Positions 1 to 64,000 of a DNA stretch of 64,000 bases are shown piece by piece. Source of the stretch: Tubulanus polymorphus (taxonomy: Eukaryota > Animalia > Nemertea); contig NC_134036.1 in NCBI RefSeq assembly GCF_964204645.1, positions 5,858,600 to 5,922,599 on the forward strand, read 5' to 3'. The notes beneath the pieces were generated by a model, which saw only the letters and a list, made by a program, of their open reading frames with translations, did not search any database and was not told where the DNA came from. The number at the start of each line of letters is the position of its first letter. Positions within the stretch are counted from its first letter, which is position 1. The position numbers were made by a program, and so were the translations under genes.

Positions 1-261
1 ATATTACCTGTGTAAACACCAGTTTAACAGATTATCGTTTTTACACTTAAGTCTATTTCAACTTGACTTGAGAGCATTTCACTATCAGATGGCCTAGGTT
101 AGTCAGTATTGGTAGTAAGTACCTAATAAAAGTCTTATTAGGACCATTAAACGAGTGGTAGGTTTGACCTGAATAAAATATTGTTGTTTTTTAATCCATT
201 CTTCTTCATTGTATTGAAGGATATCCAAAAAGTCCATATCTAAATTAGACATTAGGCCTAT

Positions 262-295
262 CCATGGACGTATAAACTAGATTATACGTCCATGG
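262..295. mobile_element. 34-bp palindromic micro-element with CCATGGA ends
   Basis: ccatggacgtataa-actaga-ttatacgtccatgg, flanked by cctat/cctag (imperfect 5-bp TSD). Confidence 0.45.
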
Positions 296-471
296 CCTAG
301 GCCTATGTAATCTACAACTCTGGTCAACGAGTGCCTGTGGTCGTAGTGAAGGACCTTGAGAAATTTGCTAAACGAGTGACTGGATTGAATCGATGACTGG
401 CTAGCCTACTTCACAATCAGATATCTTAGCCATTTACGTTGATGAATTCGTGTCCCCTCTTTTTCCCGCAG

Positions 472-737
472 ATACGCCCGAAACCTGGTCGACGAGGGCA
501 ACGGCAAGTTCAACTTGATCGCGTTGTGCTGGGGCGAGTCGAACGGCTCGAGCATCCACTCGCACGCCAACTCGCACTGCTTCATGAAGGTGCTCGACGG
601 CGAGCTGAAGGAGACGATGTACGCGTGGCCGGCCGGGCACGAGGGCCGCGTGATCGAGGACGCCGAGCGCGACGGCTTCGTCATGCAGCCCGTCGGCGAG
701 AACAGCTACAAACGCAACCAGTGCGCTTACATCAACG
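472..737 (+). CDS. CDO1: Cysteine dioxygenase type 1, internal exon
   Basis: Bounded by acceptor cccgcag| and donor |gtaagt. Translates (R)YARNLVDEGNGKFNLIALCWGESNGSSIHSHANSHCFMKVL...CAYIN, matching the CDO cupin motif with two Fe-binding His (HxH) and the cross-link Cys. The first exon lies left of the window. Confidence 0.93.
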
Positions 738-3700
738 GTAAGTGTGTAACAACTAGCATTTTCAGTCCACTCGGGAACTAGCTCGTCAAAATAAATCCAA
801 AGTCATCAATTCCATCTTGAACAAATATCTTTTATTCAAATGCTTGGTCGGCTTCCGACCGCAACAACTGCTCAGTACAAACTGCCCGCTAAAAGTGTGT
901 GTCGCGTCTCCAATTCTATCCCAACTGACTCTTATATCTATATTCGTGCTTAGTAACAAAAACTTAGGTATGAAAAACAAAGGTGAGCAGAAAATTTGAG
1001 CAACAACATGCCATAAGAATATATGACTAATTACTTTACAAACACGACTAACAAATACATTTCTACACAAAACAACAAGTTGCTATAAGACTTATAGCAA
1101 CTTATTAAGTGTTAGGCCTACACAAACTGATAATGACTTTATTATCCAATGGGGACTGTAGGTCCGCGTAGTGCGGGGGTTTAGAGGGTTCGAACACCCC
1201 GCTGTCTCGGAGTTCTCTATAGGGTTTTCGAGTTTTCAAAGAGTACAATTTCTCTATAGAATATAGGCTATTTCTCTTCACCATAGAGTTTTAAAAATGG
1301 GGCTGCATTCTTCATGGCTAATATTGTATTATATCCTGGCTGCTGAAGTAGCAAGGCTTTCGATCTACCGCCCGAAGAAGATATCGAAGATTTTTTTTAT
1401 TCGATTTGAACACTTTATTTTTCAAATATAATTTACAGCATAGTGTACAAAGCATAATACCAAATACAGTAAATTAATGCTGGAGGGGCCTGTAGAAACT
1501 AAGGAATAGTTTGCATAAAACAGGTCCCTCAACAGAGAAAAGAAAAAAAGAGAAATGCAATAAAGCAAAAAAATATGCTCACAGTCAACCCTTAACACAC
1601 AAAATGCAAACAAAGTAAACTATGATTACAGCTTGATTAAGATGTTATCATTTAATAAGCCAGTTGTTCTCTGTACTATTTCAAAAACAATAATTTTAGT
1701 TCGAATAACTGTATGATAAAATCAAGTACAAAGTTGCTTTCTATAATTTCTTCGGAAGATTTAAGCATACTTTCGGTGTAATCTTCTATTTTCCACATTA
1801 GCTCGATGTATTTCGAAGCAATGTTAGAATATTGACATCTAGAGGTGTAGAAGATAATTCGTAAGTTGTGTCTGAAAGAAGTGGCCACCCCTCGAAAACA
1901 TGTCGCGGAGTTCACGGCAGGGTCACGTCATTTTCGCTTGTTTATTCCAGGGAGAATGGGCCTCTAGACCCCTGTTCAGTTCTAACTGAGATTAGAAACG
2001 AACCCGTCCTCTTAATTCTCACCACGGGCCTGAGCCTGTAATATTCTCACAATTCTCCAGTTGTCCAGGTTTAATCAAAACTGATTTTCTTATAAGAAAG
2101 GCTATTTATTGTTCGCGGTCGCACTATGGTATTGCAAATATCCCTAAAATTTCACACTTTCTTTTCTCATTACATTCAAAAAACATATTCGCCAGTTCGC
2201 CAACAAAGCAACGAATTTTTCTCAACTCAAATGCTATTTTGGCAACACCGCAGAACTCGGTATGACGACCAGGAAGTGATCCAGCGTCAGTTCCTGAACA
2301 CTGCTTAAAGCCGGTTATCGTAGTAGGCTATAGTAGGCTACAGATTGGTTTATGTGGTCCCCTTCCAGTGAATTTGTTGTGGTCCCCTTCCAGTGAATTT
2401 TGGGATGTAACACTTCCGAGGAGCAATCTGCACGATGGGCGTTTGCGGGACGATTCAATTTTCCACGGATGTCATCTGAAATAAGGGCTGCTGAAACATG
2501 CTGAGATTTTTCAGTTCATCCATGTGTGTTCTGCATCAGCATGTGTACCGCTCAAGCGGTGAGGGCAGCTTGCTCTGTGATGGCGTGCATGGTTTCGTTG
2601 GGATTGCAGGAGGCCTTTGAATCGGTCACGAATCAAAATGTCACTTGTCATGCGAGTGTTTACACAAACTGTGTAAACCGCGGTGATTGTGTTATCTATA
2701 TTATCAACTCTCCTGAATGTCAGATCGATTAATCTACGATGATACTCCACGTGGCCTTAACATTGCACTAACTAGCGCCAGATACACTACCGGGCCCGTT
2801 TCGCAGTTCGCGCGTTGGGCATCCACGGAATTTTTCAGGGGCTCGAATTCGTCCTTAAAAAGGACCAAATCAGCTAGATTTCAGGTGTCATGACTTTTCA
2901 ATCGACCTTAGGCCATAGTATAGTGTTCTTACATGTGCATTAGGCTGATATTCGACCGCCGATCGCAATACTGTAACCCTACTTCGATTTCCAATTCCAA
3001 AATCTAACTCACAGTTTCGATCCCAGAAGCTGTGGTGGGTTTGTGAGGACACCAAATAGAAAAAAAAATCAAACGAAAAAAATGATACTTTTTTCAGTCA
3101 CTTATAGTCGGCCATGTTTTGTAAAGCTGCCGGATCTGCTATGGTCAGCTTGATCATGATTTAATGATTTTTAAACAAAAGCACAGATAGGCTATTGACG
3201 GTGGGCCGGGTCAACTTTTAAGCTTAAATGATTACTCCAAGGCAGAAATGAGAAACAACATATCAATTCCTTATAGCCTTGCCTAATATAGGCCTACTTG
3301 GCTACAGGGCCTTCATCTGTAGTCCCGCTATAGCCTAAAGGAGACTATTTCAACTCTGACATCGGTAGTGGATAGCCTGCGTAATTTTTGGAGTAAAATA
3401 TATTTTTACTCAGTCATGTTTCGAAATAGTTTAAGTATAGACCGGTATAGTTTGCCTATAAGACGCCCCCGATACGTTCGAAAACCCCGATCGGCTGTTA
3501 TCTCACCTCGATGATAGCCCGATGGGCTGGATGATTATGAAAAAGGACTTTCTGATATTGAAATTACGATTAGATAGATATATCTCTAAACTGATATGAA
3601 TTCATGAATACAAATGCGCCATATTGCGAGTTTAAACGCGTATATATATATATAGGAGCCTACACAGCGTCCGCGGCTTTTTAGGTCGTATTCTCCCTAA

Positions 3701-5440
3701 TCGGATTGTCGAGTTTTACGATTTCGATGATAAAATCACTGGAGTGGAATGACGAGTGGCATTGTAAATTTGAATTCGTTTTTAAAAGCTGATAACCCTA
3801 TCTGTTGGTAGTGAAGCACGCGCGTGTAAAACAGCTGATTTATGGGGATCGTTGTGTTCTTTTTATGTTGCATTTCAAAATCTATTCAAACCGTATACAG
3901 TTCGTAGAATATATAAAACTAGTATTTATGAAACACCCTGAATACTGTGTGTTGTAACCTGGGTTCATAGCTAGTCTCTATGGACCGAAGCGCTTAAAAA
4001 AGTGTTTACGAACTTTTGATGATACAACTTTAGTTAAAGGCCTTCAAAACGTGCTTACTTTTTTTTTAAATCTTGAAATAGGGATATGACCCTTTTATTT
4101 ATTTCATTGGTAGATTTTGTTTAGCTCGTTTGAATGATTCGTTGTCCCTTACCAACGAACCCGCCACACACCTGCTGGGAGCGAAACAGGAGGTTCGATA
4201 TCGGAATCGGAAATCGAAGTACAGATATAGTTGTGTGATCGGCGGTCGAAATTGCGGAGTTTTGTTTTGGAAATTTCGGTTCCGGTTCATTCGAACAATC
4301 TTCCAACCAGTCTGAACCGGCAAACAACACTCGCGCACAAGGAATTCAAAAGTGATTGCGAAAAGTGCTTACTAAAAGTGCTTACCAAAGTTGACTTTTG
4401 GTATCTAGGGCCTCTGGCCTATCCCAAATTGTTTTTCTTTTACGATTTTATGTGTTGGAAATATATATAGATATCACTTTTATATTACATGAGTGCTATT
4501 AAAAAGTGCTTAATTTTGACTTTCGGTATCCCGATTTTTTTTTTACAATTTTATGCGTTGGAAAAATATCACTTTTGAATTACAAGAGTACTAAAAAAGT
4601 CATTACTTTTTTGCATTGGCCTTAAGTACTTTGAACTCCCCGTGTAAAGAAATTATGCAATCCGCACTTGAGAGTTTATTGACGCCTATTGAAAAATAAC
4701 CTATCGCTTGATATTGACGACGATGAGTATCGCCGATTGAAACGAATAGCAATATCGAAAATGTTGCGCTAACAAATCGCCGATAAATTTCATCGTTAGA
4801 ATATTTGTGAAAATTCATAACCCAGGAAATAAGAATCGTGAAATCTTACCGAAACCAAATAAACGCCAATATAAGTATACACAGTTCTAAATCAGTTGTT
4901 AACGTAATATGATACTGATAATAATGATAATGTTTAATTCTATGCAGCGACATTCTCATTACAGACTCGTAACGCTATAACATAAAACAGAATAAGTAAT
5001 AAGATGTTATAATATTAAAAACTCACAGAGCCTTTACAGCATTTGGGGGGATAATAGACCTAAGTTTCATTAAGAAACTGGGGTTTTAACCCCTTCTTAA
5101 AAACGTTTCGAAACGCCACATGACATAGTGCGCATGCACTCACACGCTGCCCCTGAATAGCGGTGGTAGTAAGCGATGTAGAAAATTTAGCGTTTTTGTA
5201 ACGGTTAAGGCGGCGTCTTAAAAGTATTGTAGGCCTACTCGGCCTATAGGCCTACACCGTTATCACGTGAAAATAAGTTCTCGGTATCTGACCGGGAAGT
5301 GACACGACCCGACACGCTTCAAAACCCCCTTCGTAGACACTATTGTCTGGTGTGAATTGAGTTCCGCGAACTCGGAAGCTATTTGAAATCGAAATTAAGA
5401 GTAGGATTACTTTCGTTTTTCTGACCCTCCTCCCGGCGGG

Positions 5441-5636
5441 ACCTGATTGCATCGCGAGACTCTGCCACGTTCCTCCCTCGCAGGGACTCGAACCTGATGG
5501 CATCGCGAGTTTCTGCCACGTTCCTCCCTCGCGAGGAGTGGAACCTGATGACATCATGAGACCCTGCCACGTTCCTCCCTCGCAGGGATTCGAACCTGAT
5601 GACATCGCGAGTTTCTGCCACGTTTCTCCCTCGCGA
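5441..5636. repeat. 51-bp tandem minisatellite (~4 units) with a tRNA B-box-like motif on the minus strand
   Basis: Unit acctgatgacatcgcgagtttctgccacgttcctccctcgcagggattcga. A degenerate opposite-orientation copy lies at ~35645-35830. Confidence 0.85.
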
Positions 5637-5778
5637 TTAATCTGTAGATAGTGGGTTTTAATCTTTTTATCCGTTCACCACATTTGAGTGTGGTTATCGT
5701 ACTAATTCAGACAACTTCGATTAGATTTATAAGATATAAAGGATCTTGCGAGACAGAATTCCCTTTCTATATTTGCAG

Positions 5779-5963
5779 ATAATCTGGGCTTGCACAGCGT
5801 GGAGAACACGAGTCACTGCGACCGCGCCGTCAGTTTACACCTGTATTCGCCGCCGTTCGACATGTGCGACACGTTCGACCAGAGGACCGGCGCCCGACGA
5901 CCGAGCGTCGTGACGTTCTTCTCGAAATTCGGCCAGCGCACTCCCTATCGACCTCCGTCGTCG
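5779..5963 (+). CDS. CDO1: Cysteine dioxygenase type 1, next exon
   Basis: Acceptor atttgcag|, phase compatible with the previous exon. Translates DNLGLHSVENTSHCDRAVSLHLYSPPFDMCDTFDQRTG...TFFSKFGQRTP (third His ligand and the SLHLY Ser-His-Tyr motif). gtaagt donor at 5964; otherwise the frame stops at 5999. Confidence 0.93.
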
Positions 5964-6129
5964 GTAAGTGTCCATCGAGAGGTGATATATACATTGTAAC
6001 TCGCTGATTAAAAAAAACGTTATTTCATTTCCGAGAATCGAAATCGGAATATTGATATTAGAATTTGTGAATTACGGAAGACTTTGTCACGCTCGGTTGT
6101 TAGGTTAAGTAGAGAGTTACATGTAGTGA

Positions 6130-6480
6130 AATACACTAGACTATGTCTCTTACTGCGGTCAAGTTTAGAATGGTATATAATTCTACCCCGAGTTCATGTC
6201 AAATACTGAGTAAGAGTTTGTGAAATATAACAGTAGACTCTGTCTCTTACTGCGGTAAAGTTGGGACTGGTAAAATTCTACCCTGAGTTGGTATCATATA
6301 GCCTACTGAGTAAGAGTTTGAGAAATACAGTAGACTCTGTCTCTTACTGCGGTAAAGTTGAGACTGGTAAAATTCTACCCCGAGTTGGTGTCAATAATAC
6401 CGAGTAAAAGTTTGTGAAATACAGTACACTCCGTTTCTTGCTGATGGTGAAATTCTAAGAAATCCTTTCGGTTGAGTAAA
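6130..6480 (+). repeat. 92-bp dispersed satellite family, short array
   Basis: Unit cagtagactctgtctcttactgcggtaaagttgagactggtaaaattctaccccgagttggtgtcaaatactgagtaagagtttgtgaaata repeated in tandem. Confidence 0.9.
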
Positions 6481-7924
6481 GAGTTTTTCGGTATTTTCTT
6501 GGATCAGCGGTACATTTAGAGTGTCGAAAAACCGATAATAATATGCATAAATCGAACCGGATTAGTACATGATTTCCGTGTAATTGTTTATTTTCATTTT
6601 TTTTAGGACCAAGCGATGATCGAGGCTGAAAACAATTGAACACGCACGTCTCTCCCCCGACCTTGTTACCGGAATCACTAATCGATGAAATGGAAATATT
6701 GTAAATACGCGATGTACATACAAAAAAAGAAATCGATTGCACGATTAACGGAGTTCAATGAATTTGCATTTGAATTGGGAACGATTTTTCGGGCATCGTT
6801 TCATGTCCGTTTACGGAGACAAATAGTGACTGTCTATAAACCGATTGTGAAGAAAAAACCCACTGTTATGAAGAAAAGTTTAGAGGGCGGTGACGTTTGG
6901 ACCGAATTCTCTGAAGCCATTTTCAGAACTAAAAAAGAGTAGTGACGCATAGCTGCCAACTGTTCCTGACTGTCAGTATTTGTTATTTGTTGATGACGAG
7001 AAATTCTGATTTTATTTGTTTGATGCATATACAGAATTATGAAATACGTTACTGGAGGGCCTTACCGTTGATTACTGATTAATTTGAACATTTTCTTTTG
7101 GTATTCCGAAATGAAATTTTATTCACTACTGATTCATTTGTCACAGTTAATGAGTTACTGATAGCCATTTTTAGAGGTTGGCAGCCCTGGTTTCGACTCA
7201 ATACGACGAACCATTTTCGAGACTAAGAGAGCAGTGACGTTTTTACTTTGATTCATTGAGCCGTTTCAACTGTTAAGGAAATGGCTGATAGAATTCAGTC
7301 GAAACGTCGCCCTCCTGCTCTTAGTTTTGATAGTGGTTTTTGTTTAATAACTGAGTTGATTTAATGATTTTTGAAAAATGGCTCCCAAGCGTCACTACCG
7401 TTTCAGGTTTTCTGCATATATGTGCCGGTTTTTTCTTTAAAATGGTCTTTGTTTAGCGTTTTTCGTTGCGTTTCTAAAACCATTTTTAAAAAGGCGTATA
7501 ATACTATCCTCGTTGTTGTTATAATGGCAAAATTTATGGCAAAATTCTAAATTTTGCCCGCGTGTACAAAATGATTTTGCCGTTTTTTGCGACCTGTTTC
7601 CTCGTTGTTTTGAGGGTGATCGTTTAATAATTGGATTTCGGGGATAACGTATGTAGTTTTGATTGAAAAACGAATTAACAAACATCAAATTGTCTTTATC
7701 AATACGTAACTCCTTTTTGCCCAGCGATATGGATGAATATGTACTTTGTAAATAATGATCAGCTTCTCATCAGGAATAAGTGTTATTTTGGGTTTTTAAA
7801 GGGCTGGCCTTTTTTGTTCACGAAAAGCTACTTTGCACCTTTTGTCCATGAATAATAGTGAATGAATAAATTCGAATCGTTATTTTCAAATAATTGTATT
7901 AAATTGTCGAAATTTCTTTCTAAT

Positions 7925-8370
7925 ATTCAGGGAAATTATGGTTAGTTAATGACGACTTTCTCATTCTCGATAACTTCAACGATTCAGTAAAATTATGGTT
8001 AGTTACTAATGACGACCTTCTCATTCTAAATAACTTCAACGATTCAGTGTAATTATGGTTAGTTAATGACGACTTTCTCATTCTCGATAACTTCAACGAT
8101 TCAGTAAAATTATGATTAGTTACTATAGTAATGACGACTTGCTCATTCTCATTGACTTCAACGATTCAGTAAAATTATGAGTAGTCACTAATGACGACCT
8201 TCTCGTGTTAAAAGAATTCAGCGATTCAGTAAGATTATGATTATGTTTAGTTACTAATGGCGACCTTCCCGTGTTGAAGGAATTCGACGATTCAGTTAAA
8301 TCACGATTAGCAACTAATGACGGCCTGGATATCCAGAACTTCAACGATTCAGTAAAATTATAATTAGTTA
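7925..8370 (+). repeat. 57-60-bp tandem minisatellite (~7 units)
   Basis: Unit aaattatggttagtt(act)aatgacgactttctcattctcgataacttcaacgattcagta. The same family occurs at 38145-38650. Confidence 0.9.
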
Positions 8371-8704
8371 CAGTTTGATATTCGTGTTTACGTGTATGTA
8401 CGATACATATGTGTTTTATGTTAAGCCTTTTTAAACCGCTGTCAGCTGTCATTTTATTTCTATATATGCGAACATTATTTTGAGGTGTCGTACGGTTGTC
8501 AGTATACGTGGAATGTTGTTACGAATGATATTTTCTATCGGGATTTCACGATCATATGAAAACCAATGATTCGAATTCATTGCGCACGTGTTTTATGCTT
8601 GGTTTCCGCTGAACGTTCTCGCGGTAACCTCGCGATCGTTTATCGAAATATTTGCGTAAAATACTGAGTCCGTGTCGTAATAATTATTATCGAGTTATAA
8701 TTAC

Positions 8705-9190
8705 GCCGTAGACTCTGTTTTTTTACTGCGGTTAAGTTGTGACTGATGAAATCCTACCCCGAGTTGGCGTCAAATACCGAGTAAGAGTTTGTGTAATACA
8801 GTAGACTCTGTCTCTTACTGCGGTAAAGTTGAGACGGGTAAAATTCTACCCCGAGTTGGTATCAAATACTGAGTGAGAGTTTGTGAGAAACAGTAGACTC
8901 CGTCTCTTACTGCGGTAAAGATTAGATTGGTGAAATTCTACCCCGAGCTGGTGTCAAATACTGAGTAAGAGTTTGTGAAATACAGTTGACACTGTCTCTT
9001 ACTGCGGTAAAGTTGAGACTTGTAAAATTCTACCACGAGTTGGGGTCAAATACTGAGTAAGAGTTTGCGAAATACAGTAGACTCTGTCTCTTACTGCGGT
9101 AAAGTTGAGACTGGTAAAATTCTACCCCGAGTTGGTGACAAATACCGAGTAAGAGTTTGCGAAAATATTCTGTCTCTTAATACGGTAAAA
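8705..9190 (+). repeat. 92-bp satellite family array (~5 units)
   Basis: Unit starts at 8799, 8891, 8983 and 9075, an exact 92-bp period. Confidence 0.92.
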
Positions 9191-9450
9191 TTGAAAGTTA
9201 AAACAAACGTGTGTCATGTTGTATGCACATCGGCTACATAGGCCTATACAAACCGCATTTCGGCCGTTATCACTGTCAACGATATCGATTTTCGATTGAC
9301 GTGTGTTGTATAGCGCAACATCTGCGCACATGTTGCGTCCATATCGGCGAAATGCATCTGCAGCCATTGAAATGACGACTATAATCCGTAAATCATTATT
9401 CTATATCTCCCGATCTGTTTTAAAAACAGTTCCTATAGCGTCTTTTCCAG

Positions 9451-9525
9451 CGTGCAAGCGTTGCACGCGCCCTCGACAAACCCATCGCGCACGACGCAGA
9501 CAAACTCGGAAACAGGAAAACATGA
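9451..9525 (+). CDS. Possible short terminal exon of CDO1
   Basis: Acceptor tcttttccag|, phase 0, reads RASVARALDKPIAHDADKLGNRKT-stop, with AATAAA signals downstream (~9565, ~9955, ~10062). No homology support. Confidence 0.3.
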   Translation, partial: RASVARALDKPIAHDADKLGNRKT

Positions 9526-10250
9526 TATCCCGGAACATTTCCCTGTTTCACGGGTGTTTTTTACAATAAACGATTAAAAATTTTTCGGGTACGATGTTGC
9601 CGATATCAAACCGCGCTTGTCTGCGTCCAGTTTATGGCCAGAGATACAGTAGTGTTTTACTCGGTTCGGAGTGTGGAAACTTATCCACTTGGGGCGCATT
9701 TTGGAGGTGTCTGGGGGTCCGGACCCCCGTCTTCTCGCCGAGGTTGCCATTTTCGTCAAGAAAGAAGTCACGAAACCTGTTGCACTCGTCCTCCTTTTGT
9801 GGACAGGGGGAGATTTTTTTTTGTAATTTTGTGTGGTCGTCATTTATGTGCGGCCCCTCAAAAAACAGGAATTCCTCTCGTCGTATGCGCCATCTAGCGT
9901 TACGATACATACATACATATGTGCTAAAACCGGTGTTTTCAAAAACATCGAGTAATAAAGTGAATGTGCTTGTAAATTTTGTAAATGTATGAAGAAATTA
10001 TTTTGTTCGGGTTTAAGTTGGTATTCGACGTACGTGTACGTTTAAAAAAAGTTGTTTTAGAAATAAAACGTTTGTTGACAACAGTTTGAGCAGTTTCCTA
10101 TCTATTTCTTATTTAATGACTATTGAGATGCTGAGAAGATCCGATGTCGACTCGCGCGGTACCGTCCTGTTCTTACGCATACGCTGTACCAATCTACAAT
10201 AGTGTATTTCCTAATTCTATACACTCAACCCCCGATATACCGCCCACATC

Positions 10251-10323
10251 GGAGAGAGAGGGGGAGGGAGGGAGGGGGAAGGGGGAGGGGATAGAGAGAG
10301 GGAGAGAGAGAGAATATGGGAGG
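10251..10323. repeat. GA/G-rich simple repeat
   Basis: Purine-only tract ggagagagagggggagggagggagggggaaggggg... Confidence 0.85.
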
Positions 10324-10865
10324 GTGGTACATCGGGGGTTGGCTGTATACTCTAAGGTGCGTACCTAGAATTTCGTGTTAAAATGTGGATTTTACTGTTT
10401 AAAAACTGCTTTCGATAGTTAACTTCGAACTGGAATATTGAAAGGCGTTACCGATTTATTTCATGGGTCTCCCAGCGGGAATGCGATTTACGTAAGCGAA
10501 GCCACTAGTTTTAGCCAAAAGTTCATGACCTAGTTCCACAGTTCTGAGTTAAGATTTGACTCTGAGTAAACTCATTGAAAATGAACTAATTTTAACTCAG
10601 AGATTACTCTAACTAACAACTGTGAAACTGTATCCATGGTATTAATTTCTTTTCAATGACCTAGAAAATGTGACGGTGACTCGCACCACAGCCTTGTCTG
10701 AATACCATCCTCGCTTGCCAGGGTTTGATCGCCTTCCGCTGGCGCCCACGTATACTACTCGACTTCTCGGGGGAGTTCTTAAACTAATTTCCACGTTACG
10801 GTAATTATCCACGAAATATCATATGCCCCGGAAAAGGTGAGAAGTCGTATACTCGATCTAACTGG

Positions 10866-11831
10866 TTATTTGACTGAGATGCTACGGCGGATTTTCATGC
10901 AGAAATATTCGCGTATTTCTCGCCCGAGTAAAAGATATATGTAGAAATTTACCGCGAAGATAGAAAAGCTCTCCGTTGCAAATGTGTGAAAATGTCGTCT
11001 AGAAAAGCTCTCCGTTGCGGCGAGATCGGCAACAACGCAGTCATCGTGGTCGGAAGTGTGAATATCGCAAACGCTAGTGAAACCGTTACGAGCATTATCG
11101 TCGTACGTTTCGATTTCGTAGTTTTCTGATCGGACGAAACCATTTTAGAACCTCTGAACGTTAACTGAATTATACTATAGCAGAATTCGACGTTAGAATC
11201 AAAGACAGAGGCAGTACGAAAACGTGGACGCCATACACCGCGAAGTAGGCTATTTGGTCAGATAATCTGAAGTAACATCCAAAAAACTGTTCGTCGAAAC
11301 GTACCGACAAGCCTGGCTTGAGAAATATAAACAGTATGTTTACTGCAGTTAGCGCCGATATGGTAAATCTAGCGAATCTCGGCGTACATATCAAACGAGA
11401 TTTGAACGAGAAGAGCACGACTGCCGCTCGTTCTAGAGATACGGCTACTACCAACGGCAAACTGTTGCTGGTTGCGAGTACCATGAAAAACTCATAAACC
11501 TGACAACCGACCACCGAATTCATCAAGGATATCGGGCCGCCTTCAACGCGCGAGATAGCGAACTGTGTAACACGGGCATCAGCGTACAACTGACGCAATA
11601 CGCGGAATCGCTGACGGACAAAACGGTCAGATAGTTAGCGTAAGATAAACGGCGGAATCTGCGGCTTATCATTATCAGGAAAGTGGCCGAATTCCCGAAC
11701 GCCCCGAACGCGAATACGGCGGGCAGGATGATCAAGGAAGCGATACGGTAGATTCCAGACCTGTTCACCACGGACATGATGTTGATGTAACTGTTGTAGG
11801 CCAGGCCAATCTGCATCGCAGTTGAATTCAT
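10866..11831 (-). pseudogene. Frameshifted GPCR pseudogene, subfamily A (paralog of 16557-17507)
   Basis: Three ORF pieces (11523-11831, 11170-11598, 10949-11143) align in succession to the 316-aa GPCR (MNSTAMQIG vs MNSTQMQIG; SLERAAVVLF; MVSSDQKTTKSKRTTIMLVTVSLAFAIFTLP). Contains frameshifts, a stop and a small internal duplication near 10950-11020. Confidence 0.9.
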
Positions 11832-12819
11832 AATTCGGGATGATCAACTTAGAGAATGTCTTGTGTGTTTGAGAGCGTGCTGCCTGTCTGGGAGTGTTCT
11901 GACTATCTGAGAGTGTTCTGGAACTGACCGTTTCTTCTCTCGCGTGTTGGAAAGTAATTCATCTTCGAAGATTTCATCTCGGTTATCATTACCGCTTCGA
12001 GACTCATTTATTTCGTAGGAATTGTTGTTAATGGCAGATAGAAAATCAATTCTCAGAAATCTGACGACACGATTTAATATTCAGGTTTTATGAAAGTATA
12101 TCAGATATTGTGCAAAATAGCTAAAACTAAATTGAAAATAGATACGCACGTTGCATAATCATTCCTTGTAAATGGTGGAATATTTTATTGTGTCTAAAGC
12201 CGCGTTCACACGACAACTAGTTAGACCGGTCTAAATGGGTCCGTACCTGGTCCGGTCCAAATTTAGAACGGGCCAAATTTTGGTGAGCGTTCACGCGGCG
12301 TTTTGAAACTAGGGTGATGTACGTTACGAAGATTTCAAACGTAAACGTGCAGTTTCTTTAGAAAATCGTTTCGAAAAGCAGCTTTCAAATTTAAGGTCTA
12401 AAGTGTTGTGGATTTGCGCAATCGATTTTGTCTTAATGGTCGGCAATTAGTTGAAGCATATTTGACGGGGGAGCGATAGCAGCGATGCAGAGGTGCTCTT
12501 AATCGTTTGTCGATCCGAATACAAGTGAATGTGCATCCATTATCACCCTTTTATTTCTCTCTCGCTCGCTCGATCGGACCGTGGCAAAAAAAAGCTGAAC
12601 AGTCATTACTAAGATCTGCGAGCGTTTTAGGAATATACACTGTGGCGTCGATACTTTCGCTAGTCTACCGCCTATATGTGGCATGTGACCAGTCGATATA
12701 CCACAAGTAACCAGATCGACCAACAGAGCGAGCCTTGTCAGACAGCCTTGTGAAATAGATAGAACTCGGAGGAAAACCGGTCGGTTATTCAACGGTTCTC
12801 TGTAAGTATTCGCGGTGGA

Positions 12820-13794
12820 ATGAGTCTGAACCGTACCTCGCGAGTGTTCCTCACTCGCACGTGGCAGAACGGCGTTTGGTACGCGTTCAATATCTACATC
12901 TATTTCTGGATGGTGACCGGTGTCGCCGGAAGCGCGCTGTCCGTAATCGTGCTGTTCCGCGTGCGTCGCGCTATAGACGCGTGCAGCTTTCAGTACCTGG
13001 TTCCGCTGGCTTTTTCCGATTCGATTTTCGTCGTGACTTTCTCGATGAAATCGCTGGAACGGATTCATATCGTGGCCGGTAATGTGCAAGGTAAATACAT
13101 GTTCTTCGTGATCAGCGATGTGGCCTGTAAGCTTGGTATGGTGCTCATCAATTTCGGTATAAAAACCTCCTCCTGGGTGCTGTTGTGTTTCGCTATCGAA
13201 CGCAGTGTAGCCGTGCTGGTGCCGTTACAAGTCGGTAGGCTGGTGACCCGGGCTCGACGCCGGTATTTGGTGTTGTCGATATTCGTCTATTTCACCATTA
13301 CCGAAGGTGCGATGAGTAACCAGTTTTACGTGAAGACATTGCACGGTCACGACGGAAGTATAACCCGAAATTGTCAGACATACATGCTCGCTAGCATTTC
13401 GACAAAAGTCAAGATCGTATATTCGTACGCGGTAACCATAATAATCCCGTTAAGCGGTTTTGCCGTATCCACCGCGCTGATCGCTGGTCAGTTTGCCAGA
13501 CGAGACGCCCGCTTCAAAAATACCTACACCTCCGAACAGGAACGCAGATGCGTGCGCAATCTGATTTGCATAGTCGTGGCGTATTTCCTGTTTAACATGC
13601 CGAATACGGCGTTCACGATTCTGCGCGGCACGTCAAGCGTGTTGTCGCGATTACCAGTGCATATGCTGCATTTTTCTATATTGTTAAGCGGCGTCCTGAT
13701 GATCACGAATAGCGGCGTGAACTTTTTCATTTACGTCGTCAATTTGAAATTGTTCCGCGACGAATTGACGCGTCTGATATTCGGGATTCGTTAA
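12820..13794 (+). CDS. Intronless rhodopsin-class GPCR, subfamily B copy 1 (peptide/FMRFamide-receptor-like, possible chemoreceptor)
   Basis: 324 aa with 7 hydrophobic segments, TM2 YLVPLAFSD, TM3 Cys and IERSVAV, TM7 NSGVNFFIY. Confidence 0.9.
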   Translation: MSLNRTSRVFLTRTWQNGVWYAFNIYIYFWMVTGVAGSALSVIVLFRVRRAIDACSFQYLVPLAFSDSIFVVTFSMKSLERIHIVAGNVQGKYMFFVISDVACKLGMVLINFGIKTSSWVLLCFAIERSVAVLVPLQVGRLVTRARRRYLVLSIFVYFTITEGAMSNQFYVKTLHGHDGSITRNCQTYMLASISTKVKIVYSYAVTIIIPLSGFAVSTALIAGQFARRDARFKNTYTSEQERRCVRNLICIVVAYFLFNMPNTAFTILRGTSSVLSRLPVHMLHFSILLSGVLMITNSGVNFFIYVVNLKLFRDELTRLIFGIR

Positions 13795-13860
13795 CCAGTT
13801 GCGCAGTCGATGATTTTTGATCTGAGTCAAAATCTTGGTTATATAAGACGCCAGTCAAAC

Positions 13861-15049
13861 GAAAATCATGTAGAAATTTTATTTTCCGTCTCGCAGGCGA
13901 TGTAATCGAGATTGTCGATCGCTTCAAGTATTTAGGAGTAATTTTTAACTATACCGGAAGCTTCGTTAAATGCCGAAAAGCGTTATCTGACAGTGCAACA
14001 AAAGCGCTATTTCACGTATTGAGAAAAATCCAAGAATTAAGCCTAAACATTGATGTGAGCCTCCAGCTCTTTGATACGTTAGTTAAACCTATTCTGACAT
14101 ATGGCTGTGAAATCTGGGGTAACGAAAATATTAAAATCATCGAAAAGGTACATCTTACTTTCTGTGAATACATTCTAAAACTAAATCGCAGCGCCCCAAG
14201 CGTGATGGTCTACGGCGAATTAGGGAGGCCCCCTCTAGAAGTAGAAATTAAGGCACGTATGGTTAAATTTCGGGCAGGTCTGGTGATGAAGAATGGATCC
14301 ACTTTTTCTAGTAGAATGTACAACGCAATTTACCGAGCATATCTGGATGAAGGAACCCTTTCCAAATATTCTGGAGGAATGTGGAATGGCAAACATCTGG
14401 CAGAACCAACAAGCTCAACCCTTCGTTATAAATATAGACTTTATCTTTCACTCTGTCAAGCATAGATTAACTGACCAATATATACAAAAATGGCGCGCAG
14501 AATGCGCCAACTCCCCTAAAGCTGTCACATACTGCCGCATTAAAACAAACTTTGAACCGGAATGGTATTTATTAAATTTACAGGCTAACCATAGAATTAC
14601 TTTATGTCGTTTCCGTTGCAGCAACCATAGCTTACCGATTGAGATAGGGCGCCGTCATCGTATTGCTCGAGAAGATAGACTATGATGTATGAAGTGTAAC
14701 ACCCAAACCCTGGGGATGAAAGACATGCCATTTTAGAATGCCCTGTATATGCGAATGAAAGAGCGCGCCTTTTCTCGCGTTACTATTGGGGGGTACCAAC
14801 AATAGAAAACCTGGGGGAACTTTTCAATACGCACAAGCTGGCGGTAAAACTAAGTAACTTTTGTAAATAAGTTTGGGGTGCGTAAACGAGGCCCCGTAAT
14901 ATTTATCCAGCATACATGTATATGTGTCTCTTTACGTAAACTTGTCAACGATTTGCTTCGCTGTACAATGCCATCCACTGTTAAAATGAAATGTGTGAAT
15001 GTTCTGTGCAAAACATGTTTTTGTGGAACAATAAAAATGAAATGAAATG
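13861..15049 (+). mobile_element. 5'-truncated, degenerate non-LTR retrotransposon (LINE, RTE-X-like) 3' end
   Basis: RT C-terminal motifs FKYLG, LFDTLVKPILTYGCEIWG, VYGELGR, RFRCSNHSLPIEIGR and a C-terminal Cys/His motif, with frameshifts and stops. Ends in AATAAA plus a (TGAAA)n tail. Flanks rejoin to match the 3' flank of paralog 20805-21779, with a short aac duplication. Confidence 0.88.
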
Positions 15050-16556
15050 AACAGCTAAGCGAAATCGTATTTTTTTCTAAAGCTATTATTTAACAACTTA
15101 AGACCCGTCTAAGCTCGTTTTAGTTCTAGCGTCAGTCTTAAAATACTTAATATTTTGTTCTTTATATTGGTTTTCTGTTTTGACCTAAAATTTACCATTT
15201 TTTAGCTTTAAGTCGCGACTTCGCTGTGGCTGGACCCTCGTAATATCCGTCTTGTATATCTGAATTGAAACAGGTATCGAACTAGGTCAATCTGTCAGCT
15301 GGTCAGATGTGTCACTTTGTCCAATTCGCTTTAGACTGAACCTTAAAACAGATATTTAAAAAAATAAATAACATTCATCAATTCCCAGCAATGTCTCCTG
15401 ATGCCTTCTGAAATATTTGTATGTATTTCGAAAATAGGTCACGTACCCCATATTTTCAAATAACAATTCAAATTCCTTTATTGATCATTAACGTTACAGA
15501 ATATCGTCGGTAAAGGAATTACCATAAAGTAACACACGCGAGACAAATATACAAGGTGTATTACAATGAAACGAGAGGAAGTTGGAATACGAGCATAACG
15601 ACGATAAATAGGAGATGAGAATTCAGCTTTATACATCTGAAACTGAACCTTTTAACGTAATGACGGGTGTGTTGATACAACGTGAGATTGAAAGGCAGAC
15701 TCGAACGCATACATATCAAGATTGGTTGAGATGAGTTTACTAAACATAGTTAGAAGGGGCCCCCGTACAGTAGGTCATGAAAGACGCTAGTGACGCACGG
15801 CCATTTCTTAATGCATTCAACAACAAATCTACAAACAGAAAAAAGAAATATATAAAACCACTCGTGTGACAGCCGGCTTCTGTGAGTAAGTTTGAAACGA
15901 TTCTTATTTCATATACTTCATCCAGATTCCTGTTGTCCGACTAACTTGGCTGGTAATAATACTATTATACTATTATTTACTTGGATTACTATTTTCGAAT
16001 GTGCATACGATGATACGGCTATTACTAATTTTCCATTGAATGTTCTAACTGAAATGATATCAATTCACAGAGAATCGCATTTTCTTTTCATCAGAAATAG
16101 ACAAATTCTCGAACGGATCAACTAGATTGTGTACAAGCGATGGTGTAATGGGCTCGAACTCGGGACCTCCGGTATCTGGGATATTTTGCCCGATGCATTG
16201 GGCCACGGATTAGGCGCCATTGTTTTGCTCACAGGTAGCATATAGCATATTTTGCTTTATCATTTTGAACTCGGCGAAAACGATTCGATGCATCCACAAG
16301 TATTTCACAACCCGTTCAGATAATTTAATAGAAAATATTTCACCAGTAACGGTGAATTTTTTCTGAGCCGATGTTTTATCCAATTTAGTTACATTCGAAT
16401 AATCAGTACATTTCGCAAAATGTGAGTGAATGCGTCAGATTCCTGAGAGATGCGAACAATGAATTGCGAGTTTCCATAAATATGACATTATTACTTTAAG
16501 GTGTCGGTCTATTGATACCGCCAGTCCGCACCGCCAAGAGTTAACTGTCGTGAATC

Positions 16557-17507
16557 ATGAATTCTACTCAAATGCAAATCGGTCGAACTTATAACGGTTA
16601 CATTCTTCTCATGTCCGTCGTTAACAAGTCTGGAATCTACCGTACGGCGTCTTTCGTCATTCTGCCTATCGTGTTCCTGCTAGGAGCATTCGGAAATTCA
16701 GCTACTTTCCTGATGATGATAAGTCGCAGATTTCGTGGTTTATCTTACGCAAACTATCTGATCGTTTTGTCGATCACCGATTCCATGTATTGCATCAATT
16801 ATGCGTTGATGCCGGTTTTACAGTTTGTTCTGTTGCACGTTAAAGATGGTCCTTTATTCATCATGAATTCACAGATCAGCTGTCAAATCTATGAATTCGT
16901 AACGGTACTTAGTGTTAGTAATAGTTCATGGTTAGTAGTAGCTTTATCTCTAGAACGCGCGGCAGTTGTTCTCTTCCCGTTCACATCTCGTTTGATATGT
17001 ACACCGAGATTCGCTAGATTTGCTATATTGATAATTACCGCAGTGAACGTACTGATTCTATATCTTCTACCAACATCGTCGATATATTTTTCCGATAAGT
17101 TTTTCGGATGCTACCATTCATTATTTGACCAAATAACACTCTTCACTGGTATTGTCATCCACGTCAATCTATTACCTTTAACTTTGATTATAACATCAAA
17201 TTCTGTAATAATAGCTCAGTTGTTCAGAGGTTCAAAAATGGTTTCGTCCGATCAGAAAACTACAAAATCGAAACGTACGACGATAATGCTCGTAACAGTT
17301 TCACTAGCGTTTGCAATATTTACACTTCCAACCACTATCACTACATTTTTACCAATCCCTACGGGACAGAGAGATTTTCTATATGATATCTTCAACCAAT
17401 GGCAGGCTTGTAATTACGCAGTGAACTTCTACATATATCTTTTACTGGGGCGAGAAATTCGCGAATATTTCTGTACGAAAATCCGTTGTCGAAATTCGGT
17501 CAAATAA
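16557..17507 (+). CDS. Intronless rhodopsin-class GPCR, subfamily A
   Basis: 316 aa; TM1 GAFGN, TM2 YLIVLSITD, TM3 SLERAAVVLFP, TM6 FAIFTLP, TM7 NYAVNFYIY. Confidence 0.9.
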   Translation: MNSTQMQIGRTYNGYILLMSVVNKSGIYRTASFVILPIVFLLGAFGNSATFLMMISRRFRGLSYANYLIVLSITDSMYCINYALMPVLQFVLLHVKDGPLFIMNSQISCQIYEFVTVLSVSNSSWLVVALSLERAAVVLFPFTSRLICTPRFARFAILIITAVNVLILYLLPTSSIYFSDKFFGCYHSLFDQITLFTGIVIHVNLLPLTLIITSNSVIIAQLFRGSKMVSSDQKTTKSKRTTIMLVTVSLAFAIFTLPTTITTFLPIPTGQRDFLYDIFNQWQACNYAVNFYIYLLLGREIREYFCTKIRCRNSVK

Positions 17508-17611
17508 TCATTGGACCTCGAGTTTCCTCCACTTGACTGATGACAGCTGATTGCAGTTCAGTAAATTAATTCATGTTGTAAAAATCCGGCTAAACTAAAG
17601 ATTGAAATATA

Positions 17612-17795
17612 TCAATCTGATTTGCATAGTCCTGTTCAACATGCCCGATAGGGTTCATCATCCTCCGCACGGCATGTCGAGCATGCTATCGGGATTGCAT
17701 CCGTTGTATATTTCCATATCGATCAGCCGAGTTATGATGAACTTAAATAGTGGCATCAACTTTGTTATTGACGCGTCTTCGGGATTCGGTAACTA
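17612..17795 (+). pseudogene. Degraded 3' fragment (TM6-TM7) of a subfamily B GPCR
   Basis: caatctgatttgcatagtc...aacatgcc...aatagtggc..aacttt...gacgcgtc..ttcgggattcg matches 13557-13794 with deletions. Confidence 0.75.
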
Positions 17796-18367
17796 TCACC
17801 AGTTACTAGCTGGTGGCCCACTTGTACAGGCTATGTTTCGAGACCATGTTGATTACGCGTGAAGCCAATCTAACAACATAAAATCAGTCAAATCGAAGTT
17901 CGTTTACGGGCATTTACAACTTTAGATCAGTCTTTTCAATTATTTTTGCCAACGTCAGTCTCGCTACTTGAATACTTTGGTTTTAAATGGCCAAAGAGCG
18001 TGGCGACTAACCTGGGAATTTTGGTTGTAAAAGATAATATTCTGCAAAAGGTCAGGGGCTTTCGTTGACATCGCCAGATCGCGCGTAAAATAAACAGTTT
18101 TCGTCTATGTGGTATGCATTTGATTGTGCTAATGGAATTGATTCTTAGCAGACCAAATCAGGGAAAATAATGTGCATGTCAGGGAACAGTCAGGGGAAAA
18201 GGAAGTTAGTGGCCGCTAGGCCAAAGATTTCGAACTCAATTCCGTTTTAGATGAAAGTGCTGAAGTTGCCTCAACAACTGTGCACATTCTTCAGGTATCT
18301 CCTGATTGGAACTGGTGTCTATAAAGTGAATATTGTCAAACGACGCGTTAACACGGCAATAGTGAAA

Positions 18368-18900
18368 GGATGTATTTACACCGCGGATGAGGTTTAAACC
18401 CCGCCTTCTCAGTGGTGGTTGTCGGGTCCGATCCGTTGAGGGCGAGGAACTCAGCGCCAACCGATACATTTTCTACGACCATCATTTCAGTCGTCGCAAT
18501 GAAGCACAGTCACTGGTCGTTAATAGAGAAACTATCGGTTTATAATTCCATGTCTATTATTCTGCAGTATCGCAGTTACTAAGAATTGCGTTGAAGCCGA
18601 GGGGTAAGAAGTTGATGAAATGCTACAGTGCTTGAGTTGACGCCCGACACCGAAGATAAAAAACCTGCAATTTCAATGCAGCGAACTTCTAACCAACCAT
18701 CAATTCCGGAAAGATGGAAATAGCTAGATCCGAATCGACAGTGCTGAAAAACCTATGCGCATATAACTTACTGTTGAATAGATGATATATGTAAGATATG
18801 TGCACAAAATAGATTTCAACAACCGATTGCTTCTTCGTATGTTTTCTGCCCCCACCCGGTTTGACTTTTAGGTGTCCCAACTAAACCGAGTTAGATACTA
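18368..18900 (-). pseudogene. 5' fragment plus upstream flank of a subfamily C GPCR
   Basis: ggatgtatttacaccgcggatgaggtttaaaccccgcc...gcgccaaccgatacattttct matches 40567-40687; the following ~400 bp resembles 40690-41170. Confidence 0.8.
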
Positions 18901-18924
18901 AATGTTCTCTTGCTTTCTTATCTA

Positions 18925-19100
18925 ACTAAGAGACAGAGTCTAACGTATTTTTCAAACTAATACTCAGTATTTTGACATCAACTCGGGATAGAATTTGACC
19001 CGACTCAGAGTGTATTGTATTTCACAACCTCGACATCACCTCGCGGGTAGAATTCTTCCTCATCTTTACCACAGTAAAATACAGAGTCTACGGTATTTGA
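18925..19100 (-). repeat. 92-bp satellite family, degenerate reverse copies
   Basis: agagacagagtcta...tactcagtattttgacatcaactcggg.tagaat. Confidence 0.75.
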
Positions 19101-19275
19101 AAATATTAAAGGGGAACTGCAGCGACAAAACTATGATTGGCCCATTAATTTCTACTCGTGTTGTAAGACACGAATGTCAACTTAACAGCATCTGGAGTCT
19201 GATCATATACTATAAGCAAGCATATTTATTGAAAAACTCTGAGAATCCTAATCATGACTTTTGCCATATCAAATG

Positions 19276-19608
19276 CAGGCCCGTACCCAGGGGGGATGCG
19301 TTGGGTGCGAACTATTATATAGATTATAGACTGTCAATTCGCCAGTCTCCATAAACGAAGGATGATAATCCAGTATACATTGTTGGATTAGTAGACCTTA
19401 TATTAAATACTTATTCTGAATATGTTTTGAGGATAATTGCAATTTTTCATTGATATTTTTTATATGAAATCTTCAAATTTGGCCGAAAATGCATCTAGAA
19501 CGTTTCTATTTTCAAAATTTTCCCGAACCCCCTGAAGGAGCTTGGCGGAAGGAGTTTCACCCTCTCTAAATTCGCACCCACCCAAAAGAGAGGTAACGTA
19601 CGGGCCTG
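19276..19608. mobile_element. MITE (333 bp)
   Basis: TIR caggcccgtac ... gtacgggcctg, subterminal gggtgcgaa/ttcgcaccc, direct repeat aaatg on both flanks. Confidence 0.7.
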
Positions 19609-20804
19609 AAATGGTTGTAATGTATAGTTAAACGTATTTCAAATATAAGCTTTTTCCCAAATTCACAATACCATACGCCGTGCAATGCAGTTCGGATCTC
19701 TTTGCCTTAAAGGACACCGCGGCAAACGGGATTTAAACAAATCCCTTTCCACGACTGGAAAATAAAACCACCTGTGAGCAAAATATCTTGCGCGTAGGAG
19801 ATGTTTGAGGGTTCGGTATTTAAACCTTAATTTCTCGAGGCGAATGGTAATTATTTTCGAGGCACATCGACCGGCAAGTTTGCGTCGATTTAAACCTCGG
19901 TAACCCCTAAATTTTGCAATCCTGGTAATTTTAATTCCGACAGTGTCGTGCTAATTCAGATCTATTGCGATTTTCTACTTTGCCAGATATACTCAAAACC
20001 ACTTTTTAAACGCAGCCTGGCCTAAGACATCAGACATTTGTAAAGCCGAAGGCTATTGATCAAAAGTCTCACGAAAGATGTTTACCTATTTTGTCAGGTA
20101 GATCTAACGTTGGTAGCCATCTTCTCAGATGTTCTAAAAAAGCTTCTAACAATCTTCATCTTCGAAATGACCCCCATCACAACAGAAGACATCTAATACG
20201 ATGTCATTATTCAACTTGTACGACGTCATAGGGGGATTCCGAAGGCGGCCATCATTTATGATTGATTCTTAGTTTAAGGAGCAAAACGCACTATTATCAG
20301 AAGAACAACAACAATGGCTTTGTTGGCAATGACTATTCATTGCTGGTATGTATACTTTCTCTGATGATGTGCGCCTAGAAGGTTCCATGCGCATAAATAT
20401 TTTGAAATGTCAGCTTATTTTTTTTCAAAGAGTAGCTTTCAAGTGTGCGTTTAAAATCCTTACGAACGGTGTCATACATTCATCTAATGGTCTACTACGA
20501 GTGGAAACGCATTAACAGCTTCTAGTTAGTAGTCTTCTTATTTGTTCGTTTGAAATACGATTCGAACAAAGCGCATCCATTATCGCTGGGGGAGACAGCC
20601 GCTGTTCTCCAGGAATGTCGATCGCGCGGATAAGAAATTGAAGCGACGATTACTAAGATCTGCCGGAATAACGGTGTGTCGCGTCGACAGCAGCGGGTTT
20701 CGTGTGACCAGTCTACCGACCTAGCGACCGCTGGGGACCAGAGTGAGCCGTGACGAAATAGACGTAGCGAGCCAACGAGTGACGAGGCTCTTATTTCCGG
20801 CGGG

Positions 20805-21779
20805 ATGAGTCTGAACCGTACCTCACGAATGTTCATCACTCGCACGTGGCAGAACGGAGTTTGGTACGCGTTCAATATCTACATCTATTTCTGGATGGTG
20901 ACCGGTGTCGCCGGAAGCGCGCTGTCCGTAATCGTGCTGTTCCGCGTGCGTCGCGCTATAGACGCGTGCAGCTTTCAGTACCTGGTTCCGCTGGCTTTTT
21001 CCGATTCGATTTTCGTCGTGACTTTCTCGATGAAATCGCTGGAACGGATTCATATCGTGGCCAGTAATGTGCAAGGCAAATACATGATCTTCGCGATTAG
21101 CGATGTCTCCTGTAAGCTTGGTATGGTGCTCATCAATTTCGGTATAAAAACCTCCTCCTGGGTGCTGCTATGTTTCGCCATCGAGCGCAGTGTAGCCGTG
21201 TTGGCTCCGTTACAAGTCGGGAGGCTGGTGACCCGGGCTCGACGCCGGTATTTGGTGTTGTCGATATTCGTCTATTTCACCATTACCGAGGGCGCGATGA
21301 GCGGCCAGTTTTACGTGAAAACCTTGCACGGTCACGACGGCAGTATAACACGGAATTGTCAGACATACATGCTCGCAAGCATTTTGACAAAAGTCAAGAT
21401 CGTATATTCGTACGCGGTAACCATAATAATCCCGTTAAGCGGTTTTGCCGTATCCACCGCGCTGATCGCTGGTCAGTTCGCCAGACGAGACGCCCGCTTC
21501 AAAAATACCTACACCTCCGAACAGGAACGCAGATGCGTGCGCAATCTGATTTGCATAGTCGTGGCGTATTTCCTGTTTAACATGCCGAATACGGCGTTCA
21601 CGATTCTGCGCGGCACGTCAAGCGTGTTGTCGCGATTACCAGTGCATATGCTGCATTTTTATATATTGTCAAGCGGCGTCCTGATGATCACGAATAGTGG
21701 CGTGAACTTTTTCATTTACGTCGTCAATTTGAAATTGTTCCGCGACGAATTGACGCGTCTGATGTTCGGGATTCGTTAA
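20805..21779 (+). CDS. Intronless rhodopsin-class GPCR, subfamily B copy 2
   Basis: 324 aa, near-identical to 12820-13794. Confidence 0.9.
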   Translation: MSLNRTSRMFITRTWQNGVWYAFNIYIYFWMVTGVAGSALSVIVLFRVRRAIDACSFQYLVPLAFSDSIFVVTFSMKSLERIHIVASNVQGKYMIFAISDVSCKLGMVLINFGIKTSSWVLLCFAIERSVAVLAPLQVGRLVTRARRRYLVLSIFVYFTITEGAMSGQFYVKTLHGHDGSITRNCQTYMLASILTKVKIVYSYAVTIIIPLSGFAVSTALIAGQFARRDARFKNTYTSEQERRCVRNLICIVVAYFLFNMPNTAFTILRGTSSVLSRLPVHMLHFYILSSGVLMITNSGVNFFIYVVNLKLFRDELTRLMFGIR

Positions 21780-23148
21780 CCAATAGCGCAATTGGTGATT
21801 TGATCTGAATCAAAATGTTGTTTATGTAAGAAGTCAGTCTAACAGCTCGGTTAAATGGTATTTTGTTTCTAAAAGCTGCAACTGTACCGTCGTCATATTC
21901 GTCCGGGTTACTCGTAATTGGAACTGGTATCAAAGTGAATTGTCCGTTTTCCAGTAAAACCAAACGACATTCAAAGATAGAAATTATGACAAACGCACAA
22001 ACAAACAAAAAATTAAACAAGAAACACAGTCATCTGTTATATAAAATAGTTTTATGTATTTGAAATTGTTGAAATTGTTTCAAATATAGGTGACGTATAG
22101 TTATTATATATGATTACCTAATTCCGTATTACTTACAATACGCGCCGTACGCAATCCGAACCATATGATACTAAAGACGCCCTGTTTAAAAAGTTTCGAA
22201 TATATTCCCTTCAACGACAACTACAAAAATAAAAAATATAGCCGCCAAGCAGCGTAAACGAAAGGGAAAATAGGAATTGAAAACCTCATTGCCGAGGATT
22301 CGAAACAGAGATTGGGAACATGAAACAGGCGCGACCTTTGGTGCTAAGAATGCCCCGGTCAAAATGTTTCGAATATATTCACTTCAACGAGAGAAATATA
22401 AAAAAATAAGGCGAAACGTTATTTTTTTCAATTGAATCATTTTATCTTATATCCTATTTAGATTGCTCGTGAAACGTGTCCATTTGATATTTAATTGAAT
22501 CACATTTCATCTTATATCCGAATGTATTCCCTACGAGAGGGCAGCAGCTTGCCACTTATCACATAGTTTCGTATTTGATATGAATATAGTTTTTTTCTAA
22601 GAATCGAGTTGAAGAGTTGTCTAAGTACATAGTTACTAAATAAAAGACATTTGAATCGTATACGATGCCCCTTTCTTACTTATTGCCAATACATTCAACA
22701 TTTCGTTTAGATTTTCGAAAAGAATCTGCAGTATATCGATAATCACTAAAACCTAAACCTAAATATACGAAAACTTTAGCAGAAAGTAAATCAGATATCT
22801 CAATGGAAACTCGCGTGGTCATATTTCAATATATCCGGGTGGCAGAAATCGAGTTCGAAGTTGATCGCAAAATCAACAGCTTATCTCCACAATACCGCCA
22901 TCGCAAGGGCGATTTTGACCCAGGCTAAATTGTTCCCGTTTTACATCGAGTCCTTCTTAGTGTTTACTTGTTTTGGATTCGACACGCCTCGCTTGCCACA
23001 GCATCGTTTTAGCAGCAGCTTTGTATCGAATTTGTGGTTTAATTTGGCTCTGATGCGCCGCACTCATTTGGCCCGGGGCAAATCTACTCCGTGCGATCGC
23101 GGCTAACGCTCGTCTAGCGGGATAGCCCGAATTAGGAATGACGCCGTC

Positions 23149-23322
23149 CTAAACCGCGGCTATGGTCGTTCTCGTGTCTCTCGTCAACATGGGCGGCTTT
23201 GTCGACGGTCGACGCGTCAGTCGGTTCTTTTTGTCGGCGATGAAATCTTTCTCGACGTCTAGCAGCTCCTCGACCAGGTCGCGTCGGCCGGTGCGGCTCA
23301 GGCACTTGCGCAAAATCGATAC
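23149..23322 (-). CDS. DTHD1-like terminal exon
   Basis: VSILRKCLSRTGRRDLVEELLD...IAAV-TAG. Confidence 0.85.
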   Translation of the reverse strand, partial: VSILRKCLSRTGRRDLVEELLDVEKDFIADKKNRLTRRPSTKPPMLTRDTRTTIAAV

Positions 23323-26300
23323 CTGTCGAGAAGAAAATCAATTCAAAAAAGTAAATTTTTCACTTTAAGAAGTTTTTTGTTAAGAAATGCGGTCGACTGG
23401 TTAATTCTACCCAGAGTTGATGTTCGAATACTTAGTAATTTGATGTTAAATACTGAATAAGAGTTAGTGAAATATAGTAGAATTTGTCGCTTGCTAACGG
23501 TAAAGTTCTACCACGAGATAGTGTCAAGTACAAAGTAAGAGTTTGTTAAAATACAGTAGACTCTGTCTCTTACTGCGGTGCACTTGAGGTACAGTTGAGA
23601 CCGGTATAATTCTACACATGTTGGTGTCTAATACTGAGTAAGAGTTTGCTGAAAACAGTAGACTCTGTCTCTTACTGCAGTAAAGTTGCGACTGGTAAAA
23701 TTCTACCCTGAGTTGGTGTAAAATACAGAGTAAGAGTTTGTGAAATATAGTAGACTCAATATCTGATTTTATTTCATTGACGTTTTTGCTATGCGACCTG
23801 CGTTGCGATCTACCTTGTTAGCGCCTCGTGGTAATCGTTTCATCCACGTTGTCAACATCTCGTATTTAGCCTCTTCATCGGATCGTCTTTGCCCGGTGTT
23901 CTTGTTAATGTTACCTGCAAATTCAGACGGTTGAAAGGGTTAATCACAAGTATCTATTCAGCGGTCTATTCATCTCCTTTTCATGCATATTTCGTTACTT
24001 TGTCGTCTTGATCCCGCCGATTTGCAATCAAAAACACTTCATACGTGTATTGAATTCGAATTAAAACTGAACTACAAACATCAGGTATGGGACATATTGT
24101 TAGTAACTTTTCAAAAACTGATCGTCCATACTGCATGTCCAGTACTTCGGCGGAAGCATTTTTCAATCCCAAACACTTCGTCCTTGTTTAAGACAGAATT
24201 GAACTGACAATCGGCCTAAAACACTAAGTATTGGACGTTTTATTTGCAACGTGTCAAAAACCGATCTTCCACGCGTCTCACGATTCCAGGACTTCACCCG
24301 ATCATTAATTGAAAATGAACTACACCAGATGTAAGGCATCTCATCGGCGCACTTACGAGGGCTGATCTTTCAGATTTCACCCGAGTTCAGGACTTCACAT
24401 GGAACAATCAAAACGACCACAAAACTCTGCAATGTCCAATGTCCACGGCCCAGTTTCGCAAAAAGGTTTTCTCTTAAATTTAATTTCTTCATTAATTCAG
24501 TTCATATCTTAAATCGGTTTAGGCCTTAATCCTTTTTGTGAAACTGGGACATAACGCTATTGATCAAATACTTACAAATGATTGCCTGTACGCGCACCCG
24601 TCGCAGTCCAAGGTAATGAGCCAGTTTCTTCCATTCGTCTCCTAGTTCTTCCGCCAGGTGGTGCAAATACTCGTCGTCGACGGGGTCTTTGATGTTGGAC
24701 AGAAGCACGACGGGGGCTTTCACTATAGGATGTACCGGTTCAATATGATCCTGAGAGAAATGAAAAAAATGAAAAAATGATCTTATTTATAAACTTCATT
24801 TGCAGATAACTTTTTCTTTTATAACAAAATTATCACGATGAATACCGATTAGATAAATGACGGGGCGATTGGATACTAGAATTGATAACACCATTACACG
24901 AATAGCTAATTTGGAGGCTGTGTTTGGCTCTCAGTTATCAGCAGCTGAGCTATAGTTACACCAAGAACCTTAGTGTCTGATGTACTACTGGGTGGAAGTT
25001 ACTTTAGGATCGCAGAGCAACGGAATTCACTGTGGAGACAACCACTGCCAGTGCTGGGTGAAAGCTGGTGTTCATGTCCGTGGTTTCTATTTTCAGGCTT
25101 AGCGCGGATGCCTACGTCACACGTCAAAAGAATAGTTTTTGTTGCTTTACCAAGGAGAAAATATGGATGGAAATTACTCAAAATAACCGCGACGAAAGAA
25201 AGACAAAAATATGAAAACCGTAAGTCTATATATCTCTTGCTTGTTTCTAAATCCCCATTGTTATTTCAATGCGTTCAGTTCGGCTGGTGATATACGATAG
25301 ATCCCGTTTGTTTTTAGATCCCCGCTATCGTGTTAATTTCATAGGTTTGGCTAGTGATATTCTACAGTTCATAGTTTGTTGCTGCATCCCCTTTTTTGCG
25401 ATATAAATGAAAAATGATTTTCATATGCCAGTTTCTATATCCCCATTATCAATGCTTTAGGACGATTCGACGAGTGATTTACATATCATGACAAGTGTTA
25501 GCAGTTTCAATATCCCCATTTTTATGTTAATGCTATACGTTTAGCGAGTGATTTACATATCAGCAGATTTTCATTATTCCATTCTGTAAAAAAGGCAGAT
25601 TTTGCTGACCTTCGGTATATTGACCATCAACTGGCACAACAGATCGTGCCTAACTTCGGTGACGTACTTCGGCCCGTCGTCCTGTTCTTCGCCGTCAGAT
25701 GGTGCCACCTGGTCCGCCGTCTGGTCGTCCTCGGTCGTCGCTTGTTGTTCGGTTTCGTCGGCGGGTTGCACTTTCTTCTCAACTAGCGACATCTGTTGGG
25801 AGAATTATCTAACAAGAATTACGAGGCAAATCAGAACGGTTAGTCCGTTTATCTAATCGAAAGGTTCTCGCCACCGAAGTCCCCCCCCCCATGACATCAT
25901 CGTGATGCCTTTTCTTTATTGTAACTTCTGAAAAGTCTCTAAACCAATCCGTATGAGATTGAATGACTTTACATCCCCTAATGACGTCATTGATATGGCT
26001 ATTATTGATTGCTTATAATTTCGGTTGGTCCAATTGAAAATCGGCCTTTTGATGGAGTCTTTATGGGATTTAGATGGTAGTTATCATTTATTTGATCCTA
26101 GAGACTCTTCAATAGAACATGGCTTACAAGATCAAATGGTTAGATATGAATATTTTGTTGACGTCATAAGGTGAATATCATAATATGTTATTTCGTGTTA
26201 AGCTCGTGAAACTAACCCTTTTCTTAGCGGCGGCTTTCATCGCCACTGTTTCCGGCTCAGGCGTGACGACCTTCACCTCTTCGGTGCGTTTGTACATCTG

Positions 26301-29300
26301 TATCATGCCGCGGAAGACGGGGTACTGGCGCTGCAGGTACTGACTGGCTTCCGTCGCCCAGAAACCGACCCCGGATCGCAGTTGGGAATTGAAGGCGAAC
26401 AGTAGCGGCGAGTCGTCTTCGTTCTTCACGTTGCCTTTGAACATTACTTCGACCACGTCGCCTATAGCGGATGAAAATGTCAGCCTAATTAATGTGTATA
26501 TGAATTAGCGACGTTTGCATTTCCCCTGCCAGAGCAAGATCTGTTATTCGTACAACCTTTCTTCGGCATGGTCCAACCGATTTTTTCTCAACGCATTATT
26601 TCACAAGCGTCTGTCCTTAACGTGATACATTCTCAATTCAAAATAGATCACGCAGACCAGACATTTTATCAGAACATTTTCAAAACGGGATCATAAGGAC
26701 TTCAGGCGCTACTTTGGTAATCAATGCCTGTACAGCTGGGTTCCTTGTTGAATGATGAATGACGCATGTATAAGTCTACCTACCCTCGTGCAGTTGGATG
26801 TCCGGCCCGACGTCCGGTCCGTCGTCGAAGCCCTCCTCTTCTAAACGTTCTTGGGTTTTGTCCAGTTTCGGTAACGTGGCGCATTCGACGGCCACGCTAT
26901 TCGGTTCATCCCCTCTGAAATCGAATCGAAACATTCGATATAATCCAAGATGAATATTATTCGGTTCATGTATCTTGACACTAACCGAACATCCAGGGAC
27001 ATCGATAACACCCGCCGGGCTAATTTTCATTATAATAGTAATGAGAGTGAATCGTAAATGGCTGGACTGCGTAAAATGCGTTTTTTTTTTGACAATTTAC
27101 AGTCAGGGTTTATCGAGGTTAAAATCGACGCTTAACAGTCGGTTTACGTGCCTCAGAAATCGTTACCATATCGCCTTAGATCAAAAGGCTCAGGCACCGA
27201 ACCTATAGAGTAGCCTTGAACCTTTTTGAACCTTATGGCAGAAATGTTGCATACACGCGGGGACTTTAAATTAGGTACTAGATTATATTCCTAATACCAC
27301 AGGGACTCGTCACGAAACATTTGACCCGGTATCCTAGGTACCACCCATATAAACTGATTTATTCTTGTACGAAGAATTATAGAATTATGACGCCACTTCC
27401 TTCAACCACATGTGACGTTCATTGTTTCCGTGTTGCCTTTGATTCGTTATTATTCCGCAAATTTTTTCTAACCTTAGTTTAACGATGAACTAAAGTAAAG
27501 TTTTCAGAATTTTTAGTCTCATTCCGTGTCACCGTACTTCTTATCCAAAACGTTTGCGATTATGTTTACCTTTGTTTCACGACGAATTTCGTGACTTTCT
27601 GAGACAGATAATCCTCGATGTAGGAGGCGAATTGACGCGCCTCGGAGTCGTCGACGGTCGTTTTCGTGCGGACCACAGTGAATCTAACGATATCGAACGC
27701 GTTCTCAAATGTTTTGATACTTTCTCAGTTTGTATCAAAAATATTGCCGATATTTGGTCCTTAAGTCCTAAAAAATGATAAATTTACAGTGTAAAATCGT
27801 ACAAACGTGTCATCTATACCACAAAACACTTTATTTCCTGACCAATTTATGATGTTATGTGTGGGCCATAGACCTCAATATCTGCCTGTGATCTCAACTT
27901 TCAATTAAGATTACGTGAGCTACTCGTGCCCAAAACGCGGCAGGCGCACAATAGAAAGTTACGCGCATGGTACTTTTATTGTCGCCGACATAGAGGACCG
28001 ATATTTTGCTAATTGGATTCGGGAGGTTTAAACCTCCCAAGGTCAATTTACTAAAATTGTGACCTTCAGGGAGATTCTACGAAAGGCCGATCGTTATCAA
28101 TTTTGGTTGAACTTGATACCATAATGCTCACTGGTTTTAATGTCAAACCATGTAGTCCATATTTGGTAAGTTGTAAATTACATAAAACCGAAAGAAAAAC
28201 CCATTATTGGATCCTAATTACACGAATTACTTGAAATTTATAATAAATGAAATGTATACACAATACCAATAAGAACAACCTGATTTGATTCTGTTCGGAA
28301 TTTATTCCTATATTTTCGTCATAAAAATCGGAGGCAGTATTTCTCATTGATTTTTTCAACAGCGTCATTTCAGCCATGGACTGTGAAAATACGTTACTGA
28401 TTCCATGGTTAAGCTCGTTTTCGAGTAAAATATTGCATGTGATTCATTTCTCGTTGTGGTTTTGTCAAAGCTATATTTTCACAGTCCGATCAGTGATACA
28501 AATAGCTAGTCAGTTACCAACGGTATAGCCAATAATCTACAGAACCACCCGAATAGCGAAAATTAGCAAATTGAACCAGTGATACCAGTTTTTGTCATGA
28601 TTTTATCGAACATGTCATTCAATAATCGATGTGATCGGGTAAAAACTCGCCCCGTAAAGGTCCCTTTCAGTAAAAATCCCCTAGTTAAATATACCCCAAG
28701 GTAAAGGCTCCCGGTAAAAAACCCGAATAAAGATTTTCCAGTGTCTAGTTGGATGTTCTTTTCTTGTTCCTCTGTATACCTCTATACCTTCTCTATCAGA
28801 TAGAAATGATGTTAACTGCAACTATCCGTTAATCAAACTGTTGAATTATTTTTGATAATCGGGAGTGATGAAAATTAGGAATGAAAATTAACGGTTTAGC
28901 TACTTATATTTAGTTTAAAATCATGTGTTCTGCTTTAACAAATGCACTTTTTTATCTAAAAAATATTATCTGACCCGAGTGCCTCAATCAAGGCTACATC
29001 AACAGTCCATCTCACTGATTACTTTATCACAAATAATCACCAGCCATTGAAATGTTTAATCCTCATACAATACAATACAATTATCTCAAATCTAAATTTC
29101 ATGAGATAAATGCCCCTAGATTTCATAGGTTTTATTCCAACTGTTGCGACAGTCATATCAAAACTGGACTATTCATATCAATAGACGTTAAACTGGACTG
29201 TTAATATATGAAAAGTCTTTAAGACCATATCATATATCTGAAGTGCGCTATGTTTTGCCTTGCAGTAATAATTTGATTTGTCACATGATTACTCTATTTC

Positions 29301-32300
29301 TTCATATAATTTCCAAATAAACGAATACATTTCCATTGTTATGTTAAATGACATCAGCAAAAGCAAATAGACACAAACTACTACACTACTGTGTTTAGGA
29401 TGGTTTAAGAGATTGGACGCCGATTGATACGAAAAGTAGATTTCATGCAATCATTTTCTTTCTTTAAAATCGTTGCGAATTAACGCGCGAACAGTGTTCG
29501 ACTCTGGACGAACGGTTAATGGAATTTTATCGGGTTAGTCTTTCTATAGCCGACTAGCTATTGAATACCAGTGATTAAGCCATAAGTAAATAAAGAAGTT
29601 ACTTGGGATGTTTAATCAATTGATGACAATGTACAAGTAAAACCAGGCCTATGAGACACCCGTAATGTAAAATGATATCATGCAAGATATTCATATAAGC
29701 GTATTTTAGTCCTGATTTGAATGAATGTACCCACGTTTTAGGCAATGAATCGAGACTTGGTTTTATCCCATAGCGTCATCGCTAGTACATGCTTGAGATG
29801 AGATTGTTGGTTTATATTTTGAACTCTGTAAAGAAGTTTTGTTATTATTACATTTTATTTGTTACAATTTATTATGTCTAAAAAAACTCAACTCATAGAT
29901 TCTAGATTTAATTGCACTTCTGTTAACTAAAGATGATAGTAATGATGTATAGATGTATAATATGATGACCGAACGTTTGATGAGGAATAACTACTGTGGT
30001 TAGATACAATTCTCATTCTTAGGATACGAATCGGTTGATTGAATTCGGTCATTTAAACTACTGGCTAATTTACAGTGGTCACTATTGAAACGATTAATTG
30101 AAGTGCCCTTGAAATCAAGATAGATTCCTGTTGCGTAAATTAACTAATTTTTAAGCGACCACCTTCTATTGTCGGTATTCGGTTAGCTCTTGGTTAGCCA
30201 GAAGTTTTACCATACATACTCGGACTAGATGATTGAATTAAATCTTAGAATCAAAATATTGTCACTGGAGTAAATATATATTCCTTATTACACTTTCAGC
30301 AGTGATCATATTTTACATGTAAATTGAAGGTATTACTGTCATCTAAAGTTAATAAGGTACTAGAATCGCAAAATTTAAGTTGTTCAAAACCAACATGAAA
30401 ATGAGAAGTAAATACACAATATCCGTGTATGGTGAATAACGAGGCAAATCCCACAATGAATTCAGCAAAAAATCTTCTACGAGCAATGTTTCGGCTAATG
30501 CTATTAGCCATCATCAGGCCCCCGTCAACATAAAAATATTGATACGTAAATCGAATCCATATCATAAGCATACTATACCACAAGTTAAAAAGAGTTATTT
30601 AGTTCGAATTAAAAGATAGTATGAATAAAATTATGAAAAGATAGTATGAATAAAAAGTTCATTAATTTCATTTATTCTATGAATTTATTTAAAGATTTAT
30701 TTCAACAAAAGAGATCAATGCACAGTTAAATATATTGCAGTTGTATTGTGGATGAATATGTTTGAATAAATATCGTGCTTTCAAATGTTCTTGAAAAATC
30801 GCCAAGTGAGGATTTTACCTAGGGGATTTTTACCTACAACCATCTAAAATGCCCCAGGCCCTAAATCCAGTAGGTTTATGGCGAAAGGTTAAGATTAGGA
30901 ATGTATTAGCAATATAATTTTTTGAAACAGTATTTTGTCTCCCGATGATTTGATTTGCAGGTCAGACTTATGGTTGACCAAAGTTCTTAAAGTGAATTGC
31001 TTTAAAGTAATAAATATCAATGAAACAATATCATAGATTTTGAAGTGAGTTATTTTGTAATAATCCAATTTAAGTGCACTCCGATGCATGCTAAATTCTT
31101 ATAAATTCATTTATAAATTTAATTTATGCATTTTCCCTCCTCACTTATTCATTCTATATTAGTTTTACTAATGAACATAACAGTGGCTTGTGCCTAATGT
31201 CAATAAGCAGCGATTGGGTGCCGCCTCTCTGTGTTAATCTATCACGAAAGATTTAACTCGATTAGAGCCGCTGAAAACGTATTTCTTTGCAGCCTAGAGT
31301 TTATGCATACATGTTCTAAATCAAGACAATATGCTCTATATCAGAGCCTATACTAAAGCATGCACTCATAATTCGTTTAAGAGTCCGATGCTTAATTGTG
31401 AGAGTTGTTATACAATGAGTAATTAAATGGTGGGATTACAATGGGAGAGATCATTTCATCAGCCACATCGTTGCCCCAGGGAGTTAGTTATATTCGTTAT
31501 AGCCAAAATACCTTGACCATGGACTCTAAAACGCTTTAATGTCTAAATCGTTTTAGAGTCCATGACTTGACAGAATATAGAAATTTGCCCAGAAAAAGTT
31601 ATGCATATTCCAACAAAAAAGAATCAATAAAGACTTATATTTTGAATTTAAATGAAGAGACAAGTAGTACTTTAAAGGTTAACTATTTATTTCGACGCAC
31701 GAGCTTTCGCTTCTAATGTATAGAAGCTTCAATGAGTGAATTATTAGAATTGGTACATTTAGTAAATTCCGGAAACAAAACCTAGTCTTAAGAACTACCA
31801 TTAACCAAGTTTCAAAGAATTTTGTTCCCTTATGATATTGAATGGTGTGAAATTGAAGTGTCCCTAATGATATATCTTTATGTAAGTTCAACTAACTTAC
31901 CCAGTTAGTGATGATAGTTGAATAATTAACAAAATAATAGTTGGAATATCGTTTAGGACAAATTAGGATTTTACCGGGTAAGTTTTTTCCTAATAGGCTA
32001 CCTTTTTGAAGAGCATGCATCCTGAGATACGTATACAAAAATTCGTTTGATGCTAAATGCAGAGTTTTCACGGTAGAACATATTTGGACATCAATTAATC
32101 ACGTGAAGGGTAGAAATGACAATTTGTCACTGCTGAGCTTATTTCCCTTCACTCAACTTTTTTTAAAGTTTTTTCAATATTCTCTAATCCGACATTATAT
32201 ACGCTGCGTACTAACTGTACACAATTTCGGGTTTGGGTTGTTTTTGAAAAAAAAACAGATTCCCAGCAAATTGTAATTTTTGGGTTCTTGAAAACGGTCA

Positions 32301-35300
32301 ATATGTTATAGCAGGTTAATGTAAAACCGCATAGAATAGCTACAATGAACAACATGTATCCAGGAAAATTTATATTTCAGAACACGATCGATTTCACTGA
32401 ATTTAGCCTCATCATGTAGGATAAAATGAACTTCTGTTGATATTGCGATTGTGCTGTCGTTAGCTGTCCCATAGCTTATTCGACTCGCTATCGAAAGTAA
32501 CAAAACAATGGTCACATGTGTCAATGAACTTATCGCTATTCGAAGTAATGTGCGTATTGAAAAATTTCTCAAGCACTTCGAATTTCCGATTGCTTAAACG
32601 CCAAATTTGCATTCGAATTATTAAGCCGATCTATTCTAATTCATACCTGGTCGTGTTATAAGCAATTCAAGCGTTTAGTTTGTACTTTAAAATAAAATGA
32701 AATAGATTGATTGATGAAATACAAATCAAGTCAAACAAACTCAACTAACTGACTACTACTGAGTTATTTGTATTCGATGAAAGAACATATTCTAGTTAGT
32801 TGAAAGAACATATTCTAGTTCATTGGCGCGAACCTTGATTATTGTCTAAGTTGTACTATAACTAACATGCCAATGGATGTGTACATGCGCCTCTCTGATT
32901 GGCTAGAATCCTTGCATTCGATGGCGGCATCAGTGAACTAACGGGGAAATTAGAATTGTATGTTTGACCACGGATTCTTTGTTTTTGAGTCCATGGTTTT
33001 GGATCTGGTTTTATCGTGAGTTTGATTAACGTACATTGTAGAGAACAATGGTGGGGATTCGAATAACGTGCATCCTTTATTCAGAAAGAGTATCATTACG
33101 TATATACATATAGAAATTATTACAATAACTTTAATCAGAATTATCTCATCACGCAGAACCAGTGAAATAGCCGTTGTAAAGCCGCAAAGTAAATTGAATG
33201 AATGAGTAGGTGCTCACGCATTTGTTTCCATTTCATAAGAATCAATTCCAAACAGATGAATCAGATTCGAATTTTTGCTTCTTCGTTATGCGAAGTTTTT
33301 TTTTATATCAGAGACTCTTATACGATTTAGGTTTTAGAGTCCATGGTTATATGAATATCTTATGATTTCTCAACTTAGGAAAATACTTAGGAATGCCATT
33401 GAACGTTTGGGTAAAAAGTTATGCTAAATTTGATTACCATCGGCTTTTTAGATAATCTCCACGAAGGTCACAATTTTAGTGATTTGACCTTGGGAGGTTT
33501 AAACCTCCCGAATCCAATTTGCGAAATATCGGTCCTCTTTGTCGGCGGTAATGAAAGAATAAATAGAGCGAAGTTTCTATTGTGCGCCGACCGCATTTTG
33601 TTCACGAATAGCTTACGTAATAAATTGAAAGTTGAGATCATAGGCGGATATAGCGCTCTATGGCCCACGTTCAATTCATAAACTGGTCCGCAAATAAAGT
33701 GTTTAGAAGTATAATTGACACGTTTGTACGATTTTGCGCTGTAAATTTATCATTTTTCAGGACTCAAGGACCAGAAATTGGCAATATTTTTGATACAAAC
33801 TGAGAAAGTATCAAAACATTTGGGAACGTGTTATCGGTAAAAAAAATGAAAATCAGTGAGATATCGAATTTCGGAATAAGGGATTGAATTAGATTAATCA
33901 TGGTCGGTTGAAACTTATTCGTTTAATATCAAAGAGTAAATGGTTTATCCCTGTTGAGCAGAGATAAGGGGTCAATTGCAAAGTCGGGTCTTAGATTGAA
34001 TACCATTCTGACAACTTAAGACCAATCTCGCGGATTGAGACAACTTAAAGCCTCTCGGGCCGGTTGCATAATCTGGACGTAGACTTAAGACCAGTCTAAG
34101 ACCATCTTAGTTCTATTGCCAATCTAACAATAAAGACCAGTCTCAAGATTTATGGACTTAATTTTTGGACTGAAGCCATGACTCTGCAACTGGCTCCAGG
34201 TTACTAACTAAGCAACAAGATCCAGGCCGTGAAATAAGGCTCAACCCAGTGTATTTGGGATGTGAGCCATTTTAAAATATCATTAATATTTCCGGAATTC
34301 TAGTGTAGACTGTTGCTGATCTATGGATGTCAATCTGTTCAAGATTATCTAATTAATTAGTGACTCCACAACTTAAACGGTATCACTTACTGCGAAAGCG
34401 TTTCGGCGAGCATGAACTGCACGACGTCCATTTTGATTTCGGTGACCTTCACCCTGGGTACCACCTGGCAGTAGCCCTTCTCGTCGTGTGTCACCAGGTA
34501 CAGATTGTCGTTTTCGTCGTCTTAGATGGAGAAAATAAACGGATAGAAATTTTGAACAAAGTTTGGAAAGTAACTCGGACTAGAAAGTAGCGAGAATTGC
34601 GTCGGTAACTGTAATTATAATATTGATGATATTGTTTAGTATTGATGATATCAAATATTTCAATATTTCAATATTGATGATATTAATAGTAATATAATTT
34701 AATATTGATGATATTAAATGTTATGATTTAGATATTTGTGATATTGACGTACGACCACGCCACCAGGTGCAGTGTTGCGAGCGCATATTCGGGCAACGAG
34801 AGGGATACACGAATTGTCCGATTTGAAAATTGGTTTTGGTTATATCTGCCAATTTGAGAATTTTTGCAGTCTTAAATAGTGGTGAGGTATGGGCTCTTAA
34901 ATCAGCTTTTAATGATAATGCCGACTGCTTTCTTCTGGAGGAGTTCAAGATTTCTTAAGTTAGAAGAATAAGTGGTAACCTATACGATATTACAAATAAT
35001 CAGTCGTTTCAACGTACTAACCACAAGTAAACGATTCGTTTTTGGCGGAAAGATAAAAATCTGCATGAAAGTCACTTAAAAATGAACTAAATTATGGCGC
35101 GGAAGTCGTATTGATGCATGCGCCATCTAGCGGATCAGTTGGTGCTCAGCAATGGGTTCTCGATTCACATTTCAATTCACCCGACGTTCGCTTACCGTCG
35201 TTAGTAGCGTATTGACCCATGTACCATCTGGTGGGCGGTTTCACCGGTTCGGTGTCTTCCTCGTCGGCGGCCGCTTGTTGCTGCAGTTGAACCTTCCTGG

Positions 35301-38300
35301 CCGCCGCGTTACTGCGAGACGCCGCCGCCGCCGCTTTCTTGCGCGCGTGTTCCGGCTCGACGATACCCGTCGGAACGATCGGTTTCTTCATGCGCGCCTC
35401 TTTCAGCTTCTTCATCTCGGCCGCTTTGCGCGCTTTGACCGGGTTAGGCGGCACCGGAATTGTAACCTGTACGTAGAATGGCATGATGATTTGATTGAGT
35501 TCAGCTAGGTGTTTAATGAAGTAGAGAGAAAGCCGAATCATTAAACACATGAGCTTTTTGTCATTTAGGGTATTCCATCATTGGGGATGGAAATGCAAAG
35601 TGTTAAGAGTCCTGCGCTTCGAGTTTGGGTTAAGAGAAACACAGCAGAGACTCGCCAACAGGTTCGAATCCCTGCGAGGGTTGAACGTGGCAATATCGCG
35701 CCAAGCTGTAAGGTCAGAATTCCTGCCAGAGATGATTGTGGCAGTGTCTAACGATTCCCTCAGGTCCGAATCCGTGCCAGGGATAAGGTGGCAGAGTCTT
35801 ACTATGGAATCAGGTTCAAATCCCTCCTTGCATTCTGTGGGGTGGGGGTGGGGGAGTAAACGTGGCTAGGCCTCGTGATGCCATCAACGGTATGTCACCA
35901 AGGGGCTTCCGTACTTACCAGTATCGGTTTCTTTATATCAGATTTCCCTTCCCACTGTATTTTAACTATCGAACTCGTGTTCAAGAGTCCCGAACATTCG
36001 GGTCGACGTTTCTTCATGTCCGACAGCGAATTCGAATCGACCGGCTGAATCTGTAAACACCAACAACAACACAAACATTACATACTCGCCATTTAATGAC
36101 TGATCGTGACTTTAGATAAGTCACAAACCTCGTGTTAAACCAATTGGACTGGGAATGACTTAATCTTCGGAATCGAGATCTTCTACTTAAGCTTTGGAAT
36201 CAAGATATTTTACACTGGTCGCGGACTAAGCCTTCGCCGTTCAAATCAAATAGTGGACCGGTGGACATCATTAGTTTCAGGCAAAGGACTGGAACAGCGA
36301 TGATTTAATTCCAAAATCTCTATTCTAAAGACTGGTCTACATATGTATGATTAAGATGGGTTTAACCGGTTTAAGATCTAAGTTCTGAACTGTTCAACTC
36401 TAACACTGGGCGCGGTAACGTCATTAGTCCGTATGCTCAGTAGAGCAGTCGCGTTCGTGTCCAAAGGGGATTTTGAATCTTGATACCGGTCTTTAGTAGT
36501 TAAAGATTGGCTTTAGAAGTAAGATATGGCCTTAGACTGGTTTTCGATCGAAGTCAGAGTGACTGGTATGGTCCTCGGGTGGCTGGTTCGAGCGTGGATG
36601 TTACTACGAAGGCCGTCTCGTATTTTACCTGTAACATCAGATTCTCCGGTAAGTTGAACGTGTTCTTCTCGCAGGTCAGCGAGATCCTCTGATCGACCGC
36701 CGAAACGATCTTGACGCTCTTGCCGGCGATCACGTGGTAATCGCGTTTCAGACGAGACACGACCGCCAACCTGGTCAGCCGATCGACGCCGGCCTGCGCA
36801 AATTTCATATCCTGTTTGTAGATTTCGAAAAAAAGAGAATTGAGAGAAATTCGTAGAAATGACGAAATTACGTCGTGGTTTACCGCGACAATCGATGATT
36901 CCACTTGTGGCAAGCCACCAGGTGGGCTAGTAGTCACTCGGTCTGCATGTTCAATTTTTTCAACATTCAGTTAAAATTAATCAACTTTACTATCGATCAC
37001 TGAGTGTATTCAGTAGATCATGTGACCAATCAAGATTCGGGGTCGTAAAGATTCAGTTTAAAGTTGATCGATAGTGAAGTAATCTCAATTGCTCAAGACC
37101 GAGTGCCCTTTACGCCATCTGGTGGGATGTCAAGTCTTGCGGTTCCGTATATACCGACCTTGTTGTGATCGTAGGTGATCTCCTGCGTTTGTATCTCGGT
37201 CCACACGCCGTTGTATTCGGCTTTCACGACCGTTTCCCGCGAGATGGCGCTCGCTCGCGTCATGCAGTGAGGTACGGCCACGTAGATCGTTTGCTTCAAC
37301 TGAAAGTAAGATGAAAATGATTAACAGAGATCCACGGATTTGGATTGAAAGCATTCACTGGATACCTTTCTAAAAAATTGCGTACTTTCAACGATGAATA
37401 CATCGACTTTATTTAGATCATATACACAGAATTTTGATTTGAATCAACTTATTTCAAAATGCGGTCGTTTAGGTATTTTACGTGACGTCATATTGGCCGT
37501 CGTGCACACGCGGGTCTCTTATAATAGAAGTTGACGGCTGATGCGCACGATACGCTTGGTGTTAGAAAAACAAACATTTCATACCACCTCTCGCGCTAGA
37601 GGCTAACAAAGTTCAAATTTGATGGACAGTATTTTAACCATATTGTTGTTGCGAATAAAAGGTTCCAAACCACCTTGCGCAAGCTATTTTCTATTGATTT
37701 AAACGATTTGAAATATATGAAAAGGTGATGTTATGACGGCCATTTGACGGCCAATATACAACGCTGAAGCATCTCAGCTTTCGGCCTCTAAATCGGCGAG
37801 TTACCTTTTCGTTTTCCTCGTCGCTGTTTTTCCTCTTCAATCGGATGATGTTGCTGACCAGCTCTTCGTTCGTGTTGTAAACGAAGTTCGTGTCGGTTTG
37901 TCGGAGCACCTGGCACTGGATGTCGACGGTCGGGTTCAGCGCGCCGCCGCCTCGAGCCCGGATCAAGCAGCCGATGCCGTTGTCGAAGTCGCCCTGTGGC
38001 ACGTGAATCCTGCGCGATAGAACGGGACACATTGGCACTCGATACCGAATATGTTTTTTGAACTCAATCAAAAGAGGTTTTTATTTGAAATTGATACCCA
38101 GTAATACGAGAACATGTCCGAAATACAAAACTGCCCACTTTTTCAGTAACAACTTCAACGATTCAGTGAAATTATAATTAGTCACGAAAGAAGGCCGCCT
38201 CATTCTTAGTAACATCGATGATTCAGTAACATTATGATTAGTTACTTATGACGGCCTTCTCGTTCTCAATAATTTCAACAATTCGGTAAAAATTATGATT

Positions 38301-38933
38301 TGTTACTAGTGACAACCTTCTCATTCTCAATACGTTCTCACATCTAGTAAGAAATTATGATTAGTTGCTAATGATGACCTTCTCATTCTCGATAACTTCA
38401 ACGATTCAGTAAAATTATGATTATTTACTAATGACTACCTTGCCATTCTCGATAACTTCAACGATTCATTAAAATTATGATTAGTGACTGACCACAGCCT
38501 TATTCTTGATGATTTCAGTGAATATTCAGTTGAATTTCGAGTTGTTACAAATGACGATTTTGCCATTCTTAAAAATTCAGAGGCTAAAGTCTTATTCTCA
38601 ATAACATGAATGATTCAGCACTACGATAAGTTACCAATGACGAGCCCATTCTAGATGAAATCAATGATTTCATATTTTCGAACGTGTTCATACAACTTAT
38701 ATCCAACGATGCATGTAATTGCTATGATTGACAACTTACACTTGAGGAGGCCACGCCTCCCACACGGGAGTCCTGCCGGTCATTTTCTGGCGCAGTTTTC
38801 GTTCTTTTTCCAATCGTTTCTTCTCCTCCTCAGCGCGGCGTTTTTCCGCTCTGAGTTTCTCCAGTTCGAGCTCTTTCTCGCGTTGTAGCGCTTTCGCCTC
38901 TTTCTCCTCGGCTCGACGTTTCGCTTCCAGTTC
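23149..38933 (-). CDS. DTHD1: Death domain-containing protein (DTHD1-like; coiled coil, ZU5-like/UPA region, C-terminal death domain); 14 exons, 5' end not found
   Basis: Exons 38933-38740, 38009-37805, 37299-37159, 36811-36629, 36050-35919, 35466-35196, 34520-34391, 27683-27570, 26914-26784, 26461-26217, 25792-25610, 24750-24576, 23914-23814, 23322-23149. All are GT-AG and phase-consistent, giving 792 codons plus TAG. Death domain LHHLAEELGDEWKKLAHYLGL...AKYEMLTTW...GRRDLVEEL; EELVSNII, IYVAVPH, VTIPVPP and LHEGDVVEVMFKGNV resemble ZU5/UPA motifs. Orthology is inferred. Confidence 0.8.
23400..23757 (+). repeat. 92-bp satellite family array (intronic)
   Basis: About 4 units of the cagtagactctgtctcttactgc... 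repeat. Confidence 0.88.
23814..23914 (-). CDS. DTHD1-like exon (death domain)
   Basis: NINKNTGQRRSDEEAKYEMLTTWMKRLPRGANK; GT-AG. Confidence 0.85.
24447..24550. mobile_element. Short MITE-like inverted-repeat element
   Basis: ggcccagtttcgcaaaaagg ... cctttttgtgaaactgggac; no clear TSD. Confidence 0.5.
24576..24750 (-). CDS. DTHD1-like exon (death domain, N-terminal half)
   Basis: YLHHLAEELGDEWKKLAHYLGLRRVRVQAII; GT-AG. Confidence 0.88.
25610..25792 (-). CDS. DTHD1-like exon
   Basis: MSLVEKK...LLCQLMVNIPK; GT-AG. Confidence 0.82.
26217..26461 (-). CDS. DTHD1-like exon (UPA-like)
   Basis: GDVVEVMFKGNVK...FRGMIQMYKR...AKKR; GT-AG. Confidence 0.82.
26784..26914 (-). CDS. DTHD1-like exon
   Basis: GDEPNSVAVEC...GPDIQLHE; GT-AG. 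Confidence 0.82.
27570..27683 (-). CDS. DTHD1-like exon (absent from the ORF track)
   Basis: FTVVRTKTTVDDSEARQFASYIEDYLSQKVTKFVVKQ; phase 2 in and out; acceptor lacks a pyrimidine tract (see findings). Confidence 0.75.
31517..31565. mobile_element. 49-bp palindromic micro-element with 5-bp TSD
   Basis: cttga|ccatggactctaaaacg...cgttttagagtccatga|cttga. Confidence 0.65.
33308..33346. mobile_element. 39-bp micro-element of the CCATGGA family
   Basis: ttata|tcagagactc...ttttagagtccatgg|ttata (left end degenerate). Confidence 0.5.
34057..34197. mobile_element. Short MITE-like element
   Basis: gggccggttgca ... tgcaactggctc ends, internal taagaccagtct repeats; related fragments near 15090-15235 and 36320-36545. 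Confidence 0.45.
34391..34520 (-). CDS. DTHD1-like exon (absent from the ORF track)
   Basis: DDENDNLYLVTHDEKGYCQVVPRVKVTEIKMDVVQFMLAETLS; phase 1 in, phase 2 out. Confidence 0.78.
35196..35466 (-). CDS. DTHD1-like exon
   Basis: VTIPVPPNPVKARK...WYMGQYATND; GT-AG. Confidence 0.82.
35645..35830 (+). repeat. Degenerate 51-bp minisatellite (same family as 5441-5636)
   Basis: caggttcgaatccctgcgaggg..gaacgtggca recurs with ~51-bp period. Confidence 0.7.
35919..36050 (-). CDS. DTHD1-like exon (absent from the ORF track)
   Basis: IQPVDSNSLSDMKKRRPECSGLLNTSSIVKIQW...KKPIL; gtttacag| and |gtaagt. Confidence 0.8.
36629..36811 (-). CDS. DTHD1-like exon
   Basis: DMKFAQ...LAVVSRLKRD...NLMLQ; GT-AG. Confidence 0.82.
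37159..37299 (-). CDS. DTHD1-like exon
   Basis: LKQTIYVAVPHCMTRASAISRETVVK...DHNK; GT-AG. Confidence 0.82.
37805..38009 (-). CDS. DTHD1-like exon
   Basis: IHVPQGDFDNGIGCLIRA...EELVSNIIRL; GT-AG, phase 2 in, phase 0 out. Confidence 0.82.
38145..38650 (+). repeat. 57-60-bp tandem minisatellite
   Basis: aacttcaacgattcagtaaaattatgattagtt...gaccttctcattctc units, same family as 7925-8370. Confidence 0.88.
38740..38933 (-). CDS. DTHD1-like exon (charged coiled coil)
   Basis: atttcag| acceptor, |gtaagt donor; ELEAKRRAEEKE...VWEAWPPQ. Confidence 0.8.
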
Positions 38934-39568
38934 CTGAAATATCGCGGGGAACAGATATCTTTTAGCTTCGATTTCCGTATTCTCTCTCCTTATTGCGTCT
39001 TTACGGTCGAACCGCCGCCCAATCGACGGTCTAATCTTCATTTTAAACAACACAAACTGAGCTGCACCGCTTTGGGATTTTTATTATCATATAACGTGAA
39101 AATCTAATTTGAAACGTTGTTATTATATCGAACGGAATGTGAAAAACCCTTGATATTCATTATAGTAAATCTAGTTATTGGAAAATTCTTGTCAAATTAG
39201 TGTCAACATATTATCACTGAAGATCACTGATTTCTGATTGAAATATATTTTCTAGTGAAAGAAACCTTTCGGACCCCATTCTTTTTCCCTATTGTCGGAT
39301 TTTACAGTATTAGTGTTGACATCGGTATGTTTTTATATGATTCAAAACGCCAACGCTATACTCCACTGTAAGACGAAAGGCGTGGGTATCGCCCACATAC
39401 ACTGAAGCTATATGCCAAACTTCAGCCTGTAGTGCGAGTGATCTTTGCAGTGTAGTCGTTGCAACTTTTCAGCTTTATCACGGGCCCATACAGTTTCAAC
39501 ATCAACAATGTTGTGGTCATGTCATATGAATTTTCGTATAGTTTTATCAATCATAGGATTTTATATTT

Positions 39569-40687
39569 TCACAATGGAAACATCGCTTTTAATTGCTTTC
39601 TAAAGCGACGCCTCGAAGCGCAATAAATAATGAAATTACAAGACGCTACAATCATTCTAATTATGTTCTGAAAGGCGATCATCATGGTGGCCAAAGAGCC
39701 TTTACCAAATTTTCCGTTGAGAGCAAGAATCAGATTTTGGATCGATGCTCTGAGATCAAAAGCTTTTTTCAGCAAGTAGAAACATGAAATGAGAACTAAT
39801 GTCAGAGTTAAACTACGGTCACTGCTGCTGCTGCTGCTGCTGCTGCTGCTAGCAGGTTGATTAGATGTAGACATGGTTTTTCTCGCTGCTCCTGCGCGTC
39901 TCAACGTGAAAATCAATCGAATAGTTATCAGAACCACTATCACTGTCGGGAGTATAGTAAATAAAGGAGCGCGGAAAAACACTTCGTAATATCTCAAATA
40001 TATGTTTTTAGCAAATGGCGTCAATTTTTGAGTCCATCGCTCGTGTCCGGTGCACGGATTACGGGTATAATTGGGAGCTTTAAACTTAAAATTATTTGTC
40101 ACCTGATCACAAACTGAAATGACCGAAACGAAAATGATGATGAAATCACTTTTCTTCAGGCTTACGATTCCTATAGCTTTCAGAGGCCAACAAACGACGA
40201 TATATCTGTCTATAGCTATTAACAATGTTATCAGATCACTGAAACCAGAAAACACAAGTCGAAGGAATTGAGTGTATGAATACATGCGCTTCATAACGTG
40301 GTTTATTTCAGCAGTCATGTCCAGTAACAGCGTATGACTGTAGAGCCGATACTGAAAGCCAAATACGACATAAGACAAACAAATAAACATGTCCGCAACA
40401 GCCAAACATCTCAAATAGAATATACTAGTGTTGATTGTTCGTTCTTTGGTAAGAATGAGAAGAGACAGTAAATTTGTACCGAAACCAAAGATGGCAATGC
40501 TAAAAACTGCGTAAGTTGTAATCTGTATATACAGATTCACGTGAAATGGTTTGTAATCAGCGTGATGGATGTATTTACACCGCGGATGAGGTTTAAAACC
40601 CGCCCTCTCAGTGGCGGTGGTTGTCAGGTCCGATCCGTTGAGGTCGAGAAACTGAGCGCCAACCGATACATTTTCTGAAGCCATCAT
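39569..40687 (-). CDS. Intronless rhodopsin-class GPCR, subfamily C copy 1 (FMRFamide/sex-peptide-receptor-like)
   Basis: 372 aa; FYLRCLAVAD, IAIDRYIVVCWPLKA, poly-Ser in ICL3, ASCNFIIYC...FRKQL. Confidence 0.92.
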   Translation of the reverse strand: MMASENVSVGAQFLDLNGSDLTTTATERAGFKPHPRCKYIHHADYKPFHVNLYIQITTYAVFSIAIFGFGTNLLSLLILTKERTINTSIFYLRCLAVADMFICLSYVVFGFQYRLYSHTLLLDMTAEINHVMKRMYSYTQFLRLVFSGFSDLITLLIAIDRYIVVCWPLKAIGIVSLKKSDFIIIFVSVISVCDQVTNNFKFKAPNYTRNPCTGHERWTQKLTPFAKNIYLRYYEVFFRAPLFTILPTVIVVLITIRLIFTLRRAGAARKTMSTSNQPASSSSSSSSSSDRSLTLTLVLISCFYLLKKAFDLRASIQNLILALNGKFGKGSLATMMIAFQNIIRMIVASCNFIIYCASRRRFRKQLKAMFPL

Positions 40688-41177
40688 TTCAGTATGTACA
40701 CAAACAGTCTAACAGTCACTGATTGGTAATAGAAACAATTGGTTTTAACTTCCTAATCTATCGTTGTACTAAGAACCAGCAACATCTTAATTTATTAGCA
40801 ATTTTCAAGCTGCAAGAATTGTGTACGATATAAACGGACGTAAAACAACCAAACTGAAATGAGCCAAAAGTGCGCTGACGCTAAGAGACTAGAAGTCGAA
40901 ATATGCAGTTCTCGAGTTGACGCCCGACAGCGAAGAACATTAACCTGCAATTTCAGTGTAGCGAACTTCTACCCATATATTACATTCGGATATTGGATAT
41001 AGCTATATCTGAATCGACAGTGAAAAAAATCATGCGCATATATCTTGCGGTAGATTCATATCTGCGAAATATAAAGTAAAATATGCTTGTAAATGCACAA
41101 AGTAGGTTTCAACTTTGAATGCGCAGTATATATTTTCTGCCTTGATCCGGTTGGACATTGTGTCCCAAAATGAACCA

Positions 41178-41360
41178 AGACAGTGTCTACTGTATTTCAC
41201 AAGCCTTTACTCTGTATCTGAAACCGACTTGAGGTAGAACTCTATCAATCTCAACTCAAGCGGGTGAGGGACAGAGTCTACCCTATTTAGCAAACTCTTA
41301 CTCAGTATTTGACATCAACTCGGGGTAGAATTTTACCAGTCTCAACTTTACAGCAATAAC
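41178..41360 (-). repeat. 92-bp satellite family, reverse copies
   Basis: agacagtgtctactgtatttcac...actcttactcagtatttgacatcaactcggggtagaattttaccagtctcaacttta. Confidence 0.8.
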
Positions 41361-42193
41361 AGAGATGACTGGTGACTGATAGAGTACAGATAATAGGCTA
41401 TTAGGGGTCAATGATACGATTGCTGCTTCTAAGCTTACTAGCGAGCATAACTTTGTCAAAATCAAATTGTTTGATTAGAAACCCCCAAGACTAAATATTT
41501 TTCTGAATGGTTATAGACATTGCAAAATGTAAGTATTTCGAAAATGGCTCATCGATTCGAGTTGAAACATCAGACTTTACCTTAGTTTATTTATCTTAAT
41601 GTGGGTTTATAAACTTCATTGACATTAGACACTTGTCTATGGAAACCAAAATTTGAAAAACGGTTGATAATTAGACTATTGGGATCAAGAAAATATATTA
41701 CGTTTTTTTTAATTTAAAAAAATCGTGAAATACTGTGACGACGTCAACTCAAATGACTAATGATATACAAACCGATTTTTCTCTACGAAATTAGGTCCTT
41801 TACACGAGAGTTCGGTAGAAAAACGTACACTTCAATATTAAGAGTAAATCGATGGTTCTTTTGCTTTTTAGCTATCGTTGTATTGCGAGGGTGGTCAGCG
41901 CCTTTACGTAATAGATAGCTCAGACGAAGCATGGATAACGTGAACGAGTTCAACTTTAAAAAAAGTGGAAACTCATTCGTTTTAAGCATGTTGAGAAATG
42001 ATCGTAAATTTTCATATCTTATTACCGGGAATTTCGTATTAAGATAATTGCACTAAGCAAACTTATTTTTATCGGAAAATGCTATAGGAAAAGCCGTGAA
42101 TACTTAAATGCATCGTATTTGTGAGGATTTCGTTGTTTCGCCGAGCCGTACTGATGAGGTTCCATTGAATCTATCACATTTAATCTTCATAAT

Positions 42194-43315
42194 TTAAAAC
42201 ATCGCTTTCAGTTGATTTCGAAAGCGACGCCTCGAAACGCAATAAATGACGAAATTACAAGACGCTACGATCATTCTGATTATATTTTGAATTTGGTTCA
42301 TAATTGTTGATAACGATCCTTTTCCAAGTTTTCCGTTGAGAGTGAGAATTAGATTGTGGATCGATGATCTGAGATCAAAAGCTTTCTTCATCAAAAATAA
42401 ACATGAAATGAGAATTAACGTCAGAGTTAAACTACGGTCACTGCTGCTGCTGCTGCTGTTAGAGGTTTGATTATTTGGAGACATGGTTTTTCTCGCTGCT
42501 CCTGCGCGTCTTAACGTGAAAATCAATCGAATAGTTATTAGAACCACTATCACCGTCGGTAGTGTAGTTATAACTAGAGCGCGGGCAAACACTTCATAAT
42601 ATTTCAAATATGCGTTTTTAGCAAATGGAGTCAACCTCCGAGTCCATCTCTCGTGTCCGGTGCACGGATTGATAGATTGACTTGTATAATATTTGAAGTA
42701 ATTTCTCATCTGATCGCAAACTGAAATGATCATAACAGAATTGATGCAGATATAACTTCTCTTCATACCAATAATTATGAAACTTTTCAGAGGCCAACAA
42801 ACGACGATATATCTGTCTATAGCTATTAACAATGTTATCAGATCACTGATACTTGAAAATGAAAGTCGGGTGAATTGAGTATATGAATACATGCGCTTCA
42901 TAACGCGGTTTATTTCAGCAGTCATGTCCAGTAACAGCGTGTGACTGTAGAGCCGATACTGAAAGTCGAATACAATATAAGACAAACAAATAAACATGTC
43001 CGCAACAGCCAAACATCTCAAATAGAATATACTGGTGTTGATTGGACGTTCTTTACTGAGAATGATAAAAGACAGTAAATTTGTACCGAAACCCCAGATG
43101 GCTATGCTGAAAATGACGTAAGTCGTGATCTGTAGATACAGATTCACGTGAAACGGTTTGTAATCGGCGTGATGGATGTATTTACACCGCGGATGAGGTT
43201 TAAACCCCGCCTTCTCAGTGGTGGTTGTTGTCAGGTCTGATCCGTTTAGGTCGAGAAACTGAGCGCCAACCGATATATTTTCTGTAGCCTGCATTTCAGT
43301 CGGCACTCCGAACAC
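42194..43315 (-). CDS. Intronless rhodopsin-class GPCR, subfamily C copy 2
   Basis: 373 aa, close paralog of 39569-40687 with the same motifs; the true start may be the Met at 43294. Confidence 0.92.
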   Translation of the reverse strand: MFGVPTEMQATENISVGAQFLDLNGSDLTTTTTEKAGFKPHPRCKYIHHADYKPFHVNLYLQITTYVIFSIAIWGFGTNLLSFIILSKERPINTSIFYLRCLAVADMFICLSYIVFDFQYRLYSHTLLLDMTAEINRVMKRMYSYTQFTRLSFSSISDLITLLIAIDRYIVVCWPLKSFIIIGMKRSYICINSVMIISVCDQMRNYFKYYTSQSINPCTGHERWTRRLTPFAKNAYLKYYEVFARALVITTLPTVIVVLITIRLIFTLRRAGAARKTMSPNNQTSNSSSSSSDRSLTLTLILISCLFLMKKAFDLRSSIHNLILTLNGKLGKGSLSTIMNQIQNIIRMIVASCNFVIYCVSRRRFRNQLKAMF

Positions 43316-43406
43316 TCACTGCTTGTAAATGGAGACAAAATCGGTTTAAACTTCCATGTCTATCGTTGTACAAAGATCCAGCAATATCTCAAGTTATTAG
43401 CGATTT

Positions 43407-43548
43407 TCCTGTTTGTAATCGGCGTGATGGATGTATTTTCACCGCGGATGAGGTCTAAATCCTGCCTCGCCAGTGGTGATTGTCAGGTCAGTTCCGTTGA
43501 GGCCGGGAAACCGAGCGCCAGCAACTGATATATTTGCAGCGGCCATCC
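43407..43548 (-). pseudogene. Degenerate N-terminal fragment of a subfamily C GPCR
   Basis: gtttgtaatcggcgtgatggatgtatttt.caccgcggatgaggt...gagcgcca matches 43156-43270. Confidence 0.75.
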
Positions 43549-43613
43549 ATGCAAACTTCAAGCACAACGAAACTGCTTGAAATTGAAATCGCGCAGTTCT
43601 GGAGTTGAACGTC

Positions 43614-44198
43614 AGTAATAGGGGTAATAGGCTTTCATACCAAAGGTCGAACGGTCGAGCCCATTAAAAAACAAAATATTAAAAGTAATTAAAAAACTAT
43701 AATATATTTTCATAACCGCGTGCATTTTATATCAAAACTAAATATTTATTCTAAGATATCAATAATATAAAAAGCATATTGTATTAAATCAATTAGTCGC
43801 TCCACTTCGCTACCGCTCCGCTCCGCGACCAATTGATTTAATTACAATACACAAATTCAAATAATCAAATATATTCAAATGATAATAATTATTCTATTAT
43901 TCAACTGAAATGCACGCGGTTATGAAAATATATTATAGTTTTTTAATTACTTTTAATATATGTTATTAATGAACTCGATCATTAAACCTTTGATATGAAA
44001 GCCTATTACCCCTATTACTCTTAAAATATTCATTTAAATCATTGAACTTCTAAAATCAATTTTAATAAAAAATATAGTATTAAAATGGAAGCAAATAAAT
44101 ACTACTGCCCAACATGTAATATCGATATAGACAAGTCTCAAAAAGCAAGACACAATAAAACTATAACACATTTAGAGAATAAATTGAAACTAGAATAT
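43614..44198 (+). repeat. Maverick left TIR (585 bp)
   Basis: Reverse complement of 61353-61937; no mismatches seen by eye. Confidence 0.95.
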
Positions 44199-44321
44199 TT
44201 ACAGTTATATTCAGAACAGTTAACAAAAGGAAAGAAATTTATTGAATTATGGAACACTGATCCAAATAATGAACAATACGTTGAGGATACGATGTTTATA
44301 CTAGAACATGATTCTATTTGA
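44085..44321 (+). CDS. Chimeric 78-aa ORF: pPolB N-terminal zinc finger fused to a duplicate of the HNH-ORF C-terminus
   Basis: aa 1-38 are identical to the pPolB N-terminus (inside the TIR). LQLYSEQLTKGKKFIELWNTDPNNEQYVE resembles the end of 45631-46296. Confidence 0.55.
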   Translation: MEANKYYCPTCNIDIDKSQKARHNKTITHLENKLKLEYLQLYSEQLTKGKKFIELWNTDPNNEQYVEDTMFILEHDSI

Positions 44322-45029
44322 GCCTATATACATTCAATGTACAGAGCTATAGAATAAATCTATAAATTCGCAGCTGTTACGGTTGTTACTATAACAACGA
44401 GACATTATGACACGTCATAATCAGAAACGTGTAGAACACTCTAGAACCGGAACTAGATGACGTGGCATAATCAACGACGTGTCATTCTAGAAATCGCCCC
44501 GGAAATGGACATACGCTGTAATATTGTGCTCAGGATATTCTATCTTTCGAAACGAAATAAGGAGTTTATAGTTTACAATTATAAATCTAAATGTAAGTAC
44601 TGTTTGTTGTAGTTATTAGAGCTATTAAATATGAAACCTTTAGATATATTTAAGTGTATTTAGTATATCTTTTAGATAGATAGAGTTACCGCTAATATCT
44701 TTTAGATTAATAAAACACCATACGAATCAAGAAGTGATAGAGAAACTCAAGATACTCTTTCTGACTGAGGAATCAACAGCAATGGATATCAAACCAATAG
44801 AAACTGGCGTAGAATCACCAAAAGATCGACGAAGAAACTATATAAGAATTTCAAAAACATTAAGACTCCAATGATTAAGTTTAACATTTGTTGATGTAGT
44901 TAAATATTTACCAACAATTGAAAAAATGTTTGTAATTATAAATTGTATTTATAGAAATCAAATGATGTATTGGAAGAAACGACTGAACAACTTGTATAAT
45001 GTATTGTGTAAATCTGTTTGGTGAATTTT

Positions 45030-45495
45030 TATGTTCAGTCGTTTCAATAATAATTCGTTTCAATTATGATTAGCGCATGCGCATTAAGCAAAAGCGCTCC
45101 TATAAGAGCGGTTTTGCCTAATGCGAACACGTTTTGATATTTTATGTCGGTCGTTTCTATTTACATAATTATATATTCATTATGTAAATATAATTATGAT
45201 TAACGCATGCGCATTGATCAAAAACGCTCCTATAAGAGCGGTTTTGCCTAGTGCACATGCGTTTGAATTTTCTATGTTCAGTTGTTTCTATTTCACAGAA
45301 TGAATATATAATTATGATTAACGCATGCGCATTGATCAAAAACGCTCCTATAAGAGCGGTTTTGCTTAGTGCGAACACGTTTAGATATTTTTTGTCAGTC
45401 GTTTCTATTTTACAGAATTTACAGAATGAATATATAATTATGATTAACGCATGCGTATTAAGCAAAAGCGCTCCTATAAGAGCGGTTTTGCCCAG
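45030..45495. repeat. Four ~118-130-bp tandem repeats with internal palindromes inside the Maverick
   Basis: aattatgattaacgcatgcgcatt...aaaacgctcctataagagcggttttgc at ~45062, 45192, 45310 and 45437. Confidence 0.9.
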
Positions 45496-45630
45496 TGGTA
45501 TTATTTAGATATCAAGGAATCGAAACAACTTATCAAAAGCAGCGAGGAATGAAAAAGGATGGCGTTGATCGAAGAAATGGAAGAGGATTATAAAATATTA
45601 ACCAATTTAGTAAAAAAATACATATAATAA

Positions 45631-46296
45631 ATGGAACCAGAACAACCACAAACTATCAATATTACAAATAACACTGGTGTTATAAACATATATTACAAGA
45701 AGTGTTCTAAATGTGAATTAGATAAATCATTAACAGAATTTAGTAAGCGTAAGATTAGCAAAGATGGTTTTCAATATTGTTGTAAAACTTGTACTAAACT
45801 ATATACCAAACAATATCGAGAAGATAATATAAAACATTATAATTATTATATGACAAAATATATGAGAGAAAGATATCAAACAGATCTTAATTTTAGATTG
45901 AAACAATGCTTAAGGACTAGATTAACACAATTATTCAACAAAGAAACACATTCAGAAACACTATCTAATTTATTGGGTTGTTCGGATGAATTTCTCAAAT
46001 CATGGATTATATTTCAATTCGATGATAAAATGAATATAGATAATTATGGGGATTATTACCACATTGATCACGTGTTACCAATATCTAAATTTAACATGAA
46101 TGATGAATACAATAAAAAACTTATTTGGGGTTGGAAAAATTTAAGGCCTTTAGAAAAGAAAGAAAATCAAATCAAATCTAATAAACTAGATTTACAGTTA
46201 TATTTAGAACAGTTAACAAAAGCAAAGAAATTTATTGATCAATGGAATAATAATCCAAATAATGAACAATACGTTGAGTCTTTAATGAGTGGTTAA
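45631..46296 (+). CDS. HNH / endonuclease VII-like nuclease with N-terminal Cys4 zinc ribbon (NCLDV-type)
   Basis: CSKC...CKTC, then YHIDHVLPISKF...WKNLRPLEKKENQIKSNK (beta-beta-alpha-metal motif). Confidence 0.8.
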   Translation: MEPEQPQTINITNNTGVINIYYKKCSKCELDKSLTEFSKRKISKDGFQYCCKTCTKLYTKQYREDNIKHYNYYMTKYMRERYQTDLNFRLKQCLRTRLTQLFNKETHSETLSNLLGCSDEFLKSWIIFQFDDKMNIDNYGDYYHIDHVLPISKFNMNDEYNKKLIWGWKNLRPLEKKENQIKSNKLDLQLYLEQLTKAKKFIDQWNNNPNNEQYVESLMSG

Positions 46297-46521
46297 AGAT
46301 TAATATATCTCAAATAAAATATAATAAAAATTACATACCTTCAACTATCTATTATTTCTATTTTAATTTTTAATATTTTCTTTTCAAAAGAGAATACTTT
46401 ATATCACAAATAAAAAATACTAAAAAAACAATAACTAATACTAGAATTCTTTAGCTTTAACTAGCTAGTATCATTTGAAGAATACTTATAATACTATTCT
46501 TATTAAATTTCTATAATATAA

Positions 46522-47127
46522 ATGTCTAAGAAATCGAATAAGAATAATATTAAAGTTGAAAAAACTTTGGAAGATTTAGGTCTAACAGATGATAATGATA
46601 ATGTGGTAACTAAATGTGATAATAAAATTGATAGTAATATTGATTATGAATACTATTTATATTGTAAGCATCATCTAGAACTATTGATTGCGAGTGGAAA
46701 AACTAAAGAGTTTATTGGTAAAACAATAACTTTTCAAGAATTAGATAATATGAACAAAGAAAAAGTAATTAAATATTTTAAGATTTATGAAGAGTCAAGA
46801 TTAGCTAGAATAAATGATTCTATTTCAGATGGTATTGTCAAATGTTATTCAAAATTATGTAACCGGCTAATACCAATTGATGATGAAAATAAATTATATA
46901 GTGATTTGAAAAATGACTACTTAGTTATGACTGAATTACAAAAATGGGTTGGATATGCTTCATTTCAATTAGGATCGGTTATGACATTGATTTCTACTGG
47001 CGTCATAACATTTTCGAACATCAAACCTATGGAATATAAATCAGGTAAGAACGAAACAGATGTACTACAACAAAACGTCGAAACAGAAAATGAATCAGAA
47101 CAAAAATTAACTAAAATAAATGAGTGA
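46522..47127 (+). CDS. Maverick hypothetical protein (201 aa; hydrophobic segment near the C-terminus)
   Basis: Intact ORF, TAAATG start, overlaps the next ORF. Confidence 0.75.
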   Translation: MSKKSNKNNIKVEKTLEDLGLTDDNDNVVTKCDNKIDSNIDYEYYLYCKHHLELLIASGKTKEFIGKTITFQELDNMNKEKVIKYFKIYEESRLARINDSISDGIVKCYSKLCNRLIPIDDENKLYSDLKNDYLVMTELQKWVGYASFQLGSVMTLISTGVITFSNIKPMEYKSGKNETDVLQQNVETENESEQKLTKINE

Positions 47128-47482
47128 TGGAGTTAAGAAAAAGGCTAGATCCGAGAAACAAATTAAATGGGCAAGAGAATTAGGTAAAAGATCATCAGAA
47201 TTAAAAAAAGCTAAGAAAAAGAAATTAACTGATATAAATGAATCACCTGGTATTGATTCAAATAATAATCCATCTAATAGATTCAGCACAGCTGAATCTC
47301 ATAATTACTTATATATTACAATTGGGTTAATCACAATTATTATATTATCCGGTGTAATATATAAATCAAAATTCAAATCTGACGATAAAGATGATCGGAA
47401 ACTTAGTTATCCATGTACAGACAATAAACCACCAGAAAATAAATCAAATGAAAATAAATCTAAAATATTATTAATGGATTAA
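47120..47482 (+). CDS. Maverick small basic protein with one transmembrane segment
   Basis: Lys/Arg-rich N-terminus; YLYITIGLITIIILSGVIY; TAAATG start. Confidence 0.75.
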   Translation: MSDGVKKKARSEKQIKWARELGKRSSELKKAKKKKLTDINESPGIDSNNNPSNRFSTAESHNYLYITIGLITIIILSGVIYKSKFKSDDKDDRKLSYPCTDNKPPENKSNENKSKILLMD

Positions 47483-47485
47483 AAT

Positions 47486-48574
47486 ATGATGAAAAAAGAA
47501 CAATATTTAAGAGATTTATATTACAACCCAGAAAGTGAAGTTTCATATTCAAGTGTTTCGGAATTATGGGATAAAATTAAATCTGATAAAGAAAAAATAA
47601 AATATAGTGAATTAAAATCATGGTTACAAAATCAACCAACATATCAAATTCATAAAAAGATGGATAAAAAATATTTAACAAGAAAAGTTATGGTTTCATA
47701 TATCGATCAGCAATGGCAAGCTGATTTAATTGATATGAAAAACTTAGAAGAATATAACAAAGGATATTTTTGGATACTGAATGTTATAGATATATTCAGT
47801 AGATACGCATGGAGTATCCCGATAAAAAATAAAACTGGTATAGAAGTAACAAATGCTTTTAAATCTATATTTAAAGAAGCTATTCCAGATAAGATACAAT
47901 TTGATGAAGGTAAAGAATTTTATAACAAACATTTCAAAAAACTATTATCTGATAACGATGTAGAATATTTTTCAACACATTCAGATAAAAAAGCATCTGT
48001 TATAGAAAGATTTAATAAAACATTGAAAACTAGAATGTGGAAATATTTTACTGCTAATGAAACATATAAATATATCGATGTGTTAGATGATTTAGTTAAA
48101 GGTTATAATAATTCTAAACATAGTTCTATAAATATGAAACCTATACAAGCTAGAAAAGAAGAAAATTCAGAAATAGTTTGGAATAATTTATATGGAGCAT
48201 TTGTTACACATGATTTTGGAGAACCTAAATTTAAAATAGGACAACACGTAAGAATTTCTAAATATCGAAAAACATTTTATAAAGGTTATACCCCTAATTT
48301 TACAGAAGAAATATTCAAGATTAAAAAGATAATATTAACTAAACCATTTGTTTATAAATTGTTTGATTTAAAAGATGAAGAAATATTAGGTTATTTTTAT
48401 GAACAAGAATTATCATTAGTACCAAATCCAGATGAAATAGAATACAAAATAGAAAAGGTATTGAAAACAAAAACTCTTAAAGGAAAAAAGTATTCTTTGG
48501 TGAAATATAAAGGATATGATGATAAATTTAATGAATGGATTTTATCTAGTAAAATTAAAAGAATAAATGAATAA
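47486..48574 (+). CDS. int: Retroviral-like (rve) DDE integrase with C-terminal chromodomain
   Basis: WQADLIDM, IDIFSRYAW, IQFDEGKEF, KASVIERFNKTLK; chromo-like YKIEKVL...LVKYKGYDDKFNEWI. Confidence 0.96.
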   Translation: MMKKEQYLRDLYYNPESEVSYSSVSELWDKIKSDKEKIKYSELKSWLQNQPTYQIHKKMDKKYLTRKVMVSYIDQQWQADLIDMKNLEEYNKGYFWILNVIDIFSRYAWSIPIKNKTGIEVTNAFKSIFKEAIPDKIQFDEGKEFYNKHFKKLLSDNDVEYFSTHSDKKASVIERFNKTLKTRMWKYFTANETYKYIDVLDDLVKGYNNSKHSSINMKPIQARKEENSEIVWNNLYGAFVTHDFGEPKFKIGQHVRISKYRKTFYKGYTPNFTEEIFKIKKIILTKPFVYKLFDLKDEEILGYFYEQELSLVPNPDEIEYKIEKVLKTKTLKGKKYSLVKYKGYDDKFNEWILSSKIKRINE

Positions 48575-49181
48575 AGATTTATTTATATTTGAACCACATA
48601 ATATGTTAGTTACTGGAGTTACAAATTGTGGTAAAACACATTTCATATTAGATTTATTAGAAACTATTTATAAGAATCATTTTGATAATATAATATTATT
48701 CTGTCCTACATATGAAATGAATGAAACGTATAATAGAGATATAGTTTTTAAAGATAAAAAGTTTATTATATTAAATTCTAAAACAGTGAAAGATAATTTA
48801 GATAATTGTATAAAAATTGCATTAGATATTTATAAAGGATCAAATACATTATTTATTATTGATGATTGCGCAAATTTACATGATTCTAAAATTAGAGAAA
48901 GTGAGTTATGTTATTTAGCTTTCTCTGGTAGACATTTTGGGATAACAACTTGGGTTTTAAATCAGAAATATAATTCAATTGTGAAAGATTTTAGAGAGAA
49001 TATAAGATTTCTAGTTTTATTCTACAACAAAGATAGAAAATCTATGCAACAATCATTGGAAGAAAATCAAATTATACCTCCTGAATTACATGATGAATAT
49101 ATGAATAAATTAAAAAATAATAAAGGTTCAAAATTATTACTGAGATTACAATTTCCATATGAATATAAATTTATAAAATAA
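48567..49181 (+). CDS. A32/FtsK-like DNA packaging ATPase
   Basis: Walker A GVTNCGKT, Walker B LFIIDD, SGRHFGITTWVLNQ (Arg finger and Gln). Confidence 0.93.
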   Translation: MNKDLFIFEPHNMLVTGVTNCGKTHFILDLLETIYKNHFDNIILFCPTYEMNETYNRDIVFKDKKFIILNSKTVKDNLDNCIKIALDIYKGSNTLFIIDDCANLHDSKIRESELCYLAFSGRHFGITTWVLNQKYNSIVKDFRENIRFLVLFYNKDRKSMQQSLEENQIIPPELHDEYMNKLKNNKGSKLLLRLQFPYEYKFIK

Positions 49182-49199
49182 CTATTTGTATACCTATGT

Positions 49200-49310
49200 A
49201 TTAGATACCCTATTATATACCCTAATACCTGATACCCTAATACCTGATACCTTAATACCTGATACCTTAATACCTGATACCCTAATACCTGATACCCTAT
49301 TAGATACCTT
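49200..49310. repeat. 15-bp tandem repeat between convergent gene blocks
   Basis: (ctaatacctgatacc)n, about 7 units. Confidence 0.9.
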
Positions 49311-49367
49311 AAATAATTTAAACCCCCTTTTTTATTTACTATTATTTTATACAATTTTAAACCTTTA

Positions 49368-50339
49368 TTATTCGAGTTTTAGATAATCAATTTCTGAATC
49401 ACTTTCACTATCAGACGCTAACAATTTATTTAAATGCTCTACCGAATCTTCTTCAATATCTTTATAATTTTTTTTCACCTTTTTCACCTTTTTCACCTTT
49501 TTTACCTTTTTCATATTTTTTACTAAATCATCAATAGTTGTTTCATTTTTAAACTTATTCTTCCAATCAAATTTATTATTATTTTCTACTTTAAGTTTTA
49601 TAGAATCTTTATTATCAATATGTTTAACTGTAACTATATCATCATGTGGGTGTATGGCACCATTTTCATTATCATCTTTATTAGTGTTTGCTCCTAATAT
49701 TTCATTTACAGTGTTTGATCCTAATATTTCATTAGCATCGGTTAAATCTAATTCATCTTTATTAGGTGTTGCTAATAAAAAATCTTCATATAATTCTTTA
49801 CCATTTACTTTTTTATTTGAAACAAACTTTGTAACATATCTAAATGGGTGTTCTATAAATTCTCTTAAACCAACACGTTCTATAACATTAGTAATATGTG
49901 AATTTGTATTTATATGTTTATTCCAATTTGATGGAGCGTTTGAAAATTCACCATTACAATAACCACAATAATTTCTATTTTCACTAACATCTAATATTAT
50001 TGTATTATTATATGTAGAAGGTATTATATTATTTGATGTAGAGGGTATTACAGATGTAGAAGGTATTATGTTATTAGATGTAGAAGGTATTACATTATAA
50101 GATGTAGAAGGTATTACGTTATTAGATGTAGAAGGTATTACATTATTATCAATTACATTACTTAAATTATCAACAACTTCACTTTTATTATTATCGATTT
50201 CTATTAGTTTAGTTTTATAATTTTTAAAAATAGGATCAAATATCAAAGCTATATTACAAGGTATTACATAATATAAACCATCATTATTTTCATGTGTATC
50301 GATGTATGGAATATGTTTATATACTTTACCTCCTTCCAT
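49368..50339 (-). CDS. Maverick hypothetical protein with C2H2-type zinc finger, VIPSTSNN repeats and (KKV)n tail
   Basis: YCGYC...WNKHINTNSH; 24-bp coding repeats at ~50010-50150; TAAATG start. Confidence 0.8.
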   Translation of the reverse strand: MEGGKVYKHIPYIDTHENNDGLYYVIPCNIALIFDPIFKNYKTKLIEIDNNKSEVVDNLSNVIDNNVIPSTSNNVIPSTSYNVIPSTSNNIIPSTSVIPSTSNNIIPSTYNNTIILDVSENRNYCGYCNGEFSNAPSNWNKHINTNSHITNVIERVGLREFIEHPFRYVTKFVSNKKVNGKELYEDFLLATPNKDELDLTDANEILGSNTVNEILGANTNKDDNENGAIHPHDDIVTVKHIDNKDSIKLKVENNNKFDWKNKFKNETTIDDLVKNMKKVKKVKKVKKVKKNYKDIEEDSVEHLNKLLASDSESDSEIDYLKLE

Positions 50340-50371
50340 TTATTATATATATTTTTATTAAAGTTAAAATT

Positions 50372-51619
50372 TTAATACATAACACTATCTAACTGTGAAT
50401 CTACAATATTTAATTGCGCATCAGATATAATATAAATATGCATTTTAAAATTTTTGATTCCCTTTTTCTTTGTCATGAATAATTGTATTCCATCTTTTGT
50501 ATTTTGTAGTTTTTTCCCAGAACCATGTAATGAATTATCCTCTGTTGTTCTAAAATCTAACCATAATGCATATTTATTACCGGTATAATAGTCAATTTGA
50601 TTAATATTACAATTTTCAAATGATTTTATTTTTTCATTCATAAAATGTTTTTTAATTTCTACCCATTGATCTATCATTCTCATTCCTTGACAAAATATTT
50701 TATTTGCTATTCCTTCGATAGTTATTTCTACTTTTGTTATTTCAGGATTATAATAATTATCAACATTTATTGCGCCATTAGTATACGTTCCAATGGTAAA
50801 AAATATTAATATACCTTTAATAGATCTTCTAGGAAAGTTAATATTCTCATTAATAATTTCATCATTTGCATTAAAAGTTACAGTTTTAAATTTATCAATA
50901 TAATCATATAATAATGAAAATCCTTGATTGTATTGAGTTTGAATTATAGTTGAAATATTTTCATCAGTTACTGTATCATATTCTAAACATATATTCGATA
51001 ATTTATAACTCATATCTTTAACAACGCTAGATAATACAATTTCATTTACAGGAGCAAATGTTATCTCAAATATAATATCTTCTTGAATTGCGTATTTATA
51101 TAAAGGTGCATTATTATTTATCAATTCAAAATCTAATGGAATTTTATATTTACTTCCATATATACTTTTTATCAATTTATCTACATCATTAGTTAATATT
51201 GCGCTATTAGCTTCTGATCTTAATCTATTTTGGTTTTCTGATTGGATGCCTTGAAATATCATATTATTTCTATTTTCTTTAGTTAACCATAAATCTTTAT
51301 AGTGCATAAATAAATTATAATCATCTAATGAGAAAACTGTTTCCGGACCAATCTTTATTGTTAACTTTTTAATCAAATATCTTCCAACATTATCAACAAC
51401 ATAATTATTATTATTACCGATTACTTTTATATCAGCGGATAAATAAATACTATTTGGAACGTAAAAAGTATTTTGTGTTAATCGAGGGATTCTAACGTAT
51501 AAAGTTTCATCGGGATTAATATTTGAAGGGTTATGAGTAATTATATGATGTGATCTTTCTGCTTTAATAGCATTAGATATTCTATTATTCTTAGAAGGAT
51601 TGATATAACTCCCACTCAT
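50372..51619 (-). CDS. Putative major capsid protein (double jelly-roll)
   Basis: 415 aa, beta-rich; motifs ITHNPSNI...LYVRIPRL, YKLSNICLEYD, ENINFPRRSIKGILIFF and YALWLDFRT...LHGSG resemble invertebrate Polinton MCPs (from recall, not a search). Confidence 0.75.
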   Translation of the reverse strand: MSGSYINPSKNNRISNAIKAERSHHIITHNPSNINPDETLYVRIPRLTQNTFYVPNSIYLSADIKVIGNNNNYVVDNVGRYLIKKLTIKIGPETVFSLDDYNLFMHYKDLWLTKENRNNMIFQGIQSENQNRLRSEANSAILTNDVDKLIKSIYGSKYKIPLDFELINNNAPLYKYAIQEDIIFEITFAPVNEIVLSSVVKDMSYKLSNICLEYDTVTDENISTIIQTQYNQGFSLLYDYIDKFKTVTFNANDEIINENINFPRRSIKGILIFFTIGTYTNGAINVDNYYNPEITKVEITIEGIANKIFCQGMRMIDQWVEIKKHFMNEKIKSFENCNINQIDYYTGNKYALWLDFRTTEDNSLHGSGKKLQNTKDGIQLFMTKKKGIKNFKMHIYIISDAQLNIVDSQLDSVMY

Positions 51620-51685
51620 TTATTTAACAAAAAAATAATTAATTTTTGATATCATGGTTTACTTGATATTTTTTGATATCATGGT

Positions 51686-53383
51686 TTACTTGATATCTTT
51701 TGATATCATATTCACTAACCCAAAAATAATAGCACTTACAACTGTAATTAAAAATAAAATAATATGTTCAGCAGCAAAGTTAATAATGTTTCCTGCAGAT
51801 TTCAATATAAAACCAACAATTGATGCAATAACTCCTGGTAATGCTGCAGCAGATTTTTTAGATAGTTCCCATAAATATTTTGCTAATTTCTTTAAACCAT
51901 CTTTAACTTTATCTTGCATAGAATTATTGTTTGGAGGTTTATCTGGTTTATTGGGAGTAGGAGTAGATTTTAAAGCATTTGATATTACTAAACCAATTGT
52001 TGTAAATACCATAGTTACAGATGTTAGAATTGAAAGAATTGTTATTCCTTCTAACTTAAATAATAACTTTATTCTGTCTTTTAATGATATTTCAGAATTT
52101 GGTTTAATCAACAAATCTTTAAAAATAACTTTTAATCTATTAATATTATAATCATATGATTTTAATAATAATTTAATTTCTTCTTTTTGTAATTCTATGT
52201 TATATTCTAAATCATCTATTTCTTTTTCTAAATATACATTTCTTTTTTTAAATTCGATTTCTTCAATAACTTGATTATCTCTATCTAATTTTAGTTGTTC
52301 TATTTCTTTATTTTTATCAGTTCTATCTTTTTCTAAAAATCTAATTTTAATATCTCTTTTACTTTTTTCATGCGCAATTTTATCAGCTGATTCTTGCATA
52401 CCTTTAATTTCTCTACGTGTTTGTTCAGGAAATGCTTCTAATTCATCATCAGTTAAATCAAGTAATCCTTTTTCTAGTAAAGATTGTATTCGATTTATTC
52501 CAGCACTATTCATCAGTTCTTCTGAATCTCTTAATCTATCAATTTGTTTTTCTAATTGTAATTTACTTGAATCATTATCAATTTGTTGAGTGTCTCTTCT
52601 AGATGTTTCGGGTGTTGAAGATCTTAATCTATCTAATCGATTTCTATTCTCTTCCATTTCTGGATCAAAATCAGTAGGATTTGGATTTGGATTTTTAAAT
52701 GGATTTTTAAATGGTGAATATTTGTTTATATCAATTTTAGGAATTGGTTCTTCTTCATTTATTCTATCGAGTGCATTCCATATAATTCTGAGAAATTCTG
52801 TGCCACCTTTTGAATGTTCAATTGTAGATAATGCTCGCATTTCAGGTTCATAAATATTTTCTTGACCCATTTTAGATAATTGAATTGATACAATTTTGTT
52901 ATTTAAATCAAGATTATAATACCATGCATCATTTTTAAATTCTAAATTATTCATGAAATATGGGTCATCTTTAAAAATTTGTTCTACAACACCTTTTGGA
53001 TCAATTTCATGTATTACAGCTATTGGTAGTAATTCGCTAACAATTGTATCTGTTACTTTAGATTTCATTTTATATAATTCCAAACGTTCATTAGGATATT
53101 TTTCTTCTTGTTTTACTAATAATTCCATGAATTCTTTTCTTTCTGTTCTAGTTGAAATTTTACCACTTTCAAGAGCTTCTAAATATTTATTTAATTTTTC
53201 ACGTACTTCGGTATTAATTCCATCATCATCATCATAATCATCTTCACCTAAATTAGTATTATATGCTGATTCATCATCATAATCAATATTAGTTTCTGTA
53301 TCATTATAATCATCATCAATATATCCTTCATTATTATTTCCCATTTCTCCCATTTCATAATCTTCTCCACCTTCTACATCCAT
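51686..53383 (-). CDS. Maverick 565-aa protein: acidic N-terminus, long coiled coil, C-terminal hydrophobic/amphipathic helices (candidate membrane-penetration protein)
   Basis: GITILSILTSVTMVFTTIGLVI, ALPGVIASIVGFIL and IILFLITVVSAIIFGLV segments. Confidence 0.8.
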   Translation of the reverse strand: MDVEGGEDYEMGEMGNNNEGYIDDDYNDTETNIDYDDESAYNTNLGEDDYDDDDGINTEVREKLNKYLEALESGKISTRTERKEFMELLVKQEEKYPNERLELYKMKSKVTDTIVSELLPIAVIHEIDPKGVVEQIFKDDPYFMNNLEFKNDAWYYNLDLNNKIVSIQLSKMGQENIYEPEMRALSTIEHSKGGTEFLRIIWNALDRINEEEPIPKIDINKYSPFKNPFKNPNPNPTDFDPEMEENRNRLDRLRSSTPETSRRDTQQIDNDSSKLQLEKQIDRLRDSEELMNSAGINRIQSLLEKGLLDLTDDELEAFPEQTRREIKGMQESADKIAHEKSKRDIKIRFLEKDRTDKNKEIEQLKLDRDNQVIEEIEFKKRNVYLEKEIDDLEYNIELQKEEIKLLLKSYDYNINRLKVIFKDLLIKPNSEISLKDRIKLLFKLEGITILSILTSVTMVFTTIGLVISNALKSTPTPNKPDKPPNNNSMQDKVKDGLKKLAKYLWELSKKSAAALPGVIASIVGFILKSAGNIINFAAEHIILFLITVVSAIIFGLVNMISKDIK

Positions 53384-53399
53384 TTACATAATAAAAAGA

Positions 53400-54788
53400 T
53401 TAAAATTTAAAATATAATATTCCTCCGATTACAATTCCTATACAAGTTATAGCTAATTTAGTATTTTCATGGGATTTATTATCATCATTTAGTTTAATTA
53501 TATCATGTTGAATTTTATCAGTTCTATTATTTTCTGTAGTATTGTAATCTTTTATTTTAGAATCATTATCCAATTTAATATTCTTAGTTTTAGTTTCAGT
53601 TGATTGAATATGTTTTTTATTTTTTTCACCTTCCATTAATTTTGGAGCAGTAATAATCTTTTTATTTATATCATTTAATCCAAATGAATTATTTATTGTT
53701 GCAGTTTTAATTAGATTATTATAACCAATTATGTTTCCCATCTTTAATACTAAATCATTAGAAATAATTAATAGATTAGGGCCTATACAATAATTAAGTC
53801 TTACATGAGATTTATCTAAATAATTTTGATATCTTATAATGTTTTCTGGAATCGATCTATTTTTATCATTATGAATTGAATCTTCAAATAAAACTTTAAA
53901 TTGTTTTTGTGTATCAAATGATGTATTCAAATTTCCAATTATCGGTGATCTTGTTTCAACTTGTGATCCTAGAATACAAATCAAATAAATTCTAATAGAT
54001 TGATTTATTCTTTCTATACCTGATTTTGTAAAACCTTCACTATTTTCTAAAATAAAATAAACCCAACCATTATTGTTTTCTTGTTTTAAATTATCATAAA
54101 ATTTTGGTAATTTATTGAAATTTAATGTTTCTAAATCCTTTGTTTCTATTTTACCATAACCTAATTTATTATTATAGATATTATAAAAACTATTAGATGG
54201 TATGGGAAGTGCACAATATTCTGCAATCTTTTTAGGGCAAGGAAGTGATCTTATTGTTCCAATTTTTGTTCTAAAATCAGAATTATTTATATCTATATTA
54301 AATTCATTGCAAATTTTATAAAACTTAGATAAATTAATATTATTATCTAATTCTTTAAAATATCTAGATCCTGGTAAAGCGCACTCTAATTCATTTAATA
54401 TTATTCTGATTTGAAAATATGTATGAAATCTAAATAAACTTTGAATTAGTTTATATTTAGAATTATTCAAATGATCATTCCAACTTATTCCACATCCTGT
54501 TGTTGCACAATAAACAGCAAAATTTAATTGGTTCTGCCAATACTTCATATTAGATTTTAATAACCATTGTTTTTCATCTTTCGATTTTTTAAAATTAATT
54601 AAATATACATGAAATATATTTTCCATCTTTGTATTAAAATTATTAGTTTCAGTAACATAAATTTCTAAATTAGTTAATGAATCTAAAACTTCATTTCTAT
54701 ATGTAATATCTTTATTAAAATCTATTGCTGGAATATTATATTTAATTGATTTATTATATTGGAAAGCTTTTGGAAAACTATCTGCCAT
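53400..54788 (-). CDS. Maverick 462-aa protein with C-terminal membrane anchor
   Basis: WQNQLNFAVYCATTGCGIS and FRFHTYFQIR motifs; tail LAITCIGIVIGGILYF. Confidence 0.8.
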   Translation of the reverse strand: MADSFPKAFQYNKSIKYNIPAIDFNKDITYRNEVLDSLTNLEIYVTETNNFNTKMENIFHVYLINFKKSKDEKQWLLKSNMKYWQNQLNFAVYCATTGCGISWNDHLNNSKYKLIQSLFRFHTYFQIRIILNELECALPGSRYFKELDNNINLSKFYKICNEFNIDINNSDFRTKIGTIRSLPCPKKIAEYCALPIPSNSFYNIYNNKLGYGKIETKDLETLNFNKLPKFYDNLKQENNNGWVYFILENSEGFTKSGIERINQSIRIYLICILGSQVETRSPIIGNLNTSFDTQKQFKVLFEDSIHNDKNRSIPENIIRYQNYLDKSHVRLNYCIGPNLLIISNDLVLKMGNIIGYNNLIKTATINNSFGLNDINKKIITAPKLMEGEKNKKHIQSTETKTKNIKLDNDSKIKDYNTTENNRTDKIQHDIIKLNDDNKSHENTKLAITCIGIVIGGILYFKF

Positions 54789-54804
54789 TTATATAATTAA
54801 AAAA

Positions 54805-55239
54805 TTAATAATTTATTAATTCTTTTAATAATTTATCTTGTTCTTCAACTGTTATATGACCATTTAAACTTATTATATAATCTAGTGTGTTCTTTAATTT
54901 ATTAATTTCTTTTATATTAATTTTAATTTTTTCTTTATTACTTTTTATATTTAATTTTGAACTTATACCAGTTAAAACACTTGAACTTAATCCTAACACA
55001 CCAATTGATATAGCTAAAGGTGTTAATGGACTGAATATTGCTAGAAATGTTATTACAGAACTAATTGTAACCGAACCACTGATAATCAAATAATATATAA
55101 TTTTACTTTTTAAATATTTTTTCTTTTTTATCTTTAAGTCACTTTCAAATTCTAATATTTGTTTTTCTAAATATGTTTTTAATTTAGTTTTATTTATATC
55201 ATGAGGAATAATATCAATACTATCAACTTTATCTTCCAT
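54805..55239 (-). CDS. Maverick 144-aa two-TM membrane protein
   Basis: IIYYLIISGSVTISSVITFLAIF and LAISIGVLGLSSSVLTGI between basic coiled segments. Confidence 0.78.
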   Translation of the reverse strand: MEDKVDSIDIIPHDINKTKLKTYLEKQILEFESDLKIKKKKYLKSKIIYYLIISGSVTISSVITFLAIFSPLTPLAISIGVLGLSSSVLTGISSKLNIKSNKEKIKINIKEINKLKNTLDYIISLNGHITVEEQDKLLKELINY

Positions 55240-55259
55240 TTATTTAACAAAAAAAATTA

Positions 55260-55682
55260 CTAATTAGTAAACTTATAAGCAACAAATATAACAATAACTG
55301 TTCCACCTAAAATCCAAATTATTTCATATTTCTGTTGTTCTTTACTTGGGGTATAATAATCTGATAATTTAGGTTTGTATAGATGTAATTTTTCTTTATT
55401 GGTTACTGTGTTATATAAACTCATTGCATCATCAACTGATTGAAAATCTCTGTGTGAAATCTTCTGATCGTATAATTCTTTATTGATGTAATCCATATAG
55501 TTTTGTCTCTTTTCTCTATATTCTTCTACAGCTTTATTGTATTTCTCTAACGCTAAGTTATGTCTTCTTTGTTCTCCTAATGAACTATTTTTATCAATAT
55601 GTTTAAATAAATAACCACCACCAGTAAATGCTAAAGCGTTAACAATTGCTGATCCTATAATAGTTATAATTGCAGAAGCCAT
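55260..55682 (-). CDS. Maverick 140-aa membrane protein
   Basis: Hydrophobic N-terminus MASAIITIIGSAIVNALAFTGGGYLF, EQRRHNLALEK, C-terminal TM IIWILGGTVIVIFVAY. Confidence 0.8.
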   Translation of the reverse strand: MASAIITIIGSAIVNALAFTGGGYLFKHIDKNSSLGEQRRHNLALEKYNKAVEEYREKRQNYMDYINKELYDQKISHRDFQSVDDAMSLYNTVTNKEKLHLYKPKLSDYYTPSKEQQKYEIIWILGGTVIVIFVAYKFTN

Positions 55683-55706
55683 TTATTTAGCAAAAAAATT
55701 ATGTAT

Positions 55707-55928
55707 TTATATGGGAGGAATACATTTTTGTTTTTCCAAATGACCAATAGTTAAATTAGATAAAGTAACTGCTAATGTTAACTTTAAAATATCATTTATA
55801 TCAAATCTATCAACATTAACACTTCCCATTTTGAATACTTTTTTTAATACCATTGAATAACCAACAGTTCCAACTGATAGTAATGCGCCATTATATAATC
55901 CAGTTATTATCCACTTATAATCACTCAT
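55707..55928 (-). CDS. Maverick 73-aa hydrophobic protein
   Basis: Two hydrophobic segments; T-run plus TAAATG start like its neighbours. Confidence 0.72.
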   Translation of the reverse strand: MSDYKWIITGLYNGALLSVGTVGYSMVLKKVFKMGSVNVDRFDINDILKLTLAVTLSNLTIGHLEKQKCIPPI

Positions 55929-56270
55929 TTATTTATCAAAAAAATTACTATCATCAAAATATTTAGTTATCTTATTTATGATTATTTCAACATTTATTTC
56001 ATTACTAGTTTTATGATTATCATATATTTTGGATAATATGTTTTTAATATCATCAATAATTCCATCTTCATTTAATTCATAATATTCTAAAGGTGATTTA
56101 ATTAAATCAATTACTTTTTCTATATTATACTTTTCTTTATCAATCATTGATGTATTGTTAAATGATTTACTTTTTATATCAGTAATTACATCATTTAGTT
56201 TAATTCTCATTTCTTTACCATGTTTAAAATCAAACCCAAAACATATACTCGGTCCAACAGTTATATTCAT
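55929..56270 (-). CDS. Maverick hypothetical protein (113 aa)
   Basis: Intact ORF, T7-N7-TAAATG start; its stop abuts the next ATG. Confidence 0.7.
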   Translation of the reverse strand: MNITVGPSICFGFDFKHGKEMRIKLNDVITDIKSKSFNNTSMIDKEKYNIEKVIDLIKSPLEYYELNEDGIIDDIKNILSKIYDNHKTSNEINVEIIINKITKYFDDSNFFDK

Positions 56271-56287
56271 TTATATAGTGAAAAAAA

Positions 56288-57046
56288 TTACTCTCTACAT
56301 CTTATAACTAATTCATATATCACAGGGAAATTATTCAAATCAATTAAGTATCCATTATGATTTCTAATTTCTAATCTAAAATTATTAAAACGAGGAATGC
56401 ATGGTTTGAAATCACATTCTGTTAAATTATAATTTATTTGCGTTCCAAATTCTTTAACATTCTTCAATGGTAAAATGTTTAGTAAACCAGAATTACAAGT
56501 TATATCTTTAGTTGCTTCGAATGTTTTTGTAGGATCGATTAAATTGCAATAAATATAAAAATGTGTAAAAGGCATTATATTTGGTGTAGCATCAGCATTG
56601 CGTATCCTTATATCTGGGGTTATTCCTAAAATTTTAGCTAAAGGTTTTTTAACTAGAAATTGATGTTGATCTTCATTACCTAATTTTATTCTTATTTTAT
56701 CAGAACTATCACTTTTAATCAGTCTTAATCCAAATCCAGCAGATGCACCCATTTTCAACCGAGCTCTTCTATTAATTTCTTGAGCTAATGTTTCTAAATT
56801 ATATAATCCTGGTTTAAGATAAAGATGAAACCATTTACTTTTATTTCTATCATGAATTAAAAAGACTCTATGTTCAATAGACTTATCCGATACATTGTAA
56901 AAAGAATTACATAAACTTATATTTACTAATTTTAAATCTACACAATTCTTAAATTCTCTGTCTAATTGTACTAATAAATTATGTGATTTATAATTTGTAA
57001 GTTTTCTAGAATCAACAAATATTCTATATTCTTTTAATTCCGCCAT
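56288..57046 (-). CDS. Putative minor capsid protein (penton, single jelly-roll)
   Basis: IFVDSR...SFYNVS...LKPGLYNLETL...LAKILG...FYIYCNLI...LEIRNHNGYLIDLNNFPVIYELVI pattern typical of Polinton/virophage mCP. Confidence 0.8.
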   Translation of the reverse strand: MAELKEYRIFVDSRKLTNYKSHNLLVQLDREFKNCVDLKLVNISLCNSFYNVSDKSIEHRVFLIHDRNKSKWFHLYLKPGLYNLETLAQEINRRARLKMGASAGFGLRLIKSDSSDKIRIKLGNEDQHQFLVKKPLAKILGITPDIRIRNADATPNIMPFTHFYIYCNLIDPTKTFEATKDITCNSGLLNILPLKNVKEFGTQINYNLTECDFKPCIPRFNNFRLEIRNHNGYLIDLNNFPVIYELVIRCRE

Positions 57047-57063
57047 TTATTTTACATATTTTC

Positions 57064-57405
57064 TTATTCGAAATCTATTTCATGGTGCCCTTTTTCATTC
57101 TTACCTTTGTATACGAAATAGAAATCTCCAGAACATAATTCTTCTAGATCTTCACTTGATAATCTATGAAATCTATCTGGTAAATAAGTTCTGAATTTAT
57201 ATTTATTTCCTTTTAATCCTTCATATTCTAAATGAATTATTAATTTATCTCCATATTTATTAGTAATTGTTTCAATGTTAGTAATTAAATATTTCTTGTG
57301 AATTGATAATTCTGTTAACTTTTTGAATTTATAATCTACAGATTTGACGTTTGAAGTATCTTTAATTCTATCTAAGAATTCACTGTGTACTTGTTTACTC
57401 TCCAT
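57064..57405 (-). CDS. Maverick 113-aa protein, possible OB-fold ssDNA-binding protein
   Basis: FKKLTEL...YLIT...TNKYGDKLIIHL...TYLPDRF beta-rich pattern, adjacent to pPolB; function is inferred. Confidence 0.65.
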   Translation of the reverse strand: MESKQVHSEFLDRIKDTSNVKSVDYKFKKLTELSIHKKYLITNIETITNKYGDKLIIHLEYEGLKGNKYKFRTYLPDRFHRLSSEDLEELCSGDFYFVYKGKNEKGHHEIDFE

Positions 57406-57433
57406 TTATTATAGAAATTTTTATTGAAATTGA

Positions 57434-60400
57434 TTAACATGTTAGAATCCTTTTCATAATCTCATTTTCTTTTGTTTCTTCTCTTTTGAATTTTATATAT
57501 TCATCTAAATTGCAACCATAGGCGACTGTGTGGATTCCATCATCTAAAATATATCTTTTATCATCAAATGGGTTTAGACTTATCTTCTCTATCTCTTCAA
57601 TATACATTTCATGATCTTCAGATCTTAAACATTTCATTTTATGTTTTCTAACTTCTTCATTAAATATACAATTGATGTAATCTTTGAAATGAATATTCTT
57701 TTCTACTACACTTTTTGTTATTCCTTTTAACTTTTTAGCTTCATGTTCTTTAGTTTTATAACTATACATTTTAGATCTAATACCAATGAACTCTATCATT
57801 TTTCTTCACCGCCTAATTCATCCTTAAACTTCCCAGGAACTTTTTTATTATCATTGCTAAACAATTCATGATCTTTAGGATAGTTACTGAAATCAAAATG
57901 ATGATTTAATATTTTTAAATCATCAGTTATGTTATCACTTTTTATCTTTAATATGTAAGAATCTGTATCTAGATATAAGATTTCTATATTTTTTTCCCCA
58001 AAATGGGGATGCAATACATTATAATAGAATTCATACATCAATAGCTTTGATAACTCTAAAACCGATGCGCCAACATAAATAGGTTTATTGAATTTAATAG
58101 ACGTTCTCTTCATCGTAACTGCTGCTAAATTTTCATCGAATATTCTATTACCTATGAATTTCGGATACGATTGCAAATGTCTAATTCTTTTACCATTACT
58201 AACTAACTCAATATCATTTCTATTTCTTATGTTTTCACATGTTTTTCCATAGAACGCATTATTCATTAGTTTAAAGTAATCTTTTTCAAAATCAGTTTTA
58301 GCTTCAGTTCTCTGTGTAGTATTAAAATCTATATATTTTTCTAACCACTTAGATTGATTAAATGAAATATATCTATGTACTTTTTTTAGAATCATTCCTT
58401 GATTCAAATAAAACTTCAACATTCTATAATGTACTACATAATTATATTTATCTTCTTGAGTTACCATTAACTTTTCAGTATGAATATGATTATCGGGTTT
58501 AATTCTTTTTTGATAATTTGATAATTCTTCATGTTTAACAGTTTTATGTTCGGGACAATATGCTAGATTTCTAGATTTGAATTTAATATTTTCAGGGTAT
58601 TCTAAATCTACAACAAAGAAGTAACCAGTATCTGAATCATCTGCAATATCTAGGATTCTTTTCTTCCAATCAAATTTATCAATTTGTAAAACTTCAGTTA
58701 TTTCAAACATCCCATAAGGTTGTGGTTCCATCATTGCCCAACCATAAAGATTATTTGCATCTATGTATAATAATTTATATCCAGGATTATCATTTACATT
58801 GAAATATCTATCACCCAATACACCTGAAACACCTCCTCTTATAGATTTTTCAAATAATAGTAATTGATCTATATTTGTTAACAAATCCATTTTTATATCT
58901 GTAAATTTTGAACCACAATCCCATGTTAAACCTGGGCTAGAATAACAATGACAAGGATCAATATTAAAGTATTTTAGGTTTACATCTCTAAACCTTTCAA
59001 ATATATCGGTTAATAATAATACATCTGATTTTAAATATAAATCTACTAATTGTCCATGATTTTCTATTTTGAAATGATTCCAAATATTCAATGTTCTATT
59101 ATATACTTCATCTTTAACATATTCATTTTTTAATTCATCATAGAATTGTTCTTTCAATAATTCAGTTATTTTAAAATCATTATGATTTTTATAGAAAGAA
59201 TATGGAATTGCGCCTTTATATCTCATTAATTTAAAATCATCATAATTTGGGTAATATTCTTTTAATATCTTTAATTCATCATCAACTAATGATTTTGATA
59301 GATTGTCTAATGAACTATTTAAAAATCTATATGAATCTATAAATCTTAGACAACCAAATTGGAATGATATATAATTCTCAGATGTATTAGCTAACATTCT
59401 AAATTTATAAGTTGGTATTTTATCTTTTGATTTATTTGAATTTAATATTTCTATTTCATTATTGATTTCTTCTATTTTATAACATAGCTGTTTGATAAAT
59501 AAATGTGCATCATATCCTGATAGATTATGAAATATAACTGGTACAAAATTAATTTTCTTAGCTACAAGTTACAATTCTCATGTGCAGCGCCTCTAAACTT
59601 TCCATTCAAATGATCATGGTCTCTTACTTTTTTATCTTTATAATTAAATATCTTTTCACAATAATAACATTTATCTGCAAACGCAAATTCTTCTTTATCT
59701 TCTTCTATCATTATAATTTCTATATTTGTATTCAATAATTTACTAAATCTTATTTCATATTCAATTAATAAGTCACAAAAATGATTGATAACATTTTCAT
59801 TTCTATAATTATAATATTCACTTTCAATTAGTTCTGGATAATCAGATTTAATATATAATCCGAAAGCTGCAGCTGATTGATGAATCTTTTTAATTGTATT
59901 TGTTATTGGTGGTTCTTCTGAATAATCATTTTCATTGGAATTTAATTTCTTTCTTTTATAATATATATCTTTTCTATCTTGATCAGTTAATTCTTTATTT
60001 AATGATTCAAAATCTCCATATATTACAAATGGTACTTTATTTTTGTAATCATATTTTTTGAATTCTAATATTTTATCCTTTTCACTTGGTAAAACTAATT
60101 TACAATAATCATGATTTTCACATAATTGTTTATGATCTAATAATGTACTTTCATTACTGAATTTATGTAAACATTTTCTACATAGATATATTTTATTATG
60201 GTGATCACTTTCTGTTCTAAAGAATAAATCTATTTGTTTAATCCACATATAATGATTCTCAAAATATAATATATCTATAACCACGTTTGAATCATAATCT
60301 TTTGATAGGTATAAAGGTTCTAATGTATAATGTTTAATATTATTTCCTTTTGTATTTGGTAATTTAATTAAATCAAATACATTTATTTTAAGATTATTAT

Positions 60401-61466
60401 CTCTTTCTATTTTTGGAATATTTTTAATTCTAACAGGATATTTATCTATCTTATAATTATTTTCAAATTGTTTATAATGAGTTAATCTAAAACTATGTGT
60501 AATATCTTCTGTTGGATGTAAACAACTTATTATAGCCCATATAAAACATTTATTATCAAAATTTTGTATATTTATTACACCATTAGTTTTAAATGGTAGT
60601 TTAATATAACTTGTTCCATTTATATTATCATCTTTATAATATGATAAATTATTTTCATCAATTGGTTTTGATTTAGTTAACTTATTATATTTTGTGTTAT
60701 AAACATGTAAAGTTATAAATATTATCTCATCAAATATTAAACCAGATCCTTCAAAATATTTCTCTTCTATTTTAGTTTTTATTTCATTATAACATTTATT
60801 TAATTTATCATCTATATGTTGTTTAGATATAATATGTTGTGAATGAGAATTTATATTATATATTGGTTTATCTTCAGATTTTATAAACTTTACTTTAACT
60901 GATATACTAATTTTTGGATATTCTACGTTTGTAATTATTTTTATTATTTCTTTCATATTTTCTAAATGTTTTTTATTTTCTTCTATTGTTTTTCCTTTAT
61001 GAAATTTAAACTCGATAGCTGCTGGACCAATATCACTTTTAAATGCTTCGGTTATCTCTATATCTTTTTTATTATCTAATGAATTAATATAATTTCTTAC
61101 ATCTTCCATGTATGGTCTTTTATTGTTTAATTTATTTTTTATTCTTTTAATTGTCTTCTGTTTCTTATCGTTATCATTATCAAAATAATCTTCACCTAAA
61201 ATATCATTATTCTTATTTCTAATATGACTTATAGATTTTAAATGTTCTTTATAATATCTTTTATCACTGAATGATTGATTACATGTATCACATTTGTATG
61301 TTTCTTTTTCATTCTTTAATTCTTCTAATTTAGTTTCTAATATATCATCTTTATATTCTAGTTTCAATTTATTCTCTAAATGTGTTATAGTTTTATTGTG
61401 TCTTGCTTTTTGAGACTTGTCTATATCGATATTACATGTTGGGCAGTAGTATTTATTTGCTTCCAT
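57434..61466 (-). pseudogene. polB: Protein-primed family B DNA polymerase (pPolB) interrupted by two frameshifts (~59562 and ~57799)
   Basis: ExoI VIYGDFES, ExoII FHNLSGYDAHL (read in 59400-59560), ExoIII YLKSDVLLL, motif A YIDANNLYGWAM, motif B KLMNNAFYGK, motif C YLDTDS, EFIGIRSKMYS and C-terminal PFDDKRYI. Split across ORFs 59562-61466, 57796-59397 and 57434-57799. Confidence 0.95.
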
Positions 61467-61937
61467 TTTAATACTATATTTTTTATTAAAATTGATTTTA
61501 GAAGTTCAATGATTTAAATGAATATTTTAAGAGTAATAGGGGTAATAGGCTTTCATATCAAAGGTTTAATGATCGAGTTCATTAATAACATATATTAAAA
61601 GTAATTAAAAAACTATAATATATTTTCATAACCGCGTGCATTTCAGTTGAATAATAGAATAATTATTATCATTTGAATATATTTGATTATTTGAATTTGT
61701 GTATTGTAATTAAATCAATTGGTCGCGGAGCGGAGCGGTAGCGAAGTGGAGCGACTAATTGATTTAATACAATATGCTTTTTATATTATTGATATCTTAG
61801 AATAAATATTTAGTTTTGATATAAAATGCACGCGGTTATGAAAATATATTATAGTTTTTTAATTACTTTTAATATTTTGTTTTTTAATGGGCTCGACCGT
61901 TCGACCTTTGGTATGAAAGCCTATTACCCCTATTACT
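61353..61937 (-). repeat. Maverick right TIR (585 bp)
   Basis: Reverse complement of 43614-44198; includes the pPolB start and first 38 codons. Confidence 0.95.
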
Positions 61938-62169
61938 AACGTCGTTCAATCACATCATTGGATTCAGAGACCAGTAAATAAATATCTTAACCCGAATCGA
62001 TAAAGAAAAAAGCCACGCGTATAGATTTTGCTGCGGAATAAAATCCCCCAGGATCTTTGTAAACTAAAGGGATCAATACAAAAAGCAGTATTCATCCATG
62101 AAATGTTTCATATACTGTTTGCTCCGAACAAGACACAGAATCTTATGCATTTCTGTCATCAGTTTCCTT

Positions 62170-62520
62170 ACCGATTTTACAGTAGAATTTTTCCAGTCAC
62201 AACTTTACCGCACTAAGAGACAGAGTCTACTGTATTTCACAAACTCTTACTCAATATTTGACCCCAACTCGAGTTTGAATTTTTTCAACGCTGGACTTTA
62301 CCGCAGTAAGAGACAGAGTCTACTGTATTTCACAAACTCTTACTCAGTATTTGACAGCAACTCTACATCGATATTTGACAGCAACTCGGGGTAGAAATTT
62401 ACCAGTCTTAACTTTAATACAGTAAGAGACAGAGTCTACTGTATTTCACAAATTCTTACTCGATATTTGATACTAAACCGGGATAGAATTTTACCAGTCA
62501 CAATTAATAAGGCAGTAACA
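62170..62520 (-). repeat. 92-bp satellite family, reverse array
   Basis: taagagacagagtctactgtatttcacaaactcttactca repeated at least 3 times. Confidence 0.88.
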
Positions 62521-62740
62521 GACAAACACAACTCGTCTCGACGGTGAATTGAAATTAGGTCTTTACCGCGATTTCGGTTAATTCCAGAAATAACGAATCA
62601 TTTAAATATCACGAAAATAGAGGATTCCTCAGTCTTAAGGCAGGGATATTGCTAATGGATTTAATCGTTTAAGCTGCTGTGAACAATTCCGGTTCTGTAT
62701 GAGTATTTCGGGATATGTAGAAACAATTGGTTTAGTTTAA

Positions 62741-63254
62741 TCAATCCTTGTTTCTTTTCGTAATCGTAAACATCGCAATCAACTGAATCCGAAAGCGACG
62801 CCTCGAAGCGCAATAAATGACGAAATTACAAGACGCTACGATCATTCTTACTATATTTTGAATTTGGTTCATTATTGCGTAAGAGGAGCCTCGGCCAAGT
62901 TTTCCGTTAAGAGTTCGAATTAGATTTTGGATCGATGCTCTGAGATTAAAGGCTTTCTTCAGTAAATAGAAACATGAAATGATAATTAACGTCAGAGTTA
63001 AACTACGGTCACTGCTGCTGCAACTGCTGCTGTTAGAAGTTTGATTATTTGTAGACATGGTTTTTCTCGCTGCTCCTGCGCGTCTCAACGTGAAAATCAA
63101 TCAGATTCACGTGGAACGGCCTGTAATCCGAGTGATGGATGTATTTACACCGCGGATGAGGTTTAAACCCCGCCTTCTCGGTGGTGGTTGTCAGGTCCGA
63201 TCCGTTGAGGTCGAGAAACTGAGCGCCAACCGATACATTTTCTGAAGCCATCAT
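62741..63254 (-). pseudogene. Subfamily C GPCR pseudogene with a ~0.6-kb internal deletion (TM1-TM5)
   Basis: N-terminus MMASENVSVG...PFHVNL is joined out of frame to IFTLRRAGAARK... at ~63082; the region equivalent to ~39919-40532 is missing. Confidence 0.9.
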
Positions 63255-64000
63255 TTCAGTCTGTACACAGCGCAAGTCACTGATTGGTAATAGAAACAAT
63301 CGATTTGAGCTTCCTAGTCTATCGTTGTACAAAGAACCAACGACATCTCAAGTTATTAGCGATTTCCCAAAATCGGACATAAAACCAACAAACTGAACAG
63401 TCAAACTGAGTCAAGTGCGCGTTGACGCTGAGAGACTAGGATTCGATGTACAGCAGTTCTCGATTTGACACCCGAATGTGAAGACTATAAGCCTGCAATT
63501 TCAGTGTAGCGAACCTCTACCCATATATTACATTCAGATATTGGATATAGCTAGATCTGAATCGACAGTGAAAAAAACCATGCGCATATATCTTGCGTTC
63601 GGTAGATCAATATCTGCGAAATAACACTTGGTAAATGCACTAAATAGGTGTCAATATAGAATGTACAGTGTGTATCTCCTGCCCGACCCGGTTGGACTTC
63701 ACGAGTCCGGACTGGACCACGTTAAAGACAGAGCCGACCGCACTTCACAAACTCTTTCTAGATGTTTGACCAAACGTGTACATCATACATTGATTTTCTT
63801 GGTGAAGTTGTGGCTTATCATACTATCGCAAAGCAGTCACTCGTATTTGCCGATATTTTTTCACTAGGTGGCGTTGAACTAGAAGTGGGCATGTTGTCCC
63901 TAGCCCACTTTAGTTCCACTCTGTAGTTATTCAATTGGCCACGGGATGGACTAATTCAGGTTATTTCAAAGTTCAAAAACTCTTTACTACAAGCGGAAAA

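Follow-up and report, generated by a model that had tools for sequence, protein, structure and literature searches.

Terminal inverted repeats of a Polinton/Maverick element from Tubulanus polymorphus contain an imperfect fold-back whose arms carry matched changes

Introduction

Adenovirus inverted terminal repeats (ITRs) pair with the opposite end of the genome, and an ITR that pairs with itself is not part of the adenovirus model. AAV and other parvoviruses have small single-stranded DNA genomes that replicate through rolling-hairpin synthesis by means of an HUH nickase and occur in equimolar flip and flop forms, and the telomeres of poxviruses have covalently closed ends, come in flip and flop versions, and rely on a dedicated resolvase that acts on concatemer junctions. 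For Polintons, protein-primed replication is, to our knowledge, a model only, in which the combination of an excised single strand, pairing between the two terminal inverted repeats (TIRs) and protein priming has never been tested, and we know of no eukaryotic virus-like element for which a hybrid of protein-primed and hairpin-type end replication has been described.

Palindromic ends have been described in Polinton-related elements of the protist Halocafeteria seosinensis, where the available parts of a preprint show palindromes (52 nt in the figure example) within TIRs, beside the target-site duplications (TSDs), in four virophage subtypes and one PLV subtype, and propose hairpin priming in replication (bioRxiv 10.64898/2026.07.28.741278). 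The terminal inverted repeats of bidnaviruses are thought to be derived from Polintons, together with the protein-primed family-B DNA polymerase (pPolB), and in the portion of the bidnavirus paper available they are said to form no parvovirus-type hairpins (PMC4061559). Within the portions available, the adintovirus and bidnavirus (PMC4061559) papers make no mention of hairpins in Polinton-type repeats, and our literature search found no account of hairpin or palindromic ends in animal Polintons.

Here we describe an element in a 64-kb window of Tubulanus polymorphus DNA (the whole stretch analysed, 64,000 nucleotides) whose TIRs are self-complementary over their outer two thirds. As in the AAV/parvovirus ITR, a palindrome that pairs the terminal base is followed by a non-palindromic inner part, and both ends are alike; unlike AAV, the element is an 18-kb double-stranded DNA with a protein-primed polymerase, its palindrome is three times longer, and neither an HUH nickase nor flip/flop was found. 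It shares with adenovirus a protein-primed family-B polymerase, identical and copy-correctable terminal repeats and a short direct repeat at the very tip, but the adenovirus ITR pairs with the other end, whereas here the TIR pairs with itself. The likeness to poxvirus telomeres lies in an AT-rich, incompletely paired terminal fold-back with kept mismatches; poxviruses, however, have closed ends and a junction resolvase, and here only integrated copies are seen. MITEs and Foldback/Galileo elements (for Galileo, PMC3573991) are likewise palindromic modules that bear, on either side, the end motif used by an autonomous partner, but they are separate elements with their own TSDs, while the module described here forms both tips of a full-length element. 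The Halocafeteria elements, as far as the preprint text available goes, are also integrated and Polinton-related, with an rve integrase and palindromic TIR extremities next to the TSD; those palindromes are ~52 nt long and lie mainly in protist elements that lack pPolB, whereas the present one is a 406-bp imperfect palindrome with an asymmetric block and matched arm changes, in a pPolB-bearing animal element (10.64898/2026.07.28.741278).

Results

The element occupies 18,324 bp at 43614-61937, and its GC content is ~24%, compared with ~40% in the surrounding host DNA. A script comparison of both ends found 0 mismatches between the TIRs over 585 bp. The main features of the element are:

43608-43613: left copy of the TSD, AACGTC, directly outside the TIR
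43614-44198, plus strand: left TIR, 585 bp, the reverse complement of 61353-61937
47486-48574, plus strand: rve integrase (PF00665, E 1.8e-9, 38.2 bits against a cut-off of 32.6)
48567-49181, plus strand: A32-type packaging ATPase (PF04665, E 1.7e-12)
57796-61466, minus strand: protein-primed family-B DNA polymerase gene, with its start inside the right TIR and two frames in this copy
61353-61937, minus strand: right TIR, with the mirror fold-back at 61532-61937
61938-61943: right copy of the TSD, AACGTC, directly outside the TIR

The perfect TIRs and the 6-bp TSD, together with pPolB, the rve integrase and the A32-type ATPase, all of them Polinton/Maverick traits, identify the element as a Polinton/Maverick. 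One contig from run X2 represents the empty site, running from the left flank to 43613 and then directly into 61944-61952 with a single AACGTC. The first element base is therefore 43614, and the insertion must be polymorphic. Thus the insertion is recent, and is missing from at least one sequenced individual or allele. Elsewhere in the window, the left flank contains an ORF for a 7TM rhodopsin/Srw-type receptor on the minus strand (42194-43294, Pfam), which points to an animal host, and two repeat-bounded segments with long imperfect inverted repeats that are 73-89% complementary (10863-17510 and 27696-33832) are probably older transposons of other kinds.

The pPolB match (PF03175, E 7.5e-15) lies in the ORF at 57796-59397, and the N-terminal part of the polymerase is in the ORF at 59562-61466. 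On the minus strand, a 634-codon N-terminal frame runs from 61466 to 59562, and 59568 to 57796 is open in a second frame that includes the exonuclease-type stretch FHNLSGYD. The break at 59562-59568 is a frameshift or a sequencing error, and a 164-nt intron at this position was ruled out. The integrase ORF has a weak match to a chromo-domain (PF00385, E 7.7e-5, 23.0 bits against a cut-off of 25.1). No Pfam match to a double jelly-roll major capsid protein or an adenain-type protease was obtained among the remaining element ORFs. A 462-aa ORF on the minus strand (53400-54788) recurs widely among Polinton-like contigs (145 homologues at E 1e-5 or better), with an invariant QNQLNF / CA..GCG.S signature; it belongs to no Pfam family, has no PDB fold match and is mostly helical in its model (pLDDT 70.7), and the idea that it is a jelly-roll capsid protein was rejected.

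Toward the left end, the polymerase start within the left TIR heads a 78-codon ORF (44085-44321), whose tail (44197-44285) repeats, at 91%, the tail (46190-46278) of an HNH-like 221-codon ORF (45631-46296), and GC-richer tandem repeats of ~101-130 nt lie between the two ORFs (45062-45536). To judge by its repeats and reading frames, the left arm of the element looks rearranged or may carry an insertion. Where the plus- and minus-strand gene blocks meet, 49217-49299 holds 5.5 tandem copies of a 15-nt unit that includes GGTATTAGG, a one-mismatch version of the terminal 9-mer described below.

A sequence-only reading of this DNA had proposed that each TIR is itself a 406-bp fold-back hairpin with the terminal motif on both arms, built around an inner stem with a GC-rich loop and mirrored at the opposite end of the element. 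Alignment of the arms confirmed this architecture from base 1 to base 406. The claim that the TIR pairs with itself therefore stands, although the TIR is 585 bp rather than 406 bp, and the fold-back is its outer two thirds. For the left end, the parts are as follows, with paired segments given together:

43614-44019: fold-back module of the left end, 406 bp, imperfectly palindromic, with bases 1 and 406 paired
43614-43639 with 43994-44019: terminal motif, 26 of 26 positions paired
43640-43670 with 43963-43993: diverged block, 23 of 31 positions paired, with 8 mismatches in this copy
43671-43675 with 43960-43962: small indel zone
43676-43727 with 43908-43959: AT-rich block of 52 nt, 52 of 52 positions paired
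43728-43779 with 43847-43907: weakly paired zone
~43780-43800 with 43825-43846: central stem of ~21 bp, enclosing a GC-rich 24-nt loop at the centre of the palindrome
43895-44019, minus strand: inner arm, closing with the inverted 26-nt motif at 43994-44019
44020-44198, plus strand: non-palindromic inner part of the TIR, with a promoter-like leader and the first 38 polymerase codons (ATG at 44085)

Complementarity amounts to 86% over the 57 nt of the outer block (43614-43670 with 43963-44019) and 91% over the 65 nt of the second block (43676-43740 with 43895-43959). The arms differ at 14 positions plus indels, and GC content is 42% in the outer arm (43614-43670) compared with 30% in the inner arm. 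The terminal motif, read on the plus strand at 43614-43639, contains two tandem 9-mers, AGTAATAGG and GGTAATAGG. The anticipated inner stem was found as the ~21-bp central stem, and the loop region at 43797-43827 is 71% GC and has a 16-nt period (Tandem Repeats Finder). The mirror structure at 61532-61937 and the four copies of the end motif were also borne out: the TIRs are identical over 585 bp, and the 26-nt motif occurs exactly four times in the 64-kb window (at 43614, 44019, 61532 and 61937), where 100 shuffles gave an expectation of 0.00. Folding of the 406 nt as DNA, a check that the earlier reading had proposed, gave a strong structure of -110.7 kcal/mol (z -20.3); 100 shuffled versions averaged -28.3 (sd 4.1), and none of them was as stable. 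The module thus has a terminal palindrome that pairs the 3' terminal base, a trait of parvovirus-type hairpins. It contains no known RNA family (Rfam, 0 matches at E up to 1). A role for the inner arm as polymerase promoter is unlikely, since the leader directly before the ATG resembles an internal leader (TIR positions 441-489 compared with 57387-57435).

The inner arm was evaluated with run X5, an Illumina run under the same species label from a separate study, by placing reads on the left end at a likeness of at least 95%. Reads at this likeness span the whole module, with a depth of 142-249 on the inner arm compared with 40-50 on the flank. Because the two arms disagree at 14 positions plus indels and the inner one has its own reads in X5, the inner arm is not a mis-joined reverse copy of the outer arm, and an assembly artefact was ruled out. 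A marine metagenome, run X1, has a 0.06 share of the words, and no conclusion here draws on it. The independent run also shows that sister copies keep the internal inverted arm, since both arms are present in it with matched variants (see below). A foreign palindromic MITE lying inside the TIR was ruled out as well, because the outer base of the module is the first base of the element, beside the TSD, in agreement with the empty site.

For a survey of the family, 150-nt reads were placed at 85% likeness, with 58 of the 10,818 placed reads fitting two places. Read depths at 85% likeness were:

Flank: 62
Tip, 43612-43677: 3155-4280
Rest of the outer half: 1750 down to 1130
Inner arm: 810-840
Inner motif copy: 1440-1640
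Non-palindromic part of the TIR: ~1450-1530

The tip depth is 50-70 times that of the flank. At 43613/43614, 2261 loose-end reads pass into unlike sequence with an agreement of 0.34-0.35, indicating many different insertion sites. These diverse flanks, and the empty site in X2, identify the outer arm as the end that is actually used. Reads on the inner motif copy mostly extend into 44020-44033, which identifies them as genuine inner-arm reads. At 44033 the sister sub-families part (500 loose-end reads), and the agreement of 0.80 beyond this point marks the sequence as element interior of sister copies rather than varied host DNA. A boundary at 44198 is common to the family (704 reads, agreement 0.95). 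At 43670, 658 reads depart from the outer arm for other sequence, and at 43985, 425 reads enter the inner arm from other sequence, so that sub-families have only the outermost 35-57 nt of each arm in common.

The reads also revealed variation in the length and arrangement of the fold-back. Short fold-backs of ~100-130 bp were represented by six joint types in 44 reads, joining outer positions 43649-43670 to inner positions 43980-43986 with 2-37 other letters between the arms. Centre deletions were found in sister copies (43777 to 43832 in 16 reads, 43789 to 43845 in 5 and 43777 to 43861 in 5), and in 13 reads, with opposite-strand joints at 43691-43695, the centre was inverted relative to the arm. 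We conclude that the end module truly includes the fold-back as an inherited component, and that the family is abundant and recently mobile.

At 85% likeness, both arms of sister copies show changes at positions that pair with each other, namely six substitutions and one 1-nt indel. The values below are population shares from 150-nt reads and not single-molecule linkage, and some of the pairs are unequal (38%/56% and 41%/71%):

Outer 43629 A>G, 57%; inner 44004 T>C, 52%
Outer 43638 T>G, 38%; inner 43995 A>C, 56%
Outer 43639 A>G, 40%; inner 43994 T>C, 54%
Outer 43691 A>T, 50%; inner 43944 T>A, 61%
Outer 43719 C>T, 71%; inner 43916 G>A, 72%
Outer 43723 C>T, 41%; inner 43912 G>A, 71%
Outer A-run 43691/2, 1-nt loss, 19% + 43%; paired T-run 43939, 1-nt loss, 52%

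In addition, five mismatches of this copy become Watson-Crick pairs when the majority letters are used (43661, 87%; 43965, 64%; 43979, 82%; 43984, 83%; 43795, 98.6%). The last of these lies in the central stem, where this copy has A and 98.6% of reads have G, which pairs with C43830. A bias between the arms from C-to-T editing was considered and dropped, because the majority letters change in both directions.

Four C.A mismatches in the diverged block are asymmetric in the family (43640/43993, 43648/43985, 43652/43981 and 43660/43973). No variant reaching 10% was found among outer-arm reads at 43640, 43648, 43652 or 43660, and since a 10% share would amount to ~400 reads, above the weakest variant displayed (209 reads), at least 90% of tips carry the outer-type letters. 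On the 5'-ended strand the four mismatches read C.A, and on the 3'-ended strand they read G.T, so that the latter strand folds better as DNA (-117.6 compared with -110.7 kcal/mol), a difference that is suggestive only, and their direction is not significant alone (p ~0.125).

The sequence-only reading had also suggested that each end could form a terminal hairpin like those of parvoviruses or poxviruses, with flip/flop isomers among copies. No support for this analogy was obtained. Tips in the opposite orientation would give varied loose ends behind 44019, and the number there is fewer than 391 (this position is not among the six best supported), compared with 2261 at the outer boundary; together with the four outer-arm letters, which show no variant of 10% or more, this argues that equimolar flip/flop is not present among the reads. 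Molecule ends did not pile up at 43614 in either read placement (95% and 85% likeness), and Pfam searches of the 17 element ORFs found no gene for an HUH nicking endonuclease (Rep/NS1) or a resolvase. A weak match to Endonuclease_7 (E 5e-4, below the Pfam cut-off) lies at the C-terminus of the polymerase N-terminal ORF, beside exonuclease-like motifs, and on this basis a separate cruciform resolvase was ruled out.

Relatives were sought in viral and metagenome contigs. Scans of both with the end motif gave 0 matches, and protein scans of the viral contigs gave 0 relatives. The metagenome protein scan returned 80 loci, four of which (L001-L004) are close, at 68-70% aa and 74-79% DNA identity; these four stop short of the element ends, and none of the scanned metagenome loci of at least 5 kb has TIRs. 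On a further metagenome contig, L017, which carries a distant homologue of the 53400-54788 ORF, 35-nt inverted repeats within positions 1-210 flank four to five TTAGGG units and an A-run, so that, by its repeat pattern, the start of the contig looks like head-to-head ends around telomere-type repeats.

Discussion

Our tentative proposal, to which we would give somewhat less than even chances, is that the fold-back is a cis-acting end structure on single-stranded DNA, which rebuilds a duplex terminus by snap-back and allows a protein-primed restart. In such a scheme, the 3' end of the displaced strand would snap back onto the inner arm, restoring a double-stranded copy of the end and standing in locally for an adenovirus-type panhandle; as in adenovirus, a duplex origin would be rebuilt on the displaced strand. 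The protein-primed polymerase of the element would then restart from this terminus, and the mismatched 31-nt block would mark the true end, among the two copies of the motif, for the integrase and the priming proteins. We infer that the hairpin forms in vivo. In favor of a snap-back role are the exact register between base 1 and base 406, with the 26 terminal nt perfect on both arms, and the short fold-backs (six joint types, 44 reads), which keep the arms while the loop varies. The matched arm changes, the majority letters that restore pairs and the better folding of the 3'-ended strand point the same way, as does the fact that the element encodes pPolB, with the start of its gene inside the TIR. 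The extension of the perfect TIR into polymerase coding sequence fits the idea that one end is copied from the other.

Other observations count against a snap-back role. Only integrated copies are observed, and no pile of molecule ends is present at 43614 in either read placement. The matched variants are explained equally well by shared protein binding on both arms or by gene conversion without function. The tip depth of 3155-4280 is about twice that of the inner arm, so that some sub-families may lack the inner arm at 85% likeness, in line with the 658 loose ends behind 43670. The broken pPolB frame means that this copy may depend on intact relatives. Finally, in the available parts of the 2026 preprint, palindromes at TIR tips are found mainly in elements without pPolB (10.64898/2026.07.28.741278).

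Matched changes within the 26-nt motif are expected if one protein binds both arms, and we considered it unlikely, although worth weighing, that the inner arm is a second, inverted set of sites for an integrase, priming or packaging protein on duplex DNA, and that the hairpin never forms. The perfect parts are indeed discrete blocks (26 nt and 52 nt) split by a block that is kept different, and three copies of the motif's 9-mer, each with one change, lie in the central 15-nt array (49221-49289). However, the complementarity of ~114 nt plus a central stem exceeds what binding sites need, the register is exact from base 1 to base 406, majority letters restore pairing at 43795 in the central stem, away from any end motif, and an inner copy of a cleavable end would be a hazard to the element. 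Improbable, too, in our judgment is that the fold-back is a neutral by-product, in which snap-back or template switching by the polymerase duplicated the tip, end-to-end correction spread it, and conversion keeps the arms alike. The perfect 585-bp TIR that reaches into the polymerase gene does show that one end was copied onto the other, and the structure varies widely among sister copies (loops of 2-37 nt compared with 292 nt, centre deletions and centre inversions). Yet recopying of one arm from the other would erase the four mismatches that are asymmetric in at least 90% of outer-arm reads; moreover, the design is retained in sub-families with different interiors (the break at 44033, agreement 0.80), and the family has been prolific and recently mobile despite the fold-back.

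The earlier suggestion that the module moves by itself corresponds to a different reading, in which the module is a cognate 406-bp MITE moved by the same integrase, the element consists of genes between two such MITEs, and the module also transposes alone. The module resembles a MITE in being short and non-coding with the TIRs of an autonomous partner (406 bp, end motif on both arms), and with the motif inverted on both sides the minimal substrate is complete. One contig from X2 extends from 44019 into unlike, GC-richer sequence, short fold-backs of ~100-130 bp occur in 44 reads, tips outnumber the TIR interior by ~2-3 to 1 (3155-4280 compared with ~1450-1530), and sub-families switch sequence 14 nt inward of the module. 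Against this, the 64-kb window holds no solo copy of the module, and loose ends behind 44019, which is not among the six best-supported positions, number fewer than 391, whereas the outer boundary has 2261. Taken singly, the short fold-back joints have no more reads than about one locus would give, sister sequence past 44033 is consistent (agreement 0.80), as expected for element interior, and the inner end, judging from the four asymmetric positions, seems not to serve as an end. We consider this origin of the module quite unlikely; the case for solo MITE-like copies in the family is thin. The inner arm may also, as the earlier reading proposed, offer a further site for the integrase or a second origin. 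Least probable of all would be a hairpin RNA or silencing trigger, cut to small RNAs by the host against the element or for the element's own regulation. Compared as RNA, the strand with G.U pairs is much more stable than its complement (-198.4 and -168.5 kcal/mol, respectively), but no Rfam family matches it at E up to 1, and the promoter-like leader lies inward of the module, directly before the ATG, which places the module upstream of the known transcription unit.

Snap-back could also do more than rebuild a duplex terminus. In an extended form of our proposal, which we regard as quite unlikely, the self-pairing TIR would make its own duplex origin or primer by snap-back of the 3' end, the integrase would nick the inner copy at 44019/44020 to resolve the turn-around, and the mismatched block would fix one orientation. 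If true, a self-pairing TIR with an integrase nick would combine protein-primed with hairpin-type replication of the ends.

Ends such as these carry a warning for annotation, in that they could be mistaken for nested MITEs or for assembly snap-backs. The self-pairing ends extend the 2026 report of small TIR-tip palindromes in protist virophages, in the parts of it available, to a pPolB-bearing animal Polinton (10.64898/2026.07.28.741278). With arms that change together and one block that is kept different, they provide a testable end structure for the copying of Polinton ends.

Follow-up and report, generated by a model that had tools for sequence, protein, structure and literature searches.

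A start-codon-fused TAAATG motif in a clade of animal Mavericks, a candidate promoter for the transcription machinery of a co-infecting large DNA virus

Animal Mavericks/Polintons (adintoviruses, Starrett et al. 2021, PMC8502044; 'proteoviruses', Barreat and Katzourakis 2021, PMC8097293) share with the element reported here TIRs, a 6-bp TSD, an rve integrase with chromodomain, pPolB (PF03175), an A32 ATPase, a double jelly-roll MCP and a size of ~18 kb. The question addressed here is what machinery transcribes animal Mavericks, and whether these are viruses in their own right or parasitise a larger virus. The idea that Mavericks are virophages has rested so far on host range (PMC8097293, where virophage-like activation by iridoviruses was already proposed for vertebrate Mavericks) and on co-packaging (PMC11296320), in the main texts without promoter evidence: the word 'promoter' is absent from PMC8502044 and appears in PMC8097293 twice, on other subjects, and the main text of PMC11296320 mentions neither promoter, motif, TAAAT nor transcription, while the supplements of all three may hold motif analyses. 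The entomopoxvirus-associated PLVs of the last paper (Barth et al. 2024, PMC11296320) are likewise Maverick-related and are proposed poxvirus hyperparasites in animals, but are described as protease-encoding and without an rve integrase. Mavirus/CroV, Sputnik and Gezel-14T resemble the element in having no polymerase of their own and a helper-type motif before their genes, and mavirus also in integrating via an rve integrase; unlike it, these virophages and virophage-like PLVs have protist hosts, Imitervirales helpers and a dependence established by experiment, whereas here the host is an animal, the capsid is of Maverick type and the helper is putative (bioRxiv 2022.07.28.501842). The cytoplasmic virus-like elements pGKL1/2 of yeast offer a further parallel, being linear with a TAAAN initiator and slippage-made 5' poly(A) leaders. 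They differ in having genes for an RNA polymerase and a capping enzyme of their own, in relying on an upstream ATNTGA box and in not integrating (PMC6211774). Finally, vaccinia late promoters consist of a T-rich core, a 5–7-bp spacer and TAAAT(G) (PMC5294985, PMC11980589), and vaccinia/chordopoxvirus late and intermediate promoters alike place TAAAT(G) on the start codon after a T-rich core and 5–7-nt spacer, with an A-rich variant, much as seen below (PMC5294985, PMC11980589, PMC6211774).

The window, the whole 64,000-nt stretch of Tubulanus polymorphus DNA that was analysed, contains one such element of ~18 kb with a GC content of 24% (host, 40%). Its features are as follows.

43614..61937: integrated Maverick, recognised by identical 585-bp TIRs and a 6-bp TSD
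43608..43613: left TSD, AACGTC, identical to the 6 bp at 61938..61943
43614..44198: left TIR, 585 bp, first bases AGTAAT, 0 mismatches against the right TIR
45062..45536, + strand: four ~120-bp repeats, each with a CGCATGCG and a CTATAAGA word in an imperfect palindrome
45631..46296, + strand: HNH / endonuclease VII-like ORF, 221 aa (phrog_1035, E 1.6e-17); TAAATG start, A-run type
46522..47127, + strand: conserved all-helical 201-aa protein, not TBP-like; TAAATG start
47120..47482, + strand: 120-aa ORF with hydrophobic segment; TAAATG start, 8-bp overlap with upstream gene
47486..48574, + strand: rve integrase (PF00665, E 1.8e-9) with chromodomain match; start TAAAAT-ATG
48567..49181, + strand: A32-like packaging ATPase (Pox_A32, E 1.7e-12); TAAATG start
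49368..50339, - strand: 323-aa ORF with C2H2-like finger (weak lead) and low-complexity repeats; TAAATG start, A-run type
50372..51619, - strand: double jelly-roll MCP; T7 / 6 nt / TAAATG start
51686..53383, - strand: 565-aa coiled-coil-like conserved protein with hydrophobic C-terminus; T5 / 6 nt / TAAATG
53400..54788, - strand: 462-aa conserved protein with C-terminal hydrophobic tail; T6 / 7 nt / TAAATG
54805..55239, - strand: 144-aa SLATT-like two-helix membrane protein (weak match); T8 / 6 nt / TAAATG
55260..55682, - strand: 140-aa small hydrophobic protein, conserved; T7 / 6 nt / TAAATG
55707..55928, - strand: 73-aa small hydrophobic protein, conserved; T7 / 6 nt / TAAATG
55929..56270, - strand: 113-aa ORF without assigned function; T7 / 7 nt / TAAATG
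56288..57046, - strand: 252-aa candidate minor capsid protein (putative penton); TAAATG start, A-run type
57064..57405, - strand: 113-aa ORF without assigned function; TAAATG start
57434..61466, - strand: pPolB, protein-primed family B DNA polymerase (DNA_pol_B_2, PF03175, E 7.5e-15)
61353..61937: right TIR, 585 bp
61938..61943: right TSD, AACGTC

By its TIRs with 6-bp TSD, pPolB, rve integrase, packaging ATPase and double jelly-roll MCP the element is a Maverick/Polinton, and the loci of its MCP relatives are of Maverick type too, several of them with both pPolB and integrase; MCP searches of viral contigs returned no relative. Unlike in adintoviruses, whose definition includes an adenain-like cysteine protease, none was detected in Pfam, PHROG and NCBIfam scans, which a very divergent one could escape. 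The undetected protease and the Maverick-type setting of the MCP relatives also place the element outside Maveriviricetes (virophage-type MCP, penton, ATPase, protease). The MCP model (pLDDT 83.5) matched the PBCV-1, SGIV and mavirus capsids (E 1.6e-16 to 1.2e-10), and the 252-aa candidate penton resembled Nucleocytoviricota and Preplasmiviricota clusters in Atlas features (0.98). PDB profile searches with the MCP, 462-, 201- and 252-aa families gave no significant match, nor did a fold search with the 201-aa model; the HNH homologue search gave 3 matches. The polymerase, counted as one gene in the earlier note, lies in three ORFs in three frames, with breaks near 59562–59568 and 57796–57805, and is broken in the present copy. 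Its start falls within the right TIR, and the left TIR carries a copy of it that opens a short ORF (44085–44321). No RNA polymerase was detected among the element's 18 ORFs, as the earlier note had said, nor any TBP, late factor or transcription-factor family, and a VLTF3-like profile run against all six frames of the element found no match (best E 0.48). A single sequencing run that may be RNA contributed 1 short piece, which has no bearing on expression, and the element's left part, up to 50300, had no read coverage.

TAA directly precedes the ATG at 14 of the 16 gene starts, all 14 being ORF ATGs; pPolB reads TAAAATG, and only the integrase lacks the motif, which is present at the integrase start of relatives L001 and L003. 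The description of seven consecutive starts (51619, 53383, 54788, 55239, 55682, 55928 and 56270) as T5-8, a 6–7-nt spacer and TAAATG proved exact. The AT-rich background does not account for this frequency: TAAATG occurs at 26/247 out-of-frame intragenic ATGs (10.5%), against which 14/16 has a binomial p of 2e-12 (14 or more of 16), at 57/728 ATGs of the element on both strands, the 14 starts included, and at 40/1458 host-flank ATGs. Position –12, counted from the A of ATG, is T in 14/14 window TAAATG starts, while a run of T5 or longer was found at 7/14. With relatives added, T at –12 was present at 56/61 starts and at 45/123 non-start TAAATG (p 1.5e-13), and this is the peak (T at –13, 45/61). 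When 2236 ATGs were scored with a matrix trained on the relatives alone, window starts took all of the first 8 ranks and 13 of the first 19. Depletion of T5NT on sense strands was weak (z –1.7).

The comparison with other Polinton clades that the earlier note had called for separated them sharply: TAAATG was found at 47/52 starts in 12 related loci, these starts being partly orthologous so that the counts are not independent, versus 6/301 in 51 distant Maverick loci. All loci that bear the motif fall into a single MCP clade (15 rows, 99/98). Related loci with a GC content of 40–44% keep TAAATG starts, whereas the AT-rich distant loci L016, L017, L046, L054 and L069 use AAATG and almost never TAAATG. 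Where divergent genes lie 19–30 bp from each other, each of the two strands has the motif (14 divergent starts with TAAATG, 13 of them with T at –12), and accessory genes carry it too (dNK in L003, HNH in four loci); the dNK homologue search gave no virus-named match. The sister clade has instead a start box of the form (A/T)TTC-N~10-TATA, 4–20 nt before 21/30 ATGs, and a VLTF3-like gene (Pfam E 6e-4 and 3.6e-5; 5/6 homologs match too, 1 above the gathering cut-off). Neighbouring Maverick clades thus differ in their predicted start signals, one alongside a VLTF3-like gene. Gene packing proved uninformative. Adjacent gaps range from –8 to 225 bp (66 bp ahead of the MCP and 225 ahead of 46522, with 8-bp overlaps at two junctions) and not from 0 to 33 bp as earlier given. 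The argument that they leave no room for Pol II promoters is not supported: distant Mavericks that lack the motif are just as densely packed and likewise miss poly(A) signals, so that neither trait discriminates.

Gene-start TAAATG was common in poxvirus and iridovirus-like loci and rare in 73 other viral loci. The poxvirus comparison comprised 12 loci; no entomopoxvirus locus was recognised among those fetched. In the poxvirus loci T peaks at –13 (63%; 33% at –12), where poxvirus late promoters have a conserved T as the 10th nt before TAAAT and one base further upstream than the –12 of the Maverick clade, and the two profiles correlate with r 0.29, or 0.49 after a 1-nt shift. Motif usage also differs, at ~90% of starts in the Maverick clade versus about 40–70% in poxvirus central regions. 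From Pfam matches, we take loci L190, L191, L195, L201, L204 and L086 to be iridovirus-like or otherwise pimascovirus-like. TAAATG was found at 4–11 of 18–21 starts in five such loci of 21–23 kb and at 3/9 in L086 (profile r 0.33), but these TAAATG starts are mostly TAATAAATG (27/39 vs 9/61 in Maverick starts) and have no T peak at –12 (18/39). Marine invertebrates are among the hosts of iridoviruses, whose infection cycle includes a stage in the nucleus (PMC5923455). A scan of viral contigs for divergent TAAATG yielded at least 120 stretches, 80 with flanks, mostly loci with few TAAATG starts. No genes common to the element and the fetched pox or iridovirus-like loci were found. The baculovirus TAAG and the nudivirus late motif were considered and do not match TAAATG (PMC13483298).

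We conclude that the TAAATG signal most likely acts as a gene-by-gene promoter and initiator. Since scans of the element turned up neither an RNA polymerase nor a TBP or late factor, the signal's reader is likely supplied in trans, and we put at roughly 0.55 the probability that a co-infecting large DNA virus, of pox- or iridovirus type, provides the RNA polymerase and late factors that would read it. The virus-type promoter proposed earlier stands as a real, clade-wide, position-fixed motif, present also at divergent and accessory genes; its poxvirus specificity does not, and the helper dependence and antiviral role suggested with it are conjectural. The label 'poxvirus' is too narrow: TAAATG starts occur in iridovirus-like loci as well, the Maverick profile fits poxviruses modestly and no better than it fits those loci, and in poxviruses the T peak is shifted upstream by one base. 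A pox-like helper is a tentative guess, an iridovirus-like one or another nucleocytovirus each an unlikely one, and the helper's promoter would resemble, not equal, that of chordopoxviruses. With a T-rich stretch that is strongest 12 nt before the ATG and then TAAATG on nearly every start codon, the signal would place transcription start within AAA. The mRNAs would then have next to no templated leader, though possibly A leaders produced by slippage, as vaccinia mRNAs do. With such a start, T at –3 would fall outside the mRNA. The four upstream repeats, possibly a host-type promoter or enhancer, might drive a host-dependent early phase, and helper infection might reactivate integrated copies, as in mavirus; both steps are speculative. 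Several points sit against a helper: an integrated nuclear copy is out of direct reach of a cytoplasmic polymerase, the sister clade has a VLTF3-like gene, the element was found to have no gene in common with the pox or iridovirus-like loci, and other Mavericks are transcribed in coral and fish tissues, in accounts in which no mention of a helper was found.

The strongest alternative, which we nevertheless consider unlikely, dispenses with a cytoplasmic helper: host RNA polymerase II in the nucleus would be steered by a VLTF3- or TBP-like late factor supplied in trans by another Maverick family or a polymerase-less virus. Integrated copies are nuclear; the sister clade combines its VLTF3-like protein with its own TATA box; mriyaviruses, presumably nuclear, retain VLTF2/3 without an RNA polymerase (PMC11253617); and coral polintovirus genes are expressed. 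The window element itself, however, matched neither VLTF3-like proteins nor TBP, and an ATG-fused initiator would leave Pol II nearly no leader, whereas pox and ASFV polymerases are known to slip at initiators of this kind. That host factors alone read the motif as an unusual core promoter of the animal lineage appears quite improbable. The four repeats bear host-like words upstream of the + block, but TAAATG is as rare at host-flank ATGs as given above and occurs at 0/6 host GPCR starts in the window (a weak comparison, these being paralogous), and TATAWAW lies 25–120 nt upstream in 5/16 genes versus a background of 0.24.

A translational signal is very improbable. The TAA is in frame with the ATG and genes are closely packed, so that one could imagine ribosomes reinitiating from stop to start along a polycistronic RNA, or the TAA shielding the start codon as an in-frame stop. 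Yet TAA doubles as the upstream gene's stop in only 1/14 window starts (55928) and 1/47 starts of relatives, TAG or TGA could guard equally well and are unused, the divergent starts keep both TAAATG and T at –12, and the fixed –12 spacing fits a DNA-level element. Those divergent starts also make it highly improbable that the T run with AATAAA is a host poly(A) signal of the upstream gene, or the T run its terminator, overlapping the next ATG: AATAAATG is present at 32/61 starts and a T run directly follows the upstream stop in several window genes, but the motif persists where no same-strand gene lies upstream (AATAAA 5/14, T at –12 13/14), and convergent gene ends carry AATAAA in 1/12 versus 3.2 expected from shuffles. 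Chance in a 76% AT element, for which it may be said that TAA is the commonest triplet before internal ATGs, has a negligible probability and is refuted by the background counts, the persistence of the motif in GC 40–44% relatives and its near-absence from AT-rich distant loci, and T at –12.

What is new here, at the level of sequence, is a clade-specific start motif in a Maverick clade, and a precise, clade-wide motif fused to the start codon makes the question of Maverick transcription directly testable. It also predicts the promoter style of a helper virus. It is possible, though we would not put it at even odds, that some animal Mavericks are integrated virophages and that the helper of each can be told from its promoters, the present clade using T run / TAAATG for a pox- or iridovirus-type polymerase and the sister clade a TATA-initiator with its own VLTF3-like factor. 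If so, the multi-copy Mavericks of invertebrate genomes would be inducible parasites whose hosts are large DNA viruses not yet seen, and Maverick promoter words could be used to find those helpers.

At 14 of the 16 gene starts of the Maverick element the ATG is directly preceded by TAA, which a recount confirmed, the exceptions being the protein-primed DNA polymerase (pPolB; TAAAATG) and the integrase (TAAAAT-ATG). Enrichment over the AT-rich background was clear, TAA standing ahead of 26 of 247 out-of-frame ATGs within the same genes (p = 2e-12). T occupies position -12, counted from the A of the ATG, at 14/14 TAAATG starts, and direct reading bore out the claim that seven consecutive starts carry T5–8, 6–7 nt and TAAATG. 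Intergenic gaps, given in the earlier note as 0–33 bp, measured -8 to 225 bp. In line with the earlier statement that the element encodes no RNA polymerase, Pfam and NCBIfam scans of its 18 ORFs, with PHROG scans of 14 of them, detected no RNA polymerase subunit, protease, TBP, VLTF or capping family. The element (24% GC, against 40% in the surrounding host region) sits among single-exon GPCR genes, which point to an animal host, and has these features:

43614–61937, complete Maverick/Polinton with 585-bp terminal inverted repeats (TIRs; 0 mismatches) and a 6-bp duplication, AACGTC, on each side
44085–44321, 78-aa ORF opened by a duplicate pPolB start in the left TIR; its end resembles the HNH ORF end
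45062–45536, four ~120-bp repeats, each with CGCATGCG and CTATAAGA inside an imperfect palindrome

The insertion point lies among tandemly clustered host GPCR genes (39569–43294 and 62741–63254), and two further GPCR paralog groups occupy 11170–21779. Pfam matches comprise an rve integrase with chromodomain, an A32-type ATPase and the protein-primed polymerase; the 415-aa ORF, the major capsid protein (MCP), has a predicted double jelly-roll capsid fold (pLDDT 83.5; matches to PBCV-1, SGIV and mavirus capsids). A conserved 201-aa protein is all-helical and its model gave no match in a fold search; members of the 462-aa family have a hydrophobic C-terminal tail. The polymerase is broken up over three frames, one ORF in each, so the window copy is not autonomous as assembled. 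Positions 50300–62600 were matched by 14,496, 3,042 and 3,595 short contig pieces (90–100% likeness; three runs, one organism), consistent with a multi-copy family, the summed depth not being a copy number. The pPolB start and first codons (61353–61466) fall within the right TIR, hence the duplicate start in the left TIR. CpG observed/expected is 1.3–1.8 in the TIR and left non-coding region (43614–45540), 0.5–0.6 in the coding blocks (45631–61352) and 1.29 in the host flank. Short tandem arrays of 15-, 24- and 27-bp units lie between the convergent ATPase and 323-aa genes (49217–49299), within the 323-aa gene (49998–50148) and ahead of the MCP start (51643–51709). The repeats at 45062–45536, whose CGCATGCG we take to be NRF1-like, may be a host-read promoter, enhancer or origin.

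An MCP alignment fetched 69 relative loci (68 metagenome contigs and one genome contig), with each ORF taken to begin at the first ATG that follows a stop. TAAATG was found at 47/52 starts in 12 close loci (a count that omits three near-duplicates, three loci whose matches were short or broken, and 4/56 ORFs as fragments) versus 6/301 starts in 51 distant Maverick loci. The MCP tree, built from 34 full-length rows, gathers the motif-bearing loci in a single clade (15 rows; support 99/98). Of these rows 14 have the motif at half or more of their starts (L010, 0/2); the remaining 19 rows have at most one motif start each. T at -12 was found at 56/61 starts versus 45/123 non-start TAAATG (p = 1.5e-13), and the motif is kept at 40–44% GC (L006, L007) and despite altered gene order. 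A matrix trained on the relatives' 47 starts and applied to 2236 ATGs placed window starts at all of the top 8 ranks and 13 within the top 19 (pPolB 41, ATPase 80, integrase 518), a test that is not fully independent since some training starts are orthologous to window starts. The TAAATG feature is real and clade-wide. Accessory genes also carry it, HNH genes in four relative loci and the following, which suggests selection at each gene:

L003:10340–10981, deoxynucleoside kinase in a close relative, with a full T-run/TAAATG start

A homolog search on the origin of this kinase gave no viral names. Distant Mavericks lacking the motif pack their genes as tightly as the window element does, so the earlier argument from tight packing fell: compactness says nothing on which polymerase is used. 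In AT-rich distant Mavericks (L016, L017, L046, L054, L069) most genes start with AAATG without T at -3 (9/9 starts in L017), possibly a third promoter style; GC-rich ones (L022, L025, L028, L038, L049, L062) have GTTCAA(T/C) up to ~15 nt ahead of the MCP start codon. L069, the genome contig, is a Maverick capsid locus assigned to a bacterial MAG; binning contamination is the probable cause, and capsid homolog P0046, labelled Bartonella, has the same appearance.

In published descriptions, vaccinia late promoters join a T-rich core to TAAAT(G) through a 5–7-bp spacer and have a conserved T at the tenth upstream nt, and in the intermediate ones TAAA goes with an A-rich region (PMC5294985, PMC11980589); late mRNAs are described as uncapped for the most part (PMC12722222). 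Among 12 chordopoxvirus loci, 8–14 of 19–22 starts per locus were TAAATG. In them T is most frequent at -13 (63%; 33% at -12), whereas in the Maverick clade it peaks at -12; the correlation between the profiles was 0.29 (column-permutation p = 0.043) and rose to 0.49 when one was shifted by a base, the 137 pox contexts being orthologues across genomes. At loci that, beside their Pfam matches, we take to be iridovirus- or pimascovirus-like, TAAATG starts numbered 11/18 (L190), 6/20, 8/21, 4/19, 11/18 (L204) and 3/9, with L190, L204 and L086 biased toward TAAATG by their origin in a TAAATG pattern scan. These starts are mostly TAATAAATG and lack the T peak (r = 0.33, p = 0.047 against the Maverick profile); at L190, L191, L195, L204 and L283, 30–60% of genes begin at TAAATG. 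In the passages cited on iridoviruses AAAAT is the only motif named; the viruses have a nuclear stage and have been reported from nautilus, shrimp and a marine worm (PMC5923455). A helicase alignment brought in 73 further viral loci, taken together without individual classification; only three of them had at least one third TAAATG starts (one on 2 ORFs), and many had TATA immediately ahead of the ATG. TAAATG or TATA starts across viral loci thus indicate that a start-fused initiator is a common nucleocytovirus style; the Maverick clade's version exactly matches none of the sampled viruses. No entomopoxvirus was recognised among the viral loci compared, and no gene common to the element and the fetched pox- or iridovirus-like loci was found, the only tblastn matches being of HNH to one other viral contig. 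Neither the window element nor tblastn with the ORFs of its close relatives, part of which were also scanned against Pfam, yielded a pox polymerase subunit. The Maverick starts have the core/spacer/TAAATG layout of the poxvirus-type promoter proposed earlier, with the T peak one base nearer the ATG than in the poxvirus loci. The motif is not peculiar to poxviruses, iridovirus-like loci using TAAATG too, and a poxvirus is only one candidate for the putative helper.

A sister clade has a different signal:

L014:623–8921, L027:1–8392 and L021:1392, sister Maverick clade loci
L014:6543–7052 and L027:5082–5579, VLTF3-like late transcription factor (Pfam E = 6e-4 and 3.6e-5)
L014:2448–2861, Bcl-2 gene

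TATA stands 4–20 nt ahead of 21/30 ATGs (background 0.048, p ~ 2e-21), mostly as (A/T)TTC, ~10 bases, TATA and 1–17 nt to the ATG. This is closer than a Pol II TATA box allows and resembles the late initiator of ASFV, whose late 5' UTR has a reported median of 9 nt (PMC7163114). The VLTF3-like gene (the family was matched by 5/6 homologs scanned, one of them exceeding the cut-off) links the lineage to late transcription of the nucleocytovirus type; a six-frame search of the window element with its profile gave no match (best E 0.48).

The TAAATG feature is most likely a promoter, and the window clade has a fixed two-part signal at nearly every start with no detected means of reading it. We favor, at a probability of roughly 55%, the reading that a large DNA virus infecting the same cell would supply the polymerase that recognises the signal and initiates in AAA, the element being virophage-like. 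The main rival, a reasonable if clearly weaker contender, is transcription by host Pol II, guided by a viral factor supplied in trans; the sister clade's VLTF3-like gene opens it, since the mriyaviruses, described as polymerase-less and presumably nuclear, also have VLTF3 (PMC11253617). Transcription of other Mavericks in coral and cavefish tissues (PMC11131425, PMC8502044) counts against helper dependence, and reading by host factors alone is improbable. Slightly more doubtful still is a translational signal, TAA being the upstream stop at only 1/14 window and 1/47 relatives' starts. A 3' signal of the upstream gene is very unlikely: divergent genes 19, 24, 28 and 30 bp apart have TAAATG on both strands, 14 divergent TAAATG starts have T at -12 in 13 and AATAAA in only 5, and AATAAA occurs at 1/12 convergent gene ends with 3.2 expected (1/32 in distant Mavericks without the motif, with low power). 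By these counts, stop-start coupling fails, as do a host poly(A) signal and an upstream-gene terminator. The probability of chance is negligible.

Promoters common to virophage and helper are established in protists (bioRxiv 2022.07.28.501842). From host ranges, Barreat and Katzourakis suggested that iridoviruses activate vertebrate Mavericks in the manner of virophages (PMC8097293), and Barth et al. reported that occlusion bodies of entomopoxviruses contain Maverick-related elements, promoters going unmentioned in the sections cited (PMC11296320). The best-ranked literature matches, a scope outside which lie supplements and most subscription papers, held no report of TAAATG promoters in Mavericks. 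Helper-shared promoters and the virophage idea for Mavericks were thus previously known, and the window clade is a variant; if its signal is read by a co-infecting virus's polymerase, the element would work like a virophage.

Follow-up and report, generated by a model that had tools for sequence, protein, structure and literature searches.

The closest described relatives of the element analysed here are two cnidarian Polintons from Nematostella vectensis, Polinton-3_NV and Polinton-N1A_NV, whose major capsid protein (MCP) is PLV/PgVV-like and which were tabulated in 2014 with MCP and ATPase present and the protease absent (PMC4028283, Table S1). The MCP of Polinton-3_NV (P3_NV) has been placed outside the Maverick-Polinton MCP cluster, and PLVs generally lack both a protease and a known membrane module. 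According to the literature, the virions of animal Polintons are unobserved and the trigger of these elements is unknown. A double jelly-roll (DJR) MCP, penton, A32 ATPase and protein-primed DNA polymerase (pPolB), with no protease, make up the tectivirus gene set as given in PMC4642659.

The window, a stretch of 64,000 nucleotides from Tubulanus polymorphus (NC_134036.1:5858600-5922599), contains a complete element of the Polinton-3_NV family (Table 1). It is bounded by an inverted repeat of 590 nt, 100% identical between its two ends, and by a 6-bp target duplication with the same letters on both sides, read from the flanks. GC content is 19-30% inside the element and about 40% outside, and the insertion is flanked by clustered GPCR genes (7tm_1/Srw ORFs). 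As in Polintoviricetes generally, terminal inverted repeats (TIRs) and a target duplication of ~6 bp accompany a pPolB and an RVE integrase (Pfam DNA_pol_B_2 and rve) and a DJR MCP, penton and A32 ATPase; the adenain/Ulp1 maturation protease of that class is lacking, and no phospholipase (PLA2) was recognised in the element. The pPolB of relatives is a single ORF of 1176-1211 aa. The integrase is 39-47% identical to those of control loci, while the integrases of clade B (see below) differ (about 25-30%).

Table 1. Features of the element, in positions of the window
Feature	Position	Strand	Description
Complete Polinton-like element	43614..61937	.	Polinton-3_NV family; 18.3 kb, AT-rich, in animal chromosome
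Left terminal inverted repeat	43614..44198	+	First ~406 nt form an imperfect palindrome
HNH-like ORF, 221 aa	45631..46296	+	Weak Pfam HNH_4 match, E 0.04; A-run promoter class
o201	46522..47127	+	One moderately hydrophobic helix here
TM120	47120..47482	+	Basic N-terminal helix and one predicted TM (63-81)
RVE integrase with chromodomain	47486..48574	+	Pfam
A32-type packaging ATPase	48567..49181	+	Pfam Pox_A32 E 1.7e-12
323-aa ORF	49368..50339	-	Present only in closest relatives (3 loci)
Major capsid protein	50372..51619	-	Double jelly roll, Polinton-3_NV type; T-run/TAAATG promoter
M565	51686..53383	-	Acidic start, hypervariable N-half, helical/coiled-coil ~300-440
Promoter-like motif before M565 (example)	53381..53400	-	T-run, 6-nt spacer, TAAATG
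M462	53400..54788	-	~375-aa mostly helical globular domain, Pro/Thr-rich linker, C-terminal tail anchor 444-461
M144	54805..55239	-	SLATT-like two-TM hairpin; Pfam SLATT_fungal E 0.007
M140	55260..55682	-	N-terminal Gly/Ala-rich hydrophobic segment, helical stalk, C-terminal TM
M73	55707..55928	-	Two moderately hydrophobic helices
Acidic 113-aa ORF	55929..56270	-	Not hydrophobic; T-run promoter class; L003 match covers 23 N-terminal residues only
Penton/minor capsid protein	56288..57046	-	Lineage profile
113-aa ORF	57064..57405	-	Homologue in L003
pPolB	57434..61466	-	Protein-primed DNA polymerase B; broken, three reading-frame pieces in this copy
Right terminal inverted repeat	61353..61937	-	Overlaps pPolB start

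A model of the MCP (AF2 pLDDT 85.7) matches PBCV-1 (E 2e-17) and SGIV (E 1e-15) in Foldseek, and a comparison by eye with the P3_NV MCP (PMC4028283, supplement 4) gives 49/107 gap-free identities, with shared motifs reaching the C-terminus. An MCP of the Maverick-Polinton cluster is ruled out by this resemblance and by a profile built from 56 lineage MCPs, which matches none of the 33 control loci at E<=1e-4. The lineage profile of the penton does match similar-sized genes in 10/33 control loci, with E down to 3e-15, and these adjoin the ATPase in L081, L082 and L084. That no adenain/Ulp1 protease is encoded, as the preliminary description had reported, was borne out by a controlled six-frame search: the protease profile recovers 22 of the 33 control loci (leave-one-out E<=2e-16) and finds nothing in the window (best E 7.7) or in 80 relatives (best E 0.25), two of them TIR-bounded elements. 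Since the capsid belongs to a family already tabulated as protease-less, this absence is not new. A canonical Maverick that lost its protease is rejected as a description of the element, which is a member of the Polinton-3_NV/N1A_NV family.

Between MCP and penton lie, as first described, five co-oriented ORFs on the minus strand (565, 462, 144, 140 and 73 aa), and a sixth, non-hydrophobic ORF of 113 aa also precedes the penton. Transmembrane (TM) or strongly hydrophobic segments had been proposed for all five. Judged by hydropathy scales, with a hydrophobic 19-mer defined by a Kyte-Doolittle mean of at least 1.6, the proposal holds, across homologues as well, for M565 (three such segments), M462 (one), M144 (two) and M140 (two), and the further TM ORF noted at 47120 has one; it is not confirmed for M73, whose best value is 1.16 and of whose 24 homologues five reach the cut-off, so that M73 is at best membrane-associated and amphipathic rather than TM. 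M565 carries hydrophobic helices at 447-467, 511-530 and 541-560, which surround an amphipathic helix and a loop rich in Pro. Its N-half is hypervariable among copies in one host species and 17% identical to that of L003; profile searches return generic coiled-coil matches only, and its homologues give scattered weak matches to nine tape-measure PHROGs. M462 (AF2 pLDDT 84.8, fold unrecognised) has no signal peptide, and among its homologues a hydrophobic segment is N-terminal in 0/24 and C-terminal in 20/24; the family is very large and unannotated, with 3280 representatives (50% identity) at E<=0.001. Homologues of o201 have an extra N-terminal hydrophobic segment in 25/35 cases. Comparison of the hydrophobic families with Pfam, PHROG, PDB sequences and known folds yielded nothing significant, and with no recognised homologue for the six families no link by homology to the membrane proteins of tectiviruses or NCLDVs emerges.

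The genes of the block recur throughout the lineage, although their contiguity does not. In 20 lineage loci of at least 8 kb, M565 and M462 were each found in 17, M140 and M73 in 19, and o201 and TM120 in all 20, the misses falling at contig ends; none of the six occurs in the 33 control loci. The median share of hydrophobic ORFs among the genes is 44% for 21 lineage sequences and 8% for 27 controls, the loci being related rather than independent. Relative to L003, dN/dS is 0.10-0.24 for M462, M144, M140 and M73, similar to that of the MCP (0.23). Six hydrophobic families are kept lineage-wide under purifying selection. As a contiguous module the block stands here and in L003 and breaks up elsewhere (1/13 relatives holding all five genes). 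Local adjacencies recur: M565 adjoins the MCP in 39/46 loci, o201 the ATPase in 34/40 and TM120 in 31/31, and M73 adjoins M140 in 25/27, with o201, TM120, M73 and M140 coming after the ATPase in most relatives. We found no published description of this core of six hydrophobic, uncharacterised proteins in the lineage. The initial account largely stands: no ORF scores as an adenain, four of its five TM calls hold, and the genes, though not their contiguity, are conserved across the lineage.

TAAATG is present at 14 of 16 gene starts in the element, against a background of 57 in 728 ATGs. Seven consecutive genes (MCP, M565, M462, M144, M140, M73 and the adjacent 113-aa ORF) have a T-run 6-7 nt upstream of it, extending by one gene the T-run class that the preliminary description had assigned, correctly for this copy, to the MCP and the five ORFs; seven other genes have an A-run 9-10 nt upstream. 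Published poxvirus late promoters consist of a T-rich core, 5-7 bp and TAAATG, and intermediate ones are A-rich. Judged by sequence, the T-run class has the layout of poxvirus late promoters, which was not named at first and may be more striking than the membrane block. Across capsid relatives TAAATG is confined to one deep clade (19/22 rows in clade A, 0/38 in clade B), where an A/T-only core occupies positions -17 to -12 in 55/81 starts compared with 24/81 at a control position; the division of genes into T-run and A-run classes is not kept across the clade (T-run before M565 in 1/8, M462 in 1/4 and MCP in 10/19). Depletion of TTTTTNT in this copy is not significant (6 observed, 9.7 expected). 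With a giant-virus-family promoter motif before most genes, by comparison with the published poxvirus consensus, and no RNA polymerase among its ORFs, the element resembles virophages, and such poxvirus-type gene starts make transcription by a pox-like helper likely. Our literature search found no prior description of TAAATG promoters in this lineage.

It is possible, with the chances against it, that TAAATG instead serves host RNA polymerase II or a giant virus other than a pox-like one, or that it is a translation-context or compaction signal. We know of no pox-like virus of this host, which counts for this alternative, as do the three clade-A rows without the motif. According to published work, TAAAT occurs in the DNA polymerase promoters of ranaviruses and the late promoter of asfarviruses has a similar bipartite build; yeast linear plasmids turn up in the same promoter literature. 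Yet stop-start overlaps account for only 6/81 TAAATG starts, none of 52 starts in the other class's AT-rich loci has the motif, that class seldom has T at -3 (A or G in 109/138 starts), and the spacer lengths agree with the description of poxvirus late promoters.

Taken together, we tentatively read the block as core genes of the protease-less Polinton-3_NV lineage that would encode a lipid-containing virion, most likely with an inner membrane as in tectiviruses, and that a pox-like helper would transcribe in this clade, a combination to which we give slightly less than an even chance. Of the lipid-containing or enveloped virion first proposed, the lipid-containing part is thus the best-supported reading and the envelope becomes a rival. 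Lacking signal peptides, the membrane proteins would insert into a cytoplasmic, factory-derived membrane, as virion proteins of poxviruses and asfarviruses do. That membrane would be coated by MCP trimers, with o201, TM120, M73 and M140 anchoring a vertex through which the terminal-protein-linked genome would be pumped by the A32 ATPase. DNA delivery at entry would use a helical channel or pore made by M565, perhaps together with M140, in place of the protease-activated lytic proteins and phospholipase of Mavericks. Until a pox-like virus brings RNA polymerase and late factors, the integrated copy would remain silent, as for virophages with mimiviruses; promoter sharing between virophage and helper has precedent. 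Against this reading, the same membrane genes occur in clade B, which lacks TAAATG, so that the module itself needs no pox-like factory; the six families show no homology link to known viral membrane proteins; longer M144 homologues have budding motifs (see below); PLVs at large lack the protease with no membrane module known in them; M73 and o201 are only weakly hydrophobic in this copy; and its pPolB is broken.

M565 had been put forward as a fusogen or pore former. The pore or conduit fits; the fusogen is not supported, given no signal peptide, few Cys and three clustered C-terminal hydrophobic helices. By hydropathy this copy has no Cys and no signal peptide, and its homologues, with a median of three hydrophobic segments, have an N-terminal one in 0/30 and about 0.4 Cys per protein, which is not the architecture of class I-III fusogens of the MFUS-1 type (signal peptide, large ectodomain, one C-terminal TM). 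M565 is a candidate genome-delivery channel or membrane-shaping protein, a channel being likelier than a classical fusogen.

An outer envelope acquired by ESCRT-dependent budding, with the SLATT-like protein recruiting ESCRT, M462 as a tail-anchored matrix or tegument protein linking capsid to envelope and M565 or M140 as a non-classical fusogen, is unlikely, and an outer envelope and an inner membrane can co-exist, as in iridoviruses. Longer homologues of M144 carry ESCRT-type late motifs that point to budding (in the M144/c4 family 14/21 members have YPxL and 8/21 have P[TS]AP, where shuffles give 0.3 and 0.1), M140 combines a fusion-peptide-like start with a stalk and C-terminal TM, the N-half of M565 is hypervariable, as often in exposed proteins, and nematode Mavericks have been proposed to be enveloped. 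However, M144 here is a short form without YPxL/PSAP, the motifs are likewise absent from L003 and L031, and a late-motif homologue in the protease-bearing control L084 indicates that they are not specific to the module (the family occurs in some control loci). Without signal peptides, moreover, M565 and M462 are not expected to have large lumenal ectodomains. Less probable again is a non-enveloped capsid packaging membrane-lytic proteins whose helices are folded away and freed at entry, like adenovirus pVI, orbivirus VP5 or adintovirus GasderminX/cupiennin. The coiled coil and helical hairpins of M565 resemble soluble pore-formers and secretion-system translocators, and the amphipathic M73 would suit such a role; adintoviruses encode three classes of membrane-active proteins, and with no phospholipase recognised another entry activity is needed. 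Five to seven hydrophobic proteins are nevertheless many compared with 0-3 per control locus, M462 and TM120 have typical terminal or single-pass anchors, and the protease that normally primes lytic proteins is absent. Defence genes are usually patchy in distribution. These families are near-universal in the lineage, adjoin MCP or ATPase and here share the MCP promoter class, which leaves it improbable that they are holin-like lysis or abortive-infection effectors acting on host cell or helper rather than virion parts, despite a 2026 preprint proposing defence or egress roles for holin-like and SLATT pore-forming families across polisuviruses, although M144, being SLATT-like, may alone have such a role.

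A poxvirus-type promoter before almost every gene would name a class of Polinton trigger and predicts undescribed pox-like viruses in these hosts. The fullest version, itself doubtful, is a genome-integrated satellite of pox-like viruses in invertebrates, a 'pox virophage', which the late RNA polymerase of the helper would activate and which would use six proteins of unrecognised fold to build a PRD1-like capsid containing an inner lipid membrane. To our knowledge, small eukaryotic relatives have so far been treated as membrane-less and protease-matured; such a particle would for that reason bridge tectiviruses and membrane-containing giant viruses, and it would be the first case of an inner membrane in a small eukaryotic jelly-roll virus. 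The families are large and unannotated. In this host species 0.22% of the examined genomic reads match the block, which suggests an abundant, overlooked part of invertebrate genomes.

Among known systems, Polinton-3_NV and Polinton-N1A_NV (14-17 kb, against 18.3 kb here) share the MCP family, and their kin are probably the coral, hydrozoan and bivalve 'Aquintovirus-related' elements of Bellas & Sommaruga (2026); compared here by MCP and table rows, they were not found described with a membrane-protein core or TAAATG promoters. Canonical Mavericks, Polintons and adintoviruses have the same TIRs, 6-bp duplication, pPolB, RVE integrase, A32 ATPase and penton, with SLATT-like and fibre-like genes in common with 3/33 and 4/33 control loci, but the element has no adenain, no recognised PLA2, another MCP family and six lineage-specific hydrophobic genes. 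Nematode Mavericks (Widen et al.) are likewise Polintons with a membrane gene suggesting a lipid-bearing particle; theirs codes for MFUS-1, a single class III glycoprotein of 866 aa that has a signal peptide and one TM, and the protease is kept, in contrast to several signal-less proteins and no protease here. Virophages and helper-dependent PLVs (Sputnik, mavirus, Gezel-14T/PgVV) are also small integrating DJR viruses sharing promoter motifs with a giant helper, but have mimivirus-like helpers and protist hosts; entomopoxvirus-associated PLVs exist, but encode a protease and differ in their MCPs, and we found no analysis of promoters in the paper describing them. Tectiviruses (PRD1, Bam35) share a linear ~15-kb genome, pPolB, DJR MCP, penton, A32/P9 ATPase and lack of a protease. 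They carry many small membrane proteins, to which we liken the predicted ones of the element. Like inner-membrane DJR viruses, the element encodes several predicted membrane proteins with its morphogenetic genes; with an animal host, an integrase and no membrane-protein homology detectable in PHROG scans, its relation to tectiviruses is one of analogy, not membership.

The window holds a complete Polinton-like element with a morphogenetic module, no maturation protease and six lineage-specific hydrophobic gene families tied to the genes for the major capsid protein (MCP) and ATPase; in one MCP clade, which includes this element, genes carry poxvirus-type starts. The inserted DNA is AT-rich (GC 19-30% inside vs about 40% outside), with a perfect inverted repeat of 590 nt at its ends. 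Inspection of the flanks fixes its limits and shows the same 6-bp duplication on either side, which makes it a complete and probably a recent insertion. These flanks carry clustered ORFs for rhodopsin-type and Srw-type GPCRs, which points to an animal host. The element's genes include an RVE integrase with a chromodomain, an A32 ATPase and pPolB, the last split into three reading-frame pieces here and forming a single ORF of 1176-1211 aa in relatives. The 415-aa MCP is predicted to adopt a double jelly roll (pLDDT 85.7), and Foldseek matches this model to PBCV-1 (E 2e-17) and SGIV (E 1e-15). A 252-aa ORF is the predicted penton, since its family profile matches genes of comparable length in 10 of the 33 control loci (IMG/VR loci retrieved by pPolB), several adjoining the ATPase gene. 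Between MCP and penton lie five minus-strand ORFs, named here by length in aa: M565, M462, M144, M140 and M73.

In one genomic run, whose species label is the best holder's, 28,928 of 12.9 million reads map to the 7-kb block holding these ORFs, mostly at 90-99% identity; with 1,934 Mb sequenced, depth over the block ranges from several hundred to about 1,100, which indicates a high-copy family, with a possible contribution from free viral DNA. Depth dips in the N-terminal half of M565 and, to a smaller extent, in M462 and the penton gene are hypervariable regions within one host species. The palindromic outer part of each terminal repeat could form a hairpin or cruciform, and tandem repeats in the left arm are reminiscent of baculovirus homologous regions.

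Coordinates of the element and of features in the window and in other loci
Feature	Sequence	Coordinates	Observation
Host single-ORF GPCR gene cluster	window	11170-21779 and 39569-43294	element inserted there
Polinton-like insertion	window	43614-61937	
Terminal repeats, outer ~406 nt	window	43614-44019 and right-end mirror	long imperfect palindrome, nested arms of 57 and 65 nt
78-aa ORF	window	44085-44321	pPolB-like start (in repeat), then stretch resembling C-terminus of HNH-like ORF; likely a rearrangement scar
Four ~120-nt tandem repeats	window	45062-45536	non-coding; central palindrome in each
o201	window	46522-47127	
15-nt tandem repeat	window	49202-49317	between convergent ATPase and 323-aa genes; possible terminator region
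M565 N-terminal half	window	52250-53400	depth of other copies drops from several hundred to 35-160, at 88% likeness
SF1-helicase-type gene	L018	9970-13596	
SF1-helicase-type gene	L044	8797-11034	
pPolB, 1400 aa	L031	8189-12388	no BLAST match to window pPolB pieces
Fibre-like gene	L024	910-1788	adjoins penton
169-aa gene	L046	6543-7052	
169-aa gene	L047	4427-4936	
pPolB element of another kind	L104	1-9034	

The window MCP shares 49 of 107 gap-free positions at its N-terminus, counted by eye, with the capsid of Polinton-3_NV from Nematostella vectensis (supplement 4, PMC4028283), and shared motifs continue to the end. Several papers place cnidarian MCPs of this type outside the Maverick cluster, near PgVV. 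Among the Aquintoviruses, Bellas and Sommaruga (2026) include octocoral, hydrozoan and bivalve elements, which we infer to be of the same lineage. MCP homologues (protein P0049 and its cluster, 54% identity) deposited as 'Bartonella sp.' hypothetical proteins on short contigs are probably host contamination of those assemblies. Relatives come from metagenomes scanned with an MCP alignment; of 199 loci that matched, the best 80 were kept. Replication modules are swapped within the lineage: SF1-helicase-type genes occur in three loci (L018, L044, L045), and L031 has a pPolB of 1400 aa.

The preliminary description had found no adenain-type protease, and this absence is real. No Pfam protease family matches the element's 18 ORFs or another 58 stop-to-stop fragments that are 45 aa or longer. 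Because the Pfam adenain model is weak on Polintons (two matches among the 74 scanned of 155 control candidates), a dedicated profile was built from 21 control proteases; at E<=2e-29 it detects a protease in 22 of the 33 control loci, and when members are left out one at a time, every one is found again at E<=2e-16. Its best match is E 7.7 in the window and E 0.25 across the best 80 of 199 relatives (423 kb in all), most of which are partial loci, L024 and L029 being bounded by terminal repeats. M462 is the sole ORF with candidate catalytic residues, and its Cys is not conserved in a deeper alignment. The absence is nevertheless already known, since Table S1 of PMC4028283 lists Polinton-3_NV and N1A_NV as protease-negative and PLVs in general are without it (PMC4642659).

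Of the best 80 of 199 loci, 20 are 8 kb or longer; among these, M565 and M462 are each present in 17, M140 and M73 in 19, and o201 and TM120 (the ORF at 47120) in all 20, absences of core hydrophobic genes being contigs that end within the element. All six families are absent from the 33 control loci; the SLATT-like M144 family occurs in 14 of the 20 and in 3 of the 33. The membrane module described earlier as contiguous is lineage-wide in its genes, but as a single co-oriented run it is kept in only one of the 13 relatives holding all five (L003). Usually, M462 and M565 are neighbours on opposite strands (23/27 for adjacency), M565 adjoins MCP (39/46), and the order ATPase-o201-TM120-M73-M140 prevails (successive adjacencies 34/40, 31/31, 22/23 and 25/27). 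Compared with L003, dN/dS is 0.24 for M462, 0.23 for M144, 0.16 for M140, 0.10 for M73 and 0.23 for MCP, and M565 shows 65% identity in its C-terminal half and 17% in its N-terminal half; in a very close pair (L074/L079), with few changes, dN/dS is near 1.

Hydropathy estimates (Kyte-Doolittle 19-mer >=1.6, plus a second scale) predict three hydrophobic segments in M565, one at the extreme C-terminus of M462, two in M144, two in M140 (both ends) and one in TM120, the last already noted as a further transmembrane (TM) ORF. At least one Kyte-Doolittle segment recurs in homologues of M565 (30/30), M462 (18/24; 24/24 on the second scale), M140 (27/30) and the M144 family (21/21), compared with 0/56 for MCP and 1/45 for ATPase. 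Four of the five ORFs are therefore hydrophobic as proposed, but for M73, 5 of 24 homologues pass as TM, and a pair of moderately hydrophobic helices is the more apt description. By hydropathy, no N-terminal hydrophobic segment occurs in homologues of M565 (0/30) or M462 (0/24). The median share of hydrophobic ORFs among genes is 44% across 21 lineage sequences (30% in the window copy) and 8% across 27 controls no shorter than 8 kb; because the loci are related to one another, the p-value overstates this difference.

TAAATG stands at 14 of 16 gene starts in the element (background 57 of 728 ATGs), the exceptions being integrase and pPolB. The T-run class attributed to the five ORFs and MCP is borne out: a run of 5-8 T ends 6-7 nt before the start motif in seven consecutive genes (these six and a 113-aa ORF). 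In seven others (HNH-like, TM120, ATPase, 323-aa ORF, penton, a second 113-aa ORF and pPolB), an A-run lies 9-10 nt before the start. Reviews characterise the late promoters of poxviruses by a T-rich core that lies 5-7 bp before TAAAT(G), and the intermediate ones by A-rich sequence before TAAA. Among the best 80 of 199 relatives, three of which were left out for having fewer genes than two, TAAATG is all-or-none (81/91 starts in 22 loci, 0/52 in 15 other AT-rich loci, 2/317 in 40 GC-richer loci), counts that show bimodality only, because the classes are defined by the motif itself. Independent support for the class comes from a quick MCP tree, with a strongly supported split between 22 rows (clade A; 19 with TAAATG) and 38 rows (clade B; none). 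The promoter reading gains further independent support from stop-start overlaps at only 6 of 81 TAAATG starts and from an A/T-only core at -17 to -12 in 55/81, vs 24/81 further upstream. Against it count the unstable assignment of T-run or A-run by gene across clade A, a terminator-like depletion that is not specific, and the presence of the membrane genes in clade B without TAAATG. On balance, clade A is quite probably transcribed in a pox-like manner.

Sharing of helper promoters is the signature of virophages and Gezel-14T, and a text search of the paper on entomopoxvirus-associated PLVs returned no promoter analysis. L104, an IMG/VR contig with an unrelated pPolB element whose protease is fused to the integrase N-terminus, suggests that a second lineage draws on this class of helper: it has TAAATG at 7/7 gene starts, and among the controls its integrase scores best against that of the window (45%). 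Two clade A loci without TAAATG (L046, L047) carry a 169-aa gene weakly matching Pox_VLTF3 (E 6e-4, short of the cut-off); neither the window nor any other locus has a homologue of it. In clade B, a fibre-like gene with phage tail-fibre repeats adjoins the penton (L024 and 10 other loci; PHROG E 5e-17) and is absent from the window copy.

Signal-less, tail-anchored or hairpin proteins would suit an open cytoplasmic membrane beneath a jelly-roll shell better than a spike made through the secretory pathway. The main rival, an outer envelope budded through ESCRT, is kept because the budding motifs YPxL (14/21) and P[TS]AP (8/21) occur in the M144 family far above shuffles, although the window copy has neither. 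The lipid-containing or enveloped virion proposed at the outset draws support from the predicted membrane proteins and a tectivirus-like gene set, its envelope option being that rival. A lipid-containing virion of some kind appears fairly likely; the inner-membrane virion with a pox-like helper, taken as a whole, falls a little short of an even chance. According to a 2026 preprint, holin-like and SLATT orthogroups occur across polisuviruses. Searches of the openly accessible literature listed no paper on TAAATG promoters or on a core of membrane proteins for Polintons or PLVs; both appear undescribed, the lineage itself and its missing protease being known. Together, they open the virion of an animal Polinton, and what triggers it, to direct test.

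Tectiviruses have many membrane proteins. They also resemble the element in having a double jelly-roll MCP, penton, A32 ATPase and pPolB and no protease (PMC4642659). M565 combines an acidic head, a variable N-terminal half, a helical stalk and three hydrophobic helices, and among its homologues there are scattered weak matches to nine tape-measure families (one or two members each; E 9e-4 to 0.02). Of the two roles suggested for it, pore former is consistent with this build, which would fit a DNA-delivery channel, and M565 may also shape membranes; fusogen finds no support, since MFUS-1, the sole fusogen proposed for Mavericks, differs in having a signal peptide, a glycoprotein-B fold and one TM segment.
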